From contig CAKPBI010000006.1 in assembly GCA_934140285.1 (NCBI GenBank), positions 7,042 through 71,041 on the forward strand: a stretch of DNA of 64,000 nucleotides. Direction: 5' to 3'. Below, in pieces: positions 1 to 64,000 of the stretch. Source of the stretch: an uncultured Bacilli bacterium. GTDB lineage: Bacteria; Bacillota_I; Bacilli_A; ML615J-28; CAG-313. Position numbers and translations under genes: made by a program. Position 1 is the stretch's first letter; each line of letters opens with the position of its first letter. The notes beneath the pieces are model-generated. The model saw nothing but the letters and a program-made list of their open reading frames with translations. It had not been told where the DNA came from and searched no databases.

Positions 1-2
1 AC

Positions 3-1574
3 CAAAGAAAGAAAGTTGTTTTCTCAAGTGTTGGTGCATCAGGAAGAATGGCAATTCAAATGGATGGTGCATGGAGAAGTTTTTGGCAAGGCTTAGTTGA
101 CAAAATTCCTGCTCATCGTTTTGAATTCCTAGAAATGGCAGAAGTAGTAAGCAGTTTTACAACTGGTGGCGATAGAGCCTTAGTACGTTCTGTTGAAAAC
201 TTTGAAGACTATATGACATTTGGCGCTCGTCAAGTTGATGAAGCTGAAGTAGGCCCTGGTGATGTATTAGTTGCATTATCTGAATGTGGTCTTTCTGCAA
301 GTATCAATGGTTCAGCTGTTCGTGGATATGAACTAGGTGTTAGAACATACTATTTATTCTGTAACCCAGAAAACATCTTAAGAACACACTTAGATCGTGC
401 ACGTGCTGTATTTGAATGCTTAGATGAATATGCAGCAAATAAAGCAAAAGGCATTGACAATGGTAAATATATTGTTAAAATTCCTCTATTTGTTGGTAAC
501 ATGGCTGTATCTGGTTCAACTCGTATGCAAGTTACTACAGTTGAATTATTAGCTGCTGGTGCTGCACTAGAAGTAGCCGCAAACCGTTGGTTAAAAGAAA
601 ATCTAACTGAACAAGAATTAGCAGTAGTTGGTGGTGAAATGCTTTCACTAGATGAATACGCTGATGCCTTTGTTTCATTAAATAAACAATTATCAAGTGG
701 TAAAGCTCTAAAAGGTTTAGCTCAAGCTGTTGAATTTGAAGTTAATACATATAATCAAAAAGGATTAGTAACATACATTACTCATGACTACCTACTTGAT
801 ATTATGACTGATACAACTGAACGTCAACCTACATTTACCCTTCCTCCATTTAGAAAATTTGCTGATCATGATAGTGAAGTATCTTGGGCATACATTAAAG
901 ACCCTCTATATCCAAACGAAGTTGCTTGGCAACAAGTATTCCGTCGTCCTATTAAAGGTCTTGAATGGACTAAAGAAGATTACATTGAAATGAAAGCAAG
1001 TCAAGACATTATCAATAACCCTCCAAAAGTTAGTGGTAGTGAAGTATTAGAATATGTTATTGGTAACGAAGATGACCCTTCTAGATACTCTCGTCCATGT
1101 TCTCAACTTGTATTAATCGATGTAAATGGTAGTGCTACTCCAGAAGTTGTTGCTTGGTATAAGAAAGAACTTGTTAAATATAGTGGTGGAATTGTTCTTC
1201 GCTTAGGTCAAATCCCAGCTACTAAGATTGACAAAAATGAAATCAGAATTCCAGTTGAACTTCCTAGAACTTGTACAGATATTCTTTATCACTTACTAGT
1301 TAAGGTTGCATTCAATGCTTTAAGTACTGGAACAATGGCTAAGATGGGTCGTGTTTATGGTAACTGGATGGTTCAAGTTCTTCCAACAAATAAGAAATTA
1401 ATTGACCGTTCTTCTAGAATTATAGCAAGTCTTGCAAAAATTCCTTATGAAAAAGCCGTAGAAGAATTCTTCTATTCATACTATAATCGTAAACCTGAAG
1501 ATGAATATCGTGAATCATATGTAATTGAAACACTTCGTCGTTTAGGATTCGATCCAAGCAAAGACATTAAATAG
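3..1574 (+). CDS. SIS-domain sugar-phosphate isomerase/etherase family protein (MurQ / GckR-like), probably 5'-truncated by the window edge
   Basis: The frame is open upstream of the ATG at 48 back to the window start. The motif SGSTRMQVTTVELLAAGAAL resembles the MurQ GSTRLKSGTAQK SIS signature. At 508+ aa it is longer than MurQ, suggesting a GckR-like double-SIS protein. A hairpin terminator follows at about 1589-1620. Confidence 0.5.
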   Translation, partial: QRKKVVFSSVGASGRMAIQMDGAWRSFWQGLVDKIPAHRFEFLEMAEVVSSFTTGGDRALVRSVENFEDYMTFGARQVDEAEVGPGDVLVALSECGLSASINGSAVRGYELGVRTYYLFCNPENILRTHLDRARAVFECLDEYAANKAKGIDNGKYIVKIPLFVGNMAVSGSTRMQVTTVELLAAGAALEVAANRWLKENLTEQELAVVGGEMLSLDEYADAFVSLNKQLSSGKALKGLAQAVEFEVNTYNQKGLVTYITHDYLLDIMTDTTERQPTFTLPPFRKFADHDSEVSWAYIKDPLYPNEVAWQQVFRRPIKGLEWTKEDYIEMKASQDIINNPPKVSGSEVLEYVIGNEDDPSRYSRPCSQLVLIDVNGSATPEVVAWYKKELVKYSGGIVLRLGQIPATKIDKNEIRIPVELPRTCTDILYHLLVKVAFNALSTGTMAKMGRVYGNWMVQVLPTNKKLIDRSSRIIASLAKIPYEKAVEEFFYSYYNRKPEDEYRESYVIETLRRLGFDPSKDIK

Positions 1575-1695
1575 TAATTAAATACAAAGACCTTCATTCA
1601 AAATATGAAGGCCTTTTGTTTTATAATATTATCTTATACGCTTTTATAAATGACAATTTAATAAAAATATGGTATACTATTTAATAGGTGATATT

Positions 1696-3111
1696 ATGGA
1701 AAAAGACTTAGTATTAATAATTGGCTTATGTGGAGAATCAGTATTTTTACAAACTGATCATTTTCATCAAGATGGAGAAACCATAACTATTGATTCAATG
1801 TACAAAGAACCAGGGGGAAAAGGATACAACCAAGCTATAGCCACAAAACTGATGGAAACAAACGTCGCATTTATTGGAGCCATTGGTAATGATGACTATG
1901 GAAAAATATGTGAAGATACCTTAAAAAAACTAGGAATTGAAGCCTACTTAATAAAAAAAGAAGAAGGAACTGCTTTCGCAACCATTCTTACCGATAAAAA
2001 GGGAAATAACCAAGTATCAGTATATCCAGGTGCTAGCTCGCTATTAACTAAAGACGACATAGATAATTATATACATCTATTTGAAAGAGCAAACTTCCTT
2101 CTTTTAACATATGAACTTGAAGAAGCGGTACTAACACATATTTATGAACTTGCTGAAAAATACCAAATAAAAATAATCTTAAATCCTGCTCCATATAAAA
2201 ATTATAATCAAAACTTTTTACATAAAGCTTTTCTTATAACCCCTAATTTAATTGAAGCCAAAGAAATGTTAAACACTGATGTTTCCTCATATTTTGAATT
2301 AGGTGAAAAACTAGAAAAATCAAATTTTAAAAATACAATTGTTACTCTTGGAAAAGATGGTGTTCTTTTGGTAAATGACGATAGTAATGTTGTCATACCT
2401 ACAATAAAAGAAAAAACCAATGTAGTTGATACCACAGGTGCAGGAGATACCCTCAATGGATGTTTAGTAGCAATGCTTAATAAAGGTAAAGATCTCATCG
2501 AAGCAATCGCTTATAGTATTTTTGCTGCCTCCTTAAGTACAGAGATAAAATATGTACTTCCAAGTATACCATCTATTAAGGATATTTCAAACCTAAGAGT
2601 TTCACTCGATAAATACAATGAATATAAAGGATACTTAAACACAAGAAAAACAGTTCGTGCCTTTTTAGTAAATGAAAATAAACAATATGGAATGTTAAAA
2701 ATTGAAGGAAAAGATGAATTTGGTCAAAGATGTCATCTCGAAACTACAGGTGGTGGCATCGAAAATGGTGAATTAGAAATTGAAGCACTAAATCGTGAAA
2801 TATTAGAAGAAACTGGCTATAATGGTAAAATCATTTCCCATCTAGGATACCTAGTTCATGAATATAACCTAATTAAACGTGTCTCAATTGCTAGTTACTA
2901 CTTAGTTTTGGTAAACACTAAAAATCAAGATAATACAAAATATACTAATGAGGAATCATCACTTATTAAAGGCATTAAATGGATGAACTATGATGAACTA
3001 AAAACAAACTTAAATCAAAATAAATATCCTTGTGATTACTTAGTCCAAATGCGAGAACTAGAAGCTCTAAAATTACTTGATAGATATTTACAGGAGGAAA
3101 ACAATGACTAA
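1696..3111 (+). CDS. PfkB/ribokinase-family carbohydrate kinase fused to a C-terminal NUDIX hydrolase domain
   Basis: The N-terminal half has GGKGYNQA and DTTGAGDTLNG, which are PfkB/ribokinase motifs. The C-terminal half has GGGIENGELEIEALNREILEETGY, a Nudix box (GX5EX7REUXEEXGU). The RBS AGGTGA precedes the ATG at 1696. The earlier ATG at 1669 lies inside a putative promoter (-10 TATACT around 1673-1678). Confidence 0.6.
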   Translation: MEKDLVLIIGLCGESVFLQTDHFHQDGETITIDSMYKEPGGKGYNQAIATKLMETNVAFIGAIGNDDYGKICEDTLKKLGIEAYLIKKEEGTAFATILTDKKGNNQVSVYPGASSLLTKDDIDNYIHLFERANFLLLTYELEEAVLTHIYELAEKYQIKIILNPAPYKNYNQNFLHKAFLITPNLIEAKEMLNTDVSSYFELGEKLEKSNFKNTIVTLGKDGVLLVNDDSNVVIPTIKEKTNVVDTTGAGDTLNGCLVAMLNKGKDLIEAIAYSIFAASLSTEIKYVLPSIPSIKDISNLRVSLDKYNEYKGYLNTRKTVRAFLVNENKQYGMLKIEGKDEFGQRCHLETTGGGIENGELEIEALNREILEETGYNGKIISHLGYLVHEYNLIKRVSIASYYLVLVNTKNQDNTKYTNEESSLIKGIKWMNYDELKTNLNQNKYPCDYLVQMRELEALKLLDRYLQEENND

Positions 3112-3841
3112 GCTTGAATTATTACAAAAATTAATTGATGTATCAGATAATATTGTCATTCTTACAGGAGCAGGATTTTCAACCGCGTCTAACATTCCCG
3201 ACTTTAGAAGTGATAATGGACTATATAAAATAAAAGGAACAAGCATTCCTCCAGAAGAAATTTTATCCCATCATTTCTTTATTAGTCATCCAGATGAGTT
3301 CTTTAAATATTATTTTTCTAAAATGGTATATATGGATGCTTTACCTAATGCAGGGCACAAAAAACTAGCTGAACTTGAAAGTAATGGTAAAAACATCACT
3401 ATTATAACTCAAAACATTGATGGCTTACACCAAAAAGCAGGAAGCAAACATGTCTTAGAACTTCATGGTTCTGTTCGTAGAAATCATTGTATGAAATGTC
3501 ATAAATATTATGCATTAGAAGAAATTCCCCATGATGGTTCAATTCCCTATTGTACATGTGGGGGAATTATAAAACCTGATGTTGTGTTATATGAAGAAGG
3601 ATTAGATGAAAAAGTAATCGATGAATCACTTAGAAAAATAGTTAACGCGGACTTACTAATTATTAGTGGTTCTTCTATGGTTGTAAATCCTGCTGCTAGT
3701 CTTCCTTATTATTATAGAGGAAACAAAATGGTAATAATTAACCTAAGTGAAACTCCACTTGATAGTTTTGCAAGCCTAATTATTCGTGAAAAGTCAGAAG
3801 AAGTATTTTCAAAAATTGTCGTAAAAGGAGAAACAAAATGA
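3104..3841 (+). CDS. cobB: NAD-dependent protein deacylase, Sir2/CobB family
   Basis: Motifs GAGFSTASNIPDFRS, QNIDGLHQKAGS, HG, and a Zn-ribbon CMKC...CTCGG are present. The RBS AGGAGG precedes the ATG at 3104. The gene overlaps the end of the upstream gene. Confidence 0.75.
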   Translation: MTKLELLQKLIDVSDNIVILTGAGFSTASNIPDFRSDNGLYKIKGTSIPPEEILSHHFFISHPDEFFKYYFSKMVYMDALPNAGHKKLAELESNGKNITIITQNIDGLHQKAGSKHVLELHGSVRRNHCMKCHKYYALEEIPHDGSIPYCTCGGIIKPDVVLYEEGLDEKVIDESLRKIVNADLLIISGSSMVVNPAASLPYYYRGNKMVIINLSETPLDSFASLIIREKSEEVFSKIVVKGETK

Positions 3842-4320
3842 ATATAGTTGGAAAATTTGAAAAAGTATCACTTGAAGAATGGCAAAAAGAAACAAATATC
3901 GAATTATACAATGAAATAAAACTACCCCAAAGAGCAACAAAAGGCTCTGCTGGTTATGATTTTTATTCACCAATTGATTTTACACTTAATCCCCAAGAAA
4001 CCATCAAAGTACCAACTGGGGTTAGAGTAAAAATTGAAGATGGCTGGTTTTTAAGTATTTTCCCTCGTAGTAGTCTAGGTTTTAAATATCGCTTAAGACT
4101 TAATAATACAGTAGGAATAATAGATAGTGATTACTATCACGCGTTAAATGAAGGTCATATCTTTATTAAAATAACTAATGAATCAACAGATAAAGTTGTA
4201 ACTATTAAGAAAGGTGAAGCTTTCGCCCAGGGCATTTTTATTCCTTTTGGCATAACTGAAGATGACGATGTAGAAACAGTAAGAACAGGTGGTATGGGTA
4301 GTACCAACCAAAAAAATTAG
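3838..4320 (+). CDS. dut: dUTPase-like protein (dUTP diphosphatase / dCTP deaminase superfamily)
   Basis: The motif GSAGYDFYSP resembles the dUTPase motif. It is a 160-aa beta-rich protein. The RBS AAAGGAG is present and the start overlaps the cobB stop. Confidence 0.5.
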   Translation: MNIVGKFEKVSLEEWQKETNIELYNEIKLPQRATKGSAGYDFYSPIDFTLNPQETIKVPTGVRVKIEDGWFLSIFPRSSLGFKYRLRLNNTVGIIDSDYYHALNEGHIFIKITNESTDKVVTIKKGEAFAQGIFIPFGITEDDDVETVRTGGMGSTNQKN

Positions 4321-4328
4321 AGGATAAC

Positions 4329-5615
4329 ATGAGACCAACAAACTTAAAAGTAATAAACGATGAACTATATTTAAACAACGTTTCCTTAACTTCTCTCGCA
4401 AACCAATATAAAACTCCCCTTTACGTCTTTGATGAATTTGAACTAGAAGAAAAAATGGATGAATTTAAAGATTACTTTTGTAGCGAAAAATTTATGACAG
4501 AAATAGTTTACGCTTCCAAAGCTTTCCTAGTGCCAGAAATTTGTAAAATGGCATCAAAAAAAGGCTTAATGATTGATGCTGTTAGCCTTGGTGATTTATA
4601 TGTAATTAACTATTCAGGTTTTCCATTAACAAGAGTAGTCTTTCATGGCAATAATAAATCGGATGAAGAACTAGAATATGCGGTAAAAAATAATGTTGGA
4701 ATAATTGTAGTAGATAATTTAGATGAATTACAAAGACTAAATAAAGTAGCTAAACATTATCAAAAATCAATAAACACCTTGTTTAGAGTTAATCCAGGCA
4801 TTGATGCTCATACGCACAAATACATTCAAACTGCTTTGTTTGTATCTAAATTTGGCGAAAGTATTTATGATGAAGTATTGATTGACAAAATCATTAAAGA
4901 GTATCTTGAAAGTAAATATGTTAAACTTTTAGGATTCCACTCCCATATTGGATCACAAATTAAAGCCTTTAAACCATTTATATTAAACATTGACAAAATG
5001 ATTGACTTTAGTAAAAATATAGAAGAAAAATATCAAATTAAATTACCATACCTTAATTTAGGAGGTGGTTTTGGTATCCAATATTATGAAAATGATACAT
5101 CATTTGATACCCCTAAATTATTAAATAGAATGATAAAACATCTTGAAAAACTATCCAAAGAAAAGAATTATCATCTTGAAAAAGTCTTCATAGAACCTGG
5201 AAGAAGTATCGTTGGTAATGCGGGAATCAGCCTTTATACATGTGGAATAACGAAACATACATATGGTGGTAAGAACTATTTATTCATAGATGGTGGCATG
5301 ACTGACAATATTAGACCAGCTTTATATCAAGCAATTTATCAATGTGAAGTCATAAACAAAGTCACAAAGAAAAAAGAAATAGTTGTAGATGTAGCTGGAA
5401 AGTGTTGTGAATCAGGGGATATAATTGCTAAAGATGTTTTACTTCCTCAAACAAAACCTGGAGATATCCTAGTTGTATATGCAACCGGTGCTTACACTTA
5501 TTCAATGGCATCATCATACAATAATCACCTAAAACCAAAAGTATTATTTATTGGTGATACGATCAAAGAAGTATCAAAAGAAGAACCGATAGAGGATCTA
5601 ATTAAACTATTTTAA
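4329..5615 (+). CDS. lysA: diaminopimelate decarboxylase (fold-III PLP decarboxylase)
   Basis: Motifs PLYVFDE, HSHIGSQ, EPGRSIVGNAG and CESGD match the LysA/ODC family. The RBS AGAGGA is present. Confidence 0.75.
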   Translation: MRPTNLKVINDELYLNNVSLTSLANQYKTPLYVFDEFELEEKMDEFKDYFCSEKFMTEIVYASKAFLVPEICKMASKKGLMIDAVSLGDLYVINYSGFPLTRVVFHGNNKSDEELEYAVKNNVGIIVVDNLDELQRLNKVAKHYQKSINTLFRVNPGIDAHTHKYIQTALFVSKFGESIYDEVLIDKIIKEYLESKYVKLLGFHSHIGSQIKAFKPFILNIDKMIDFSKNIEEKYQIKLPYLNLGGGFGIQYYENDTSFDTPKLLNRMIKHLEKLSKEKNYHLEKVFIEPGRSIVGNAGISLYTCGITKHTYGGKNYLFIDGGMTDNIRPALYQAIYQCEVINKVTKKKEIVVDVAGKCCESGDIIAKDVLLPQTKPGDILVVYATGAYTYSMASSYNNHLKPKVLFIGDTIKEVSKEEPIEDLIKLF

Positions 5616-5730
5616 TAGGAAATAATCACAAAGTAAATATAAATTAAAAAATCTAAAATACGGATAATTTTATCCTTGAGTTGACTTTATATTCAAAAAA
5701 TGCTATAATATTTATAGTCGGAGGTACACA

Positions 5731-6039
5731 ATGAGAAAAGAAGAAGCTTTATTGATTTGGACACGAGAATTTGGTGATGTAGATTATGCTCATGATTTTA
5801 CAGGCCGTAAAATTAAGAGAGATGATTATGGACTAGAAAATCAAGTAGGTTGGGTAGTATCATATATGAAACCCTTATCTTTAGGTGGTCTCCAAAACGA
5901 AGATAACGAAATGATTGTTCATCATATAACTGCGTATGAAAAAGGCGATAATTACCCTTCTTTTGAAGTCGTTGGGGTAAAGTATCATGTAGGACATGAT
6001 GAAAAGCAAGATTTCTATTATATTGAAAAAGAAGACTAA
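5731..6039 (+). CDS. small standalone protein, possible HNH-type nuclease
   Basis: This is a 102-aa ORF with its own consensus promoter (TTGACT 5681-5686, TATAAT 5705-5710) and its own terminator (6047-6088). The pattern KPLSLGG...N..N..IVHH resembles an HNH core but is degenerate. Confidence 0.3.
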   Translation: MRKEEALLIWTREFGDVDYAHDFTGRKIKRDDYGLENQVGWVVSYMKPLSLGGLQNEDNEMIVHHITAYEKGDNYPSFEVVGVKYHVGHDEKQDFYYIEKED

Positions 6040-6114
6040 AAAAAACAAGCAATATAACGGATAAGGTGTTATATTGCTTATTATTTAGTAATTAAAACAT
6101 GAGGAATATTAAAT

Positions 6115-6660
6115 ATGAGGATAATTGGCGGAAAATTTAGAAGTAGAAAATTAGTAACACTTGAAGGCCTAAAAACAAGACCAACACTTGATGGAACCAA
6201 AGAAGCCATCTTTAATAGCTTAGGAAACTATATTCCTGATTTTGTTGTTCTTGATGTTTTCGGTGGAAGCGGAGCTTTAAGCTTAGAATCAATAAGTCGT
6301 GGTGCTAAACATGCATATATCATTGATAATAATGTTGAAGCTATCAAAATCATAAAAACAAACATTGCGACCTTAAAAGTTGAAAATCAAGTTACAATTC
6401 TTCAAGGTTCATATGATCAAATGTTAAAAAAACTAACAAACAAAAAATTTGATTTAATATTTTTAGATCCTCCATTTAGAATGAAAGTCATTGATGAATT
6501 AATTACTTTTATTCTTGACAATGACATGCTTGAAGATGGTGGATACATTATGGCTGAATATCCTAAGGAAGATGTGGTAAGAAAAGACTACCCAAACTTA
6601 AAAATAAAATTATGTCGTACTTACTCAAGTAGTGAAGTAATGATTTTAGAAAAGGAGTAA
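6115..6660 (+). CDS. rsmD: 16S rRNA (guanine966-N2)-methyltransferase RsmD
   Basis: Motifs MRIIGGKFRSRKL, VLDVFGGSGALSLES and DPPF are present. It is immediately followed by coaD, a conserved pair. Confidence 0.8.
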   Translation: MRIIGGKFRSRKLVTLEGLKTRPTLDGTKEAIFNSLGNYIPDFVVLDVFGGSGALSLESISRGAKHAYIIDNNVEAIKIIKTNIATLKVENQVTILQGSYDQMLKKLTNKKFDLIFLDPPFRMKVIDELITFILDNDMLEDGGYIMAEYPKEDVVRKDYPNLKIKLCRTYSSSEVMILEKE

Positions 6661-6662
6661 TT

Positions 6663-7154
6663 ATGCGTATTGGAGTATATCCTGGAAGCTTTGACCCAGT
6701 AACTAATGGTCATTTAGATATTATCAAAAGAGGAGCAATATTATTTGATAAATTATATGTAGTTGTTCCTAAAAACATTCAAAAACATACTTTATTCTCC
6801 ACAGAAGAAAGAGTAGAACTTTTAAAAGAAGTAGTAAAAGATCTCCCAAATGTAATTGTCACCTCAACTGACCAACTTACCGTTAATTTTGCAAAATCAG
6901 TAAATGCTAACGCAATGCTTAGAGGTCTACGTATGGTAAGTGATTTTGAGTATGAACTTCAACTAGCAACGCTTAATCACCATTTAAATGAAGAAATTGA
7001 AACCATCTTTATTATGAGTTCACATGAATTTTCTTTTCTTTCTTCAAGTAGTGTTAAAGAGATTGCTCAATTTGGTGGTGACATTACAAGCTTTGTACCC
7101 AAAGTAGTTAAAGATGCCTTACTAAAAAAATATCATCAAGAAAAACATAATTAA
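6663..7154 (+). CDS. coaD: phosphopantetheine adenylyltransferase
   Basis: The N-terminus MRIGVYPGSFDPVTNGHLDII is the classic CoaD T/HxGH nucleotidyltransferase start. Confidence 0.9.
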   Translation: MRIGVYPGSFDPVTNGHLDIIKRGAILFDKLYVVVPKNIQKHTLFSTEERVELLKEVVKDLPNVIVTSTDQLTVNFAKSVNANAMLRGLRMVSDFEYELQLATLNHHLNEEIETIFIMSSHEFSFLSSSSVKEIAQFGGDITSFVPKVVKDALLKKYHQEKHN

Positions 7155-8012
7155 ACTAGAGATTAGCCCATGAATAAATCTAGATAACACAAGACTAGTT
7201 TTTGATAAATTAGTCTTTTTTAATTCGCTTAAGATCTGAACAATAATAGAAAGCCCTCCAAATGATAAAAAAAATGTCTGAAGGAGTACTTTTAAAGTAT
7301 CCTCAATGTTATATCCAATAATACAATTTAATCCTGTAGTTAACTCCATTGAATCAATTAAAAAAGTTACAAAAACACTATTGTTTAATTTAAATAATTC
7401 TTGAAGTTTGTAAAGAGGAATTTTAAACATACAAACAAATATCATTGATGATAAGATTGTAAGCATAACCATAGGACAATCATCAATTAGTTTAATAATA
7501 TCCTTCTTATTATAACCATGAATATTCTCTTTTGTATTTTTGCGTTTAAAGATAAGAAAAAGCAAATTAGAAACAAAAATTTGAACCAAATAAATAAATA
7601 ATCCCCACTTACTAATCATTAAAATGGTAAATAAAGGACTACTAAGAACCGTTCCTCTTAGTAGTCTATTTCCCTCTTCAATCGATATTGTGTTGTTCTT
7701 AACCTCAGATATTACCAAATAACTTGATGTTGGATTACCCGTAATAAAACTTAATAAAAACAAAGAACAAGATGTAGTATTTTCAAATCTAAAAATACGA
7801 TTAAATAAATGATAGAATATCTTACTAATAAACGGATAATTAATTAAAATATTACTCAAAAAATAAAAAGGAATTAAAGCAACTAAAACATTATTTAACC
7901 ATAATGATAAAGTATTATAAATATTAACTCTTGCTACATCTTTGTATATTAAAAAGATAACCCCAGTAAATAGGAGAAAACTGACAACTAAGAAATATTT
8001 AATTTTTTTCAT
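7122..8012 (-). CDS. YlbJ-like integral membrane protein (nucleoside-recognition/Gate domain)
   Basis: It is polytopic and hydrophobic. The N-terminus MKKIKYFLVVSFLLF... resembles Bacillus YlbJ, and the gene has the same position and orientation as ylbJ after rsmD-coaD. It overlaps the coaD 3' end. Confidence 0.45.
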   Translation of the reverse strand: MKKIKYFLVVSFLLFTGVIFLIYKDVARVNIYNTLSLWLNNVLVALIPFYFLSNILINYPFISKIFYHLFNRIFRFENTTSCSLFLLSFITGNPTSSYLVISEVKNNTISIEEGNRLLRGTVLSSPLFTILMISKWGLFIYLVQIFVSNLLFLIFKRKNTKENIHGYNKKDIIKLIDDCPMVMLTILSSMIFVCMFKIPLYKLQELFKLNNSVFVTFLIDSMELTTGLNCIIGYNIEDTLKVLLQTFFLSFGGLSIIVQILSELKKTNLSKTSLVLSRFIHGLISSLIMFFLMIFF

Positions 8013-8703
8013 TAATTATAAGTTCCATTCTTGGATATATCGTATTATTAGTTAAATTATTATCTTTTTTAATTTTATCAATGCTTGTATTATATTCTTT
8101 ACTAATTGAATATAAAGACTCATTAGGTCTAACGACATGAATTTGGTATGTTGGGGGAGTATATGGAACTTTGTAATATGAAGCAAGACTCTTAACTACC
8201 GCCTCAGCTAAATTTTGCCAGTTATAAACTAACATATCCGTATCTTTCTTGTTGTCAGCGAACCCATATTCAATAATCATCGCTTTATTTGGAGTAGTAC
8301 CACGAAGAATAAAGTAATAATCTTTGCCGGTTTTCCCTACGCGTTGATAAACATTACGGATTGAAAGTCCAGCCTCTTTTAAGTTTTCACTAATAATCAT
8401 TGGAAGTTCGTTATCCCCTCGTAAGGAATAAATAATCTCGCCGCCACTAGATCCTCCCGTATTAATATGGTTACTAATAAGAATGTCTGACTCACTTGCA
8501 CCTAGTTTACTTATTCTATTTAAACGATCATTGGGAGCTAAGGTTTCATCACTAGATCTTACTAACACATTAGGAATACCTATCTCATTTAAACGGTTGT
8601 GTTCATAATTACTAATCTTTAAAGCTAAGTCTTTTTCTTTAAAGTAATTATTACTACCACCACCGGGATCCCAACCTCCATGACCTGGATCAATAATAAT
8701 CAC
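7999..8703 (-). CDS. N-acetylmuramoyl-L-alanine amidase (Amidase_3) with C-terminal LysM domain
   Basis: IIIDPGHGGWDPG is the Amidase_3 zinc site. The C-terminal YQIHVVRPNESLYSISKEYNTSIDKIKK is LysM-like. The tracked ORF (to 8820) runs into tRNA-Arg and its terminator, so the start is placed at the GTG at 8703 with the RBS GAGGTG. This boundary is uncertain. Confidence 0.6.
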   Translation of the reverse strand: MIIIDPGHGGWDPGGGSNNYFKEKDLALKISNYEHNRLNEIGIPNVLVRSSDETLAPNDRLNRISKLGASESDILISNHINTGGSSGGEIIYSLRGDNELPMIISENLKEAGLSIRNVYQRVGKTGKDYYFILRGTTPNKAMIIEYGFADNKKDTDMLVYNWQNLAEAVVKSLASYYKVPYTPPTYQIHVVRPNESLYSISKEYNTSIDKIKKDNNLTNNTIYPRMELIINEKN

Positions 8704-8785
8704 AAAAATCACCTCAATAAAGTATATGAGGAAAATAAAAAAAAAGACATCCAAAACGAAATGTCTGTCAAGATTATAAAAAAAA

Positions 8786-8862
8786 TGGCGTCCCAGACAC
8801 GATTCGAACGTGCGACACACGGCTTAGAAGGCCGTTGCTCTATCCAACTGAGCTACTGGGAC
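8786..8862 (-). tRNA. tRNA-Arg (anticodon TCT)
   Basis: The reverse complement folds as a canonical 77-nt cloverleaf GTCCCAGTAGCTCAGTTGGATAGAGCAACGGCCTTCTAAGCCGTG...TTCGAATCGTGTCTGGGACGCCA. The anticodon loop is CTTCTAA and the CCA is encoded. On the minus strand a hairpin plus T-run terminator follows, at about 8741-8770. Confidence 0.9.
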
Positions 8863-9040
8863 ATTTGCGTTAATATTATACAATAAAAACCACTAAATGT
8901 AAAGTAAAATGAACTATATTTTATTGATTGATAATGTCAAAAAAATATCTATAATCGTTATATTTTTATTTCAATTAAACTTAATTACTTGTAAATAAAA
9001 GTTAATTGTTATATAATAATATAAAAAAGGGGTGAAATTA

Positions 9041-10894
9041 ATGAATATAATTAAAAAAATAAAATTATTTATTTGTAGTTTAGTTATTTTAATTTCTAGT
9101 GTTATAATGTCTGGATGTGTTGTCGAACAACCTAAAGAGAATTTTGAAAATTTCACTAATTCAATTTTCAAAACATTAATGGGGAACAATGAACTAACAT
9201 CTAATTATTTATTTAATAATCCTGAAAACTTTGGCCTAGAACGCTATGAACCAAGCCTACCAACACCAGGTAAAACTCAAGCGTTAGGTTTATTAATTAT
9301 TAACCTATATTTTGGTCAAATTAAAGGATTCAAATATGAAGAATTAAATGAAGATCAACAAATTACCTATGATATTATTGTTGATTTATTAGATGGTATT
9401 AATCAACAAAATGCATGTACGGGATATGCTTATTTAAGTAGTGATTATTTGGGATCATATCTAGGATACCAAGCTCAATTACCATTACTTCTTGTAGAAT
9501 ACAAATTTAAAGATAAGATTGATGTTGAAAACTACTTTAAATACCTTGACTTAGTTCCAGAAACCTTCAAAAAATATGTTGACTTTGAAATTGAAAAAGC
9601 TGACAATGGTTATGGTATGCCTGACTTTGTTATTGATAAGGTAGTAGGTCAATGTGAAAACTTCATAAATCAAGTAAAAAATAGTGATGGAACAACAGAC
9701 AATCACTTTATGATTACCGTTGTAAATAACAAAATAGATAATCTTAGTTTCTTAACAGAAGAAGAAAAAGAAACATACAAAAAGAAAAACATCGAGAAAG
9801 TTAATGGTCCGCTTCTTGAAGGATATCGTTATGTAAAAAATAATCTTCCTTCATTAAAGGGTCGTGCAACAAACAATATGGGTCTTGCACATTATGTTGG
9901 TGCTGATGGTGAGATGATTGGCCAAAAGTATTATGAAGTTGCCTTCAAAAAAGCCGTTGGCTACGATATCAGTGTTCCTGAAGCCAAAGCATATATTGAA
10001 AATAAATTACAACAACTAGAAAGTAAGAAAGAATATTTTGCAGAAATTGTAAAGTCTGATCCAACATTCTTAGAAAAAGTTGAAAATGCTAAGTTTATGG
10101 ATAATACACCAGAAGAACAAATTAGTTTATTCGAAAAATTAATTAATGGTCACTTTCCAAAATTAATTCTTCAAAATCCACTAAATATTCAAGTTAAATA
10201 TGTTGATAAATCAATGGAAGATAACTTTAGCCCTGCTGCTTACATGGTTTCTCCAATTGATGAATTTAATAATGAATATATCTATTTAAATAAAAAATCA
10301 ATTATGAAATCATATTTAGATAGTGAGGGTAACTTAGTTAGTGATTATGATTATAATTACTTATACAATACCATTGCTCATGAAGGTATTCCAGGTCACT
10401 TATATCAAAATGTTTATTTCAAAAATAAAGAAACCAACATTATCAGAAAAGTCCTAAAGAATTCTGGCTATATGGAAGGCTGGGCAACTTATGCTGAACA
10501 TTATGTATATGACTTTTTAGAAGGATATGATCAAAATATAATTGATTATTATAAATGGCAAGATGACTATCAAGGTGCAATCTACTCAAGACTTGATATG
10601 GGTATTCACTATGATGGTTGGACACTCGAAGAAACTTATAATTTTTTAACTAAATATTATAAGATTAATATGGAACAAGCTCAATCAATCTATGAAAGAT
10701 TAATTGAAGTTCCTAATAATTGCCAACAATACTATTTCACATATTTCAAACTTTGTGATTTACGTGACAAAGTAATGAACAAGATGCAAACTGAATTTGA
10801 TCCAGTTAAGTTCCATGAACTAATTCTTAATTGTGGTCCTATTCCTCTAAAATATGTCGAAGCAAGAGTCTTAAAAGCTTATGGCATTGAATAA
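9041..10894 (+). CDS. DUF885-family lipoprotein (putative metallopeptidase-like)
   Basis: The signal peptide ends in the lipobox MSGC. The motif HEGIPGHLYQ matches the DUF885 HExxPGHxxQ signature. A consensus promoter (TTGATA-17-TATAAT) sits at about 8929-8962 and the RBS is AAAGGGG. Confidence 0.6.
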   Translation: MNIIKKIKLFICSLVILISSVIMSGCVVEQPKENFENFTNSIFKTLMGNNELTSNYLFNNPENFGLERYEPSLPTPGKTQALGLLIINLYFGQIKGFKYEELNEDQQITYDIIVDLLDGINQQNACTGYAYLSSDYLGSYLGYQAQLPLLLVEYKFKDKIDVENYFKYLDLVPETFKKYVDFEIEKADNGYGMPDFVIDKVVGQCENFINQVKNSDGTTDNHFMITVVNNKIDNLSFLTEEEKETYKKKNIEKVNGPLLEGYRYVKNNLPSLKGRATNNMGLAHYVGADGEMIGQKYYEVAFKKAVGYDISVPEAKAYIENKLQQLESKKEYFAEIVKSDPTFLEKVENAKFMDNTPEEQISLFEKLINGHFPKLILQNPLNIQVKYVDKSMEDNFSPAAYMVSPIDEFNNEYIYLNKKSIMKSYLDSEGNLVSDYDYNYLYNTIAHEGIPGHLYQNVYFKNKETNIIRKVLKNSGYMEGWATYAEHYVYDFLEGYDQNIIDYYKWQDDYQGAIYSRLDMGIHYDGWTLEETYNFLTKYYKINMEQAQSIYERLIEVPNNCQQYYFTYFKLCDLRDKVMNKMQTEFDPVKFHELILNCGPIPLKYVEARVLKAYGIE

Positions 10895-10968
10895 AAGCAA
10901 ATTATAAGAAAAAATAACAAAAATTTGGTATAATTACAAAAGTAAAAATAAGAAGGAGATTAATTCGT

Positions 10969-12291
10969 ATGAGTGAATTAAAAGTAAATGTAGAAAAACT
11001 ATCAGAGAGTCAAGTTAAATTAACAATTGACGTAACAGCTGAACAATTTGATGAAGCTTTAGACAGAGCTTTTGAAAAAGTAATTAAAAATGTAAAAATT
11101 GATGGTTTTAGACAAGGTAAAGCTCCAAAGAGTGTATTTATTAACCACTATGGTTGGGAAAGTCTATACCAAGATGGTATTGAATTTGCTTTACAAGCTA
11201 CTTACTATCTAGCTTTACAACAAGCAGAAGTAATGCCTGTATCTGATCCCAAAATTGATTTAAATGTTGCTGAAATCAAAAAAGGACAAGGTTTCACATA
11301 TACAGCTGTTGTTGATGTATGGCCAGATGCTGTAATCGGTGAATACAAAGGATTAAGTATTAAACCTAAATCAACAAGAGTAACAAAGAAAATGGTTGAT
11401 GAATATATTGCTCAACAATTAAAAGGCAAAGCTGAAATCATGGTTAAAGAAGGCCCTGCCGCTTTAGGTGATACAGTTGTAATCGATTTTGAAGGATTTG
11501 TTGATGGTGTTGCCTTTGAAGGTGGCAAAGCTGAAAACTACCCTCTAGAACTTGGTTCAAATTCATTTATCCCTGGTTTTGAAGATCAACTAGTTGGAAC
11601 TAAATCAGGTGATGAACTAGATGTTAACGTAGTATTCCCTGAAAACTATCATGCAGAACTTGCTTCTAAAGCTGCTGTATTTAAAGTTAAAGTTCATGAA
11701 GTAAAAGAAAAAGTACAACCTGAACTAACTGATGATGTAGTTCTTGAAATGGAACTTCCAGAAGTAAAGACAGTAAGTGAATATACAACATATGTTAAAA
11801 ATCTATTAAAACAAGAAAAAGAACAAGAAGCAGAAAACTACTTTATGGATACTTTAATGAAGAAAATTGAAAAGAATTCAAAAATTGTAATTCCTCAAAC
11901 TGTTATTGATAATGAAGTTGAAAAACAAGTTAAGAGACTTGAACAACAAGCACAACAATATAAAGTACCTACTGAAGTATTAGTTCAATACAGCGGATTT
12001 GAAAGCTTAGAAGCATATCGTCAAGCTGGTGCTGAATATGTTAAACGTCAAATTACCGAAGAAATTATTATTGAAGAAATCATTAAAAAAGAACAATTTG
12101 AAGTTTCTAAAGAAGAAGTAGAAAATGAATACAAGAAACTTGCTAATGTTTTAGATACAGACACTGAAGAAGAAGCAACTAAAAAAGTTAATGATGTTAA
12201 GAAAAAATATGATGCAAGTCAAGTTGAACATCATTTAATGATGGTTAAAGCTATTGATTTAATTAAATCAAGTGCTGTAATTACTAAATAA
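10969..12291 (+). CDS. tig: trigger factor
   Basis: The N-terminus MSELKVNVEKLSESQVKLTIDV, the 440-aa size with an acidic C-terminus, and the position upstream of clpX-lon all fit tig. Confidence 0.9.
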   Translation: MSELKVNVEKLSESQVKLTIDVTAEQFDEALDRAFEKVIKNVKIDGFRQGKAPKSVFINHYGWESLYQDGIEFALQATYYLALQQAEVMPVSDPKIDLNVAEIKKGQGFTYTAVVDVWPDAVIGEYKGLSIKPKSTRVTKKMVDEYIAQQLKGKAEIMVKEGPAALGDTVVIDFEGFVDGVAFEGGKAENYPLELGSNSFIPGFEDQLVGTKSGDELDVNVVFPENYHAELASKAAVFKVKVHEVKEKVQPELTDDVVLEMELPEVKTVSEYTTYVKNLLKQEKEQEAENYFMDTLMKKIEKNSKIVIPQTVIDNEVEKQVKRLEQQAQQYKVPTEVLVQYSGFESLEAYRQAGAEYVKRQITEEIIIEEIIKKEQFEVSKEEVENEYKKLANVLDTDTEEEATKKVNDVKKKYDASQVEHHLMMVKAIDLIKSSAVITK

Positions 12292-12342
12292 AGCTAATAA
12301 AAAATGAATTTCGCTCCATAATAATTATGGAGCGTGATTATT

Positions 12343-13521
12343 ATGGATAAACATTATTGTTCGTTTTGTAACCGAGAAATAACAATTGAAAATTTTGGAG
12401 TTGAAGGAAACCATGCATGGATGTGTATGGACTGCCTTGAACTCTATTATGAATTATTAAACTTTGACAAAAAAGAAGTTCTAAATAGCGACTTTTTAAA
12501 AGAAACTGCTAAAGAAAACATTTCCCCAAGATATATCTATGATAAACTAAGTGAAATGGTCATTAGCCAAGATAATGCTAAAAAGGTTTTAGCTGTTGCT
12601 TTATATGAACACTATAAAAGAATAACTTGTCCAGAGTTAGATGATTTAGAAAAACCTAACATCTTAATGATTGGTCCAACTGGGGTAGGTAAAACTTTAC
12701 TTGCAAAATCAATGGCATCAATCCTCAATCTTCCCCTTGCTATCTGTGACGCAACAGTGTATACCCAAGCTGGCTATGTAGGAGAAGATGTAGAAAATAT
12801 TCTCTTAAAATTGTTACAAAATGCAGACTATGATTTAGAACTTGCTCAAAAAGGCATCGTCTTTATTGATGAATTTGATAAACTCGCAAGAAAAGGGGAA
12901 AATCCATCAATAACAAGAGATGTATCAGGAGAGGGAGTTCAAAACTCATTACTAAAAATCATTGAGGGAAATATTGTTAATGTACCGCCTCAAGGTGGTC
13001 GTAAACACCCATATCAAGAGTACTTAAAATTTGATACATCAAAAGTTCTATTTATTTGTGCAGGAAGTTTTGAAGGACTAGACAAAGTAAAAAATAATGT
13101 TGTTGGATTTGAAAATACAACGCAAAAAGATCAAAACTTAATAGATACTAGAAAACTTCAAAAGTTTGGCATTATTCCCGAAATCCTAGGTCGTCTTCCT
13201 GTTATCACAAGACTTGAACCACTAACCTTAGAAGATTTAGAAAAGATCCTAACCTTACCAAAAAAGGCTATCACCAAGGAATATGAAAGATTATTTAAAA
13301 GTGATAATATCCATCTGATATTTTCTGAAAGTGCAATCAAAGAAATCGCAAAAAAAGCCTTTGATGAAGGTACTGGTGCTAGAGCTCTTAGAAAAATCAT
13401 TGAAGAAAGAATGCTTGATGTAATGTTTGAATTACCTTATAACAATGAAATAAACCAAATAATAATCGAAAAAGAAAATATAGAATATAATTTATGCAAG
13501 GAGGCTATCCCTTCCGCATAA
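12343..13521 (+). CDS. clpX: ATP-dependent Clp protease ATP-binding subunit ClpX
   Basis: It has an N-terminal C4 zinc finger (CSFCN...CMDC) and a Walker A motif GPTGVGKT. Confidence 0.9.
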   Translation: MDKHYCSFCNREITIENFGVEGNHAWMCMDCLELYYELLNFDKKEVLNSDFLKETAKENISPRYIYDKLSEMVISQDNAKKVLAVALYEHYKRITCPELDDLEKPNILMIGPTGVGKTLLAKSMASILNLPLAICDATVYTQAGYVGEDVENILLKLLQNADYDLELAQKGIVFIDEFDKLARKGENPSITRDVSGEGVQNSLLKIIEGNIVNVPPQGGRKHPYQEYLKFDTSKVLFICAGSFEGLDKVKNNVVGFENTTQKDQNLIDTRKLQKFGIIPEILGRLPVITRLEPLTLEDLEKILTLPKKAITKEYERLFKSDNIHLIFSESAIKEIAKKAFDEGTGARALRKIIEERMLDVMFELPYNNEINQIIIEKENIEYNLCKEAIPSA

Positions 13522-13535
13522 AGAAAGGAGACAAA

Positions 13536-15869
13536 ATGTTTGACAAAAATATAGAAGAAAGAGAACAACTTCCAGCTATATCCCTTTCTGATATCGTTCC
13601 ACTTCCAGGTAATGAAATTAGAATTGATGTAAATAATGATAGTGACATCAAAGCATTAAAAGTAGCAGAGCAATATCGTAACTATTTAGTTGTTCTATTC
13701 ACATTAAAAGGTAAAGATGATTTTGATACTCCTAAAATTGATAGATATTATCAAATGGGGATTCTATCAAAAGTTGTTCTACATATGACTAATCCAAATG
13801 GTTCTCATCGCATAAAAATCCAACCAATCGTTCGTTGCCATGTAAATGAATTTACCCTAACTAACCCTAACTTAATGGTTGATTTTACAACTTGTCCATC
13901 TTATACTGAAGATGAAAACAAAGAACTTGCGACATTAGAACTAATAAAACAAGAATTGGTATCAGACAATAAAATGATATCAGTAATTGAAAATCGTGAT
14001 TCAATCCTAAAAGCACTAAGAAAAGAAACAACTAGTGATGAATTTAGTGATTTAATTGCCTTTAATTTAGTAGGAGATTATAAAACACATTTACGTTACG
14101 TTTTTGAAACTAACATTAACACACGTTTAATATACATTCTTGAAGACCTAAGAAAGCAAAAAGTTTTCCGCTCTTTAGAAATGAAAATAGATGAAGAAGT
14201 AAAACGAAGCATCAATGAAAGTCAAAAAGAATATTACCTACGTGAAAAAATGAGAGCAATCCAAGATGAACTTGGTGATAAAGCTAAGAAAGAAACAGAT
14301 ATTGATTTGTTAAGAGAACAAATCAAAAAATCAGGTATGCCAAAAACTGTTGAAGAAAAGGCCTTAAACGAATTAAATCGTTATGCATCTACGCCTAGCA
14401 CATCACCTGAATCAGGAATTATCCGTTCATACATTGACTTCTTAATAGCTTTACCATGGAATAAACAATCTGTTGATTCTAATGATATTATGCTTGCTAA
14501 AAAGATTCTTGATCAAGATCACTATGGTCTTGATAAAGTAAAAGAAAGAATTCTTGAATATTTAGCAGTCAAAATTATGACTGGTAAAAATCCTCTAACC
14601 ATTCTTTGTCTTGTTGGTCCTCCAGGAGTTGGTAAAACATCTCTCGCAAGATCAATTGCTAAAGCCTTAAACAAAGAATTTGTATCGCTTCGTTTAGGTG
14701 GTGTAAAAGATGAAGCAGAAATAAGAGGTCACCGTCGTACTTACCTTGGTGCTCTTCCAGGTAGAATTCTTCAAAATCTAAAACGTGCAGGAACAAATAA
14801 TCCCGTTTTCTTACTTGATGAAATCGACAAAATGAGTAGTGATTACAAGGGTGACCCCGCAAGTGCAATGCTTGAAGTACTAGATCCTGAACAAAATAAA
14901 TTCTTTAGTGATAACTATCTTGAAGAACCATTCGATCTATCTCAAGTATTCTTCATTGCGACAGCTAACTACCTAGATAATATTCCCGAAACTTTACGTG
15001 ATCGTATTGAAATTGTTGAATTATCAAGTTACACTGAGTATGAAAAGTTTGAAATAGCTAAAAACTATTTAATTAAAAAACAACTTTCTTCCAATGGCCT
15101 TGATGAATCAAAATTTTCAATTAGTGATCAAGCAATCTACACAATAATTCAAAACTATACTCGTGAAGCCGGTGTTCGTGAACTGGAAAGATTAATCGGA
15201 ACAATTGTTAGAAAATCAGTAAAGATTGTATTAATGGATGGAAAAGAAAGAGTCGATGTAACAGTTGATAATCTTGAAGAATTCCTCGGCAAGCAACGCT
15301 TTGTCAATAATAAAACTGAAGAATCAGATTTAGTAGGTGTTGTAACAGGTCTTGCTTACACCCAATTTGGTGGTGACACTTTATCAATCGAAGCAACCCA
15401 CTATAAAGGTGAGGGTAGAGTACTTCTAACAGGTAAACTTGGTGATGTAATGAAAGAATCAGCTCAAGCTGCATTCTCATATGTTAAAACTAATGCGGAA
15501 AGATTTGGTATTGATCTTAAAGAAATTAAAGAATCAGACTTACACATCCATGTTCCTGAAGGTGCAATCCCTAAGGATGGTCCATCAGCTGGTGTTACCA
15601 TTACAATGGCGATAATTTCAACTTTCACAAATCGTCCTGTTCGTCATGATATTGGAATGACTGGTGAAGTAACCCTAAGAGGCCAAGTTCTTCCAATTGG
15701 TGGTTTAAGAGAAAAATCAATAGCTGCTCATCGTAGCGGATTAAAGAAAATAATAATACCTTATGATAATCTAAGAGACATTGATGAAATACCTGAAAGC
15801 GTTAGAAATAGCCTTGAAATCATCCCTGTAAAACAAGTAGATGAAATAATTGAAATTATTCTAAAATAA
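13536..15869 (+). CDS. lon: ATP-dependent protease Lon (LonA)
   Basis: It has a Walker A motif GPPGVGKTS and the protease active-site motif DGPSAG. The RBS AAGGAG precedes the ATG at 13536. Confidence 0.9.
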
Positions 15870-15956
15870 CAAAAAAGTAAAACGATTGCATTATTTGTTA
15901 TCTTATGATATAATAACAAAGAATTGTATAAAAAAATAGATAAATGGAGGCCTTTT

Positions 15957-16196
15957 ATGAGTGCTTTAAAATGGTATGACTATATTTTACTAGTAGTATC
16001 TGTATTAATGATTTTATTAGTTGTTGTTCAATCATCTAAAGAAGATGGTATGTCAGCTTTCACTGGTGAAAAATCAGATTTATTTGCTAATCAAAAACAA
16101 AGAGGATTAGAAAAAGCTATCAATACAACAACTACAGTATTATCAGTTATCTTCTTTATTTTAACAATCGTTGTTAGATTAATTGAAAGATACTAA
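15957..16196 (+). CDS. secG: preprotein translocase subunit SecG
   Basis: It is a two-TM, roughly 80-aa protein. LQSSK...LFG.QK.RGL...T.VL...FF.LTI aligns with Bacillus SecG. It has the conserved position upstream of rnr-smpB. The RBS is TGGAGG and a terminator lies at 16210-16234. Confidence 0.65.
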   Translation: MSALKWYDYILLVVSVLMILLVVVQSSKEDGMSAFTGEKSDLFANQKQRGLEKAINTTTTVLSVIFFILTIVVRLIERY

Positions 16197-16259
16197 AAAA
16201 AGAAACATAGGGCTTAGGTTTAAGCCCTTTTTTCACGAAAATTTAAAGGAGGTGAAACA

Positions 16260-18395
16260 ATGAAAGAAAGAATAATTAATTTATTAAAAACCCCAAAACA
16301 TCAACTAAGAACTTTAGATGAAATTTATAAAGATTTAAATTTAACGCAAGAAGATGAATTTGATGAAGTAGGTAGTGCCCTAGAAGAACTTGAAAATGAT
16401 TTTATTATTACTCATAATAAACAAAATCAATTTGCGTTACTAGAATACTTTAACCTTGTAAAAGGAGTTATAAACATTAAAGATGCTGGCTTTGGTTTTG
16501 TTGATGGCGAAACCTTTAGTGTTCATATTAGTGAAAACAACCTTCATACCGCAATGTCAGGCGATACTATTTTAGTTCGCTTTAAACAAGAAAGAAATAA
16601 AAGCTTTGAAGGTGAAGTTGTAAGAATCATTACAAGAGCTACAACTTTCATTGTTGGACCACTAAAGAAACATAAAAATCGCTTCTTTGTAAAAGGATTA
16701 ATCAATAAAATTAATGTTTGGGCAAGTATTAAAGATGTTGATCAAAAAATACTTAATAAAGTAGTAAAAGTTGAAATTACTAAATATTATAAGTATGATC
16801 AAGTAGAAGCCAAAATTAAAGAAGTATATGGTGATGAATTTGAAATAGGCATGGATATTACAATGCAAGTTCTTGCGAGCGGGGTTAAATATCAATTTGA
16901 TGATGAAACCATCAAAGAAGCAAAATCCATCCCTCAAGAAGTTGATATAAATAAATACAAAAATCGCCATGACCTAACAAAAGAAACAATAATTACCATT
17001 GATGGTGATGATGCAAGGGATTATGATGACGCGGTAACTTTAAAAGTTTTAGATAATGGGAACTACCTTCTAAAAGTATGCATCGCAGATGTCAGTGAAT
17101 ATGTCAAAGAAGGATCTTTCTTAGATATGGAAGCATATGAAAGAGGTACAAGTATTTATTTGCCAGATAGGGTAATCCCGATGTTACCACTAGAACTTTC
17201 TAATGGCATTTGTTCACTAAATGAAGGGGTAAACCGCTTGGTTGAAGTTGCTGAGATTGAACTTGACAAAGAAGCCAAAATCATTAATACATCATTTTAT
17301 GAAGGTATTATGAAAAGTAGTCATCGTATGACATATAGTTCTGTAAATAAAATAATTGAAGATGAAGATAAAGAAATGATTGAAAAATATCAAGATATTT
17401 ATGAAATGCTTATTTTGATGAACAATCTATCAAAAAAACTATACGAAAAACGAATCAAACGTGGATCATTTGATTTTGAAACTACCGAAGTAAAAGTAAA
17501 TCTTGATAAAAATGGTAACGTCATTGACTTATCTTACCGCGAAAGAAGAAGTGCTGAAAAATTAATTGAAGAATTCATGTTAGTCGCAAACGAAAGTGTG
17601 GCTGAACAAATGACATGGCTGGATGTCCCTTTTATCTACCGTGTTCATGATGAACCAGATGATGAAAGATTAAATCTTTTTTTGACTAGACTGAAGAGTT
17701 TAAAACAAGAATTCTCATATAAAAATAAGGCAGCTCTACCAAAAGCTCTTCAACAATTCTTGATAAACACAAATGATGAAAGCAACCCACTAGAAAAAAC
17801 TTTAAAAGTTGTTTTAAGTAATACTTTACTTAGAACAATGTCAAAGGCTAAATACCAAGAAGAAAATATTGGTCACTATGGCCTTGCGAGTAAGTGTTAT
17901 ACCCATTTTACATCACCAATAAGAAGATACCCTGATCTTCTCGTTCATCGCCTAATGAAACAATTCTTATTCAATGAAAGTGAAACTAACAATGATCCTA
18001 TTCTATACTTTACAAAAAAAGTTCATGACACCGGCATTCAAGCGTCACTTAAAGAAAAAACGGCAGAACGCTTAGAAAGAGATACTACTGACATGAAAAA
18101 ATGTGAATATATGGAACAATTTATGGGAAAAGTATTCACAGGTATGATTTCATCAGTCGTTAACTGGGGACTTTACATAACTTTAGAAAATACCGTTGAA
18201 GGTCTTGCGAGATTTGAAAATCTTCCCTATGACTATTATGAAGTAGATGAGAAAAAAGGAATTATCTATGGAAAGAAAAAAGATCATATCTATAGACTTG
18301 GCGATGTAGTTAAGGTAAAATTAATAGATATAAATATAGAAAAGCATCAAATAACATTTAAAATGTTAGGAAAGTTGGAAAATGAAGACAAATAA
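16260..18395 (+). CDS. rnr: ribonuclease R
   Basis: It is an RNB-family exoribonuclease with cold-shock and S1 domains. The motif TSPIRRYPDL is present. It lies between secG and smpB. Confidence 0.85.
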   Translation: MKERIINLLKTPKHQLRTLDEIYKDLNLTQEDEFDEVGSALEELENDFIITHNKQNQFALLEYFNLVKGVINIKDAGFGFVDGETFSVHISENNLHTAMSGDTILVRFKQERNKSFEGEVVRIITRATTFIVGPLKKHKNRFFVKGLINKINVWASIKDVDQKILNKVVKVEITKYYKYDQVEAKIKEVYGDEFEIGMDITMQVLASGVKYQFDDETIKEAKSIPQEVDINKYKNRHDLTKETIITIDGDDARDYDDAVTLKVLDNGNYLLKVCIADVSEYVKEGSFLDMEAYERGTSIYLPDRVIPMLPLELSNGICSLNEGVNRLVEVAEIELDKEAKIINTSFYEGIMKSSHRMTYSSVNKIIEDEDKEMIEKYQDIYEMLILMNNLSKKLYEKRIKRGSFDFETTEVKVNLDKNGNVIDLSYRERRSAEKLIEEFMLVANESVAEQMTWLDVPFIYRVHDEPDDERLNLFLTRLKSLKQEFSYKNKAALPKALQQFLINTNDESNPLEKTLKVVLSNTLLRTMSKAKYQEENIGHYGLASKCYTHFTSPIRRYPDLLVHRLMKQFLFNESETNNDPILYFTKKVHDTGIQASLKEKTAERLERDTTDMKKCEYMEQFMGKVFTGMISSVVNWGLYITLENTVEGLARFENLPYDYYEVDEKKGIIYGKKKDHIYRLGDVVKVKLIDINIEKHQITFKMLGKLENEDK

Positions 18396-18849
18396 TGAAA
18401 AAATAATATGCCAAAATAAAAGAGCATATCATGACTATTTCATCGAAGAAGAAATTGAAGCAGGTCTTGTTCTAAAAGGAACGGAAATCAAATCAATTAG
18501 AAATGGTAAAGTAAGCATTCAAGAAAGCTATTGTGAAATAAAAAACAATGAAATGTTTATTGTAGGTATGACTATTTCTCCATATGAAATGGGGAATATC
18601 TTTAATCACATTCCGGATGCGAAAAGAAAATTACTACTTCACCATCGTGAAATCATAAAGCTAGGTCAAAAAATTCAAAAAGAAGGTTATACCATAATCC
18701 CATTAAGGATTGTAATTAGAAATGGTATTGCTAAAATCGATATTGGCATTGCAAAAGGTAAAAAACTTTATGATAAGCGTGAAGACCTAAAAAAAGCTAG
18801 TGACCTAATGTATGTAAAAAAGGCAACCAAGGAGGAAACATATGGATAA
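18382..18849 (+). CDS. smpB: SsrA-binding protein SmpB
   Basis: The sequence KRAYHDYFIEEEIEAGLVLKGTEIKSIR is typical of SmpB. Confidence 0.9.
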   Translation: MKTNNEKIICQNKRAYHDYFIEEEIEAGLVLKGTEIKSIRNGKVSIQESYCEIKNNEMFIVGMTISPYEMGNIFNHIPDAKRKLLLHHREIIKLGQKIQKEGYTIIPLRIVIRNGIAKIDIGIAKGKKLYDKREDLKKASDLMYVKKATKEETYG

Positions 18850-20758
18850 ACAAACACTTGAAAAAATGTCACAATTTATAAACGATGGTAACTATGAAAA
18901 AGCAATTGAAGTACTTGATGAAGTAATACAAAATGAGCCAAAAAACTATCAAGCGATATTTAATCGAGCATTTATGGAATTTGTTTGTTTAAATAAAGTT
19001 GATGAAGACGTTATAAATGACTTTGACAAGGTCGCACAATCAAAAAGTGAACTAAAAGGAAAAGCCATTGCATGTTTAGTCATTGCATACAGTCACTTAG
19101 AAAACTATCGTGCTGCCTATTTATGTGGTAAAGCCAAAGATTGTGACTATAGTGATTTTGCACTTGACTATAATTTCGCAATGTCAAGAGCTTGTTTTTT
19201 CCTAGGTAATGAATACCTTGAAGAAGCCTTAGATTATATAAACAAATGTTTAGAAGATGAAAATGCTGATGAGTTTAATCACTACTACTGTAAAGTTGAC
19301 ATCTTACTTGAACTTGGTCGCTTTGATGAAGCATCACAATTACTTGATGATATGTATAGTCGTTTTGGTGCAAGCTTTAATTACTATTATGATCGTGCAA
19401 GAATAAACTTAGAATTATACAATCGCGATGAAAATAAGGATCCTCACTACCTTGAGGAAGCTGAAGCCTCAATCTTAGTCGCAAAAAAATATGAAGACAA
19501 AAATATCTCCATTGAACTATTACATATCGAAGTTCTTATGAACATGAAAAAGGCTAAAGAATCATTAGAAATTTTAGAAACAATTAAGAATGAACTAAAA
19601 GAAGAAGAATATATAATAAATAAATTAAAGATATATCAAGCAATAGATGATATAGATAGTATCATCACAACTGCTAAAGAATATTTAAAAACCAATGATT
19701 CTCCATTTATAAATAGCTACGTAGGTGCAACCTATCAAGATAATGCTAAAAGTAATGAAGATTTAAAGGAAGCCCTTCCTTATTATAAACATGCATATGA
19801 ACTTTCTCCAAATTACACTACTTTTATCCGCTTATATAACATAAACTATCTACTTCATTTAAATTCAGATAATCTTGAATTAATTAGAGATTATAATAAA
19901 AAAGCTGAGGATAGAAACGATACCCTAAATTGTCTTGCGACAACAAAATATCGCCTAAACCGTCCATATGATGAAATTGAAAGCGCGTATATGAAAAATG
20001 GCACTAAAAATGGTGTTGATTATTTAAAATTTATATCTATAATCTCAATGATTGATGTTAATCCTAAAAGATTCTATCGCTACTTTAAAAAATATAAAAA
20101 GATTCCTCTAGAAAAAATAGAAACTTGGAATTACAAAAAGTTAGGCTTTATGTTCTTATTTGGAGAAAATGGCTTAAGTGTAAACTATGATCGTGCTAAA
20201 GAATTTTTACTTGCATCATATAATGATGATCCTGATGAATCATGTAATATTTCGGCTTTAGCTCGTTTTTATGAAGTTACTGGTAACAATGAAGAAGCCT
20301 TTAAATTATATAAAGAAGCATATCTTAAACGTATCAACTACTTTGCGGCTCAATGTGTATGCTCAGATGGCTATATGGCTCATGCATACTTAAACGGAAT
20401 TGGAACTAAAGTAGATGAAGAAAAAGCCAAAGAAATAACGCTTAATGCTTTCAACTTCTTAAAAAAGACATGTAATAATACCATTATTTATCTATATACT
20501 TTTTTCGCATTACAAGGTGATGAAAGATTTAACCTTGAAACGGCAGAAGAATATCTCCAACTTACTTTCCCTTTTGAACGATACGAAATAACAAGATACA
20601 TGATGTTAAAAAGAGTAAAAGAAGCGCTAAATAAACCTACTGTGGACGTAGAAAGAGAAATAAAAAAATGTCTACCTTTTACAACAAAAATTGCTAAAGA
20701 CTTTTATAATGAACACAAAGATGATAAAATAATCTATATTTCTCCCGATTGCCTATGA
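18842..20758 (+). CDS. TPR-repeat-rich hypothetical protein
   Basis: Helical tetratricopeptide-like repeats run throughout (NYEKAIEVLDEVIQNEP, Sel1/TPR-like motifs). The RBS is AAGGAGG. Confidence 0.45.
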   Translation: MDKQTLEKMSQFINDGNYEKAIEVLDEVIQNEPKNYQAIFNRAFMEFVCLNKVDEDVINDFDKVAQSKSELKGKAIACLVIAYSHLENYRAAYLCGKAKDCDYSDFALDYNFAMSRACFFLGNEYLEEALDYINKCLEDENADEFNHYYCKVDILLELGRFDEASQLLDDMYSRFGASFNYYYDRARINLELYNRDENKDPHYLEEAEASILVAKKYEDKNISIELLHIEVLMNMKKAKESLEILETIKNELKEEEYIINKLKIYQAIDDIDSIITTAKEYLKTNDSPFINSYVGATYQDNAKSNEDLKEALPYYKHAYELSPNYTTFIRLYNINYLLHLNSDNLELIRDYNKKAEDRNDTLNCLATTKYRLNRPYDEIESAYMKNGTKNGVDYLKFISIISMIDVNPKRFYRYFKKYKKIPLEKIETWNYKKLGFMFLFGENGLSVNYDRAKEFLLASYNDDPDESCNISALARFYEVTGNNEEAFKLYKEAYLKRINYFAAQCVCSDGYMAHAYLNGIGTKVDEEKAKEITLNAFNFLKKTCNNTIIYLYTFFALQGDERFNLETAEEYLQLTFPFERYEITRYMMLKRVKEALNKPTVDVEREIKKCLPFTTKIAKDFYNEHKDDKIIYISPDCL

Positions 20759-21046
20759 TTTAATATTAAATCTTCGCATGATTAAATCAATTTTCCTTTT
20801 TAGTTCATTGTATTCATCACAACTTATATTACATTGATTTGCTGATGCTTGGGCATTATAGGTCAAAAGTAATTGTCCAACAAACTCTAACCAGTTACCT
20901 AGTGAGTTTTGTTGATCAACAGTAAGATTTTCAGCTAAAATATAACCAGTGATAGTACCAATCGTTGTAAATTGAAAAGGGGTTAAAGTCATTATCCAGT
21001 CAATAAATGACCGAATTTCATGAATATTTGAATTATTATTATTCAT
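20753..21046 (-). CDS. hypothetical small protein
   Basis: This 97-aa ORF has a strong RBS (AAGGGGGA) upstream on the minus strand and no recognisable domain. Confidence 0.4.
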   Translation of the reverse strand: MNNNNSNIHEIRSFIDWIMTLTPFQFTTIGTITGYILAENLTVDQQNSLGNWLEFVGQLLLTYNAQASANQCNISCDEYNELKRKIDLIMRRFNIKS

Positions 21047-21105
21047 AACATTTCCCCCTTATATAATAATACGAATAAATTATCAAAAAAATACGTGAGG
21101 CAAGA

Positions 21106-21597
21106 ATGAAAGTAATAAAAAAGCAAGTTAATAGTAAAATGTGTATTATCTGCGGAATTAATAATGAAGCAGGTCTAAAAGCTCCATTCTATGAAATGGA
21201 AGATAAAAGTGTAGTATCGATCTTCAAATATTCACAAATTCATCAAAGTTATCCCGAAAGAACTCATGGTGGCCTAATTTCAACAATGCTTGATGAAATA
21301 ATAGGTAGGGCCATCTGGATAGATGAACCAGATGTATGGGGAGTAACAATGGATCTACATGTAAAATTTAGAAAACCTACCCCATTAGATACGCCACTTT
21401 ATGCGGTGGGAAAAATAACCAAAAGTAGTAAAAAGTTTTTCTCAGGAACTGGTTACATCAAAGATATGAATGGTAACATTCTAGCAGAAGCAGAAGCCAA
21501 CTATATTAAACTTCCTGTTTCAAAACTTGCATCTACGGATGTACATGAAGATGTAAACATTTTAATACCTGATGATGTAAAAGAAATTAATATATAA
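21106..21597 (+). CDS. hotdog-fold thioesterase (PaaI/YiiD-like) with N-terminal Cys-pair
   Basis: The core HGGLISTMLDEIIGRAI is hotdog-like. CIICG near the N-terminus forms a Cys pair. The RBS is GTGAGG. Confidence 0.5.
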   Translation: MKVIKKQVNSKMCIICGINNEAGLKAPFYEMEDKSVVSIFKYSQIHQSYPERTHGGLISTMLDEIIGRAIWIDEPDVWGVTMDLHVKFRKPTPLDTPLYAVGKITKSSKKFFSGTGYIKDMNGNILAEAEANYIKLPVSKLASTDVHEDVNILIPDDVKEINI

Positions 21598-21621
21598 TGG
21601 ATACTACAAAGTATCCTAAAT

Positions 21622-21707
21622 GCAGCAGTGGCGGAACGGTAGACGCGCTACTTTGAGGGGGTAGTATACGCATGTATGTGTGAGTTCAAATCTCATCTGC
21701 TGCACCA
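21622..21707 (+). tRNA. tRNA-Leu (anticodon GAG), class II with long variable arm
   Basis: The acceptor stem is GCAGCAG/CTGCTGC with discriminator A and CCA. The anticodon stem-loop is CTACT-TTGAGGG-GGTAG. The T-arm is GTGAG-TTCAAAT-CTCAT. The variable hairpin is TATACGCATGTATGT. Confidence 0.75.
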
Positions 21708-21718
21708 TAAGAAGCAAT

Positions 21719-21752
21719 AAGCTTGATATAAATTGTATCAAGCTTTTTTTCT
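21719..21752 (+). terminator. rho-independent terminator after tRNA-Leu
   Basis: The hairpin AAGCTTGATA...TATCAAGCTT is followed by TTTTTTT. Confidence 0.7.
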
Positions 21753-21879
21753 TTTATATATTGCATTAATTATTGATTATACATAAGTTTTTTGGATGAC
21801 AGTAAAAATTTATTCATTTACGAAACAAAAATGTTGCAAATATCTAAATAATATTGTACAATAGCATTGAGGTATAGTT

Positions 21880-22197
21880 ATGAAAAAATTAAGTAAAATA
21901 GCAGAAATATATAATAACAAAGAATTAAAAGAAATGTCAATCGAACAACAAGAAAAATGGTTAAGAGCAAAAATAGTAATGCAATTTGTATATTTAAGAG
22001 AAAAACTAGGGTACACTCAACAAGAGATTGCGGATAAAATGGGAGTAATGCGTCAACAAATAACTAGATTTGAAAATATGAGTAATTCCCCAACTATTTT
22101 CTTTTTAGTAAAATATGCAAATGCATTGGATACCGAGTTAGATGTCGTTTTAAAAGGAATTGAATTAATAGGGGTGACAAATAATGAACAAATATGA
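21880..22197 (+). CDS. XRE-family helix-turn-helix transcriptional regulator
   Basis: LGYTQQEIADKMGVMRQQITRFEN is the HTH_XRE signature. A promoter TTGCAA...TGTACAAT lies at about 21834-21868. Confidence 0.6.
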   Translation: MKKLSKIAEIYNNKELKEMSIEQQEKWLRAKIVMQFVYLREKLGYTQQEIADKMGVMRQQITRFENMSNSPTIFFLVKYANALDTELDVVLKGIELIGVTNNEQI

Positions 22198-23050
22198 AAT
22201 TGTTAAGTTTGCTGATGATGAAGTAAAATTAGATGTCAATATTTCTCCGTTAGAAAAAACAATATGGATTAATATCGAGCAAATGTCTGTCTTATTTGAA
22301 AGGGATAGATCGGTAATAAGCAAACATATTAAAAATATTTTTTTGGAAGGAGAACTTTTGGAAAATTCAGTTTGTGCATTTTTTGCACATACTGCAAATG
22401 ATGGGAAGACATATAATGTTAAATATTATAATTTAGATGTAGTAATTTCAGTAGGATATAGAGTTAAGTCAAGAAGAGGTGTTCTATTTAGACAATGGGC
22501 AAACAATATAATACAGGAATATTTAATAAAAGGATATGCAATCAATGAAGAAAGAACCCTTGTTACTAATGAAAACTATGTAAGATTAATTAATAAAGTT
22601 GAGTCACTTGATGAAAGAGTTAGTAATATTGAAAAAGAATATAAACCAAAAGAATTTAAAAACACGCAACTTTTCTTTGATGGAGAGTTTTATGATGCAT
22701 ATACATTAATACAATCATTATTTGAATCAGCAAACAAAGAAATAATTATAATTGATAATTATGTTGATAGAACAATACTTGATAGATTAGTAGTAAAAAA
22801 AAGTGGTGTTCAAATATTAATTTATACAAGTATTAATTCAAGACTATTATCTAGAGATATAGATGCATTTAATAATCAGTATGGAGGTTTAGATGTTAGA
22901 TATACTGCTAATGTCCATGATAGATATATTATAATTGATCAAAATAAGTTATATCATTTAGGACACTCAATTAAAGACTTAGGTAAGAAGATATTTTCTA
23001 TCAGTGAATCAGATAATAGCTTAATATCCGTTTTATTGAGTAATATTTAG
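22184..23050 (+). CDS. RhuM-family protein (COG3943, virulence protein RhuM-like)
   Basis: The N-terminal block TIWINIEQMSVLFERDRSVISKHIKNIF and the block VGYRVKSRRGVLFRQWANNII match conserved RhuM family blocks. The gene overlaps the XRE gene, suggesting translational coupling. Confidence 0.6.
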   Translation: MNKYEIVKFADDEVKLDVNISPLEKTIWINIEQMSVLFERDRSVISKHIKNIFLEGELLENSVCAFFAHTANDGKTYNVKYYNLDVVISVGYRVKSRRGVLFRQWANNIIQEYLIKGYAINEERTLVTNENYVRLINKVESLDERVSNIEKEYKPKEFKNTQLFFDGEFYDAYTLIQSLFESANKEIIIIDNYVDRTILDRLVVKKSGVQILIYTSINSRLLSRDIDAFNNQYGGLDVRYTANVHDRYIIIDQNKLYHLGHSIKDLGKKIFSISESDNSLISVLLSNI

Positions 23051-23181
23051 GATTGACCTATAGCTCTACTTGTTTATAACTTCTTATGATTCTATTTTTT
23101 AAAAAATCAAAATAGAAACTTACAACAAATGTATTGACAATGTAATGACACTTTGATATAATTACATTGTGAGGTGATAAT

Positions 23182-23814
23182 ATGAGTTTTGTTCAAGTAA
23201 GAATTGAAGAAGAACTAAAAGAAGAAGCGATAAAATTATTTAATGAATTAGGTTTAGATTTATCTACAGCAATTCGTTTATTTTTAAAGAAATGTGTGGA
23301 AGATAAAAAATTGCCTTTTAAATTAAAAGTGAGAGAACATGATAATTCTAAAGATGTTGAATACAGAATAAAAGCTGATGTACTAGTACCACCTAGCACC
23401 AATCCGTTTGAATTGATGGATGAACTTATAAGAGTATGTAAAGAAAATGGATGGCACTGTCTTGGTGGTGGTGTTAAGTATCCAAATAAAGTATTAACAC
23501 TATCTAAAAAAGATGAAGGTATTTATTATTATGGATCTCCATATAGAATTGAAAAATTAGCAGAAAACTCTGATTTTACTCCATTTAAAGAACTTGCAAT
23601 TGCATTTGGAAGCAAGCCTTCGCATATATCTATTAATGAAGGAAAAGTAATTCATGATGGTATTAAATATCCAGTATATTTATATCAAATAGATGAAAAA
23701 ATAGAAATTGATAAAGACTTTACGAATCATCCTAATTCAGCATTTGGAGTAGGCATGGAATTTCGTACAAAAAGAGAATTAAAACTAAAATTAATTGATG
23801 TAATTAATGAATAA
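23182..23814 (+). CDS. RelB/DinJ-like ribbon-helix-helix antitoxin domain fused to ~150-aa C-terminal domain of unknown function
   Basis: The N-terminus MSFVQVRIEEELKEEAIKLFNELGLDLSTAIRLFLKKCVEDKKLPF closely parallels the DinJ antitoxin N-terminus. No RelE/YafQ-like toxin gene lies downstream. The RBS is GAGGTGA. Confidence 0.5.
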   Translation: MSFVQVRIEEELKEEAIKLFNELGLDLSTAIRLFLKKCVEDKKLPFKLKVREHDNSKDVEYRIKADVLVPPSTNPFELMDELIRVCKENGWHCLGGGVKYPNKVLTLSKKDEGIYYYGSPYRIEKLAENSDFTPFKELAIAFGSKPSHISINEGKVIHDGIKYPVYLYQIDEKIEIDKDFTNHPNSAFGVGMEFRTKRELKLKLIDVINE

Positions 23815-23826
23815 AAGAGAAAGTAT

Positions 23827-24144
23827 ATGTTTGTGAAATTATTTGTACCTTGTATTTCAATTATATTAGCACTGATTAATCTAATAAGACCAATGCAATG
23901 TGATGGTCCAATAGTTATTCGATTTGCTAAGAGAAATCCTAAATTATGGAATTTATCTCAAAGAATATATGCTGCACAATCATTATTATTAAATTTTGTG
24001 TTTTGTCTAATTGTAATTACTTTTAAAGATAATCATTACTTAAAAAATGAATTTTTAATTGTCACCATTATACTTTTAATTCAATTGATGCCGATAGCTT
24101 TTACATACTTAATTCTAAAAATAAAATGTAAAGATTTAAAATAA
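23827..24144 (+). CDS. small hydrophobic membrane protein, hypothetical
   Basis: This 105-aa ORF has about 3 predicted TM segments and a weak RBS. Confidence 0.3.
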   Translation: MFVKLFVPCISIILALINLIRPMQCDGPIVIRFAKRNPKLWNLSQRIYAAQSLLLNFVFCLIVITFKDNHYLKNEFLIVTIILLIQLMPIAFTYLILKIKCKDLK

Positions 24145-24204
24145 TAAATTGTAATTTGAAATGCAACAAAAATTAAATTTAAATAATCGCTTGACTTTTA
24201 ATGG

Positions 24205-24257
24205 TATTATTCCGTTAATTTAAAAATATTATTCCGTAAACACTTGATATTATTCCG
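24205..24257 (+). promoter_or_regulatory. three direct repeats of TATTATTCCG at 21-22 bp spacing overlapping the Fic-1 promoter (TTGATA 24244-24249, TGnTATAAT around 24265-24272)
   Basis: The repeats lie at 24205-24214, 24227-24236 and 24248-24257, about two helical turns apart. The last one overlaps the -35 element. Confidence 0.5.
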
Positions 24258-24295
24258 CTAATGTTGTATAATAAATAAAAAGAGAGGTATAATCA

Positions 24296-25183
24296 ATGTA
24301 TATAACTGTAAAACAAGCTGCAGAAAAATGGAAAATTTCTGAAAGAAGAATCCGTACTCTATGTGCAGAAGGAAAAATAAATGGAGCATATCAAGAAGGA
24401 CGTGGATGGAAAATACCAATTGACGCTGAAAAACCAGCCGATGGAAGATACAAGTCAAAAGAAAGTCTTTTATTAGTTATAGATAAAAAGAAACAAGAAC
24501 TTGATAATAGAAGACCTCTAACTGAAGGTGAAGTCGCAAGACTTAATGAAGAATTTATAGTTGAATATACCTATAATTCTAATGCTATTGAGGGAAATAC
24601 GTTAACGTTAAGAGAAACCGATCTAGTACTTAGAGGTATTACGATTGATAAAAAGCCATTAAAAGATCATATTGAAGCAGCTGGACATAAAGAAGCATTT
24701 GAATATGTTAGTGAGTTAGTTAAAAATAATGTTCCATTAAGTGAAAGCATTATTAAACAAATTCATTTCTTAGTTTTAGCTGATAAAAAGTATGATAGGG
24801 GTGTATATCGTAAAATTCCTGTACGTATAATGGGAGCTTACCATGAACCTGTACAACCTTATCTAATTGAACCTAAAATGGTACAACTTTTAATAGATTA
24901 TAAAGAAAGTAAAGAACATATAATAACTAAGTTAGCTCGCTTTCATATTGAGTTTGAAGCTATTCATCCATTTATTGATGGAAATGGTAGAACAGGTAGA
25001 TTATTAGTTAATTTAGAACTAATGAAAGCCGGATATCCACCAATTGATATTAAATATATTGATCGTTTTGCATATTATAAAGCATTTGATGAGTATCATA
25101 CTAATCATAATTTATCAGCAATGGAAAATTTATTTGCAAAATATATTAATGAAAGACTTGACATGTATTTAAAAATCTTATAA
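24296..25183 (+). CDS. Fic-family AMPylator with N-terminal HTH DNA-binding domain (class II, auto-inhibited)
   Basis: The Fic motif HPFIDGNGRTGR is present. SNAIEG, upstream of it, matches the inhibitory (S/T)xxxE(G/N) motif. The N-terminal segment KQAAEKWKISERRIRTLCAEGKI is HTH-like. Confidence 0.8.
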   Translation: MYITVKQAAEKWKISERRIRTLCAEGKINGAYQEGRGWKIPIDAEKPADGRYKSKESLLLVIDKKKQELDNRRPLTEGEVARLNEEFIVEYTYNSNAIEGNTLTLRETDLVLRGITIDKKPLKDHIEAAGHKEAFEYVSELVKNNVPLSESIIKQIHFLVLADKKYDRGVYRKIPVRIMGAYHEPVQPYLIEPKMVQLLIDYKESKEHIITKLARFHIEFEAIHPFIDGNGRTGRLLVNLELMKAGYPPIDIKYIDRFAYYKAFDEYHTNHNLSAMENLFAKYINERLDMYLKIL

Positions 25184-25422
25184 TAAACCAATAGTAATTC
25201 AACAAAACTTAGCATTTGAATAACCATTAATTTAAAAACTCCCTATAAAAAAGTGTATAATTTAATTTGAAACAATAATTATCTTTAAAAAAAATTGAAT
25301 AATAAAAATAAATATAATATTAGTAGTAACTTCAAACTTGCAGATAGTAATGTTGGTACCACAAACGGGATTAACACCATTCCATTATATATGGCATTTT
25401 TAATAAAATAAAATTTATGAAA

Positions 25423-25495
25423 AGGAACTAGTATATATGAACTGAACACCATTGTTCATTGGTGTATTTCAATATTTAGTTCCTTTTTGATATTT
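25423..25495 (+). terminator. long hairpin (AAAGGAACTA...TAGTTCCTTTTT, inner ACACCA...TGGTGT) downstream of Fic-1
   Basis: The inverted repeat is followed by a T-run. It is a probable terminator or attenuator between Fic-1 and the sigma-like gene. Confidence 0.45.
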
Positions 25496-25587
25496 ATAAG
25501 TTATTAATAATTATTATAGTAATATATAAAGTAGTGGGAACCTTTTTTAATCTTTTACAACTATATAAGTGAAGAGGTAAATATTTC

Positions 25588-27198
25588 ATGAATGAAACTA
25601 TGAACAAAAAGGAATTAAAAGAAAAAGTCGTAGATTATGCTAGTAAAGTATTTTTCTATTGTATCAAAAGATGCAATAACAGAATGGATGCTGAAGACTT
25701 ATCACAAACAATTCTCCTAGAAATAATTCAAAATATTGATAAAGGTGCACAGATCAATAATATGGATTACTACATCTGGGGAGTTTGTAAGAATCAATAC
25801 AACATGTATTTACGAAAGACCATTAAAGAAAGAAATAAAATAGAATACAAAGATGTAATTGATGATGTAGATAATTCAAAAACGGTAATTGAAGAAATGC
25901 TTGAAGATGAAAAAATCAGAAGAATGAATCAAGCCATTAAATTACTAAGTAAAGATTATGCAGAAATACTTTACGCTTATTATGTAGAAGATAAAACCTT
26001 AAAGTTCATAGCTGAAGAATTAAACTTACCTCTTGGAACTGTTAAAAAAAGACTGTTCACGCTTAGAAAAAAGTTAAAGGAGTACTTAGATATGGAAAAG
26101 CTAAATGGCAAAAAAGCCTATGTACCAAAAGATTTTTCGGGTATAATGAGTAATGAAGGAGAAATTGATTTTTATCCTGACTATGAAACCTCCCCCTTAT
26201 TAATTAAAAACTTACTATATCATTCATACAATAACCCTTGTTCAATTGAAGATTACTCAATTGAGCTAGGCATATCTGTTGCGTATGTCGAGGACTATGT
26301 TAAACAACTCGTCAAAAAAGAATTTTTAATAAAACAAGATAATGGTAAATACCTAACAAATATTGCGTTCGCAGATAAAAAAACAAGAATCAAAATTCTT
26401 AAACTTGTAAAAGAGAATATTCATATTATTCAAAAGCCAATCGTTGAATTTTGTAAGAAAAACATTGAATATTATCGTTCTTTATTATTAAATAAAATTA
26501 ATAATGATGAATTATTGATGTGGTCACTAATTTTTATTGTAGAATTAGCAATAACAGAAAAAAAACCTTACAAGGGAACTAAAAAATGTAAAAATGGATC
26601 ATGGGATTATTGTATGGCAGAAAACATAAATACATGTAAAAGTAATGAATATTTCATTTCTTTTAATACAACATCAGTTGATGAATGTAATGTAGCCTTA
26701 ATTGCATGGCCATCCTCAGTATGTAATCCCAACTTTAAAGTAGGATATAGAACATCCTGGAATAATGCTGCAAATGGAAGAGAAGATTATCAATTATTCT
26801 CACATGTTTTGGAAAACGAATTAAAATATGATGAATTAGATACAGATACAAAAACATTAGTTGATAAGTATATAAGTAATAATTACTTAAAAGTTGAAAA
26901 TAATATAATTAAAGTTATTCCTCCTGTAATTTCTAAAAATAATTTATTAAAACTTTATAATTTCATTAAAAATGATACTACTCTTCAAAATGCATTCAAT
27001 GAATATTCTAAAAATGTTTATAAAGAGGTTGAAAAATTATTTCCTTCATACTTACATAATCAATTAGAATTCATTGTATCTTCATTCACCGTTACTCAAC
27101 GTTCATTAATAATTAATTATGCTTACAATGAGGGGCTATTGTCATTAGATGATGAACAAAAACATTTTGTTTATAATATGATGGTTGTAAAAAAATAA
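25588..27198 (+). CDS. ECF-type sigma-70 family protein (regions 2 and 4) with ~370-aa C-terminal extension of unknown function
   Basis: Region-2-like DAEDLSQTILLEI...YYIWGVCKNQY and region-4.2-like LNLPLGTVKKRLFTLRKKL are present. The C-terminal part has a wHTH-like segment and no known domain. The RBS is GAAGAGG. Confidence 0.55.
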   Translation: MNETMNKKELKEKVVDYASKVFFYCIKRCNNRMDAEDLSQTILLEIIQNIDKGAQINNMDYYIWGVCKNQYNMYLRKTIKERNKIEYKDVIDDVDNSKTVIEEMLEDEKIRRMNQAIKLLSKDYAEILYAYYVEDKTLKFIAEELNLPLGTVKKRLFTLRKKLKEYLDMEKLNGKKAYVPKDFSGIMSNEGEIDFYPDYETSPLLIKNLLYHSYNNPCSIEDYSIELGISVAYVEDYVKQLVKKEFLIKQDNGKYLTNIAFADKKTRIKILKLVKENIHIIQKPIVEFCKKNIEYYRSLLLNKINNDELLMWSLIFIVELAITEKKPYKGTKKCKNGSWDYCMAENINTCKSNEYFISFNTTSVDECNVALIAWPSSVCNPNFKVGYRTSWNNAANGREDYQLFSHVLENELKYDELDTDTKTLVDKYISNNYLKVENNIIKVIPPVISKNNLLKLYNFIKNDTTLQNAFNEYSKNVYKEVEKLFPSYLHNQLEFIVSSFTVTQRSLIINYAYNEGLLSLDDEQKHFVYNMMVVKK

Positions 27199-27274
27199 AT
27201 TTAACAGACTATTGTAATTTCTTATCTATTATGATAAAATGTAAGCATAAATAAAAATTAAGGAAAAATAGATA

Positions 27275-27373
27275 ATGTTTAAATTTGTATTTGACTTAGG
27301 AACTATACTTAATATTTTCTTAACAATCTTATATTTAATTATTATAATTAGTTTCCAGTTTGTAAAGATTTAG
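27275..27373 (+). CDS. 32-aa hydrophobic peptide ORF (MFKFVFDLGTILNIFLTILYLIIIISFQFVKI)
   Basis: It has a good RBS (AAGGAAAAATAGATAATG). It is absent from the ORF track because it is below 60 aa. It is speculative. Confidence 0.2.
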   Translation: MFKFVFDLGTILNIFLTILYLIIIISFQFVKI

Positions 27374-27401
27374 TTCTTGGGGTATAAAAAGAAATATATG
27401 T

Positions 27402-27656
27402 ATGACCTCAGAAGAACTATGGCATAAAGTACATGTAAATGCAAGTTTTGCGACCATTCCATTTTTACTAATAAGTACCTTGTTAATCTTTCTAAATAAC
27501 CTTTGGGTTAAGATTGTCGTAGGTTTACTATTATTGTTAATACTTCCAATGATATGGAATATCGTAGTAAAACTAACCCCAAAAAATAAATCACTTGAAT
27601 TAAGAAAACAAGAACAACAAGAATCAGAATCACAAATAAAAAAAGAATCATATTAG
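27402..27656 (+). CDS. small two-TM membrane protein, hypothetical
   Basis: This 84-aa ORF is hydrophobic, has a charged C-terminus and a weak RBS. Confidence 0.3.
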   Translation: MTSEELWHKVHVNASFATIPFLLISTLLIFLNNLWVKIVVGLLLLLILPMIWNIVVKLTPKNKSLELRKQEQQESESQIKKESY

Positions 27657-27996
27657 AATTAATAAAACACCTAATTTCTACCACCAACGCAACTAACTGG
27701 TGCAGTAAATTAAGCATAAAAAGTTGATAAATTATTTATAATGTTATATAATATTAGTGTAAAAGACCTCAAACAACGAAAGGAGTTGATTACTATGAAA
27801 ATCATGTTTTATAATAAATTAGAAGTAATCAAATCCTTTATAGGTACAGATATTTAATATTTTGTAGCAAGCATATAGAAACTATAGGCACTTCTAGTTT
27901 ATTAGAGGTGCTTTTTTGTTGCTACAAGAAAGGAGTGATAACATATGAAACAAATAACTTTAAAACGAAAAGAGGTATCTTACTATTAGCTTTGGC

Positions 27997-28185
27997 ATGA
28001 ATTTAAGAAAATTAAGAGAAAAGAAAAACTTATCTCAAGAAGCTCTTTCAAAAAAACTAAAGATTTCTAGACATTCAATATCCAAGTGGGAACAAGATAT
28101 AAGTTATCCTAGTATTTTGTATCTTATTCCCATCACTAAAATACTTGAATGTACACTAGATGAATTATTGAAAGATCTAAATTAG
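27997..28185 (+). CDS. XRE-family HTH regulator (62 aa)
   Basis: LSQEALSKKLKISRHSISKWEQ is the HTH_XRE signature. It is preceded by a 14-codon ORF (27946-27990) carrying the strong RBS AAAGGAG. Confidence 0.45.
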   Translation: MNLRKLREKKNLSQEALSKKLKISRHSISKWEQDISYPSILYLIPITKILECTLDELLKDLN

Positions 28186-28483
28186 AAAGAAGGAGTTAAG
28201 AATGAATGAATTTAAAGTATATAAGACAATCCATTCTTTAAACAAAGCAAAGAAAATCATGATATTCAATTCATTAAAGTTGTATTAAATAAATGGAATA
28301 TTATTATGAAAAACTATAATTTCTATAAAAGATGTTTATTGGAATTAGGATTTAAACAAAAAGATAATGAACTATTCACACTAGATGTTGAATAAAGATA
28401 ATTAAAAAAAGTTAGTATACAATAAATTAATTGTAAAATTTAAAAGATAATGAGACAAACATATAATATAATTTGACTTTAGG

Positions 28484-28607
28484 TAATACTTATCTTTTAA
28501 TGAATTCAAATAATAATAAATGATTGCTACCGGGCAAATGAATGTAAAGCATTCATATACTTATCGTTAGGTCCTTGAAGATAAGTATGTGAATGCTTAT
28601 TTTTTTG
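28484..28607 (+). promoter_or_regulatory. structured 5' leader with intrinsic terminator directly upstream of pnuC RBS (candidate riboswitch/attenuator)
   Basis: An 18-bp stem (28548-28565 paired with 28580-28598, one G-U) and T9 end 8 nt before the RBS GGAGGA. The upstream segment TAATACTTATC (28484-28494) can pair with the 3' stem half as an antiterminator. Confidence 0.45.
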
Positions 28608-28616
28608 GAGGATTAT

Positions 28617-29320
28617 ATGAAAATACTTAAAGCAATTGTAAAATACTTTTCAATAGGAGAAATTCTATTGTGGAGTTTCTCAACTATTTTAATTATTGCT
28701 TCATTTTGCCTTTTTGGTAAATCAAACTATCTAACTCTTGTAGCATCACTTATTGGTGTAACTTCTTTAATTTTTAATGAAAAAGGAAATCCTATAGGTC
28801 AAATTTTGATGATTATATTTAGTTTAGTTCATGGATACATTTCATTTATCTTCAAATAATATGGTGAAATGTTAACATATGTATGTATGACAATGCCGAT
28901 GGCAGTATTTGCTTTGGTATCTTGGTTAGCCCCCCTTTTAAAGGAGATAAAGCTGAAGTAGAAGTTAACAAACTAAAAAAGAATGAACCAATAATCATGT
29001 GGTTTTTAACAATTATTATAACAGTAATCTTCTATGTTATTTTAAGAGCCTTTAACACAAAAAACATTATTCCTAGTACAATCTCAGTAACCACAAGTTT
29101 TATTGCGGTATACCTTACTTTTAGAAGAAGTTCTTTTTATGCAATAGGTTATGCAACAAATGATATAGTACTAATTATACTATGGACTTTACCAACCATT
29201 GAAAACATATTTTACCTTTTTTGTAATTGTTTGTTTTATAACTTTTCTCGCAAACGATGTATATGGATTTATAAATTGGCAAAAGATGACTCAAAGGCAA
29301 TCAGATATAACAAAAGCATA
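28617..29320 (+). pseudogene. pnuC: nicotinamide riboside transporter PnuC, disrupted by at least 3 frameshifts
   Basis: The pieces lie in three frames: MKILKAIVKYFSIGEILLW...FIFK; YGEMLTYVCMTMPMAVFALVSWLAPL; and ...IMWFLTIIITVIFYVIL...ATNDIVLIILW. The final frame has ANDVYGFINWQKM, the PnuC C-terminal signature. One shift is at a C6 homopolymer (28930-28935). Confidence 0.5.
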
Positions 29321-29423
29321 AATAAAGAATGCCGTTATCGGCAATTTAACTTTTAAAATCAACAATTAATTACTTGATAATTTGCCGATAATGTGATATA
29401 ATAATCCTATATGGAGGTGTTTT

Positions 29424-30320
29424 ATGAATTATCTAAGCGTATTAGAAATTTCTAAACTTTGGAATTTGTCAGAACGCAGTGTTAGAAATTATTGTGCTAA
29501 TGGTAGAATCCCGGGAGCAATTCTTCTAGGTAAGACATGGATGATCCCAAGTAATGCTAAAAAACCAGAAAGAAAGAATAGAGAAAATTTTACTAAAAAT
29601 ACTTTACTTAATATTTTGAAACTTGAAAAAGCAACTAAGCTAAAAGGTGGAATATATCATAAAATTCAAATTGAACTTACATACAATTCTAATCATATGG
29701 AAGGAAGTAAACTTACTAGTGATCAAACTAGATATATTTATGAAACTAATACTATTGGTCAATCTAATGAAATAATAAATGTAGATGATATAATTGAAAC
29801 AGTTAACCATTTTAGATGTATTGATTTAATAATAGATAAAGCCAAACTTAATATTACAGAAAATCTCATAAAACAGCTTCATCTTATTTTAAAAAGTGAA
29901 ACGAGTGATAGTAGAAATAAATGGTTTGTTGTTGGTGATTATAAAAAATTACCAAGTGAAGTTGGCGGTCTTCCTACAACAAAACCAGAAAACGTCAAGG
30001 ATGAAATTAAAACTTTAATTGATTGGTATAACAATATTGAAACTAAAACATTAAATGACATAATTGAATTTTATTATCGTTTTGAATCTATTCATCCGTT
30101 CCAAGATGGTAATGGTAGAGTAGGAAGACTTTTAATGTTTAAAGAATGTTTAAAATACAATATTGTACCTTTTATAATAGATGATAATTTAAAAATGTTT
30201 TATTATAGGGGATTAAAAGAATGGCCAGTGGAAAAAGGGTATTTAATAGATATATGTAAGTCAGCTCAAGATCACTTCAAAAAATACTTAGATTACTTTA
30301 GAATTAAATATGATAAATAG
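29424..30320 (+). CDS. Fic-family AMPylator with N-terminal HTH (class II), paralog of 24296-25183
   Basis: HPFQDGNGRVGR is the Fic motif and SNHMEG the inhibitory motif. The N-terminal HTH is LEISKLWNLSERSVRNYCANGRI. A promoter TTGATA-17-TATAAT and the RBS TGGAGGTG are present. Confidence 0.8.
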   Translation: MNYLSVLEISKLWNLSERSVRNYCANGRIPGAILLGKTWMIPSNAKKPERKNRENFTKNTLLNILKLEKATKLKGGIYHKIQIELTYNSNHMEGSKLTSDQTRYIYETNTIGQSNEIINVDDIIETVNHFRCIDLIIDKAKLNITENLIKQLHLILKSETSDSRNKWFVVGDYKKLPSEVGGLPTTKPENVKDEIKTLIDWYNNIETKTLNDIIEFYYRFESIHPFQDGNGRVGRLLMFKECLKYNIVPFIIDDNLKMFYYRGLKEWPVEKGYLIDICKSAQDHFKKYLDYFRIKYDK

Positions 30321-30388
30321 ATAATTATTATAAAATTACTTCACTTTTTTAAAACTTTGTTACTATATTAGTGAAAGGAGGTATCATT

Positions 30389-31945
30389 ATGCAAAATAAA
30401 GAGCAATTAAAAGAATTAATAGCAAGTGAATATTTAAATAGATTCTTAACATTTTATATAAGCAGAACCTCTTCAATACAAGATGCGGAAGACTTATCAC
30501 AAAAGGCGGCCTGTGAGTGTTTAGATGCTTTAAGTCGTGTTGAAGAAATAAAGAATGTAAATGCTTATTTTTGGAGTATTGCTCATAATGTATATAAAAA
30601 CTACATTAATAGAAAAAATAATTATATTTTAGATGATGATTATTGTAAAATACAAATTATTGACACTTGCGATGATGAAAATAATGAAGAACAAACATTA
30701 CATAATGATATTAGAAAATCACTAAGTATCCTTTCAGGGTTATATCGTAAGATAATAGTACTTTACTATTATCATGAATTAAAAATCAAAGATATAGCCG
30801 AAAAACTTAATATTAGCCAAGACATGGTTAAGTATTATTTGTCAAATGGAAAGAAAAAGTTAAAGGAGATTTATGATATGAATAAGACAATCGGTGAAGT
30901 AAGCTTTAATCCTAAAGATTTTTCAATATACTATTCAGGAATTGATTTTACAAGCATAAACGTGTGGGAACTATTTAAAAGAAAATTACCATGTCAAATT
31001 GCCTTAATATGTTATGCTAAACCTAAATCAGTAACTGAAATTTCTAATGAAGTAGGTTGTAGTAGTTGTTACATTGAAGATGAAATTGCAATACTATTAA
31101 AAGCCGGAGTATTAATTGAAAAAGTAAAGAATAAATATCAAACAAATTTTTGCATTATCAGTAAAGAAGAACTTGATGTTATTGATACAATGTATAAAAA
31201 AATGTATGACGAATATGTAAAAGAAGTTGAAAAAGTTTTTAATGAACATTTTGAACAATTTAAACAAACAAATATTTATAATTATAAAGCTGAAATAGAT
31301 CAATACAAATGGATTTTTGTAGATAGAATCGCAGATATAGATAAAAGAAAGTTAGTTACTAAAGATTCAGATTATCCCAAAATTTTATCGTGTGGTGCAA
31401 GAGGATTAGTTTTTGGATTAGAAGCCAAAACTCCAAAAGGAGTATGTGGTCAAACCCCAACTTCATTAAATGATTATACCCTATGGGCAAGAGATTTATG
31501 GTTATCTAAAAACCATAGTTCCAATCAAGTAATCTTAAGAGATAAAGTAATAGCACAAACCGTCATTGATGTGTATAATGGTATAGTTGATAATAGTAAA
31601 GAAGAATTATATGCCTATTTAATTAAAAACAATATTTTAATTAAAGATAATGGAGTATTAAAAACGACTATTGCCTACTTAAATGAGGATTTTCAAAAAC
31701 TAATGGAAAACATCAATAATGATTTATACGTTAAATTAGAATCATCAACAAACAAAATTAAAGAATATTTAACAAAAATAATAACCAAATCAATTCCAAG
31801 TAATCTAAAAGAATATGTTAATGGATATGTTGTTATTTTAATGGAATTCTTTGCTGGTAACAAAATAATTCAAACTTTAATTGAAAATAATTTTTTAAAT
31901 GATAAAATAAAAAACATCCAAATTAGTTATTTTATCAATAAATAA
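30389..31945 (+). CDS. ECF-type sigma-70 family protein with ~350-aa C-terminal extension, paralog of 25588-27198
   Basis: Region 2 reads IQDAEDLSQKAACE...AYFWSIAHNVY. Region 4 reads YRKIIVLYYYHELKIKDIAEKLNISQDMVKYYLSNGKKKLKE. The RBS AAGGAGG precedes the ATG at 30389. The domain order matches the first sigma-like gene. Confidence 0.55.
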   Translation: MQNKEQLKELIASEYLNRFLTFYISRTSSIQDAEDLSQKAACECLDALSRVEEIKNVNAYFWSIAHNVYKNYINRKNNYILDDDYCKIQIIDTCDDENNEEQTLHNDIRKSLSILSGLYRKIIVLYYYHELKIKDIAEKLNISQDMVKYYLSNGKKKLKEIYDMNKTIGEVSFNPKDFSIYYSGIDFTSINVWELFKRKLPCQIALICYAKPKSVTEISNEVGCSSCYIEDEIAILLKAGVLIEKVKNKYQTNFCIISKEELDVIDTMYKKMYDEYVKEVEKVFNEHFEQFKQTNIYNYKAEIDQYKWIFVDRIADIDKRKLVTKDSDYPKILSCGARGLVFGLEAKTPKGVCGQTPTSLNDYTLWARDLWLSKNHSSNQVILRDKVIAQTVIDVYNGIVDNSKEELYAYLIKNNILIKDNGVLKTTIAYLNEDFQKLMENINNDLYVKLESSTNKIKEYLTKIITKSIPSNLKEYVNGYVVILMEFFAGNKIIQTLIENNFLNDKIKNIQISYFINK

Positions 31946-32023
31946 TAACTTATAAAGTTACAAAAAACTAAATATAGTATATAATATTAAAGAAAACAAA
32001 TAAACTTAAGATAAGGTGATATC

Positions 32024-32731
32024 ATGAAAACATATAGTACTCCCCATTATATTTTTACATATGAAGAAGGAAGTCTTGCGGAAAAAGACATCAAAATGAT
32101 TGCTGATGTCCAAGAAAATAGTTTCAACAAAATATGTGAAACATTAAAAGTAGATTTTCCTGAAAAAATAAAATACTATTTATTAGATTCAAAAGAAGAA
32201 GTTGGAAAACTATATGGTGATAACACTCCTATTAATGGTTTTGCTGTATGGGGAGAAAACAAAGTTTATGTAGTTTATAACAATGATACAAAATGCATTG
32301 GCCCACATGAAGATGCTCATCTTATCTCATTTATTATTAATGCTCCCATATCTGACTTTATTGTTGAAGGCCTCGCAATGTACTTTGACAAAGAATGGTG
32401 GAGACAATCAAATGATAGCTGGGCAGCATATTATAAAAAGAATGATGATACTCTATCTATTTTGAAATTACTAGATAACAATGAATTCTTCAAATATAAT
32501 TGTGAACTAACATATCCCATAGCAGGTTCATTTACTAAATTTTTAATTGAAACTTTTGGTATTTCAAAATACCTCGAACTATACAAAATAAAAACGGAAA
32601 TAAAAAAAGAAGATTTTGAAAATATATTTAACCTTACTCCTTTTGAAATAGAAACAATGTATTGGAATAAAATTAAAGAAATTCCGTTTAATTCAAAAAT
32701 TTTCAAAAAACTATTAAATGATAACAAGTAA
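32024..32731 (+). CDS. hypothetical protein with HEXXH motif (possible small zinc-dependent peptidase)
   Basis: The only recognisable motif is HEDAHLISF. It is a 235-aa protein with no signal peptide. The RBS is AAGGTGA. Confidence 0.35.
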   Translation: MKTYSTPHYIFTYEEGSLAEKDIKMIADVQENSFNKICETLKVDFPEKIKYYLLDSKEEVGKLYGDNTPINGFAVWGENKVYVVYNNDTKCIGPHEDAHLISFIINAPISDFIVEGLAMYFDKEWWRQSNDSWAAYYKKNDDTLSILKLLDNNEFFKYNCELTYPIAGSFTKFLIETFGISKYLELYKIKTEIKKEDFENIFNLTPFEIETMYWNKIKEIPFNSKIFKKLLNDNK

Positions 32732-32749
32732 AATAAAGAGGTATCATCC

Positions 32750-33256
32750 ATGATTAATTTAGTTAAATTAAATTACACAAGCGATAAAGTAGATGAAATA
32801 TTAAAGGAAATGGCCATAATTACGATTGATAATTTATCATACATTTATGGCGATGATATGAAGTCAAATGAAAACATCAAAAGTTATGTAGAATACAAAA
32901 AACAAGCTAAACCCATAACATACTTAATGCATGATGAAACATCAATATTTGGATACTTAACTTTAAGTTTAAGTTCAAAGATATTATATATTGAAGATAT
33001 CCAAATTAAAAATAGCTATCGTAATAATCCAGGAGTCATGTCAATGATTCTAAAAACTATTACTATAGAGTATCTAGAAAATAAAAATCAAATTGATAAA
33101 GTTGTATACTACATTAATAAAAAGAATAAACTTTCACAACATAACTTTTCAAAATTTGCTGAAAAGACCGAAGAAACCAAAAACAGCTATATGTATGCAC
33201 TTAATTTAGAACATCCATTTATTGTAAAGATGATTGATAAAGTAAAAAAGCAATAA
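32750..33256 (+). CDS. putative GNAT-family acetyltransferase
   Basis: At 168 aa it has a GNAT-like size and a weak motif around IEDIQIKNSYRNNPGVMSMIL. Confidence is low. A terminator hairpin lies at 33262-33290. Confidence 0.35.
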   Translation: MINLVKLNYTSDKVDEILKEMAIITIDNLSYIYGDDMKSNENIKSYVEYKKQAKPITYLMHDETSIFGYLTLSLSSKILYIEDIQIKNSYRNNPGVMSMILKTITIEYLENKNQIDKVVYYINKKNKLSQHNFSKFAEKTEETKNSYMYALNLEHPFIVKMIDKVKKQ

Positions 33257-33295
33257 AATAAGTCTAGTAGGAATAAAACTACTAGACTATTTTTA

Positions 33296-33324
33296 TTGAC
33301 AAAACTAATGTGATTAGTTATAAT
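33296..33324 (+). promoter_or_regulatory. consensus sigma-70 promoter (TTGACA-17-TATAAT) with embedded palindrome AACTAAT-GTG-ATTAGTT (33303-33319) upstream of tetR
   Basis: The -35 and -10 elements are perfect. The 7-bp inverted repeat lies within the spacer and is a likely TetR operator. Confidence 0.6.
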
Positions 33325-33351
33325 ATAACTACAATTAGTTTGGAGGCCAAT

Positions 33352-33918
33352 ATGTCTAAAAATAATATTAACGAACAACTTATTATTGAAACAGCAGCAT
33401 CCCTAGTTAATAAAGTAGGTTTAACTAATTTATCATTAAAACTAGTGGCAGAAGAATTAAATATTAAATCACCATCTTTATATAATCATATTTCTAGTTT
33501 GGAAGAACTAAAATCCAAACTTATGATCTATGGATGGAGATGCCTTGAAGAAAAGATAATTGATGCTGCAGTAGGAGTAACTGGATATGATGCTATAAAA
33601 AATATGTGTTATGCCTTTTATGATTATGCTACAACTAATAAAGGTATATTTACAACAATGCTTTGGTACAACAAATTTGAAAGTGTGGAAAAAGCTACAA
33701 CAAAACTATTTAATATTGTATTTAAAATAATGAAACCACTAAATATTAGTGAAGATAATATAAATCATATAATAAGAACACTAAGAGGATTCTTAGATGG
33801 CTTTGCTTTGCTTGTAAATAACGATGCATTTGGCAATCCGCTTCCTATAAAGGAAAGTTTTGATTTATCCCTTGAAATAATTATTAATGGCATAAAAACC
33901 CTAGAAGGAGTGAACTAA
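33352..33918 (+). CDS. TetR/AcrR-family transcriptional regulator
   Basis: The N-terminal HTH reads IETAASLVNKVGLTNLSLKLVAEELNIKSPSLYNHI. The RBS is TGGAGG. Confidence 0.7.
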   Translation: MSKNNINEQLIIETAASLVNKVGLTNLSLKLVAEELNIKSPSLYNHISSLEELKSKLMIYGWRCLEEKIIDAAVGVTGYDAIKNMCYAFYDYATTNKGIFTTMLWYNKFESVEKATTKLFNIVFKIMKPLNISEDNINHIIRTLRGFLDGFALLVNNDAFGNPLPIKESFDLSLEIIINGIKTLEGVN

Positions 33919-33919
33919 A

Positions 33920-34678
33920 ATGAATGATTATATCAATTTAACGCATGATAACATTGAAAAAGAACATATTTGTTGTGCCATTGGAGACAAAAAACATCAA
34001 AAAGGTGTTGAAAAGAAAAAACAATGGATTGAAAGAAAACTTGATGATGGTCATATTTTTCGAAAACTAAATGCTAGAGGCAAAGTATTTATAGAATATG
34101 AACCAATTGAAACCGCATGGGTACCAATCAATGGACATAATTATGAATATATTTATTGCTTGTGGGTAGCTGGTAGTTTCAAAGGAAAAGGAATTGCAAA
34201 AGAACTTTTAGAATATGCCATAGCTGACGCAAGATCAAAAGGTATGAGTGGTATTTGTACAATAACTTCCAAAAAGAAAAAACCTTTTATTGGCGAAAAA
34301 GCCTTCTACCTTCATTATAACTTTAAAGTAGTAGATGAAATTGATGATTATGAACTACTAGCATTAGAATTTAATAATGATGAGACACCTAAATTTAATG
34401 AAAATGCAAAACTTATGAAAATAGATAATCAAGACTTTACAATTTATTATAGTAATGAGTGTCCTTATGTTGAATATGAAGTAGAAGAACTTAGTGAATA
34501 TGCGAAAAATAATAATATAATAATTAACTTCATAAAAGTTGATACATTAGAAAAAGCTAAAAGTGTACCTTGTATTTTTAACAATTGGGCTAACTTTTAT
34601 AAGGGTAAGTTCATATCAAACACAATTCTAAACGCTAATGCTTTAGAAAAATTAATTAAAAGTTTAAATAATGACTAA
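33920..34678 (+). CDS. GNAT-family N-acetyltransferase with YoaP-like C-terminal domain
   Basis: CLWVAGSFKGKGIAKELLEYAIADAR is the acetyl-CoA binding Q/RxxGxG/A-like motif. The architecture is two-domain. Confidence 0.55.
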   Translation: MNDYINLTHDNIEKEHICCAIGDKKHQKGVEKKKQWIERKLDDGHIFRKLNARGKVFIEYEPIETAWVPINGHNYEYIYCLWVAGSFKGKGIAKELLEYAIADARSKGMSGICTITSKKKKPFIGEKAFYLHYNFKVVDEIDDYELLALEFNNDETPKFNENAKLMKIDNQDFTIYYSNECPYVEYEVEELSEYAKNNNIIINFIKVDTLEKAKSVPCIFNNWANFYKGKFISNTILNANALEKLIKSLNND

Positions 34679-34693
34679 TTTTAGGAGAATTAT

Positions 34694-35266
34694 ATGAATG
34701 AACGTCCCAACTTAACTAAAGAATTAAAGGTAGAAACATTTCTTAATTATTATTATTTAAAAGAAGAATTAATTAATTTTTGTAAAGAATATAACTTACC
34801 ATCATCAGGTAGTAAGATTGAACTAACTAACCGTATTGCATATTTCCTTAAAACAGGTTTAATCCAAAAACCTGAACGTAAAAAAACAATTAAACAACAT
34901 CATCAAGACATTACTGAAGATTCACTGATTGAACCAAATTTTGTGTACTCAGAAGAAAATAGAGCCTTCTTTGTCAGCAAAATTGGTAAAAGCTTTTCAT
35001 TCAATGTTTTATTTCAAAAATGGTTGAAAACAAACGCTGGTAAAACATATAAAGATGCTATCAATGCCTATTATGAAATACTAAATACCAAGAAAAAAAC
35101 AAACACGCCAATTGATAAGCAATTTGAATATAACACCTATATTCGTGATTTCTTTAAAGAAAACCACAACAAAACTTTAGCTGATGCTATAATTTGTTGG
35201 AAATATAAAAAGAGTCTACCTGGTCACAATCGCTATGAACCATCAGACCTTAAAGCATTAGATTAA
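34694..35266 (+). CDS. SAP-domain-containing hypothetical protein
   Basis: LKEELINFCKEYNLPSSGSKIELTNRIAYFL matches the SAP motif pattern. Confidence 0.4.
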   Translation: MNERPNLTKELKVETFLNYYYLKEELINFCKEYNLPSSGSKIELTNRIAYFLKTGLIQKPERKKTIKQHHQDITEDSLIEPNFVYSEENRAFFVSKIGKSFSFNVLFQKWLKTNAGKTYKDAINAYYEILNTKKKTNTPIDKQFEYNTYIRDFFKENHNKTLADAIICWKYKKSLPGHNRYEPSDLKALD

Positions 35267-35337
35267 TAAAAACAAATTACTTGACTTATAGCTATATTAT
35301 AATGTTATAATTTAACTATAAAAATGGAGGGAATAAA

Positions 35338-35994
35338 ATGAAAACAATCACAATAACAGGAATCGGCAAACTATCAGTTAAACCAGATTTAATCGTAATC
35401 TCTATGCAGCTTGATACCGAAAACAAAGAATATGATCAAGCAATGCTTTCAGCAAGTGAAAAAATTAATGCCTTAAATAAATCACTAGAAGAACTAGGAT
35501 TTAGTAAAGATGCTTTAAAAACTACAAACTTTAATGTTCGTACAATCTATGAAAATATAAAAGATGAAACTGGTAGATATAAAAATGTATTTAAAGGTTA
35601 TTCTTGTATTCATAACTTAAAGTTAGAATTTGACTTTGATACCAAACAACTATCAAAAGTATTATCAAGAATATCTAACTGTATCGCAAAACCAGAACTT
35701 TCGATTTTATTTACCATAGAAGATAAAACAAAGATAAACGAAGAACTTTTAAAATCAGCTTCTTTCAATGCCTTAGAAAAAGCAAAAATCCTATGTCTTG
35801 CTTCAAACGTAAAACTAGGTAATCTTATATCAATTAATTATAGTTGGGGAGAACTAAATGTTCATTCAGATACTAACTATAAAGTAGAAGCAAGATGTAT
35901 GATGAAAGCAGAATCTTGTCTTTCTAATATAGATATTGAACCTGAAGATATCGATATAACAGATTCTGCAACTTTTGTTTGGAAAATAATTTAA
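35338..35994 (+). CDS. SIMPL/DUF541-family protein (YggE-like)
   Basis: The N-terminus ITITGIGKLSVKPDLIVISMQLDTE and its size fit DUF541. A bidirectional terminator lies at 36014-36038. Confidence 0.4.
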   Translation: MKTITITGIGKLSVKPDLIVISMQLDTENKEYDQAMLSASEKINALNKSLEELGFSKDALKTTNFNVRTIYENIKDETGRYKNVFKGYSCIHNLKLEFDFDTKQLSKVLSRISNCIAKPELSILFTIEDKTKINEELLKSASFNALEKAKILCLASNVKLGNLISINYSWGELNVHSDTNYKVEARCMMKAESCLSNIDIEPEDIDITDSATFVWKII

Positions 35995-36021
35995 ATATAA
36001 AAAAGAATACACAAAAAGCCA

Positions 36022-36660
36022 TCAGTTTTGATGGCTTATTTCATTATGTGATAAAAATAAATGAATTCCAATTGCAGCATTAAAACCCGTAGCTGCAAAA
36101 ACACTAAATCTCTCAACAATACCAAAATATCTTTCTGGTACTATCTTCATGCCAAGAGCACCAACTAACATCATACCAAGGGCAACACAGGCACATATTG
36201 CGTAGGACAATAGACTTTTATCTTTAAATCCAGCAATAATAATAATAACTAAAGATGAAATAGATAAGAGTACTACCAAAACAGTAACAACCATATGCAT
36301 AACATCTTGGAATTCTCCTTGATAGCCACTTGCACTCAGTGGAAACATACGATATCCAACCGCAGAAATCCATTCCATCCCCGCAAACATATGCACGCCT
36401 ATTCTTAATAACTTAGTTTTTTTGTTACTAATCCAAACACATACCATCATAATACTTAGTACTTCACAAACATTGTAAAAGCTACTAAGTTGATTCCATA
36501 AAGCAAGTGAAGGTGAGTTTGTGGCACTAAGATCACTTACCGCTTGTCTCATCCAATCATATCCTGGATATGCAAGTGGTGAAAATATTACAGCAATACT
36601 ATAGGATAGTAGACTAACTACCCCAAGCAATCCACAATAGTTTAATAAACTTTTTTTCAT
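36022..36660 (-). CDS. polytopic membrane protein, hypothetical (co-transcribed with TetR)
   Basis: This 212-aa ORF has 5-6 TM segments. It overlaps the tetR stop by 1 nt. Confidence 0.4.
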   Translation of the reverse strand: MKKSLLNYCGLLGVVSLLSYSIAVIFSPLAYPGYDWMRQAVSDLSATNSPSLALWNQLSSFYNVCEVLSIMMVCVWISNKKTKLLRIGVHMFAGMEWISAVGYRMFPLSASGYQGEFQDVMHMVVTVLVVLLSISSLVIIIIAGFKDKSLLSYAICACVALGMMLVGALGMKIVPERYFGIVERFSVFAATGFNAAIGIHLFLSHNEISHQN

Positions 36661-37271
36661 TAATCATTACTCTTTACTTCGTGGGTTTTACAAAAACATT
36701 GAAGATATTCATCAAGCAAAGAATTATCAAAACTTAAATTAGCTATCAAATTATCTTCCCTTAAATCAATTAACTCATGTGTGGTAAAAGCAAAAGATAA
36801 AGCTTCAATCTTAATGTTAGAAAAGGACAATAAATTATGTTTACTCATACCAACGAATAACATATTGGTTGCTTGAATCATTTTATTAGTTTCTTCAACT
36901 AAGATAGCAGCTGCAGTAGATGATATAGAACGTTCACTATAAATTACTTTATAAAAATTCTTCATATCTTTTTGTTCTACCATACTAATATAACTATATA
37001 CAGCAGTTTGTAATATTTTTAAAGGATCTTTTTCTTCAAATATTTTAACATAATCAATATCATTAACATTACTTGCATCTCTAGTTTTATTTCTTAAAAA
37101 CAAGTATAATTCATTAATTAATTCATCTTTTGATGAAAAATGATTATATAATGAAGGTTTCTTAATGCCTATTTTTTCAGCAATCATATTCATAGCAATC
37201 CCCCTAATACCATAAATCGATGTTATATCAAGAGTAGCCATTAAAATAGTTTCTTTTCCATTTATTTTCAT
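36660..37271 (-). CDS. TetR/AcrR-family transcriptional regulator
   Basis: The HTH reads ITSIYGIRGIAMNMIAEKIGIKKPSLYNHF. The 20-bp perfect palindrome AAACTACCGAACGGTAGTTT (37285-37304) lies immediately upstream. Confidence 0.65.
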   Translation of the reverse strand: MKINGKETILMATLDITSIYGIRGIAMNMIAEKIGIKKPSLYNHFSSKDELINELYLFLRNKTRDASNVNDIDYVKIFEEKDPLKILQTAVYSYISMVEQKDMKNFYKVIYSERSISSTAAAILVEETNKMIQATNMLFVGMSKHNLLSFSNIKIEALSFAFTTHELIDLREDNLIANLSFDNSLLDEYLQCFCKTHEVKSND

Positions 37272-37284
37272 AAACACTTCTAAA

Positions 37285-37304
37285 CTACCGAACGGTAGTT
37301 TTTA
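37285..37304. promoter_or_regulatory. 20-bp perfect palindrome AAACTACCGAACGGTAGTTT, candidate TetR operator
   Basis: This perfect inverted repeat lies 8-27 bp upstream of the minus-strand tetR start. Confidence 0.5.
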
Positions 37305-37499
37305 TTTTCTTTTTTCAAATAATTAAACCTACAAAAACTATATCTTTTATTAATTGCTAAAAAAAGGGAAATATGCTATAATGTTACTGAAATAATAAGA
37401 AGGAAATTGTTGAAATTATTAAGTATTATATCAACACCTTTCTTATAATCAACATAATAATATTATATTATTATATATAATAAGGAAAGGAATTATCTC

Positions 37500-37796
37500 A
37501 TGGTAAAACACATTGTTTGTTTTAAACTAAAAGACAATAGTCTTGAAAATTGCTTAAAAACTAAAGAAATACTTATGTCGATGAAAGGAAATGTTGAAAA
37601 CCTAGTAGATATTAAAGTAGGTATTGATTACTTACATTCAGAACGTTCATATGACATTATTTTAGAAACCATCTTTAATACAAAAGAAGATGTTCAAAAA
37701 TATCAAAGTGATCCTTATCATTGTAATGTTGTAAAAAAACATATGCACGCGGTAAGAGAAGCAAGCATCGCAATCGATTATGAAATGGAGGACTAA
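37500..37796 (+). CDS. Dabb (stress-responsive alpha/beta barrel) family protein
   Basis: MVKHIVCFKLKD is the typical Dabb start. It is 98 aa. The RBS is AAGGAAAGG. Confidence 0.6.
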   Translation: MVKHIVCFKLKDNSLENCLKTKEILMSMKGNVENLVDIKVGIDYLHSERSYDIILETIFNTKEDVQKYQSDPYHCNVVKKHMHAVREASIAIDYEMED

Positions 37797-37799
37797 ACA

Positions 37800-38522
37800 A
37801 TGTTACAATTTAAAATCAAAGATCATCAAATAGGAAAAGACATCTGGATGAGTAAAACTGATTTATTTCATAACTTCTATGGTGAATTTTACAACTTCAT
37901 CTTAAATAATGGTGGCCAAGAAGATTTAGAAAGCCATGACATACATAATATCAATGATTTTTACAATTACGCTGATTGGAATGCTGATGGCAAAGATAGT
38001 TGCTATGCAATGGGATTTTCTTTTCATAAATATTACCTAACCCCTGGAGTTGGTAGAACTATCCAAGATCAACCAGAAACTACATTTATTGGATATTGTT
38101 ATAAAAATCAAATGTTTACTGACTTTCTTAATTTCCTAATTACCTTTTTCGCATGGTGGCGAAATGATGAAGGTTGTACTTGTTTTGATCCATACAACCA
38201 CGCAGATGAATTTTTTAACTCATCTTGGGCAGCCCTAGTTGATACATCTAAATTATTTTATCTATCAAGTGAAACTGTATATCACTGGCAATCATTTAGA
38301 GTAAAATATGCTTTAGATAATATTCCTGGAGTGATATTACATTACCCAGAAAATGAAAAAGATCGCTTAAGAGTCGCTGGCTATGAATTCATGGGATTTA
38401 CTAGTGATGATGGTTTAGTAGCAGAACTAAAACAAAAAGATACCTACAACTACTGGGAAAAAGAAGAAAAGACCATTAAGAAAGTTTATATTAAAGACTA
38501 CAAGAAAGTAGACCCTGCATAA
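37800..38522 (+). CDS. hypothetical protein
   Basis: This 240-aa ORF is Trp/Tyr/Phe-rich. No recognisable motifs were found. The RBS is TGGAGG. Confidence 0.3.
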   Translation: MLQFKIKDHQIGKDIWMSKTDLFHNFYGEFYNFILNNGGQEDLESHDIHNINDFYNYADWNADGKDSCYAMGFSFHKYYLTPGVGRTIQDQPETTFIGYCYKNQMFTDFLNFLITFFAWWRNDEGCTCFDPYNHADEFFNSSWAALVDTSKLFYLSSETVYHWQSFRVKYALDNIPGVILHYPENEKDRLRVAGYEFMGFTSDDGLVAELKQKDTYNYWEKEEKTIKKVYIKDYKKVDPA

Positions 38523-38662
38523 TTATTTATAAATACTCTATTTGTTTTAAAATAATTAGTTCCATAAATAATTATTTTGATAATGTTGGAGTTACTAAAT
38601 TTTCCCTAAAAGAGCTAAAATAGTAGTTTTGATATAATTTAAAAGAAAATGTAGGTGAAAAT

Positions 38663-39148
38663 ATGAAAAATCAAATTGAAAAAACCAATGCTATCAGAAT
38701 AATAGAACAAAAGAAACTAAATTATCAATTTCATAACTATGTAGGTACAAGTGCTATCTCAGGAGAAGACGTTGCAAAAGTCTTAAATCAAGATCCCAAC
38801 CACGTATTTAAAACTTTAGTTACTATTGGAAAATCAAATAATCATTATGTCTTTTTAGTTCCTGTTAATATGGAATTAGATTTAAAGAAAGCTGCAATAG
38901 CCGTAAATGAAAAAAACATTGAAATGATTAAATCAAAAGATTTACTTCCTCTCACAGGCTATATTCATGGTGGATGTTCACCAATAGGCATGAAAAAGCA
39001 ATTTACAACCATTATCGATGAATCAGCAATTCTTTACGATACTATCATGTTTAGTGGTGGCAAAATAGGCTATCAGGTAGAAATGTCCATCGATGAACTA
39101 AGTAAAGTAGTGGAGTTTAAACTTGCGGATATCACTAAAAATCGATAA
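38663..39148 (+). CDS. ybaK: Cys-tRNA(Pro)/Cys-tRNA(Cys) deacylase YbaK
   Basis: The 161-aa size and the motifs ...HVFKTLV...GYIHGGCSPIG... follow the YbaK/ProX pattern. Confidence 0.65.
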   Translation: MKNQIEKTNAIRIIEQKKLNYQFHNYVGTSAISGEDVAKVLNQDPNHVFKTLVTIGKSNNHYVFLVPVNMELDLKKAAIAVNEKNIEMIKSKDLLPLTGYIHGGCSPIGMKKQFTTIIDESAILYDTIMFSGGKIGYQVEMSIDELSKVVEFKLADITKNR

Positions 39149-39194
39149 AGTGCAATCGATATACTAAAATCGATAAAAAGGTATCGATTATATC
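39141..39194. repeat. four ATCGAT(A) palindromes phased at exactly 14 bp (39141, 39155, 39169, 39183) upstream of the adh promoter
   Basis: The units are atcgataaagtgca, atcgatatactaaa, atcgataaaaaggt and atcgattatatcaa. A consensus promoter (TTGACA 39238-39243, TATAAT 39261-39266) follows. Confidence 0.6.
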
Positions 39195-39294
39195 AAATAT
39201 GATATAATTATATAAAAACTTCATATATTTTAACCCTTTGACATTACATTTTACTTGCAGTATAATATTAATGTATCTAAAGGAGGTATTTGAA

Positions 39295-40512
39295 ATGTTT
39301 AGATTTACTTTACCTAGAGACCTTTATCATGGAAAAGGATCGCTAGAAGCACTTAAAACCCTAACAGGTAAAAAAGCCGTTATCTGTGTTGGTGGCGGAA
39401 GTATGAAAAAATTTGGTTTCTTAGACCGTGCTATCAATTATTTACAAGAAGCTGGTATGGAAGTAGCTGTTATTGATGGTATTGAACCAGACCCATCTGT
39501 TGAAACAGTTATGGCTGGAGCTCAAAAAATGCTTGAGTTTGGACCAGACTGGATCGTTGCAATCGGTGGAGGATCTCCAATCGATGCAGCAAAAGCTATG
39601 TGGATTAAATATGAATATCCTACAGTAACTTTTGAAGATATGTGTAAAGTATTTGGTTTACCAAAATTAAGAACAAAAGCTCATTTCTGTGCTGTTTCAT
39701 CTACATCTGGTACTGCAACAGAAGTTACTGCTTTTTCAATCATTACTGATTATAAGAAAGGTATTAAATACCCAATTGCAGACTTTGAAATTACACCTGA
39801 TGTTGCAATCGTTGATCCTGAACTTGCAGAAACAATGCCTAAGAAGTTAGTTGCCCATACTGGTATGGATGCAATAACTCATGCTATCGAAGCATATGTA
39901 TCCACTGCTCATTGTCATTATTCAGATCCACTATCTATTTTCGCAATCAAAATGATTCAAAAAGATTTAGTTTCATCTTACAATGGTGATATGGTTGCAC
40001 GTGATGCAATGCATGATGCACAATGCTTAGCTGGTATGTCATTCTCTAACGCTCTACTTGGTATCGTTCACTCAATGGCTCATAAGACCGGTGCTGCATT
40101 TGATGACTACGGAGCACACATTATTCATGGTGCAGCAAACGCAATGTATCTTCCAAAAGTAATTGCTTTCAATGCTAAAAACCCTGAAGCTTTAAAACGT
40201 TATGGCGAAATCGCAGATTATATGAATCTTGGTGGAAACACTGATGAAGAAAAAGTTCAACTTTTAATCAAAGCTTTAAGAAAAATGAATGATGATTTAA
40301 ATATTCCTCATTGTATTAAGAACTATGGCTTAGATAGTTATCCAACTGAAAATGGATTTGTTCCTGAAGAAGTATTCCTAGAAAGATTACCTGAAATTGC
40401 TAAAAACGCAATTGGCGATGCTTGCACAGGATCTAACCCTCGTATTCCAACACAAAAAGAAATGGAAGAACTTCTTAAGTGTTGCTATTACGATACAGAA
40501 GTTAATTTCTAA
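39295..40512 (+). CDS. iron-containing alcohol dehydrogenase (butanol/1,3-propanediol dehydrogenase family)
   Basis: GGGSPIDAAKA and the His-rich metal site motifs (HTGMDAITHAIEAY, HSMAHKTG) are present. A perfect promoter, the RBS AGGAGG and a terminator at 40518-40545 flank it. Confidence 0.85.
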   Translation: MFRFTLPRDLYHGKGSLEALKTLTGKKAVICVGGGSMKKFGFLDRAINYLQEAGMEVAVIDGIEPDPSVETVMAGAQKMLEFGPDWIVAIGGGSPIDAAKAMWIKYEYPTVTFEDMCKVFGLPKLRTKAHFCAVSSTSGTATEVTAFSIITDYKKGIKYPIADFEITPDVAIVDPELAETMPKKLVAHTGMDAITHAIEAYVSTAHCHYSDPLSIFAIKMIQKDLVSSYNGDMVARDAMHDAQCLAGMSFSNALLGIVHSMAHKTGAAFDDYGAHIIHGAANAMYLPKVIAFNAKNPEALKRYGEIADYMNLGGNTDEEKVQLLIKALRKMNDDLNIPHCIKNYGLDSYPTENGFVPEEVFLERLPEIAKNAIGDACTGSNPRIPTQKEMEELLKCCYYDTEVNF

Positions 40513-40560
40513 AAAAATGAGTCCCCTAAGGGACTCTTTTATAAAAAGGTAGGTAAAATA

Positions 40561-41088
40561 ATGAAACTAGAAGAAAAGAAAATATCCTCAGAAGAAATTT
40601 ATAAAGGCAAAATATTAAATTTATACAAAGATAAAGTTTTATGTCCAAATGGTAAAACATCATACCGTGAGGTAGTAAGACATTGTAAAGCCGTATGTAT
40701 TATTGCAGAACTTGATGGAAAGTATGCCATTGAAGAACAATATCGCTATCCATATGATGAGGTAATCCTTGAGTTTCCTGCTGGTAAAGTTGATAAGGAT
40801 GAAGACTTAACGACTGCGGCTATCCGTGAGTTGGAAGAAGAAATTGGATATCATGCGGAAACCATTGAATATTTAGGTGATATGTATCCAAGTTGTGCAT
40901 ATACTGACGAAATCATTTCTTTATATTTTGCGACTAACCTAGTTAAGACTCATCAATCACTTGATGAAAATGAAGCATTAAATTATAAGTTTATAACTCT
41001 AGAAGAAATAAAGGAACTAGTAGTTACTAATAAAATTAAAGACGCTAAAACACTTTGTGCTTTACAACTTTTCCTATTAAAAAAATAA
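40561..41088 (+). CDS. NUDIX hydrolase (ADP-ribose pyrophosphatase-like)
   Basis: The Nudix box is EFPAGKVDKDEDLTTAAIRELEEEIGY. Confidence 0.7.
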   Translation: MKLEEKKISSEEIYKGKILNLYKDKVLCPNGKTSYREVVRHCKAVCIIAELDGKYAIEEQYRYPYDEVILEFPAGKVDKDEDLTTAAIRELEEEIGYHAETIEYLGDMYPSCAYTDEIISLYFATNLVKTHQSLDENEALNYKFITLEEIKELVVTNKIKDAKTLCALQLFLLKK

Positions 41089-41116
41089 TGCCGGATTAAA
41101 ATCCGACATTTTTTCT

Positions 41117-42067
41117 TTATTTATTATATTTATAGAAACCTTCACCAGATGCCATACCAAGTTTTCCAGCATCAATATATTCTTTCAACATCTTTGCCAT
41201 ACCTTTAAAATTATAAGGAGCAAGGAATGAAGGAATCTTAACATACATTGAAACAATGTTATAGGCAGTTGTAAGACCTACGATATCAAGAATTTGGAAA
41301 GGTCCTTTAGGAGCACCTGTACCAAGTACCCATGCTTTATCGATACTTTCAGGATCAGAAATTCCATTTACGTATAAATCCATACCTGAGAAAAGAAGAG
41401 GAACAAGCATTGAATTTAATAAATATCCTGATTTTTCTTTTTTAACTGGAAGTGGAATCATACGGATTTGTTTTGCAAATTCCATGATTTCATCAAAATA
41501 CTTCATATTAGTTTTAGCTTGAGCCATAACTTCAGTCATATTGTTTTTCCAAATAGAGTTAGCGAAATGTAATGATAAATATTTGTCAGGTCTTCCAGTG
41601 TATTTAGCAAACTTAGATGGAAGAAGTGTAGATGAATTAGTTACAATAACAGTTTTAGCTGGTAAAACTAATGCTAACTTTTTATAAAAATTAACTTTTT
41701 CTTCTACATTTTCTGCCATTGATTCAATAATTAAATCAGCATCTTCAACTGCTTTTGCAAGATCTAATTCTAATTTAATAGAACTATATGCATTTTCAGA
41801 TTTCTTTAAACATTCTTCCATATTAAATGCTTCAAAATCAGCAATTCCTCTAGCCCAATTAGCAGGAGTTTGACCTTCCTTAGTTGCCATTAATTCAATA
41901 GTTTCCTTGTAAACTTTTCTTAAGTTATCAAGCTTAGGTTGAGTTCTGCCAATACTACCTTCGCTTCTTAGCCAGATAGTTACTTCAAAACCACAATATG
42001 CTGCTTGGTATGCGATTTGGCTTCCTAGTACGCCACCACCAGCAATAACAATCTTTTTATAATTCAT
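41117..42067 (-). CDS. 3-hydroxyacyl-CoA (3-hydroxybutyryl-CoA) dehydrogenase
   Basis: The Rossmann motif IAGGGVLGSQIAYQAA is N-terminal. The HCDH-family C-terminal domain is present. A hairpin at 41089-41115 is shared with the upstream + gene. Confidence 0.7.
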   Translation of the reverse strand: MNYKKIVIAGGGVLGSQIAYQAAYCGFEVTIWLRSEGSIGRTQPKLDNLRKVYKETIELMATKEGQTPANWARGIADFEAFNMEECLKKSENAYSSIKLELDLAKAVEDADLIIESMAENVEEKVNFYKKLALVLPAKTVIVTNSSTLLPSKFAKYTGRPDKYLSLHFANSIWKNNMTEVMAQAKTNMKYFDEIMEFAKQIRMIPLPVKKEKSGYLLNSMLVPLLFSGMDLYVNGISDPESIDKAWVLGTGAPKGPFQILDIVGLTTAYNIVSMYVKIPSFLAPYNFKGMAKMLKEYIDAGKLGMASGEGFYKYNK

Positions 42068-42105
42068 ATATTACCTCCTAAAATAATACTTTTACATTTT
42101 ATCAT

Positions 42106-42174
42106 ATCGATAAAAAAATATCAATATAAATACAATATAAATTGATAAAAATTTATCGATTTGTTTGTATCGAT
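42106..42174. repeat. ATCGAT palindromes (42106, 42155, 42169; the last two 14 bp apart) in the divergent hbd / lipoprotein-apbE-rnf promoter region
   Basis: This is the same motif and the same 14-bp phasing as at 39141-39188. The consensus promoter TTGACT(42291-42296)-17-TATAAT(42314-42319) drives the + operon. Confidence 0.5.
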
Positions 42175-42327
42175 TTAAAATATGGTAATTTTTACATGTT
42201 CAACCTAAAAAATGATTTAACGGAAATTTCCTATTATAAAAAATGAAATACATTATTCGATAAAATTATATCAAATTAATTATTAAATTCTTGACTTTAA
42301 AGATTAAATATGCTATAATTATACTGC

Positions 42328-43416
42328 TTGAAAAAAATAAGCTCTAAAATTCGTGAAAGGAAGACATTTATGAAAAAAATTTTTAGAATTATGGCTAGCT
42401 TACTTGTTGTTTTCACACTAGCATTTGCTGTAAGTTCATGCAAGAAAAAAGAAAACAAAGAAGCTACTTATAAATTAGGTATGGGTGTTGTTGTTAGTAC
42501 TGCATCAAGCAAAACTAACGCTCCTCAAGTTGATGCAACTGTATCTTCAGTTGTTTTAAAAGATGGTAAAATTGTTGCATGCCGTATCGATGCAGTTCAA
42601 AACAAAGCTACAATCGCTGATGGCGTTTACACAGTTAAAAATCTTGAAACAAAAATGGAATTAGGCGATCGCTATGGCATGGCTCCTGCAAAAATCGATA
42701 ACGATGGTAATGGCGTTACAAAAGAATGGTATGACCAAGTTAAAGCATTTGAAGCATATGTTGTTGGTATGACTGCTGATGAAGTTAAGAACATGAAGAC
42801 TCAAGAAAAGAATGGTCACGTTATTTCTGCTGATCAAAAATTACTTGATGCTGGTTGTTCAATTCAAATTACTGATTTCATCGCTGCTACAGTTAAAGCT
42901 TGTAACGATGAACAAGGTCAAGAGTTTAAGACTGCTAAAGAATTTACACTTGGTGTTGCTGCTACATCTCATGTAGATGCTTCAAGTAAAAATGCTACTG
43001 CAGAAGCTGATGGCGCTATCAATATGTATTCTGATTTCGCTGCTACAGTTGTTGCTGAAGGCAAAATTCTTGCTTGCTTAAATGATGCAATTCAACCTAA
43101 ATTTGCATTCACTTTTGAAGGTGAACTTACTCCTTCTTTCCAAGACACTAAACGTTGCCTAAAAGAAAAATATGGTATGGCTCCTGTAAAAATCGATAAC
43201 GATGGTAATGGTGTTACAAAAGAATGGTTCGAACAATCTGCTGCATTCTCTGCATACGTTGTTGGTATGACTGCTGACGAAGTTAAGAATATGAAGACTC
43301 AAGAAAAGAATGGTCACGTTATTTCTGCTGATAAAGGCTTACTTGATGCTGGCTGCTCAATTCAAATTACTGACATCAAAGCAGTAGTTGCAAAAGCTGT
43401 TGCTAATGCTAGATAA
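42328..43416 (+). CDS. lipoprotein with two tandem ~125-aa FMN_bind-like domains (PplA-like), canonical flavinylation motif not evident
   Basis: The lipobox is AVSSC. Two internal repeats each contain GMAP(A/V)KIDNDGNGVTKEW and YVVGMTADEVKNMKTQEKNGHVISAD..LLDAGCSIQITD. The repeat ends align to the FMN_bind C-terminus (VDAVSGATVTS) but lack SGAT. Confidence 0.4.
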   Translation: MKKISSKIRERKTFMKKIFRIMASLLVVFTLAFAVSSCKKKENKEATYKLGMGVVVSTASSKTNAPQVDATVSSVVLKDGKIVACRIDAVQNKATIADGVYTVKNLETKMELGDRYGMAPAKIDNDGNGVTKEWYDQVKAFEAYVVGMTADEVKNMKTQEKNGHVISADQKLLDAGCSIQITDFIAATVKACNDEQGQEFKTAKEFTLGVAATSHVDASSKNATAEADGAINMYSDFAATVVAEGKILACLNDAIQPKFAFTFEGELTPSFQDTKRCLKEKYGMAPVKIDNDGNGVTKEWFEQSAAFSAYVVGMTADEVKNMKTQEKNGHVISADKGLLDAGCSIQITDIKAVVAKAVANAR

Positions 43417-43438
43417 TTAAATTATAAGGATTTTACAG

Positions 43439-44530
43439 ATGAATATGAATTTGACGAAGTTCAAAAGAATATTCTGTCTGGGCTTAATTTTAGGGCAACT
43501 TATCTTAATGTTGGGTTGCTCTAATTTTTTTCATAGACACGAAAAACCAAATGATAAAGTTTGGAATATAACATACTTTCAATATTTTGATACAGTGAGC
43601 AATATTTATAGCTATGCAGGAGACACGGAAGAAGAATTTTCCAAAAACTGTGATCTTGTATCAACTGAGTTACAAACTTATCACCAACTTTTTGATATTT
43701 ATCACGAGTATTCAGGTATTGTTAATCTTTGTACGATAAACAAGAACGCTGGTGGTGAACCTCAAAAGGTCGATGATCGCTTGATCAAATTTTTGAAATA
43801 TACAAAAGAATTATATGCTTTAACAAATGGAAAAATGAATGTCATGCTTGGAGCTGTCTTAAGACCTTGGCATGATGCAAGAACTAATGCATCAGATGAT
43901 CCACAAAATGCTAAAATTCCGACAATGGAAGTCTTAGAAGAAGCAGCTAAACATATTGATATTAACTTACTAGATATTGATGAAGCAAATAAAACTGTAA
44001 GAATTAAAGATCCAAAAGCATCAATTGATGTTGGTGCAGTTGGTAAGGGGTATGCGACTGAACAAGCCGCAAAAGTACTAGAACAAAAGGGATGCAAAAG
44101 TTATGTTCTTAATATTGGTGGAAACATCAGAATTGTAGGAACAAAATCAAACGGGGATGGTTGGACAACAGGAATCAAAGATCCAAATAATCCATATGGT
44201 GGATATGTAATGTACTTAAAAATTGCTGATACATCATGTGTTACATCAGGAGTTTATGAAAGATACTTTATGGTTAATGGGGTTAGATATCATCATATAA
44301 TTGATGAAAAAACATTAATGCCTGCTAATTATTTTATTTCTTTAACAGTTATTACAAAAGATAGTGGACTTGCAGATGCCTTATCTACAGCTCTATTTTG
44401 TATGACATATGAAGAAGGATTAGCTCTTGTAAATACGTTAGAAAACGTTGATGTTTTATGGATTTATAGTGATGGAACTCAAAAATATACTAAAGGAATA
44501 GTTCCTATTGATCCAAATAAAAATAAATAG
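43439..44530 (+). CDS. apbE: FAD:protein FMN transferase (ApbE family), lipoprotein
   Basis: The lipobox is LGC. DVGAVGKGYATEQAAKVL and the C-terminal motifs are ApbE signatures. Confidence 0.8.
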   Translation: MNMNLTKFKRIFCLGLILGQLILMLGCSNFFHRHEKPNDKVWNITYFQYFDTVSNIYSYAGDTEEEFSKNCDLVSTELQTYHQLFDIYHEYSGIVNLCTINKNAGGEPQKVDDRLIKFLKYTKELYALTNGKMNVMLGAVLRPWHDARTNASDDPQNAKIPTMEVLEEAAKHIDINLLDIDEANKTVRIKDPKASIDVGAVGKGYATEQAAKVLEQKGCKSYVLNIGGNIRIVGTKSNGDGWTTGIKDPNNPYGGYVMYLKIADTSCVTSGVYERYFMVNGVRYHHIIDEKTLMPANYFISLTVITKDSGLADALSTALFCMTYEEGLALVNTLENVDVLWIYSDGTQKYTKGIVPIDPNKNK

Positions 44531-44554
44531 TTAAATAAATTTTAGGAGGAAATA

Positions 44555-45916
44555 ATGGCTATTAGAAAAAATATTTCTTCATTACATTTACCACATAATA
44601 AGCATACTGCAGAATGTGAGCCAATTCGTATTCCAGTTCCTAGTGAAGTAATCCTTCCTATGGATATGCAATCTGGCGGAAATGCAGTACCTATCGTAAA
44701 TGTTGGAGATCATGTTTATGTAGGACAACTTATTGCAAGAGAAGATGGAAGATTCTCTTCTCCTGTACATGCTTCTGTTTCAGGTACAGTTACAGAAATT
44801 TCTTCACTTGAACGTGCTGGTGGAAAATCAGTACAAGCAATCCACATTGCAAGTGATGGCTTAATGGAAAAAGATCCAAATCTTAAAGTACCAGTTATTA
44901 ATTCAGCAGATGAATTCTTACAAGCAGTTCGTGAAAGCGGATGTGTAGGACTTGGTGGTGCTGCCTTCCCAACATGGGCTAAACTAAATGAACTTCGTAA
45001 TGGTGAATATACTGTTGATACAGTACTTGTAAATGCAGCTGAATGTGAACCATACATTACAAGTGACCATCGTATGATGCTAAGTCATCCTGATTTAATC
45101 GATAAAGGTATTGAATATTTAAGAACATACTTAAGTGAATATTTAAGTAATGCTAAATTCATGATTTGCATTGAAAAAAATAAACCAGATGCAATCGAAT
45201 TATTAAAAGAAACTTTCGCAAGCAAAGACTATGTTGAAGTTTATGAACTTGATCCAGTGTATCCACAAGGTGCAAAACAAGTTATGTTATATAATGCAAC
45301 TGGTCGTGTATCAATTGCTGGAAAGAGATTCCCTTATTTCCATGCTATAATCATTAACGTTTCTTCACTAGCAAAAATGGCAGAATACCTATCAACTGGT
45401 ATGCCACTTGTTGAACGTATTGTAACAGTTGATGGCCCTGCAGTACTAGAACCTAAAAACTTAATTGCTCCAATTGGAACAAGAATTAGTTATTTACTAG
45501 ATCAAACTGGTCTTTCTACTGAACCAGGTAAAATTGTAATTGGCGGTCCGATGAATGGTCATGCTGTATTATCAATTGATGATCCAATTGTAAAAGTATC
45601 TAACTGCGTTCTTGCATTTGATGAAAAACATAGTGTTTTACCTGATCCTACAGCTTGTATCCACTGTGGACGTTGTATTGATAAATGTCCTATCAATATT
45701 AATGTTCCTGCAGTAGATGTTGCCTTAAGAGAAGAGAATGAAGATGTACGTGCTGAAAAGTTAATCGCAACTGGTGTTCGTCAATGTGTTGACTGTGCAA
45801 GCTGTGCATATGTATGCCCTGCTCATCGTCATTTACTTGCAAGCAACCAAAAAGCTAAGAAATTCTTAAAAAACTATGAATATGAAAAAGCACATCAAGA
45901 AGGAGGAAACAAATAA
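44555..45916 (+). CDS. rnfC: Rnf electron transport complex subunit C
   Basis: It has two 4Fe-4S clusters, CIHCGRCIDKCP and CVDCASCAYVCP, and an NADH-binding GLGGAAFP motif. Confidence 0.85.
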   Translation: MAIRKNISSLHLPHNKHTAECEPIRIPVPSEVILPMDMQSGGNAVPIVNVGDHVYVGQLIAREDGRFSSPVHASVSGTVTEISSLERAGGKSVQAIHIASDGLMEKDPNLKVPVINSADEFLQAVRESGCVGLGGAAFPTWAKLNELRNGEYTVDTVLVNAAECEPYITSDHRMMLSHPDLIDKGIEYLRTYLSEYLSNAKFMICIEKNKPDAIELLKETFASKDYVEVYELDPVYPQGAKQVMLYNATGRVSIAGKRFPYFHAIIINVSSLAKMAEYLSTGMPLVERIVTVDGPAVLEPKNLIAPIGTRISYLLDQTGLSTEPGKIVIGGPMNGHAVLSIDDPIVKVSNCVLAFDEKHSVLPDPTACIHCGRCIDKCPININVPAVDVALREENEDVRAEKLIATGVRQCVDCASCAYVCPAHRHLLASNQKAKKFLKNYEYEKAHQEGGNK

Positions 45917-46887
45917 TGAATGATCTTAACGTTTCTGCTGCACCACACATTAATAGTGGTGTGTCAACTAGAAATATTATGCTAGATGTAATTATTGCTT
46001 TAATTCCTGCTTCAATTATGGGTATTATTTACTTTGGATGGAAAGCATTATTAATCATAGCATCATGTGTAGGAACAGCTGTTCTTGCAGAATTCTTATT
46101 TAATCTAATTACAAGAAGAAAACAAACAATCAGTGATTTAAGTGCTGTAGTTACAGGTTTAATTCTTGCGTTAAACTTAAGTGTTAATGTTGGTTTATTT
46201 GAATGTATTATTGGTTCTTTATTCGCAATAATCATTGTTAAATGTTTATTTGGTGGAATTGGTAAAAACATTGCTAACCCAGCAATCGCTGCTCGTGTAT
46301 TTATGCTATTAACATTTGGTTCTGTTGCTTTAGCTCCACATCTTGCAAATAACGCAATAACAAAAGGAATTGCTAATGCTCTTGATGTTGAACTAACTGC
46401 AGGTGCAACACCACTATCTTTCTTAAATAATGGTGCTGGTACTGAAGGTACTCCATCTTTACTTACTTTATTAGTAGGTCTTCATGGTGGTACAATTGGT
46501 GAAACTTGTGCAATAGCATTACTTATTGGATTTATCTATTTAATGGTTAGAAAAGTAATCAAATGGTACATTCCTGTAACATTTGTAGCAACTGTATTTG
46601 TTTTATACTTATTAACTTCTAAATTCAATGCAGCATATGCATTATCACATGTACTTGCTGGTGGCTTACTATTTGGTGCAATCTTTATGGCAACTGATTA
46701 TGTAACTAGTCCAATCAGCAATCTAGGTAAAGTTATTTTTGGTGTTGGTTGTGGTTTAATTACTTTCTTAATTAGAAAGTATGGAGCATTCCCAGAAGGT
46801 GTATCAATTTCAATTTTATGTATGAATTTACTTGTACCTCTAATTGAAAAAATCACTACTCCAAAAACACTTGGTGGAATTAGATAA
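45916..46887 (+). CDS. rnfD: Rnf complex subunit D
   Basis: It is a polytopic membrane protein. The NqrB/RnfD family motif region around SGVST...GG is present. It lies in the rnf gene order. Confidence 0.8.
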   Translation: MNDLNVSAAPHINSGVSTRNIMLDVIIALIPASIMGIIYFGWKALLIIASCVGTAVLAEFLFNLITRRKQTISDLSAVVTGLILALNLSVNVGLFECIIGSLFAIIIVKCLFGGIGKNIANPAIAARVFMLLTFGSVALAPHLANNAITKGIANALDVELTAGATPLSFLNNGAGTEGTPSLLTLLVGLHGGTIGETCAIALLIGFIYLMVRKVIKWYIPVTFVATVFVLYLLTSKFNAAYALSHVLAGGLLFGAIFMATDYVTSPISNLGKVIFGVGCGLITFLIRKYGAFPEGVSISILCMNLLVPLIEKITTPKTLGGIR

Positions 46888-46905
46888 GGAATAGGAGGAA
46901 AAAAT

Positions 46906-48168
46906 ATGAAAAAAGAAAATTTACTTACAGCATTATTTATTACTCTTATTGTCATAGTATTTGGTGCCTTAGCATTTGCGTTAAACCTTGTCACTGGCCC
47001 AATTATTGAAAAAAATAAACAACAAGGTGAACTTTCATCTTTGAAAGAAGTTATGCCTGATGCAGAAAACTTTGAATTATTAGAATCACTAAAAGATGTT
47101 CCTTCAACAGTTACTGCTATTTATAAAGAAACATCTGGTAAAGGTTATGTACTTCGTTTCTCAACTACATCTATGTATTCCGAATCTCCACTCGTATTTA
47201 CTCTTGGTGTAACAACTGATGGTAAAATCTCAGGTGTAAAGGTAAATGAATATCATGAATCACTTGATTTTAAAGATTATCCACTTACATTTATTGGAAA
47301 AGATTCAGCATTAACTGGTGTAACCATTCATGCTGGTGTAACATTCTCATCAACTGCATTTAAAAACGCAGTAGAAGAAGGTCTAAAATGCCTAATTGAT
47401 AATGACCTTATCAAAGAAGGGGTTAAGACTGATGATCAAATTTTACTTGAATTAATTCCAACTGTTCATGGTGGAATGATAAGTGCGGGTAACTTAAGAG
47501 CTGAAGAAATTGAAGCAAGTGGAAATATTGTTAAAGGCTATAAAGCATTAAGCGATGCAGGTTATGCTTTCATTATGAAAGAAGCTGACAAGATGTATTT
47601 AGTAATATTTAATAATCTTGGTACACATGCCATTTATGATACTGAAGGTAACGATGTAACTGCTGATCATGAAACTCTTGCAACTGAAGCAAGTGCTAAA
47701 GTTACAATAAATAATAGTGTTGATAAACTTATTAAGAAAGTTGAAAGAATTGAAGGAGCAACAGATATTAAGAAAATTAATATTGAAATATACAATACTG
47801 TTGTTGCAGCTGTAAGCTTTAACGTAGACGGTAAAGTTCATTACGGATTCTATACAAGAAACTATGGATATCGTAACAATGTTATGGAAATCTTTGTAAT
47901 TCTTGATGAAAATGGAGCTATCGTTAGCACATCTGCTACTGAATGCTTCTTTGATATTGAATACTATAATGGTGTTGATCCTAACTTTACTGAAAAAAAT
48001 TATTACAATGGTTTAGTGGGATTAAAGGATAGTACATTTGATGGATCACAAACTATAATCGGTGGTGCAACATTAACATCAAATGGATTTAAAGAATCAT
48101 TAAATGATGCATTTAAAGCATTTAAAACTATATCTTCAAACGTAGTGGAGGGAACTGAAAATGAATAA
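46906..48168 (+). CDS. rnfG: Rnf complex subunit G, double-length with two FMN-binding domains
   Basis: It has an N-terminal TM segment. The first domain ends HAGVTFSSTAFKNAV and the second IGGATLTSNGFKESLNDAFKAF, which is a canonical SGAT-type flavinylation site. At 420 aa it is about twice the typical 200 aa. Confidence 0.7.
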   Translation: MKKENLLTALFITLIVIVFGALAFALNLVTGPIIEKNKQQGELSSLKEVMPDAENFELLESLKDVPSTVTAIYKETSGKGYVLRFSTTSMYSESPLVFTLGVTTDGKISGVKVNEYHESLDFKDYPLTFIGKDSALTGVTIHAGVTFSSTAFKNAVEEGLKCLIDNDLIKEGVKTDDQILLELIPTVHGGMISAGNLRAEEIEASGNIVKGYKALSDAGYAFIMKEADKMYLVIFNNLGTHAIYDTEGNDVTADHETLATEASAKVTINNSVDKLIKKVERIEGATDIKKINIEIYNTVVAAVSFNVDGKVHYGFYTRNYGYRNNVMEIFVILDENGAIVSTSATECFFDIEYYNGVDPNFTEKNYYNGLVGLKDSTFDGSQTIIGGATLTSNGFKESLNDAFKAFKTISSNVVEGTENE

Positions 48169-48766
48169 ACTTAAAAAATTACTTTTAAGAGGTACACCTT
48201 CATTCTTACTACCACTTGGTGCTGGATTTGTAATGGCGTCTAGTGGTGATGTACGTGCTGCACTTGGAATGGGTGTCGCTGTTACTGTCATTTTAGTATT
48301 AAGCTCAATCTTAATCTGTGCATTAAAGAAAGTAATTCCTGCAAAAGGTAAAGTACCTGTATATATTTTAATAGTTACTGGTTTTACTACTCTTGTTTGT
48401 ATGTTAATGCAAGCTTTCGTTCCAACTGTTGTTGATATGTTAGGTGTTCATCTTGCATGCCTTGCAGTAAGCGCTGTAAATTTCCGTGAAGCAGATGAAA
48501 TCGCAAGTGTTGAAGGAGAAGGAAAATCAATTCTTTCGGCTTTAATTACTGGTGCATTCTTCCTTGTAATTATGTGTGTGTGTGCATGCTTCCGTGAAAT
48601 TCTTGGTAATGCAACATTCTTTGGAAAAGAACTTAAATTCCTTGCTAATTATAAAATTAGCACTCTTGTTGGAACTCTAGGCGGATATATTGTTCTTGCA
48701 ATTATCCTTGCTGTTATTCGCCATATTGGTGAAAAAATTGAAACTAAAGAGGAGGTAAATGAATAA
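48161..48766 (+). CDS. rnfE: Rnf complex subunit E
   Basis: LGAGFVMASSGDVRAALGMGVAVTVILV matches the RnfE/NqrD family. Its position after rnfG fits. Confidence 0.8.
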   Translation: MNKLKKLLLRGTPSFLLPLGAGFVMASSGDVRAALGMGVAVTVILVLSSILICALKKVIPAKGKVPVYILIVTGFTTLVCMLMQAFVPTVVDMLGVHLACLAVSAVNFREADEIASVEGEGKSILSALITGAFFLVIMCVCACFREILGNATFFGKELKFLANYKISTLVGTLGGYIVLAIILAVIRHIGEKIETKEEVNE

Positions 48767-49317
48767 TGGATCTTAAGTTAATTTTAGGTATTATTTTTGC
48801 TGGTCTTTTATCAAACAACTATGCAATCCTACATTTCCTTGGAACTGGCGCAGTTATTGAAAATAATCGTACAATTAAAAGATCATTATTTATTGGCTTA
48901 GGTACTCTTTTAGTAATGGTACTCACAACATTAATTACTTGGCCAATTAATAAGTATTTACTTGCTCATGCTCAATATTTACAAACATTAGTATTTGTGT
49001 TAGTAGTTTTAGGTATTGTTGAACTTATCCATTTAGTTGCAAAAGGTAAATTAGAAGGATATTGTCAAGTTGACTTCCTAACTTTCGCAATCAATGGGGC
49101 AGTACTTGGTTTATGTATCAATGGTGCTAGCCTAGGATTTGGTGAAGCATGTCTAACTGCTGCTCAAGTAGGTGTAGGTTTAACTTTAACAATGATTATT
49201 TTTAGTACTTTACATGAACGTCTAGATGAAACAAGTGTACCAAAAGCATTCCGTGGTCTTCCAATTAGTTTATTAGTTGCAGGCCTTATGGCACTTGCTT
49301 TCCTTGCTTGTAAATGA
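48766..49317 (+). CDS. rnfA: Rnf complex subunit A
   Basis: SNNYAILHFLGTGAVIEN matches the RnfA/NqrE family N-terminus. Confidence 0.8.
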   Translation: MDLKLILGIIFAGLLSNNYAILHFLGTGAVIENNRTIKRSLFIGLGTLLVMVLTTLITWPINKYLLAHAQYLQTLVFVLVVLGIVELIHLVAKGKLEGYCQVDFLTFAINGAVLGLCINGASLGFGEACLTAAQVGVGLTLTMIIFSTLHERLDETSVPKAFRGLPISLLVAGLMALAFLACK

Positions 49318-49658
49318 GAAAACGTGATTTTCTAATTATTGCTGGAATATTAGTTTTTGCGGCTATCTTATTTTTAGTAGTCAATCTAACAAAAAAAGAT
49401 GGTGGTGGTGTTATCGTTAAAGTCGATGGCGTAGAAGTAGCTCGTTATTCCTTCTCTGATGAGGGAACCTACGAACTAAATGGAGGAACTAATATTTTGT
49501 GTATAAAAGATAACCAAGCTTGGTTATTAGACGCAAATTGTAAAGATCATATTTGTGTAAAACAAGGTAAAATTAGTAAGGAAGGAGAAACAATTACTTG
49601 CTTACCCAATAAACTAACAGTCACAGTTTATGGTGTTGATAATATTAGTGAATTGTAA
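49314..49658 (+). CDS. NusG domain II (DUF1312) family protein
   Basis: It has an N-terminal TM segment. VKVDGVEV...LLDANCKDHICVKQGKISKEGETITCLPNKLTVTVYG matches the NusG_II pattern. The start overlaps rnfA. Confidence 0.55.
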   Translation: MRKRDFLIIAGILVFAAILFLVVNLTKKDGGGVIVKVDGVEVARYSFSDEGTYELNGGTNILCIKDNQAWLLDANCKDHICVKQGKISKEGETITCLPNKLTVTVYGVDNISEL

Positions 49659-49667
49659 ATAAGTAAA

Positions 49668-50165
49668 ATGAAAGCTGTTAAAAAGATAACTTACTTAAGT
49701 ATATGTATTTCCTTAGCTCTAATTCTTTCTTATGTTGAAAGTTTGCTGCCCACCTTTCCCCTACTTGCGGGAGTAAAACTTGGACTTCCCAATATAGTAA
49801 TAATATTTCTACTATATAAGTCAGGATGGAAAGATGCAGTTATCGTCAGTATATTAAGAGTATTTCTAGTAGCACTACTTTTTGGTAATGCATATAGTCT
49901 TGCTTATAGTATTGCTGGTGCAATCTTAAGTTTAACAGCAATGATTCTTTTAAAACAATTAACCAAACTATCAACAATCACCGTAAGTGTAATTGGTGGT
50001 GTATTCCATAACATTGGTCAAATACTAGTTGCTTGTTTTGTAACAACAACAGTTGAAATAGCTTACTACTTACCAGTTTTAATAATTACGGGAACAGTAG
50101 CTGGTGTTATCATTGGTTTGATCGGTGGTAACCTTGCTAAAAAGTTTCAAAATATTGAATTATAA
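49668..50165 (+). CDS. Gx transporter family membrane protein (heptaprenyl diphosphate synthase component I-like, PF07456)
   Basis: This 165-aa polytopic protein has the LLP/GVKLGLPNI motif region. This family typically co-occurs with NusG_II and ApbE. Confidence 0.5.
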   Translation: MKAVKKITYLSICISLALILSYVESLLPTFPLLAGVKLGLPNIVIIFLLYKSGWKDAVIVSILRVFLVALLFGNAYSLAYSIAGAILSLTAMILLKQLTKLSTITVSVIGGVFHNIGQILVACFVTTTVEIAYYLPVLIITGTVAGVIIGLIGGNLAKKFQNIEL

Positions 50166-50287
50166 GGGTTATAGAGATTATCTCTATAATCCTTTTTTCT
50201 TTCAAAAACAAATAATTTTTACATATAAGTTGAAAAAAATGAAAAAATGATGTATAATAAAAAAGATTGATATTGCTGGAGATGAAT

Positions 50288-51175
50288 ATGAAAAGAAGGA
50301 ACATTTTAGTTTTAGTAAATGAAGCTAAAGATGAAAAACTTGTTGTCACAAATGAAGTAATAAGTTTTTTAGAAAAAAACAATTGTAATGTATTTCTTGA
50401 AGATGAACTAATCGCAAAAATTAATAGAGGCAGTAAAATTCAAGATAATACGGAAATTAATTTTGCTCTTGTACTAGGTGGAGATGGAACATTGCTTAAT
50501 AAGTTACACCGATATGTAGATAAAGATTATGCATACTTTGGTATTAATTTAGGAAGAGTAGGATGCTTAACCGAGGCCACAAGAACAAACTATCCGGAAA
50601 AATTAACAAGTATATTTAATGATAACTATTTTGTAGAAAATAGAAATACCCTTGAATATGTTGTTAAGAATGGTGAAAATGACATTCATAAAGGAATTGC
50701 CTTTAATGAAGTAAGCATTGAAAGAGGAAAACTTTTCAAAATGTTACTTATTAATATGTATGTTAATGGTAATAACAAAACCTCATTTTATGCGGATGGA
50801 GTCATTGTTGCTACCTCAACCGGATCAAGTGCATTTAGTCTTTCTAGTGGAGGACCTTTACTTCTACCTAATGCTAAAAATTTTGTGGTTACGCCACTTT
50901 GTCCCCAACTTAGAAATATTACATCTTTAGTAGTAAATGATACAGATATAGTTTCTATTGATATCACTGATCCTAATCAACGTCAATCTTACCATGAACA
51001 CAAACCAATAGTTGTAATTGATGGAAGAACAATGATTGAGATTGATGAAAATAGTAAACTAGTTATCCAAAAAAGTCCTAAATATTTAAAAATATTAAAG
51101 GTAAATGGTCAAGGCTCATTATTTGAACCAACATTTAAAGTAGCGATGTCAAATCAAAACTTATTCAATGAATGA
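50288..51175 (+). CDS. nadK: NAD kinase
   Basis: ALVLGGDGTLL is the GGDGT motif. The RBS GGAG lies 7 nt before the ATG at 50288. The gene ends in a TGA stop. Confidence 0.8.
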   Translation: MKRRNILVLVNEAKDEKLVVTNEVISFLEKNNCNVFLEDELIAKINRGSKIQDNTEINFALVLGGDGTLLNKLHRYVDKDYAYFGINLGRVGCLTEATRTNYPEKLTSIFNDNYFVENRNTLEYVVKNGENDIHKGIAFNEVSIERGKLFKMLLINMYVNGNNKTSFYADGVIVATSTGSSAFSLSSGGPLLLPNAKNFVVTPLCPQLRNITSLVVNDTDIVSIDITDPNQRQSYHEHKPIVVIDGRTMIEIDENSKLVIQKSPKYLKILKVNGQGSLFEPTFKVAMSNQNLFNE

Positions 51176-51199
51176 AAAAAATGAAAAGGGAGTTAAAAA

Positions 51200-52057
51200 A
51201 TGGACAAGTTTAAATTAAATCAAATTGTTTTAAAAGAAGAACTAAACCCAACTGTAACAAAAATGGAAGTTTATTCTCCTTTTATTGCTAAGAAAGCTGA
51301 ACCAGGAGAATTTATTATCTTAAGAGTTGATGAGTCTGGTGAAAGAATTCCTCTAACTGTTGCTGGTTACGACCGTGAAAAAGGAACAGTTACAATTATT
51401 TTCCAAATAGTTGGTGGAACAACTATGTTATTAAACAACCTAAATGAAGGCGATTGCATTCATGACTTTGTAGGTCCACTTGGAAAAGCAACTGAAACTG
51501 AAGGATTAAAGAAAGTTGCAGTTGTTGGTGGTGGTGTTGGTTGTGCTATCGCATTACCTGTCGCTAAAAAATTACATGACATAGGTTGTGAAGTTCACTC
51601 AGTTATTGGATTTAGAAATAAAGATTTAGTTATCTTAGAAAAAGAATTCACTGAAGCAAGTGACAAACTATGCTTAATGACAGATGATGGTAGTTATGGA
51701 ACTAAAGGTTTAGTAACTAACGCATTAGAAGAATTAATTAAAGCAGGAAATGAATATGATGAAGTAATCGCTATTGGACCACTTATCATGATGAAGTTTG
51801 TTACATTATTAACAAAGAAATATAACATCAAAACAGTTGTAAGTATGAACCCAATTATGATCGATGGTACTGGTATGTGTGGATGCTGTCGTTTAACAGT
51901 AGGTGGCAAAACTAAATTTGCCTGTGTTGATGGTCCTGATTTCGACGCATTTGAAGTCGACTTTGATGAAGCTATCTCAAGATCTAGAAGTTATACAGAT
52001 TTTGAAGCAAGAGCAAGAGAAAAATCTTGTAATTTATTGAAAAAAGAGGTTAAATAA
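51200..52057 (+). CDS. PyrK-like FAD/[2Fe-2S] oxidoreductase subunit (NfnA / sulfide dehydrogenase SudB-like)
   Basis: It has a ferredoxin-NADP reductase-type fold and a C-terminal cysteine cluster CGCCRLTVGGKTKFACVDGP. It pairs with the gltD-like gene. Confidence 0.7.
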   Translation: MDKFKLNQIVLKEELNPTVTKMEVYSPFIAKKAEPGEFIILRVDESGERIPLTVAGYDREKGTVTIIFQIVGGTTMLLNNLNEGDCIHDFVGPLGKATETEGLKKVAVVGGGVGCAIALPVAKKLHDIGCEVHSVIGFRNKDLVILEKEFTEASDKLCLMTDDGSYGTKGLVTNALEELIKAGNEYDEVIAIGPLIMMKFVTLLTKKYNIKTVVSMNPIMIDGTGMCGCCRLTVGGKTKFACVDGPDFDAFEVDFDEAISRSRSYTDFEARAREKSCNLLKKEVK

Positions 52058-52059
52058 TT

Positions 52060-53448
52060 ATGCCTAATATGTCACTTAAAAAGAACCCAATGCCATCTTT
52101 AGATGCAAACGTTAGAAATAAAAACTTTGAAGAAGTTGCTTTAGGTTATACTGAAGAAATGGCAATTGATGAAGCAGAAAGATGCTTACATTGTAAAAAT
52201 AAACCATGTGTTAATGGTTGCCCTGTTGGAATCAACATTCCTGATTTCATTGCTCAAGTTAAAGTTAAAAACTATGAAGAAGCTTATAATATCATTTACA
52301 AGAGTAGTGCACTACCTGCTGTTTGTGGTCGTGTATGTCCTCAAGAAAGCCAATGTGAAGGTAAATGTGTAAGAGGTATTAAAGGCGAACCAGTTGGAAT
52401 CGGTAGACTTGAAAGATTCGTTGCTGACTATCATAATGCTCACCAAACTGGTGAAGTAGTAAGACCTGCATCAAATGGTCATAAAGTAGCAGTAATTGGT
52501 TCAGGTCCTTCTGGATTAACATGTGCTGGTAAACTTGCCCTTGAAGGCTATGAAGTTACAATTTTTGAAGCATTACATATGGCTGGTGGAGTTCTAGTTT
52601 ATGGTATTCCTGAATTTCGTCTTCCAAAATCAATCGTTCAAAAAGAAATCGACAACTTAATCGCTTTAGGTGTTAAAGTTGAAACTAACATGGTTGTTGG
52701 TAAAGTATTATCAATTGATGAATTAATCGATGAATATAAGTTTGAAGCTATCTTCATTGGTAGCGGTGCTGGACTTCCCAAGTTTATGAATATCCCTGGT
52801 GAAAACTTAAAAGGTGTATTCAGTGCTAATGAAATCTTAACACGTGTTAACTTAATGAAAGCTTACCTTCCTGATTCAACTACTCCAGTAAAACAAAGCA
52901 AGAATGTTGCTGTTGTAGGTGGTGGTAACGTTGCAATGGATGCTGCTAGATGTGCTAAACGTTTAGGTGCTGAAAATGTTTATATCGTTTATCGTCGTGG
53001 ATTAGATGAACTTCCAGCAAGAAGAGAAGAAGTTGAACATGCTATGGAAGAAGGTATCATCTTCAAAGTATTAACTAACCCAATTGAATTAATCGGTGAT
53101 GAAACGGGAACTGTTTCACAAATGAAATGTGTTGAAATGGAACTTGGAGAAGCTGATGCATCTGGTCGTAGAAAACCAGTAGTTAAAGCTGATTCTGAAT
53201 TTGTAATGGATGTTGACTGTGTTATTATGGCACTTGGTACATCTCCTAACCCTCTAATCAAGAACACTACTAAAGGTCTTGATACTGAAAAATGGGGTGG
53301 AATCATTGCTAATGAAGATGGATTAACTTCAAGAGAAGGTATCTACGCTGGCGGTGACGCTGTAACAGGTGCTGCTACAGTAATCCTTGCTATGGGTGCT
53401 GGTAAAAAAGCTGCTGAAGCTATCGACAATTACCTAAAGAATAAATAA
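52060..53448 (+). CDS. glutamate synthase small-chain-like NADPH oxidoreductase (NfnB / SudA-like)
   Basis: Two Fe-S cysteine motifs (CLHCKNKPC, CGRVCPQESQCEGKC) and two Rossmann sites (GSGPSG, VVGGGNVAMD) are present. A terminator lies at 53461-53492. Confidence 0.8.
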   Translation: MPNMSLKKNPMPSLDANVRNKNFEEVALGYTEEMAIDEAERCLHCKNKPCVNGCPVGINIPDFIAQVKVKNYEEAYNIIYKSSALPAVCGRVCPQESQCEGKCVRGIKGEPVGIGRLERFVADYHNAHQTGEVVRPASNGHKVAVIGSGPSGLTCAGKLALEGYEVTIFEALHMAGGVLVYGIPEFRLPKSIVQKEIDNLIALGVKVETNMVVGKVLSIDELIDEYKFEAIFIGSGAGLPKFMNIPGENLKGVFSANEILTRVNLMKAYLPDSTTPVKQSKNVAVVGGGNVAMDAARCAKRLGAENVYIVYRRGLDELPARREEVEHAMEEGIIFKVLTNPIELIGDETGTVSQMKCVEMELGEADASGRRKPVVKADSEFVMDVDCVIMALGTSPNPLIKNTTKGLDTEKWGGIIANEDGLTSREGIYAGGDAVTGAATVILAMGAGKKAAEAIDNYLKNK

Positions 53449-53684
53449 GTCTAAATATCACAAGCATATCAGTTAATGATATGCTTGTTTTTACATATTG
53501 AAAAAGTTAGCTAGTACTTACTAATTGAGTTTTCTTTATTTCAGTGCCATAATATAATAATATAAGAGGTATAATAATAAAAAATAAAAACTTAAACTTT
53601 AATAGAACAAGTTCTTTTTTACTTGCTTTTTATCGTTTAAAAAGATATAATTAAAAAAACAACAACAATTGAAGGAGAGAAAAA

Positions 53685-55220
53685 ATGAAAAAACTTGAAG
53701 AAATGACATTACAAGAAAAGATTGGACAACTAATTATTGTTGGTTTTCATTCAACCTACTATGATCAACACATCTGTGAATTAGTTGAAAAATATCGTGC
53801 GGGAAACATCATTTTATTTACAAGAAATTTTACAGATGCTTCTCAACTAAAAACCTTAACTACTTCATTATATAATCATATAGTTAAGGAAAATGACATA
53901 ATTCCTTTTATTGCGATTGACCAAGAAGGAGGAATGGTAACAAGACTAGTTAAAGATGTTACCTTTGCACCATCACAAATGACATGTGGTGCCTCTAATG
54001 TTTCTTCATCTGCTTATACATCTGGTAAGATTATCGCAAGAGATATGATAAAACTTGGTTTAAACCTTGACTTTGCACCTTGTCTTGAAGTAAACAATGA
54101 ATTAAAAAACTATACAGTAAATGTCAGAAGTTATGGTGCTAGTCCTAAACTTGTAGCTACACTTGCACATCAATTTATTAAAGGTTTAGCTGAATATGGA
54201 GTACTAGCTTGTACAAAACACTTCCCAGGCGAAGGTAAATGCTTAATTGATACTCATTTAGAACTTCCAATATTAGATGTTTCTAAAGAGGAAATGCACA
54301 AAACAGGTTTAGTTCCTTTCATAGAAAATATCGATGTACCATGCATAATGACTACTCATACTTTATTTAAGGCGTATGATGAGTATCCTGCCACTCTATC
54401 ACCTAAAGTAATTAAAGGATTACTTCGTGAAGAATTAGGATATAAGGGAATGATTGTTTCCGATTGCTTAGAGATGAAAGCCATCCAAGACCATTACACA
54501 ACCCCAGGTGGTGCTGTTCTTGCTTTAAAAGCTGGATGTGATATGGTCCTTGTGTGTCACACCAAAGAATTACAAGAATCTGCCTTTGAAAAAGTCTATG
54601 AAGCCGTTCAAAACGGAATTATAACAGAAGCTGAAATAGATGAAAAAATCAAAAGAATCTTGGCTTATAAACGTCAAATCCTTCCATATTTAGAGAAATA
54701 CTTTTTAAATAATCAATTATATGAACTAGATGAAAATAGCAGTCGCCTTGCTCAAAAAATAGTTGATGAATCATTAACTAAAGTATTAGGTGATGTTCCA
54801 ACCATTGATGGAAATACGGTAGTTTTCGCTCCTACCCCTCGCGTAAGCTCAATTGTTGAAGATGAGTTTGAAAAACGTGACCTTGCGACAACCCTTAAAA
54901 CTACATTTAAAAATTTAAAAGTCATAAACTTAGAAGATGATATGGAATTACCTAATTTAAATAACTATCAAAAAATAATAGTATTTAGTTATGATGCATG
55001 TAAAAATCTAAAACAACAAAATATCATTAACCAAATACTTGATAATTATCAAAATGTCTATGTAATTTCTTTAAAAGGACCGATGGATAAAGAAGTATTA
55101 CATAATCTTAAAAACTATATGTGTTTATATGAATATACTCCTAATTCTATAAAAACAATTATTAAATTCTTTAAAAAAGAGCTTTCACCATTAGGACACT
55201 TACCTTTAGGATATAACTAA
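53685..55220 (+). CDS. glycoside hydrolase family 3 beta-N-acetylhexosaminidase (NagZ-like)
   Basis: LQEKIGQLIIVGF, KHFPGEG and the catalytic region around D-C-L-E-M are present. Confidence 0.75.
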   Translation: MKKLEEMTLQEKIGQLIIVGFHSTYYDQHICELVEKYRAGNIILFTRNFTDASQLKTLTTSLYNHIVKENDIIPFIAIDQEGGMVTRLVKDVTFAPSQMTCGASNVSSSAYTSGKIIARDMIKLGLNLDFAPCLEVNNELKNYTVNVRSYGASPKLVATLAHQFIKGLAEYGVLACTKHFPGEGKCLIDTHLELPILDVSKEEMHKTGLVPFIENIDVPCIMTTHTLFKAYDEYPATLSPKVIKGLLREELGYKGMIVSDCLEMKAIQDHYTTPGGAVLALKAGCDMVLVCHTKELQESAFEKVYEAVQNGIITEAEIDEKIKRILAYKRQILPYLEKYFLNNQLYELDENSSRLAQKIVDESLTKVLGDVPTIDGNTVVFAPTPRVSSIVEDEFEKRDLATTLKTTFKNLKVINLEDDMELPNLNNYQKIIVFSYDACKNLKQQNIINQILDNYQNVYVISLKGPMDKEVLHNLKNYMCLYEYTPNSIKTIIKFFKKELSPLGHLPLGYN

Positions 55221-55221
55221 T

Positions 55222-56319
55222 ATGATTATAGATTCTCATTTACATTTTTCCTTGCCATCTCTTGTTGAAGATGTACTAGAAGCCCTTGATTTAACAAACT
55301 GTCAGTATGGAAACTTAGTTGCACAAATAAACATGTATCAATCATCAGAAACTCTTGACTGTTTGTTTGCGAAAGCAAAATCAAATCACCGATTATATAC
55401 TTATGGTAGCTTAGATCCAACAGAATATATAAAAAGGACTAACATGGGTGAAAATCTAATAGAACATGTAAAAAAAATTATGAAATGTGGATGTGATGGC
55501 ATTAAAATGCTTGAAGGAAAGCCTGATGAAAGAAAAAGATTTCCTATCCCTGATTTTGATAGTGAAGAATTTGATAAATTATTTTCTTACTTAGAAAAAG
55601 AAAAAATCAACATCATCTGGCATGTTAATGATCCTGAAGAATTCTGGGATGAAACTAAAATACCAGAATGGGCTAAAAGAGAAGGTTGGTTTTATGATGA
55701 AAGTTATGTCAATAATCTTGATCAATATCGTCAAGTAGAAAAAGTCTTAAAAAAACATCCTAATCTTCACATTACATTTGCTCACTTTTTCTTTCTCTCA
55801 AAAAACTTAGAAAAACTTTCAAAACTATTTGATTCCTATCCTAATATATCAGTAGATATAACCCCAGGAATTGAACTATTTACCAACCTCTCTCAAAATA
55901 TTAAAGAAGCAAGAACTTTCTTTATTAAGTATGCCGACCGTATAATCTATGGAACTGACATATCTCATCTAAACACCGATACTGATCGTGAATTTAACAA
56001 AGAAGATGCCATCATAAGAGGAAATCTATGCTATAGCTTTCTAACGAAAGAAAGAGTAAACCTCAAAGGAAACGAAAAATCCCTACTTGGTAAAGAAGAC
56101 CTCGAAATCAATGGATTAAATCTCCCAAGTGAAATAGTAAAAAAAATATGTTATAGTAACTTCTATAACAAAAACGGACAACCTAAAGAAATTAACAAGG
56201 AAGAAATACTCCAAGAAATTGAAAGAGAAAGGCAAAGAATTACATTTTTATCAAAGTATTATAAATTTAAACCAGATTATACAAAATTAGATTGCTTAAA
56301 AACTTACTTTGAACAATAA
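55222..56319 (+). CDS. amidohydrolase-family (metal-dependent TIM-barrel hydrolase) protein
   Basis: The N-terminus MIIDSHLHF is the amidohydrolase_2 HxH motif. It is translationally coupled to the GH3 gene. Confidence 0.5.
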   Translation: MIIDSHLHFSLPSLVEDVLEALDLTNCQYGNLVAQINMYQSSETLDCLFAKAKSNHRLYTYGSLDPTEYIKRTNMGENLIEHVKKIMKCGCDGIKMLEGKPDERKRFPIPDFDSEEFDKLFSYLEKEKINIIWHVNDPEEFWDETKIPEWAKREGWFYDESYVNNLDQYRQVEKVLKKHPNLHITFAHFFFLSKNLEKLSKLFDSYPNISVDITPGIELFTNLSQNIKEARTFFIKYADRIIYGTDISHLNTDTDREFNKEDAIIRGNLCYSFLTKERVNLKGNEKSLLGKEDLEINGLNLPSEIVKKICYSNFYNKNGQPKEINKEEILQEIERERQRITFLSKYYKFKPDYTKLDCLKTYFEQ

Positions 56320-56345
56320 AATCATAAAAAAAATTATACCAATTA

Positions 56346-56374
56346 TTGACAGAATTTTTATACTATGGTATAAT
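56346..56374 (+). promoter_or_regulatory. consensus sigma-70 promoter TTGACA-17-TGgTATAAT starting a ~255-nt leader ahead of the paralog array
   Basis: TTGACA lies at 56346-56351 and TATAAT at 56369-56374 with an extended -10 TG. No long ORF is present until 56638. Confidence 0.55.
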
Positions 56375-56637
56375 TATGTTAAGGTTTGGGCCACCCATAA
56401 TTAATAAAAGATTAACTGGAGAAAGGCATTAATCAATTATTAATTATACAATTGAATATTAGTTAATCAAAATGATTAAATATTTGTATGCTAGGTAGAA
56501 TACGCTTTTGCCTCTGACGTAAGGGTAAAAGTCGTAGACTGCCAATAATAGGATGCAGGTTTTTAGTCATTTTTTAAATAATAGGACGCTTAAGCATATG
56601 CATATAATGAAAGAGAAAAAAGGAGAATAAAATAATT

Positions 56638-57261
56638 ATGGATAAAAAGAAAATTAATGTTAAAAAGATAATTAAAATCACTATTTTATTGATAATACTT
56701 ATAACAATTCCTACAACAATAATGTGTAGATCTAGTTGTATGTATTCAGAAAAAGGTCATTATAGAAGAATTCAAAAAAGAATAGAAGAAAGATTTATTG
56801 AAACTGGTGTACATAAAGAATATGAACTATACCCATTATATGATGAAAATGATAAATTAAAATATTTTGTAGTTGATTTTCCAACTAATTATCATATTAT
56901 AAGGATAAATAAATATGATTTAGGTTGCCTAGGCGTATCAATGTATACACTATCTATAAATAATCCATGGCAAAGATATGTCTTAGAAAATGGAGAAAAA
57001 GTATATGAAAAAGATAAAGATGGTAACGATATATTCTATAAACAAAGTCCATATAAAATAGCAGGAATAAAAGATGAAAAAAAATATTTAATTGAGGTTA
57101 GCCAAGGCTCAAGTTCAAGTTATGTTCCAGCAGTAAAAAGAGGAGACAAGTACTTAAATCTAATCTCAATGAAAGAAGAAGAAATAGTATTGAAATCAAA
57201 TGAACAAATAAATGAAACATGGACTATAAGTTGTATCTATAAGCCATATTTTGATTTATAA
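56638..57261 (+). CDS. paralog 1 of a 4-member tandem family: small N-terminally anchored secreted/lipo-protein, unknown function
   Basis: The signal or TM anchor ILLIILITIPTTIMC-RSSC is followed by the conserved core HYRRIQKRIEERFIETG...NPWQRYVLENGEK...VPAVKRGDKYLNLISMKEEEI. The first ~300 nt are identical to copy 3. Confidence 0.6.
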   Translation: MDKKKINVKKIIKITILLIILITIPTTIMCRSSCMYSEKGHYRRIQKRIEERFIETGVHKEYELYPLYDENDKLKYFVVDFPTNYHIIRINKYDLGCLGVSMYTLSINNPWQRYVLENGEKVYEKDKDGNDIFYKQSPYKIAGIKDEKKYLIEVSQGSSSSYVPAVKRGDKYLNLISMKEEEIVLKSNEQINETWTISCIYKPYFDL

Positions 57262-57290
57262 TAGTTATAAATAAAGTAAAGGAAATAATT

Positions 57291-57917
57291 ATGGAAAAAA
57301 AGAAAATTAATGTTAAAAAGATAATAAGAATAACTATTTTATTGATAATACTCATAACTATTCCTACAACAATAATGTGTAGGTCTAGTTGTATGTATTC
57401 AGAAAAAGGCCATTATAGAAGAATTCAAAAAAGAATAGAAGAAAGATTTATTACTACAGGATTGTATGAAGAATATGAACTATACCCATTATATGATGAA
57501 GAAGATAAACTAAGATATTTTGTTGTTGAATTTTCTCCTACTGACTATCGTGTAATAAGCATAAATAAATATGATTTTGGTTGCTTAGGTGCATCAATGT
57601 ACTCACTCTTTGAAACTAATCCATGGCAAAGATATGTCTTAGATAATGGAGAAAAGATATATGAAAAAGATAAAGATGGTAATGATATATTCTATAAACA
57701 AAGTCCATATAAAATAGCAGGAATAAAAAATGAAAAAAGATATTTAATTGAGGTTAAACAAGATTCTAATCTATTTTATGTTCCAGCAGTAAAAAGAGGA
57801 GATAAGTACTTAAATCTAATATCAATGAAAGAAGAAGAAATAATATTAGAATCAAAGAAAGAGATAAATGAATCATTGGATATCTACTTTTTTATCAAAC
57901 CAAGATTTGATTTATAA
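57291..57917 (+). CDS. paralog 2 of the tandem family
   Basis: It is about 85% identical to copy 1. It lies only 29 nt after copy 1, so it is probably co-transcribed. Confidence 0.6.
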   Translation: MEKKKINVKKIIRITILLIILITIPTTIMCRSSCMYSEKGHYRRIQKRIEERFITTGLYEEYELYPLYDEEDKLRYFVVEFSPTDYRVISINKYDFGCLGASMYSLFETNPWQRYVLDNGEKIYEKDKDGNDIFYKQSPYKIAGIKNEKRYLIEVKQDSNLFYVPAVKRGDKYLNLISMKEEEIILESKKEINESLDIYFFIKPRFDL

Positions 57918-58007
57918 TAAGTATAAAAAAACATATAAAACATTTTTATTTAAACGAGAAAAAACAAACAATTAATTGTTTGCATGAATAAAAAGGGAGT
58001 GTAAAAA

Positions 58008-58631
58008 ATGGAAAAAAAGAAAATTAATATTAAAAAGATAATTAAAATCACTATTTTATTGATAATACTTATAACAATTCCTACAACAATAATGTGTAGA
58101 TCTAGTTGTATGTATTCAGAAAAAGGTCATTATAGAAGAATTCAAAAAAGAATAGAAGAAAGATTTATTGAAACTGGTGTACATAAAGAATATGAACTAT
58201 ACCCATTATATGATGAAAATGATAAATTAAAATATTTTGTAGTTGATTTTCCAACTAATTATCATATTATAAGGATAAATAAATATGATTTAGGTTGCCT
58301 AGGCGTATCAATGTATACACTTTTTGAAACTGATCCATGGCAAAGATATGTCTTAGAAAATGGAGAAAAAGTATGTGAAAAAGATAAAGATGGTAATGAT
58401 ATATTCTATAATCAAAGCCCATATAAAGTAGCAGGAATAAAAGATGAAAAAAGATATTTGATGTGTGTTCAACAAGATTCTAATTTTAATTATGTTCCAG
58501 CAGTAAAAAGAGGAGATAAGTACTTAAATTTAATCTCAATGAAAGAAGAAGAAATAATATTAGAATCAAAGGAAGAGATAAATGAATCATGGGATATAAG
58601 AGATTATATTTGTTCACAATTTGATTTGTAA
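58008..58631 (+). CDS. paralog 3 of the tandem family
   Basis: The N-terminal half is identical to copy 1 and the C-terminal half resembles copy 2. An 18-bp palindrome CAAACAATTAATTGTTTG (57965-57982) lies upstream. Confidence 0.6.
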   Translation: MEKKKINIKKIIKITILLIILITIPTTIMCRSSCMYSEKGHYRRIQKRIEERFIETGVHKEYELYPLYDENDKLKYFVVDFPTNYHIIRINKYDLGCLGVSMYTLFETDPWQRYVLENGEKVCEKDKDGNDIFYNQSPYKVAGIKDEKRYLMCVQQDSNFNYVPAVKRGDKYLNLISMKEEEIILESKEEINESWDIRDYICSQFDL

Positions 58632-58719
58632 TAAGTATAAAAAACATATAAAAAACTTTTATTTAAATGATAAAAGCAAACAATTAATTGTTTGCATGAA
58701 TAAAAAAGGAGTGTAAAAA

Positions 58720-59349
58720 ATGGAAAAAAAGAAAATTAAAAAGATAATTAGAATAACCAGTTTATTAATAGTGATATTTGTATTGTTAGCGATACCTACT
58801 TTAAAAATGTGTTATCCACGTTGTATATATTCAGAAAAAGCTCATTATAGAAGAATTCAAAAAAGAATAGAAGAAAGATTTATTGAAACTGGTGTACATA
58901 AAGAATATGAGCTATACCCATTATATGATGAGAATGATCAATTAAAATATTTTGTTGTTGATTTTCCAACTAATTATCATATTATAAATATAAATTCATT
59001 TGATTATAGTTGTATTTCTGGTACATCATTATATTCACTATCTATAACTAATCCATGGCAAAGATATGTCTTAGAAAATGGAGAAAAAGTATATGAAAAA
59101 GATGAAGATGGTAATGATATATTTTATAATCAAAGTCCATATAAAGTTGCAGGAATAAAAGATGAAAAAAGATATTTAATTAAAATTAGACAAGGATCTA
59201 ACTCAGATTTTGTTCCTGCAGTAAAAAGAGGAGATAAGTATTTAAATCTAATATCAATGAAAGAAGAAGAAATAGTACTAAAATCAAATGAAGAAGTAAA
59301 TGAAACATTCTATACATTTTATTCACCAAAGCCACAGTTTAATTTATAA
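58720..59349 (+). CDS. paralog 4 of the tandem family (most divergent N-terminus)
   Basis: The anchor differs (MCYPRC), the C-terminal tail resembles copy 1 and the mid-region resembles copy 3. A 20-bp palindrome GCAAACAATTAATTGTTTGC (58676-58695) lies upstream. Confidence 0.6.
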   Translation: MEKKKIKKIIRITSLLIVIFVLLAIPTLKMCYPRCIYSEKAHYRRIQKRIEERFIETGVHKEYELYPLYDENDQLKYFVVDFPTNYHIININSFDYSCISGTSLYSLSITNPWQRYVLENGEKVYEKDEDGNDIFYNQSPYKVAGIKDEKRYLIKIRQGSNSDFVPAVKRGDKYLNLISMKEEEIVLKSNEEVNETFYTFYSPKPQFNL

Positions 59350-59417
59350 AAATATATGATAATTATTATATAAAAATGAATTTATATAAATGAAAATAAA
59401 AATTTAAGGAGTACAAT

Positions 59418-62400
59418 ATGAAGAGCATTATCACAAGAAATTTATTTAAATTAACACTAATTTTATTAAGTATAGTAACACTACTTTATATAATTAAACC
59501 ATCAAATGTAAATGCAAATGTAGGTGTAGATACATTAAACTCCAAAGGAGATGAAGAAATAGCAATCAAATATGAGAATGAACATAATTTATCTGATATT
59601 AAATTAATAAAAAATGCTACATATTTCAAAAATAACCCAAAGCATGGTAATAATGATGGAACTATAAACTCTAAGGGAACATGTACTACTGTTGCAATGC
59701 AACTTTTAATGGGGTATCATAATTATTATAGTTATAGAAAAATAATTCCTGAATATGGAAATGATGGAGAAAAATTTTTGGAGGATAATTATGGCGATTT
59801 ATTGGAACATCCATCAATAAATGATGAAGTAGGAGAAGGACAAGGAAAAGCCAGTATAGGAACAACAGATGATTTTTATCTTGAATTGATAGAATTAAAC
59901 GATGTATCACAAGGAACTGCTTTAGGACAAGCAATTGGCGTTGTTAAAGATGCAGCTGAAAAATTTGTGAATAAATATACAGATTTAACAGATGCTTCAA
60001 TAACTATTGATTCAGGGATATATGATGAGGCAGAAGCGTTATCGGAAATTAACAAGGACAATCCAATAATTCTAGGATATAATCCTTTTAAAACTGATGA
60101 TTATTCATTTCATATAGTAGTTGCATATGGATATGCGAAATACAATAATGTTGAAGGATATATAGTTCATTGTGGTTGGGGAGATTATAAAAACTATGCC
60201 TGGATTCCAGAAAGCTTAATTGCATTTAAAATTAAAATGAATGTTATACATAATCACAATTTACAATATACTGGTGAAACAGTGCAAGATAGTTATCGAG
60301 TATTACGATGCACTTCATGTGGGTATGAAGAACTAGAGTGTGTGTATCAATTAAATGAAGATGGAAATGCAATAACAGGTATAAAATATCCATTAAATGA
60401 AAATATAACAATTCCAGATAAAATATATAATAAAACTATTAATGTAATTTCTAATAATGCATTTTCACAAAATGCTGAAATAAAAAGAGTAGATTTTTCT
60501 GATTCACTTAATATAATTGGTGAAAATGCATTTTATAATTGTCCAAATTTAGAGTTAATAAACATAAGTGGTAATTTGCAAAGCATAGGAAAATCTGCTT
60601 TTAAAAATTGTCCAAATTTAACATATGTCAATAATTTCAGTAATATAAATACCATAGAAGAAAGTGCATTTGAGGAATGTTCTAACTTGAGAGCGGTTGA
60701 TTTTCCTTCAACGTTAATAAGTATAGGAAATTCAGCATTTAAAAATTGTTCAAAATTAAATTCTGCTTTAATGAAAGGAAATTTAAAAAATATTGGAAAT
60801 AATGCATTTGAAGGTTGTACATCTTTGTGGAGAGTTGAACTATCCGAAATGCTTGAAACAATAGGAGAATCTGCATTCAAAGGGTGTACAAGTTTAATTT
60901 TACTTGATATGAAAGATAATGTAATAAATATCAAAAAAAATGCATTTGAAGGTTGTGCATCTTTGAAAAACTTTACACTCTCAACAAGTCTTGAAACAAT
61001 AGGAGAATCTGCATTTAAAGGTTGTAAATTACTTAATAATATTACTTTACCAAATAGTCTAAAAACAATAGGTTCAAGTGCCTTTATGAATTGTGAGGGT
61101 CTTACAAGTATATCTATACCTTATCAAATTGAAATAATTGAGTCTAATGTATTTATAAATTGTACTTCATTACAAGAAATAACTATTCCAAATAATTGTA
61201 AAATAATTAAAGATTCAGCATTTAAATATTGTACAAGTTTAAATAAAATAAATATACCTAATACCTTACAAGAAATAGGTGTAAGTGCCTTTGAACATTG
61301 TGAGAGTATAAAAAACATTGAACTACCAGATTCAATAACAAAAATAGGGGAAAATGCATTTTATAGGTGTCTTAAACTTGAAACAATTCATTTGCCAGAA
61401 AACCTTCAAATAATTGAAAACAATACGTTTTATGGCTGTAACAAAATTGTAACAATTCATTTACCTGAAAATCTTCAAGCAATTAAAAACAGAGCTTTTT
61501 ATGGTTGTAGTGGTCTAAAGAATATATCTCTTCTTTTCAAAGTTGAAGAAGTAGGAGATGAAGCATTCTCAAGATGTTTTGAATTAGAAAGAGTATACAT
61601 TAAAAAAGAAACAGGTAGATTAACATCATTTGGGGTAAATGTTTTTGAGTTTACATCTAGAGATTTAAAGATTATAGTCCCTTTAAATAAATATGTTGAA
61701 TATTCAATTAGTAGTAATCTAACAACTTACAAAGATATAATTTTACCAAGTAATTATATTAATGAATTAACATTAAACTGTAAGAGTAATTTAAATAATA
61801 CCATCTCTCTTACAAGTGGATATAATAAACTTTATATTTTAAATATTGATTGTGCTAAAACATATAAAATACTTGCTGATGCGTCATCTGATGTAAATAT
61901 TAAAATATATAAAGATGATTTAACTAAAATATATGATGATAATAATATCAGTTACCCATATTTAAATGTTGGTATGTATTATTTATCAGTAGAATATGTT
62001 GATGAAACATCATCTGGTGATCTTAATCTTAATCTTACATTAAGATGGAATACTAATGATACCACCTTAACTATGGGCTCAAATGATATTAAGAGTGCGT
62101 TACATAAGACTACAAATGATTTATATCATGGTTACTTTGAATTAATAGTAACTAGAAGTAATTCAGTATATAAATTTACTTTTAATGCGGGTAATAATAT
62201 AGTATATCCAGAAGGTTGCATTAAAGTATATAATGGCTATGATAGAACTAACTTAATGACTCGTTTAGGCGGAAATTCTCTCGCAAAAACTGAAACTAAC
62301 GAAAATCAAATGTATGTATTTTTTAATACAGATAATACTAGATGCAATATAACTATTGAACTTCCATATGATACTTATAATTCAATAACATTTGAAGTTG

Positions 62401-63395
62401 AAGAAATAGATGATTATCAAACCGATTATCTAAATAGTCTTGCTAGTGTATGCTTTGATGAAATATTATCAAATAGAACTGCCCAAAGTACATTTAAAGA
62501 AGTAACTATTAGCCATCGTTCTAAAATTCAATTAGACATTGTGACAAGTGGAACTATTACAAATAATATTCCTATTTATATTATAAGTAAAGAACGAGAA
62601 GGAGGACTAGACATTGGTGTAGTTAGTTATGTATTAACAACCAAACTAAGTGAATGTATTACTATAGATCATAGCGGTCCAGTATTTACCAGTATTTTAG
62701 ATCCTGGAACTTACTATATTGGGTATACCAAAAATAATAATAATGTAAATATTAGTTTTGCTTTAAAAAGACTTGTAAATCAAGAACTAAATATTGGTGG
62801 AACCTTGGTTGCGGACCCAGCTAACGACTTAGGTTTCATCGCAGGAAGCGAAGTAACCTTAAATGGAGGAAGCTTTAGAGGTAATACAATAACTGAAGGC
62901 TTTACAAGACATCTCTATTTAATGGTTGAAAATGTTTTAGAAGAACCAATGTCAAGATTAGAATATGACTGGTATTCAAGTAATGAAAATGTTGCTAAAG
63001 TAACTGCTTATGGTACAGTACTTGCATTGAACGTAAATGCTGATACTGATGTTACCATCTACGCAGTAAATAAAGATGATCCATCAAGAGTATATTTAAA
63101 AACCTTTACCATCAAGAAAGAAACAGAAACTGATCCAATCTTTATATCTTGTGAAATGTCATATTCTTATGCACAAGAAAATGGAAGATACACCTTAGAA
63201 TTAGATTTTAGTAATAGTCCATTCCCATATCTAGCTTACTATGACTATAGTATAGAAGATAATGATAACATTGGAGCAGCTATAGTTGGTTTTGGCTTTA
63301 TGTATTCAAATAGACCAGGAACTGTAGAAATCACATTAAATTATCGATTAAATAGAAGAGTCTTTATTTACATTACTTTAACAATAACTGAATAA
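59418..63395 (+). CDS. large secreted/cell-surface protein: N-terminal papain/C39-like cysteine peptidase domain, BspA-type leucine-rich repeat array, C-terminal beta-rich domains
   Basis: It has a signal peptide. GTCTTVAMQLLMGYHNYY has a Cys-peptidase-like Cys, followed by HIVVAYGY and HCGWGD. About 20 repeats of the type IGxxAFxxCxxLxxIxIPxxL follow, which is the LRR_5/BspA type. A terminator lies at 63399-63428. Confidence 0.65.
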   Translation: MKSIITRNLFKLTLILLSIVTLLYIIKPSNVNANVGVDTLNSKGDEEIAIKYENEHNLSDIKLIKNATYFKNNPKHGNNDGTINSKGTCTTVAMQLLMGYHNYYSYRKIIPEYGNDGEKFLEDNYGDLLEHPSINDEVGEGQGKASIGTTDDFYLELIELNDVSQGTALGQAIGVVKDAAEKFVNKYTDLTDASITIDSGIYDEAEALSEINKDNPIILGYNPFKTDDYSFHIVVAYGYAKYNNVEGYIVHCGWGDYKNYAWIPESLIAFKIKMNVIHNHNLQYTGETVQDSYRVLRCTSCGYEELECVYQLNEDGNAITGIKYPLNENITIPDKIYNKTINVISNNAFSQNAEIKRVDFSDSLNIIGENAFYNCPNLELINISGNLQSIGKSAFKNCPNLTYVNNFSNINTIEESAFEECSNLRAVDFPSTLISIGNSAFKNCSKLNSALMKGNLKNIGNNAFEGCTSLWRVELSEMLETIGESAFKGCTSLILLDMKDNVINIKKNAFEGCASLKNFTLSTSLETIGESAFKGCKLLNNITLPNSLKTIGSSAFMNCEGLTSISIPYQIEIIESNVFINCTSLQEITIPNNCKIIKDSAFKYCTSLNKINIPNTLQEIGVSAFEHCESIKNIELPDSITKIGENAFYRCLKLETIHLPENLQIIENNTFYGCNKIVTIHLPENLQAIKNRAFYGCSGLKNISLLFKVEEVGDEAFSRCFELERVYIKKETGRLTSFGVNVFEFTSRDLKIIVPLNKYVEYSISSNLTTYKDIILPSNYINELTLNCKSNLNNTISLTSGYNKLYILNIDCAKTYKILADASSDVNIKIYKDDLTKIYDDNNISYPYLNVGMYYLSVEYVDETSSGDLNLNLTLRWNTNDTTLTMGSNDIKSALHKTTNDLYHGYFELIVTRSNSVYKFTFNAGNNIVYPEGCIKVYNGYDRTNLMTRLGGNSLAKTETNENQMYVFFNTDNTRCNITIELPYDTYNSITFEVEEIDDYQTDYLNSLASVCFDEILSNRTAQSTFKEVTISHRSKIQLDIVTSGTITNNIPIYIISKEREGGLDIGVVSYVLTTKLSECITIDHSGPVFTSILDPGTYYIGYTKNNNNVNISFALKRLVNQELNIGGTLVADPANDLGFIAGSEVTLNGGSFRGNTITEGFTRHLYLMVENVLEEPMSRLEYDWYSSNENVAKVTAYGTVLALNVNADTDVTIYAVNKDDPSRVYLKTFTIKKETETDPIFISCEMSYSYAQENGRYTLELDFSNSPFPYLAYYDYSIEDNDNIGAAIVGFGFMYSNRPGTVEITLNYRLNRRVFIYITLTITE

Positions 63396-63425
63396 AAAAG
63401 AAAAGGTAGCTTAAACTACCTTTTT

Positions 63426-64000
63426 TTAAACGCCTTGTAAGATATTAAGATTTCTTAGTTCAGGATCTTTGATTTGATTATTAACAGAATATGAATGAGT
63501 ATCTAGATTATTACATTTTTCTTTGGTGTAATTTTTATCAATTAATTCACTGATTATTCTTTCTGATATTAATGAGATTAATTCTTGTTTTTTAATGATG
63601 GTTTCTTTATCATTATTGTTTAGAATTAAAAAGGATAAGTCATCTTTTAAGTCACTTAATAATGTTAAGTTATCAAGTCCTTTAAACATCCATTTATAAT
63701 ATGGCATAAGTGTATTATTTAAAAGATAAATACAGTTTATAGCATGTTTTACAAATTCAAATAAAGATACTTGTGCACCACTTAAATCATTTCTTTGAAT
63801 CATTCTTGTAAAATTATACATTCCTGATTGATGCATTAAAAATAAGTTTCCCGCAAGTTTTTTTAGGATAACATCTTGAGGAATATTTTTTAGGTTATTT
63901 CTTACAATACTAAATACTCCAAGATCATCTTTAAATACTTCACCATTAGTTGCTTCAAGAATGTAGAATTCTTCAACTTTCAACCAATCAGTTAAGGTTT
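63426..64000 (-). CDS. hypothetical protein, 5' end probably beyond window
   Basis: The frame stays open from the TTG start-like codon at 63983 to the window edge. It shares a bidirectional terminator with the LRR gene. There is a faint resemblance to nucleotidyltransferase-associated helical domains. Confidence 0.3.
   Translation of the reverse strand, partial: TLTDWLKVEEFYILEATNGEVFKDDLGVFSIVRNNLKNIPQDVILKKLAGNLFLMHQSGMYNFTRMIQRNDLSGAQVSLFEFVKHAINCIYLLNNTLMPYYKWMFKGLDNLTLLSDLKDDLSFLILNNNDKETIIKKQELISLISERIISELIDKNYTKEKCNNLDTHSYSVNNQIKDPELRNLNILQGV

Follow-up and report, generated by a model that had tools for sequence, protein, structure and literature searches.

A recombining, copy-number-variable array of predicted anchored small proteins upstream of a putative papain-fold protease-LRR gene in uncultured gut Bacilli

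The window analyzed here, a 64,000-nucleotide stretch of DNA from an uncultured Bacilli bacterium, carries an array of 4 small genes followed by a gene for a 1325-aa protein that combines a papain-fold domain with leucine-rich repeats (LRRs), the whole forming one predicted operon with all copies on the + strand. The 4 paralogues (56638-59349) are intact, each has its own ribosome-binding site, and the encoded proteins share 78-86% identity. In the initial annotation, made from the sequence alone, they had been described as 4 tandem open reading frames of approximately 207 aa; the coordinates given there are exact, the lengths are 207, 208, 207 and 209 aa, and the quoted motifs were all found. 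The locus comprises the following features:

56346..56374, + strand: predicted sigma-70 promoter, consensus TTGACA/17 nt/TATAAT with TG extension (12/12 match)
56381..56637, + strand: long, strongly structured 5' leader with 2 extended hairpins (minimum free energy, MFE, -66.3 kcal/mol)
56638..57261, + strand: copy 1, 207 aa, predicted anchored extracytoplasmic protein of an uncharacterized family (open reading frame; AF2 model, pLDDT 90.8)
56660..56951, + strand: 292-nt tract within copy 1, identical to 58030-58321 in copy 3 (exact run)
57291..57917, + strand: copy 2, 208 aa (open reading frame)
57918..58007, + strand: long spacer of 90 nt with the palindrome 57965-57982 and the ribosome-binding site of copy 3, homologous to 58632-58719
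58008..58631, + strand: copy 3, 207 aa, mosaic in the alignment, its 5' 314 nt as in copy 1 and its 3' half closest to copy 2 (open reading frame)
58632..58719, + strand: second copy of the long spacer, 88 nt, with the palindrome 58677-58694, here 20 bp, homologous to 57918-58007
58720..59349, + strand: copy 4, 209 aa, its anchor the most divergent of the 4 (open reading frame)
59418..60317, + strand: signal peptide and putative papain-fold (clan CA) cysteine peptidase domain of the 1325-aa protein
60318..63395, + strand: BspA-type LRRs (Pfam LRR_5, E = 1e-123) and C-terminal region with a weak Big_2 match, same protein
63404..63431, + strand: predicted intrinsic terminator closing the operon, a hairpin (-12.7 kcal/mol, z = -3.1) followed by TTTTTTT

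The promoter at 56346..56374 is the top-scoring one in the 8-kb region scanned and is invariant or nearly so across 7 strain assemblies. It is likely to be the single promoter of the operon, from which the leader, copies 1 to 4 and the protease-LRR gene would be co-transcribed. The folding energy of the leader compares with a mean of -41.6 kcal/mol for shuffled sequences (z = -6.1), and the leader is kept, nearly identical, among close strains but is missing from distant lineages. It does not correspond to a known riboswitch or RNA family, with no Rfam match even at E<=10. An invertible promoter was likewise rejected, with only weak, AT-rich inverted repeats being present and the leader having the same orientation in all 7 assemblies.

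Each small protein begins with an N-terminal hydrophobic anchor, the last residue of which is Cys30. Neither Pfam, NCBIfam, PADLOC and PHROGs nor sequence and profile searches of the PDB yielded a match, in agreement with the earlier statement that the family has no recognizable domain, and the AlphaFold modeling proposed there produced a confident model of copy 1 but no structural relative. The family consists of 397 clusters at 50% identity, in which the motifs are nearly invariant. Its conserved face is formed by helix 38-54 together with the PAVKRGDKYLNLISM hairpin, also written as PAVKRGDKYLNL; in the AF2 model this surface hairpin is among the most conserved elements of the protein, suggesting a conserved ligand. 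Many relatives carry a lipobox (LTGC, LSGC, LFGC or FAGC) at the site of the TIMC of the window, whereas the window copies have TIMC or LKMC instead of the canonical [LVI][ASTVI][GAS]C, and one strain variant (KIYY) is devoid of the anchor Cys. Judging from these signals, the small protein is a predicted anchored extracytoplasmic protein or lipoprotein; membrane tethering of the window copies is likely, with or without a lipobox, while lipidation in the window lineage appears doubtful.

The N-terminal domain of the 1325-aa protein has a papain-like two-lobe fold. Cys89 (codon 59682-59684) and His232 (codon 60111-60113) form the putative catalytic dyad, the former predicted at the start of the central helix and the latter on the beta-sheet lobe, as in clan CA. 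Both residues (in GxCTTVAxQ and FHVVVAYGY, respectively) show no variation among 16 homologues (34-43% identity), and a conserved VH(Y/C)GW motif lies downstream of His232. The domain lacks a prodomain, and the protein has a cleavable signal peptide only, with no recognizable C-terminal or wall anchor. Residues 1-300 have no match in Pfam or NCBIfam even at E<=10, searches of PDB sequences and profiles were equally negative, and the domain has no significant match to the family profiles of C10 (streptopain), C47, C39 or C66. Only 19 clusters of this rare domain family were found, and it is best described as an unclassified clan-CA family of putative enzymes. The papain-fold domain of this giant neighbor, which is key to interpreting the array, had been missed in the initial annotation.

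The 4 copies are visibly mosaic. Over the first 314 nt of their alignment, copies 1 and 3 have 2 mismatches, as opposed to 53 over the last 310 (0.6% versus 17.1%), a skew that is highly significant against the copy 2/copy 3 distribution (Fisher p = 5e-9). The identity of approximately 300 nt noted earlier for these 2 copies corresponds to the exact run of 292 nt, a recent conversion or duplication tract. The block sharing among copies was also recovered, in that informative sites of the 3' halves mostly pair copies 1 and 4 against copies 2 and 3; since the 3' halves within these groupings are still 12-14% divergent, this relationship is old.

An 18-bp palindrome, CAAACAATTAATTGTTTG, is present at 57965-57982 and 58677-58694, that is, before copies 3 and 4 only, as first reported, although the spacing of 25 nt separates its end from the start codon and not from the GGAG ribosome-binding site, which is about 12 nt away. 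The 2 occurrences are not independent, because the spacers are homologous copies of one duplicated unit, and ancestry explains the restriction to copies 3 and 4. The second spacer (58632..58719) is conserved in all close strains, and the perfect conservation of the palindrome between the 2 spacers is not significant given their divergence of about 10%. A wider operator was rejected, no third match being found in the 64 kb even with 3 mismatches allowed (0.31 expected), as was a terminator: the hairpins are weak (-8.5 and, as RNA in the spacer 57918..58007, only -4.7 kcal/mol), the coding strand has no U-tract and the flanking genes are co-oriented. The palindrome is a passenger of the duplicated spacer, without sign of a separate role.

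Comparison of strains revealed that the array is far from invariant: it contains 2, 4, 6 or 7 copies, in which the same blocks recur in different combinations from copy to copy and from strain to strain, the recombination analysis suggested by the initial annotation yielding PHI p<0.0005 and Rmin 20. One strain matches the window without a single difference over about 6 kb of upstream flank, yet in its copy 4 one clustered tract of 26 sites is identical to copy 1, indicating conversion from copy 1 to copy 4. Positions 58911-59048 of copy 4 carry copy-1 sequence in strains L001 and L003, and the array of L009 is a two-copy deletion product. None of the strains examined has a disrupted copy, and arrays of the small gene are found in unrelated lineages too. 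The strain comparisons draw on short-read metagenome assemblies, which are prone to chimeras in repeats, and many contigs break off inside the array; identical mosaic forms nevertheless recur across projects and assemblers, for example copy 2 of L002 and L003 and the insertion of L014 and L015. Collectively, copy number, reassortment and the copy 1 to copy 4 tract strongly support ongoing exchange among the copies, and with it the original proposal of recombination that generates variants. One species-level lineage alone has >50 distinct clusters of the small protein at 90% identity. The dN/dS among copies is 0.4-0.7 and reaches about 1 only in the C-terminal tail; positive selection was rejected, no segment being clearly above 1 by the Nei-Gojobori method.

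The association with the protease domain extends well beyond the window. In at least 6 lineages, a distance of 15-100 nt separates a small gene from a downstream open reading frame with the same protease domain; the small proteins of these lineages share only 33-45% identity with the window copies, and the linked pairs occupy at least 4 unrelated contexts, following a GH3/amidohydrolase, rpoC, lysS or ATP_bind_3 gene. The 71-aa open reading frames between copies in the rpoC lineage, considered as a third component, correspond to the 5' end of the protease gene in truncated form. The small genes also outlive the protease gene. In L002 and L003, otherwise nearly identical to the window, the protease gene carries 2 nonsense substitutions, one TGA and one TAA; stop-codon reassignment was rejected, TGA stops also being present elsewhere in the window. 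In L014, it contains frameshifts and a protease-domain allele only 78% identical, against 99.6-100% in other close strains, between flanks that are 97.5-99% identical. It is wholly deleted in L018 and bears an internal deletion in L025-28. The small genes are still intact after these 4 independent losses, and orphan small genes were found in about 9 lineages, approximately half of those sampled, including a tandem orphan array in L034. Other enzymes have other companions: a Peptidase_S8-LRR gene is preceded by a pair of genes for lipoproteins of 178 and 206 aa at one locus (L052), and a gene for a divergent papain-like variant by one for a 196-aa lipoprotein at another (L021), so that, with one locus each, different enzyme domains appear to go with different lipoprotein families. 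The possibility that the small protein is a trans-acting prodomain received little support, hhalign against the N-terminal extension of the L021 variant aligning only 29 columns, which correspond to the LYDENDxLxYFxVDF motif (probability 8%, P = 0.004). No T7SS genes were seen adjoining any locus examined.

Our preferred, if tentative, reading, with a probability of roughly 0.45, is that the array encodes recombining, copy-number-variable partners of the downstream protease domain, of inhibitor or immunity type; we infer that these partners bind and inhibit the domain and that there is a selective reason for their diversity. This reading is favored because the linkage to a rare protease family is kept across 33-45% divergence and at least 4 contexts, because the lipoboxes of many relatives place both products in the same compartment, because the small genes outlive the protease gene and because different enzyme domains come with different lipoprotein families. 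Furthermore, the array behaves like known immunity arrays (PMC10730906, PMC9484751, PMC7360770), in that the small genes adjoin an enzymatic domain, form variable, recombining multi-copy strings and occur as orphans as well, and Bacteroides fragilis provides a precedent for small exported inhibitors whose genes share a transcript with clan-CA protease genes (PMC2873492). The dN/dS values, by contrast, count against a demonstrated arms race. Of the 3 functions first suggested, classical antigenic variation is the least supported, a dN/dS of <1 being one of the points against it, whereas an immunity array and an accessory factor are both more plausible, with preference for the immunity or inhibitor type.

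Such partners might act as follows. A single strong promoter would drive a transcript of ~7 kb that spans the leader, copies 1-4, the protease-LRR gene and the terminator, and the small proteins and the protease-LRR protein would both be exported by Sec. The small proteins would remain tethered on the external side of the membrane; most relatives would use a lipid anchor for this, and the window lineage a degenerate lipobox or signal-anchor. They would bind the protease domain via the conserved face of the family (helix 38-54 and PAVKRGDKYLNLISM hairpin), shielding the cell's own envelope from its own protease or from related proteases of neighboring strains. Conserved nucleotide blocks within the genes would serve as substrates for homologous recombination, which would grow or shrink the array and reassort the variable blocks, providing each strain with a different repertoire.

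It is possible, although on the whole unlikely, that the small proteins are instead maturation, assembly or tethering factors that fold, activate or hold the protease-LRR protein at the surface. Upstream linkage and a common compartment fit this explanation equally well, a protease without a prodomain makes a trans-acting folding helper plausible, and the large protein has no recognizable C-terminal anchor. Lipoprotein genes lie upstream of or adjoin a surface protease gene, as here, in the case of PrcB/PrcA-PrtP (dentilisin) of Treponema denticola and of PrtM and the lactococcal PrtP, the prcB-prcA-prtP operon providing a precedent. PrcB/PrcA and PrtM are needed for the function of their surface proteases; unlike the genes described here, however, they are single-copy, they serve subtilases, and they are not known to persist where the protease has been lost. 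The small proteins have no match to PrcB_C or PrsA-type Pfam families. A dedicated helper should decay with its client, yet the small genes are intact after all 4 losses, about half of the sampled lineages have them as orphans or in orphan arrays, and a helper role leaves the 2-7 diverged, reassorting copies unexplained.

We consider it improbable that the small proteins are variable surface antigens, varying in epitope or dosage against antibodies or phages, with a protease link that is incidental or only regulatory. Such a role has been proposed for the variable lipoproteins of mycoplasmas and once for Csa/Lpl of Staphylococcus aureus, and surface anchoring, copy-number variation with mosaicism, relaxed constraint (dN/dS 0.4-0.7, about 1 in the tail) and the >50 clusters in one species-level lineage all agree with it. 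However, there are no silent donor cassettes, slippage or repeat tracts or invertible promoter that would act as an expression switch: the copies are full-length behind one promoter, in one operon and each with its own ribosome-binding site, the leader orientation is fixed in the 7 assemblies, and no tandem-repeat or homopolymer switches and no inverton-type repeats were seen in the sequence. Antigenic variation also leaves unexplained the linkage to one rare enzyme domain over 33-45% divergence, and the conserved surface hairpin suggests a conserved ligand. Least probable are neutral tandem duplicates homogenized by gene conversion, with part of the strain diversity being metagenome mis-assembly. 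Many contigs terminating within the array, identical tracts of ~300 nt that exceed typical assembly k-mers and a dN/dS of <1 everywhere speak for this explanation; against it, every copy is intact in all strains examined, nearly invariant motifs persist through the 397 clusters, the same mosaics (L002/L003 copy 2; L014/L015 insertion) come from different projects and assemblers, and unrelated lineages have arrays as well.

Several characterized systems resemble the inhibitor or immunity partnership that we favor. Among the DUF576 (Csa/Lpl/Til) lipoproteins of S. aureus, TilA binds and inhibits the lipase domain of TslA outside the cell (PMC10730906). As here, these are tandem membrane-anchored extracellular paralogues with highly variable copy number and shuffling via conserved internal blocks (PMC10730906, PMC7360770), encoded directly 5' of a large secreted protein with an N-terminal enzymatic domain (PMC10730906). 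The small proteins described here are not related to them in sequence, none of the 4 copies matching DUF576 at E<=1 or any other Pfam family, and their putative partner is a Sec-exported papain-fold protease with BspA LRRs, whereas TslA is a T7SS-secreted lipase with helical partner proteins. Binding by TilA is established, whereas here both binding and antibacterial action are hypothetical. The EsaG and TipC immunity strings, directed at firmicute T7SS toxins, are made up of non-identical paralogues, and homologous recombination via high-identity blocks lengthens, shortens and reshuffles these strings (PMC9484751). The parallels here are the exact 292-nt tract, the conversion of copy 4 by copy 1 in L001, the two-copy deletion product of L009 and the PHI result (p<0.0005). 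EsaG, however, is cytoplasmic and counters a nuclease, whereas the present proteins are predicted to be extracytoplasmic and belong to another family. Finally, the C10 protease inhibitors Bfi1A, Bfi1B and Bfi4 of B. fragilis are exported or lipoproteins, and 2 of them flank one protease gene (PMC2873492). Like the small genes here, those for staphostatins (staphopain), Spi (SpeB) and Bfi lie within tens of bases of a papain-fold protease gene; they are co-transcribed with it, as is predicted for the present operon. The small protein has no match to Pfam I69 (Spi/C10 propeptide-like) and does not display the lipocalin-like eight-stranded beta-barrel of about 110 aa that characterizes the Staphostatin (I57)/Bfi fold.

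Recombining strings of immunity or lipoprotein genes come so far almost entirely from staphylococci and streptococci, where they are tied to type VII secretion. The present locus shows the same population-genetic behavior in uncultured human-gut Bacilli, with relatives in Clostridia, and has a partner of a different kind, a papain-fold protease with LRRs and predicted export by Sec; neither the small protein nor the protease domain belongs to a Pfam family. If the pairing is one of inhibitor and enzyme, it would represent a new protease-inhibitor fold, and the surface proteases would point to a system of strain-level competition or host interaction in the gut microbiota. A bolder extension, doubtful as a whole, is that the small proteins are a new fold and family of tethered protease inhibitors or immunity proteins, the partner of which, an unclassified papain-fold enzyme on BspA-type LRRs, would be exported by Sec in gut Bacilli and Clostridia and serve as a contact-dependent weapon, aimed at neighboring bacteria or at host proteins; in that case the arrays would be the record of an arms race among strains, and the parallel subtilase-LRR and variant papain-LRR modules would belong to a general, undescribed class of cassettes of surface protease and guardian lipoprotein. 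If the pairing is of another nature, the locus is still a clean natural case of gene conversion and "accordion" dynamics, traceable in metagenomes. The soluble domain of about 170 aa and the protease domain of about 250 aa are testable reagents, and one relative, an orphan homologue, is found in a cultured species, Pumilibacter intestinalis.

The 4 co-oriented open reading frames (ORFs) of the initial annotation were confirmed at exactly the coordinates proposed, and all motifs quoted from their products are found in the 4 proteins. They lie in the following arrangement within an AT-rich window (24–34% G+C):

56346-56374: perfect extended -10 promoter
56381-56637: leader (about 257 nt) separating copy 1 from the consensus promoter
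56638-57261, + strand: copy 1, ORF with its own ribosome-binding site
57291-57917, + strand: copy 2, ORF with its own ribosome-binding site
58008-58631, + strand: copy 3, ORF with its own ribosome-binding site
58720-59349, + strand: copy 4, ORF with its own ribosome-binding site
59418-63395: gene for the 1325-aa protease-LRR protein, 3′ of copy 4
59418-60317: papain-fold cysteine peptidase domain, N-terminus of this BspA-LRR protein
63404-63431: terminator (hairpin plus T7) closing the unit

No terminator-like sites were found between the genes on the coding strand, and we infer from the layout that the leader, the 4 copies and the 1325-aa gene are probably co-transcribed. Elsewhere in the window, 14 kb (22000-36000) have a markedly reduced G+C content (24–27%, versus 30–34% in the rest), starting just past a tRNA gene that has a long variable arm (21622-21704); this stretch may be an island.

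The 4 proteins are 78–86% identical pairwise. Copies 1 and 3 have in common an exact 292-nt run (56660-56951 = 58030-58321), with 2 mismatches over the initial 314 aligned positions versus 53 over the final 310, a highly non-random contrast (Fisher p = 5e-9). The grouping of copies 1 and 4 against copies 2 and 3 in the 3′ half, suggested earlier, is borne out by most informative sites; these halves are nonetheless 12–14% divergent and, thus, the copy 1/copy 3 tract is the sole recent one. Within the window alone, the PHI test gave p = 0.003.

Strain loci (L numbers denote other assemblies or contigs with the small-gene locus or its relatives) were retrieved by exact-sequence look-ups, and many metagenome assemblies returned the same locus. 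With the flanking genes unchanged, the array comprises 2 (L009), 4 (window, L001-3, and L011-13), 6 (L014) or 7 copies (L015), and the strain proteins consist of a few alternative blocks, differently combined. For instance, copy 2 of L009 joins the head of copy 2, the middle of copy 1 and the tail of copy 4, as would be expected from a deletion by unequal exchange, and copy 2 of L016 has its head from copy 2, middle from copy 4 and tail from copy 3. For the 20 distinct gene sequences taken together, PHI p was <0.0005, with a minimum of 20 recombination events needed to account for them. The cleanest case of apparent exchange is L001, which differs from the window at no position across 6 kb upstream, at 1 in copy 1 and at none in copies 2 and 3 or any spacer, with 26 differences concentrated in copy 4 (58911-59048), where its tract is identical to copy 1 across 259 nt. 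All strain comparisons are from short-read assemblies, with many contigs ending within the array, but several mosaic forms reappear in assemblies of different projects, which counts against assembly chimeras. Collectively, the PHI results, reassorted blocks, copy-number differences and the L001 conversion tract support the recombination among copies inferred in the initial annotation. The dN/dS ratios carry no arms-race signal. In the large gene, differences between L003 and the window cluster in approximately 100 nt (about 63005-63107; gene nt 3588-3690) adjoining a weak Big_2 region, the rest being nearly identical; this looks like a further recombination tract, perhaps involving a paralogous LRR gene. 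The 18 differences of L001 in this gene are confined to its C-terminal third.

The small proteins had been described as lacking a recognizable domain, and indeed no curated library matches them. Their family comprises 76 clusters at 90% identity (indexed search) or 397 at 50% identity (exhaustive search), all of 150–300 aa and single-domain, from gut Bacilli and Clostridia, including cultured Pumilibacter intestinalis. Database proteins identical or almost identical to those of the window are labeled as from an uncultured human-gut "Bacilli bacterium". In the alignment, distant members have canonical lipoboxes at the position of the TIMC or LKMC of the window copies; YPLYDENDxLxYF, W111, Y114, and PAVKRGDKYLNLISM are nearly invariant. 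In a confident AF2 model (pLDDT 90.8, pTM 0.80), the anchor helix is followed by a helix of 17 residues and then by 2 sheets, the first four-stranded and the second with the conserved hairpin, which bears R-G-D at its turn. This tripeptide (residues 168-170; 57139-57147 in copy 1), in the most conserved beta-hairpin, is nearly invariant throughout the family; it may be simply structural, and an integrin-type host interaction is possible.

In the 1325-aa protein, Pfam matches are limited to BspA-type LRRs and, weakly, Big_2. Among homologues of its first 300 residues, Cys89 (GxCTTVAxQ) and His232 (FHVVVAYGY) are invariant, the latter motif being followed by VH(Y/C)GW. No sequence profile, Pfam and NCBIfam models included, matches this N-terminal protease domain, which is therefore apparently a clan-CA family as yet unclassified, attached to LRRs. 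The catalytic core lies only about 45 residues beyond the signal peptide, so that a prodomain is lacking.

In lineages with 33–45% small-protein identity to the window, at least 1 copy lies 15–100 nt upstream of the same protease domain:

L019-L024: after rpoC
L017: after lysS
L029, L031, L032: after an ATP_bind_3 gene
L039: Clostridia MAG
L048 and L055/56: metagenome contigs

In the rpoC lineage, the 71-aa ORFs lying among the copies are remnants of the protease gene, cut short after its 5′ end; duplication there therefore took in the small gene along with the beginning of the protease gene. Such ORFs of 70–71 aa, with a signal peptide and about 65 residues of the protease-LRR gene, occur at L017 8668-8883, L018 7746-7961 and 8668-8883, and L019 7111-7323, as traces of arrays that expanded by copying both parts jointly. 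The linkage is not obligate, the small gene standing alone in about 9 lineages; a Clostridia MAG (L034, 3046-7393) has 3 tandem copies with no protease nearby. The L034 copies lie between 2 small Listeria-Bacteroides repeat (Flg_new) proteins, and a 224-aa ORF lies directly upstream of them.

The protease gene has been repeatedly lost with the small genes intact. It is knocked out in L002 (5941-9785) and L003 (5916-9763), assemblies from 2 independent projects, by the same 2 nonsense substitutions, one at conserved Gly170 (GGA>TGA; window 59925-59927) and one at Leu538 (TTA>TAA; window 61029-61031); L002 is otherwise identical to the window over 3.8 kb, with all 4 small genes intact. The gene is frameshifted in L014, deleted completely in L018 and internally deleted in L025-28. 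The protease domain of L014 is another allele (78% identity, with flanks 97.5–99% identical).

Our favored model, to which we give a probability of about 0.45, is that the small anchored proteins bind the protease domain extracellularly, their most likely role being that of inhibitors or of immunity-type protectors; conserved blocks, as recombination substrates, would keep the array diverse. The main rival, a maturation or tethering factor for the protease, fits poorly with the small genes being kept after protease loss. Pure antigenic variation would leave the deep protease linkage unexplained, and no switching machinery was found. The proposed system has a close parallel in the tandem DUF576 lipoproteins of S. 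aureus, long seen as variable antigens and now shown to include TilA, an extracellular immunity lipoprotein; its gene, from a family with varying copy number and shuffled blocks, lies immediately 5′ of that for the toxin TslA, the enzymatic domain of which is N-terminal (PMC10730906; PMC7360770; PMC9484751). The Bfi inhibitors of Bacteroides, exported and co-transcribed with C10 proteases (PMC2873492), are also a parallel. Recombining arrays of anchored paralogues adjoining a secreted protein with an enzyme domain are a type of behavior already known; what is new here is the proteins themselves, their fold, the Sec/LRR/papain partner and the host group, of which our literature search found no description.

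Other lipoprotein families occur at several of the loci:

L052 189-5167: lipoprotein pair directly upstream of a Peptidase_S8 (subtilase)-BspA-LRR gene
L014 8020-9191; L015 2392-3563: same pair, inserted mid-array (6- and 7-copy arrays)
L021 8926-13054; L018 8923-10149; L019 7363-7953: third lipoprotein family (195–196 aa), in the same loci as small genes

In L052, the gene order is a copy of the present family, the lipoprotein pair and the Peptidase_S8-LRR gene; the pair (178 and 206 aa), unrelated to this family, consists of mutual paralogues with canonical lipoboxes. In L021, the gene immediately 5′ of a divergent papain-like-LRR variant (30% identity) belongs to the third family (196 aa). 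This variant is extended N-terminally by about 190 aa, which may be a prodomain, and a short motif in the extension weakly resembles LYDENDxLxYFxVDF of the small proteins (hhalign probability 8%). Each parallel pairing is a single locus, but the lipoprotein family switches with the enzyme domain, a pattern that favors this domain as the partner; the gene orders suggest a wider class of lipoprotein and protease-LRR cassettes that may exchange by recombination.

The leader folds at -66.3 kcal/mol (z = -6.1 versus shuffled sequence) into 2 long hairpins and matched no Rfam family; nearly invariant in close strains and missing from distant lineages, it offers no covariation. The leader may act as a regulatory RNA or attenuator. 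The 18-bp palindrome upstream of copies 3 and 4 (57965-57982 and 58677-58694) has no further occurrence in the window; its end lies 25 nt short of each start codon, and as RNA it would form a weak hairpin without a U-tract. The 2 spacers bearing it (90 and 88 nt) are mutually homologous, and the palindrome was therefore copied together with its spacer.

Follow-up and report, generated by a model that had tools for sequence, protein, structure and literature searches.

We found that a window of 64,000 nucleotides from an uncultured, low-G+C gut bacterium of the Bacilli (contig CAKPBI010000006.1, positions 7,042 to 71,041) encodes a leucine-rich repeat (LRR) protein with a predicted papain-like cysteine peptidase head, preceded on the same strand by four paralogous genes for small exported proteins that we refer to as family 1. 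The best reading of this arrangement, to which we give about even chances, is a protease with a cognate membrane-tethered inhibitor or prodomain-like chaperone. Gene structure, fold, conserved Cys/His dyad, LRRs, and gene linkage are established here. The overall interpretation proposed in an initial annotation of this DNA is supported; the role of the partner proteins is one that we infer.

The protease-LRR gene is an intact open reading frame (ORF) on the forward strand (59,418 to 63,395), exactly where it had been called, with an ATG start, a Shine-Dalgarno sequence (AAGGAG) 7 nt upstream, and a product of 1,325 aa. From its N to its C terminus, the protein consists of a signal peptide, a clan-CA head, an HxH...CxxC knuckle, 17 LRR_5 units, and a C-terminal region, with the N-terminal domain spanning ~290 aa. 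Inspection of the translation agreed with the earlier call of a signal peptide, since the N terminus (MKSIITRNLFKLTLILLSIVTLLYIIKPSNVNA, followed by NV after the cut) is Sec-like and is predicted to be cleaved after VNA, which assigns aa 1 to 33 (59,418 to 59,516, forward strand) to the signal. In public records, close relatives are named just "leucine-rich repeat domain-containing protein."

All three motifs from which a papain-like domain had originally been suspected were located in the head, i.e., GTCTTVAMQLLMGYHNYY at aa 87 to 104, FHIVVAYGY at aa 231 to 239, and VHCGWGDY at aa 250 to 257. Structure prediction gave the two-lobe alpha+beta fold of papain-like, clan CA peptidases for this domain (aa ~47 to 276; 59,556 to 60,245, forward strand). 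Conservation was quantified in 120 full-length domain representatives. Cys89 (59,682 to 59,684), which is the first residue of a long central helix (56 to 71 in model numbering), and His232 (60,111 to 60,113), directly after which a core beta-strand starts (200 to 209 in model numbering), are conserved in 120/120. This is the dyad on which the peptidase assignment hinged, and its absolute conservation argues against a pseudo-enzyme. G238 is likewise conserved in 100% of the representatives, and His251 (60,168 to 60,170; 97%), in the motif ...IVHxGWG, lies where clan CA enzymes have a polar residue, 15 to 20 residues after the catalytic His, and would be a candidate for orienting His232. Sequence and model together suggest that the head represents a divergent cysteine peptidase of clan CA (papain fold), predicted to be active, in which Cys89 would be the nucleophile and His232 the general base. 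Immediately downstream, a small beta-rich module (60,246 to 60,395, forward strand) contains H278, H280, C298, and C301 in an HxH...CxxC arrangement, each kept in 93 to 99% of the 120 representatives, which makes it a putative structural zinc site, or zinc knuckle, that may bind metal.

The nearest sequence neighbors of the head are Pfam Peptidase_C39_2 (PF13529) and Peptidase_C10 (PF01640, the streptopain family). The head itself has no Pfam or NCBIfam match, either within the whole protein or as aa 34 to 326 alone, and PDB sequences yielded nothing above noise, whether with phmmer or in two profile searches. Among the domains that the initial annotation had expected, LRR_5 was found in the window protein and Big_2 remained sub-threshold, while Peptidase_C39_2 gave no match. 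For Peptidase_C10, the window protein had no match at E <= 10. In relatives of the same type as those with a short N terminus (type A), Peptidase_C39_2 is matched by 10/12 proteins at E <= 1 (best 9.6e-6) and Peptidase_C10 weakly by 2/12 (best E 0.0018). In a sister subfamily (type B), Peptidase_C10 is matched by 4/10 relatives (best E 6.5e-8), and the protein P0246 scores 30.7 bits against a gathering score of 26; for Peptidase_C39_2, P0246 and P0254 score 26.8 and 25.1 bits (gathering score 24). Judged by sequence, the window protein is from a superfamily related to C10 and is not a member of it, and its motifs C-x10-YHNY and H-x-V-x-x-Y-G-Y ... G-W-G are ones that we take to be streptopain-like. 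As for PF13529, a family of putative C39-like proteins (e.g., PDB 3erv) whose model does not detect the window sequence, its members are mostly uncharacterized, and a match to it therefore says little on function. MEROPS C39 peptidases are N-terminal domains of ABC exporters that cleave double-glycine leaders, a description that does not apply to the head; with neither a double-glycine leader substrate nor an ABC transporter context, it does not qualify as a C39 enzyme of the bacteriocin-processing kind. Our literature search on LRR-linked cysteine proteases in Christensenellales returned protozoan BspA papers only.

On the 1,325-aa protein, Pfam LRR_5 (PF13306) scored 407 bits, where 27.7 is the cut-off (E 1.1e-123). 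The LRR region (aa 344 to 734; 60,447 to 61,619, forward strand) is formed by 17 canonical units of 23 residues, perfectly in phase as in BspA-family surface proteins, so that the BspA-like region annotated initially stands with slightly fewer repeats than the "about 20" first counted. To our knowledge, BspA-type proteins are adhesins without an enzymatic head. The C-terminal region (61,620 to 63,392, forward strand) of ~590 aa has no annotated fold and no relative in a PDB sequence search; its sub-threshold Big_2 match covers aa 1184 to 1220 (18.5 to 20.2 bits, cut-off 22.8), and beta-rich domains are plausible here. This region is common to four other loci (L002, L004, L035, and L036) at 41 to 47% identity. 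The modules behind the head, LRRs and this region among them, would most likely have a targeting role, bringing the protease to some gut protein or surface ligand.

The four paralogs reported upstream are present (56,638 to 57,261, 207 aa; 57,291 to 57,917, 208 aa; 58,008 to 58,631, 207 aa; and 58,720 to 59,349, 209 aa; all forward strand), with 70 to 78% mutual identity, and the fourth is directly 5' of the protease gene. The N terminus of paralog 1 is a membrane anchor or resembles a lipoprotein signal, and in family 1 generally the N termini carry an L-x-G-C lipobox in many members and an uncleaved transmembrane (TM) helix in others. Being exported and anchored, these proteins would share a compartment with the secreted enzyme. 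Conservation is strong along most of the protein, even between distant taxa, and includes a nearly invariant PAVKRGDKYLNLISM and a near-invariant RGD that is at the tip of a hairpin in the predicted structure (an AF2 model of paralog 4). A hypervariable stretch is formed by the 12 residues before a conserved terminal F-[DN]-L, where codon differences are 45 non-synonymous vs. 9 synonymous-only. There are 1 to 5 copies per locus, differing between strains and loci, and their mosaic structure indicates recombination between copies. Like the head, family 1 is without a Pfam or NCBIfam model. It shows no homology to the known inhibitor families compared (I69 Spi/propeptide, I57 staphostatin, cystatin, and chagasin), and for Spi/I69 and the staphostatins this extends to the fold.

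How strictly are the two genes associated? The protease module is widespread. A profile search yielded 481 clusters at 50% identity, and a profile scan of genomes with a trimmed alignment located the module in gut metagenome-assembled genomes (MAGs) from human, mouse, chicken, and rabbit. A family-1 gene lies directly 5' of the peptidase gene, on the same strand, in 31/31 related gut-MAG loci having enough upstream DNA, at peptidase identities of just 32 to 49%. Starting from the family-1 side, the pair was also found in loci L037 and L045 to L047. It is conserved with gaps of tens of bases and differing flanking genes in Christensenellales, other Clostridia, and Bacilli. The C-terminal modules of the peptidase-family proteins differ (LRR_5, Flg_new, Big_2, FG-GAP, or PPC). 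Orphan family-1 arrays with no peptidase nearby occur in two loci (L048 and L049). A Rosetta-stone test, in which 138 peptidase-family proteins were searched with the family-1 HMM, revealed no fusion, the sole weak match being to the first ~100 residues of one protein, signal/TM segment included.

Unlike streptopain-type zymogens and type-B enzymes, the window enzyme has no N-terminal prodomain. Its catalytic domain begins ~13 residues past the predicted cleavage site, and the intervening residues belong to the fold. The peptidase domain starts at ~aa 50 to 100 in 92 type-A representatives and at ~160 to 240 in 28 type-B representatives, where it is behind an extra region of ~150 to 200 aa fused at the N terminus. 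Family 1 is absent from the type-B loci examined, and type-B enzymes adjoin a different lipoprotein family (family 2, ~170 aa). By hhalign, the family-1 motif YPLYDENDKLxYFxVEFEPxGY aligns with EYLYNLDxSxDYIYVEFExxGYAV in the type-B extension, at the same relative position. The probability of this match was 93% with untrimmed sequences and ~20% (E ~1e-3) once hydrophobic N termini were removed; the trimmed alignment covers 26 to 46 columns, and unrelated controls gave E 0.06 to 0.5. A common origin of family 1 and the type-B extension has therefore been downgraded to a lead only. Since type B has an extension and another lipoprotein, family 1 could be the analogue of that lipoprotein and not of a prodomain. 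Two ideas about family 2 were discarded. A distant homology to family 1 dropped to 0.3% in hhalign once signal peptides were removed, the earlier weak HMM matches between the two families having stemmed from hydrophobic N termini, and a PrcB_C-like nature found no Pfam support.

In bacteria, clan-CA proteases share transcripts with neighboring inhibitors that are exported proteins or lipoproteins, and one of these, Spi, is a propeptide analogue (PMC2873492). As in Spi/SpeB, staphostatin/staphopain (MEROPS I57/C47), and Bfi/Bfp, a small co-oriented partner gene adjoins the protease gene across taxa in the system described here. In contrast to SpeB (C10)/Spi and Bacteroides fragilis Bfp/Bfi, however, the window protein has neither a PF01640 match nor an N-terminal prodomain, its head continues into 17 LRRs and a tail of ~590 aa, and its family-1 partner is membrane-anchored and roughly twice as large as Spi or Bfi, with genes that sit upstream and are tandemly amplified. 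IdeS (C66) and, among other multidomain clan-CA proteases associated with the surface, Cwp84 of Clostridioides difficile and TDE0362 of Treponema denticola are at 7 to 10% identity, have different accessory domains, and lack a conserved upstream partner family. Under our preferred reading, family-1 proteins would act outside the membrane, where they would bind the peptidase head and serve as its cognate inhibitors, its folding chaperones, or both. They might supply the missing prodomain function in trans, and could keep the enzyme latent or cell-associated and spare the producer's own surface, much as Spi, the staphostatins, and Bfi do for SpeB, the staphopains, and Bfp. Inferred in this reading are the proteolytic activity of the enzyme, its physical binding by family 1, the inhibitory or chaperone role, and the target. 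A more specific version, possible and on the whole doubtful, is a "split zymogen," in which this branch of C10/C39_2-like proteases has had its prodomain detached as a separate membrane-anchored gene that was tandemly amplified and diversified. Family 1 would then assist the folding of the secreted LRR-protease, keep it latent, and attach it to the cell surface, while the hypervariable C-terminal tails and the loops of the paralogs might tune release or specificity. If true, the inhibitor/chaperone would have a new fold, and an extracellular protease would be controlled and displayed in a new way, in hundreds of clusters in gut Firmicutes. The upstream partner is a testable example of a candidate new protease-control protein with an undescribed fold, and many gut genomes would be better annotated if both families were defined. 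Several clan-CA proteases that host-associated bacteria secrete (such as SpeB, IdeS, interpain, and Bfp) have immunoglobulins, complement, and matrix proteins as substrates, so a relative that is targeted by LRRs and occurs in common commensals is a candidate for cleaving host proteins or those of other bacteria.

Other readings of the partner genes were weighed against this one. The 1,325-aa protein has a cleavable-looking signal peptide and no LPXTG motif, C-terminal TM segment, or lipobox, family 1 is anchored at its N terminus, and gene linkage is strict, all of which would fit membrane anchors or docking subunits, not inhibitors, in a two-component adhesin/protease on the cell surface, with more paralogs providing more or alternative docking sites. 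This reading overlaps with the preferred one, being compatible with an inhibitor-like tether, but we consider it rather unlikely on its own terms because it accounts neither for the specific association of the partner with the peptidase head, given that the C-terminal modules vary, nor for the lack of family 1 where the enzyme has an N-terminal extension. It is improbable that family-1 proteins are substrates that the peptidase processes or sheds, e.g., near the hypervariable C-terminal tail, or independent variable surface antigens or adhesins amplified for antigenic or ligand variation. The variable copy number, recombination between copies, the excess of non-synonymous differences in the hypervariable residues, the RGD at its hairpin tip, and the orphan arrays all point in that direction, but linkage to the peptidase gene in every assessable locus speaks against it, and conservation outside the hypervariable stretch, including the nearly invariant motif, suits a conserved binding function better than an antigen.

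The head could also be a papain-fold enzyme of other chemistry (a transglutaminase, amidase, gamma-glutamyl transpeptidase, cell-wall hydrolase, or isopeptidase) or a non-catalytic binding domain. We would put little weight on either, since its sole sequence-level neighbors, Peptidase_C39_2 and Peptidase_C10, are peptidase families, and a non-catalytic role is at odds with the absolutely conserved Cys89 and His232. Finally, the few orphan arrays are what might be expected if the paralog array and the large gene were unrelated neighbors brought together by chance, a notion that is effectively refuted by the recurrence of the same-strand pair in all 31 assessable loci, in different orders and between differing flanks.

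Predicted signals around the locus are consistent with cotranscription of protease and partners. A promoter-like site (56,346 to 56,374, forward strand; TTGACA-17 nt-TATAAT with an extended -10 TG) lies within the 318-bp gap 5' of paralog 1 and is the only 12/12 match to the sigma-70 consensus in 56,200 to 63,600. Overall, promoter-like sites are no more frequent in this interval than expected (58 found vs. 65 expected), so we give weight to the perfect match only. The intergenic gaps among the five genes are 29 to 90 bp, and a G+C-poor, 10-bp hairpin with A and T runs on its flanks (63,401 to 63,424) is likely a bidirectional terminator between the protease gene and a convergent ORF (63,426 to 63,983). 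We propose, from these predicted signals, that ~56,346 to 63,424 forms a single transcription unit of five genes. Its long 5' leader (56,380 to 56,637, forward strand) belongs to no Rfam family, relaxed thresholds included, and has homologues in two close strains only (98% identity), with no distant ones found. The leader is strongly structured, with a minimum free energy of -66.3 kcal/mol vs. -41.75 ± 3.9 for shuffled sequences (z = -6.26), 0/200 of which were as stable.

The gene at 59418-63395 (+) is an uninterrupted open reading frame of 1325 codons, with an ATG start and an AAGGAG ribosome-binding site 7 nt upstream. By inspection, its product carries the signal peptide claimed in the initial annotation, with a Sec-type n/h/c layout and probable cleavage after VNA33, and all three motifs quoted there for the N-terminal domain are found in it. 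The sequence of this domain (the head, aa 34-326) had no match in Pfam, NCBIfam, or the PDB. When 5.8 billion proteins were searched through a word index, only 26 relatives, all unannotated, came up; an exhaustive profile search returned 481 representative clusters at E ≤ 1e-3, 152 of these at E ≤ 1e-30. An AlphaFold2 model built from an 18-sequence alignment was confident (pLDDT 84.8, pTM 0.87), and Foldseek matched it in the PDB essentially only to papain-like cysteine proteases (cathepsins S/H/F/K, actinidin, and staphopain), with probabilities of 0.9-0.99 but low TM-scores of 0.25-0.47. Since the matches are of this kind, the head has a clan CA fold without a single closest solved family. 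In the model, Cys89 opens a long central helix and His232 directly precedes a core strand, which is the canonical papain arrangement. Both residues are conserved in 100% of 120 full-length domain representatives, and His251, within IVHxGWG, in 97%. The initial annotation had proposed a papain-fold peptidase, to be considered noncatalytic if the Cys/His dyad were lost; since the pair is invariant and in the papain arrangement, that proposal stands.

Four residues just C-terminal to the peptidase lobe, H278, H280, C298, and C301 (HxH...CxxC), are 93-99% conserved in the 120 representatives, across both subfamilies. This putative zinc knuckle (60246-60395, aa 277-326), between the head and the leucine-rich repeat (LRR) stalk, is probably a structural zinc site, and known C10 and C39 domains lack it. 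In Pfam, the window head itself is below detection for Peptidase_C39_2 and Peptidase_C10. Ten of 12 close relatives match Peptidase_C39_2 (best E 9.6e-6), and members of the sister subfamily match Peptidase_C10 above its gathering score (30.7 bits vs. 26; best E 6.5e-8) as well as C39_2. Judged by these profiles, the head family sits beside both Pfam families. We also take its C-x10-YHNY spacing and H-x-V-x-x-x-G ... GWG motifs to resemble streptopain; PDB profile searches with the head family did not reach C10 chains. The head is a new unannotated family inside a known clan.

The LRR region was confirmed (LRR_5, E 1.1e-123 in Pfam), with 17 in-phase units of 23 residues (aa 344-734) rather than the estimated 20 or so. 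The C-terminal ~590 aa gave only a below-threshold Big_2 match in Pfam and no relative among PDB sequences, and on inspection the protein has no wall-sorting signal, C-terminal transmembrane segment, or lipobox. An identical protein is present in several gut metagenome-assembled genomes (MAGs) labeled "Bacilli bacterium," where close relatives are annotated just as "leucine-rich repeat domain-containing protein."

Scanning each species through a single genome, we found 35 loci encoding the head domain, all in uncultured gut MAGs (from human, mouse, chicken, rabbit, and other hosts) of Christensenellales, other Clostridia, Bacilli, Anaeroplasmataceae, and Erysipelotrichaceae. The four upstream paralogs of ~207 aa (56638-57261, 57291-57917, 58008-58631, and 58720-59349, +) are present as described, and we used them as tblastn queries for neighbors of the same family (family 1) in the related loci L001-L036. 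One to four family-1 genes lie directly upstream of the peptidase gene, on the same strand, in 31 of 36 loci. Since two of the exceptions have practically no upstream DNA (L022 and L030) and three are divergent or sister types (L034-L036), linkage to the assessable enzymes of the window's architecture (type A) is 31/31. It persists at peptidase identities of only 32-49%, amid unrelated flanking genes. Searching from the family-1 side, we found a type-A peptidase gene directly downstream in three of five sampled places (L045-L047). The other two (L048 5081-8149; L049 5953-6717) are orphans, single genes or arrays that have no peptidase gene closer than 6 kb, so family 1 may have a role apart from the protease as well. 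Paralog 1 is preceded by the window's sole perfect sigma-70 consensus (TTGACA-17-TATAAT with TG, 56346-56374), successive genes are separated by 29-90 bp, and 3' of the big gene lies a terminator hairpin (63401-63424); 56346-63424 is predicted to be a single operon.

Family 1 has 136 matches in the collection searched, and 35 members had no match in Pfam. Its proteins start with a hydrophobic helix; several have a lipobox (L-x-G-C), in others Cys is absent, and in the window copies the sequence is an atypical T-I-M-C. Conserved blocks (YPLYDENDKLxYFxVEFEPxG, WxRY, and SPYKVAGIxDEKRYLL) are accompanied by a conserved C-terminal F-[DN]-L and the nearly invariant PAVKRGDKYLNLISM, at aa 166-180 of paralog 4 (58720-59349) and equivalent positions in the other three. 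In paralog 4, R170-G171-D172 is at a turn joining two predicted strands; as the protein is exported by a gut bacterium, this exposed RGD could be a protease-binding loop or an integrin-type motif. The 12 residues preceding the terminal FDL are hypervariable between the four copies (tails at 57214-57261, 57870-57917, 58584-58631, and 59302-59349), with 45 non-synonymous against nine synonymous-only differences in 72 codon comparisons, as might be expected if selection were diversifying the tails or if they determined specificity.

By profile search, 92 of the 120 representatives, including the window, are type A, starting the domain at ~aa 50-100 without a prodomain. The other 28 (type B) have an additional region ahead of the domain, with the motif EYLYNLDxSxDYIYVEFExxGYAV...LEYS..G..PY...KYYxGPxNY, and their domain begins only at ~aa 160-240. 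Type-B loci examined (L035, L036, and L038-L044) lack family 1 and have instead one to three adjoining copies of family 2, ~170-aa lipoproteins with no Pfam match and no detected relatedness to family 1. The divergent L034 enzyme has an N-terminal leader of only ~53 aa and a family-2 gene directly downstream (2066-2596); other family-2 genes are at L036 8704-9408, L038 3438-3956, L039 3481-3975, L040 2359-3966, L042 301-876, L043 3470-3997, and L048 6923-8149. Family 2 is also found in arrays with family 1. In hhalign, the core hairpin motif of family 1 pairs with the motif of the type-B extension at an equivalent relative position, with 93% probability for full alignments but only ~20% (E ~1e-3; controls E 0.06-0.5) once hydrophobic N-termini were trimmed, a similarity that is a lead rather than evidence of homology.

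C10 and C47 proteases are synthesized as zymogens, and their genes adjoin and are cotranscribed with those of dedicated inhibitors thought to shield the producer: Spi (a propeptide analogue), staphostatins, and B. fragilis Bfi, which is exported or a lipoprotein, at times in two copies (PMC2873492). The window module has the same logic of protease plus adjacent partner as SpeB/Spi, staphopain/staphostatin, and Bfp/Bfi. A secreted multidomain protein with a clan CA fold, an invariant Cys/His pair, and an ordinary LRR_5 stalk is strictly linked to an exported, membrane-anchored partner family. Beyond fold and linkage, we infer that family 1 would bind the head outside the membrane as an inhibitor and/or folding chaperone, possibly doubling as a tether, and that the LRR and C-terminal regions would steer the enzyme to its target, a role that the varied C-terminal modules of relatives (Flg_new, Big_2, PPC, and FG-GAP) fit. 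That family 1, with its hydrophobic helix, is an anchor only seems unlikely, and that these proteins, with their hypervariable tails, are a substrate or a variable antigen is more doubtful still; that the head performs chemistry other than proteolysis is about as doubtful. What is undescribed so far is family 1 itself: the fold, the membrane anchor, the amplification in tandem of genes whose encoded tails are hypervariable, and the way it apparently takes the place of a prodomain in cis. The module is widespread in gut Firmicutes and open to direct test.

In the sister strains L001 and L037, the array holds five family-1 copies and, among them, two lipoprotein genes unrelated to these (178 and 206 aa). 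Comparison of L037 1744-3563 and L001 6915-8734 with window ~57917-58008 shows that copy 3 and the two lipoprotein genes are missing from the window. Since gene content differs between strains and the copies are mosaic, the array recombines. In the closely related MAG L001, the ortholog of the big gene (9522-13718) is broken into ORFs of 166, 472, and 769 aa and is a pseudogene unless this reflects an assembly error; its head shares only 64-77% identity with that of the window protein, its C-terminal region 98%, and the head may have been swapped in by recombination. Between promoter and paralog 1, a ~260-nt leader (56380-56637, +) matches no Rfam family and was found in just two strains, nearly identical ones. 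Its predicted folding is much more stable than that of shuffled sequences (MFE -66.3 vs. -41.75 ± 3.9 kcal/mol, z = -6.26) and may be an undescribed cis-regulatory RNA.
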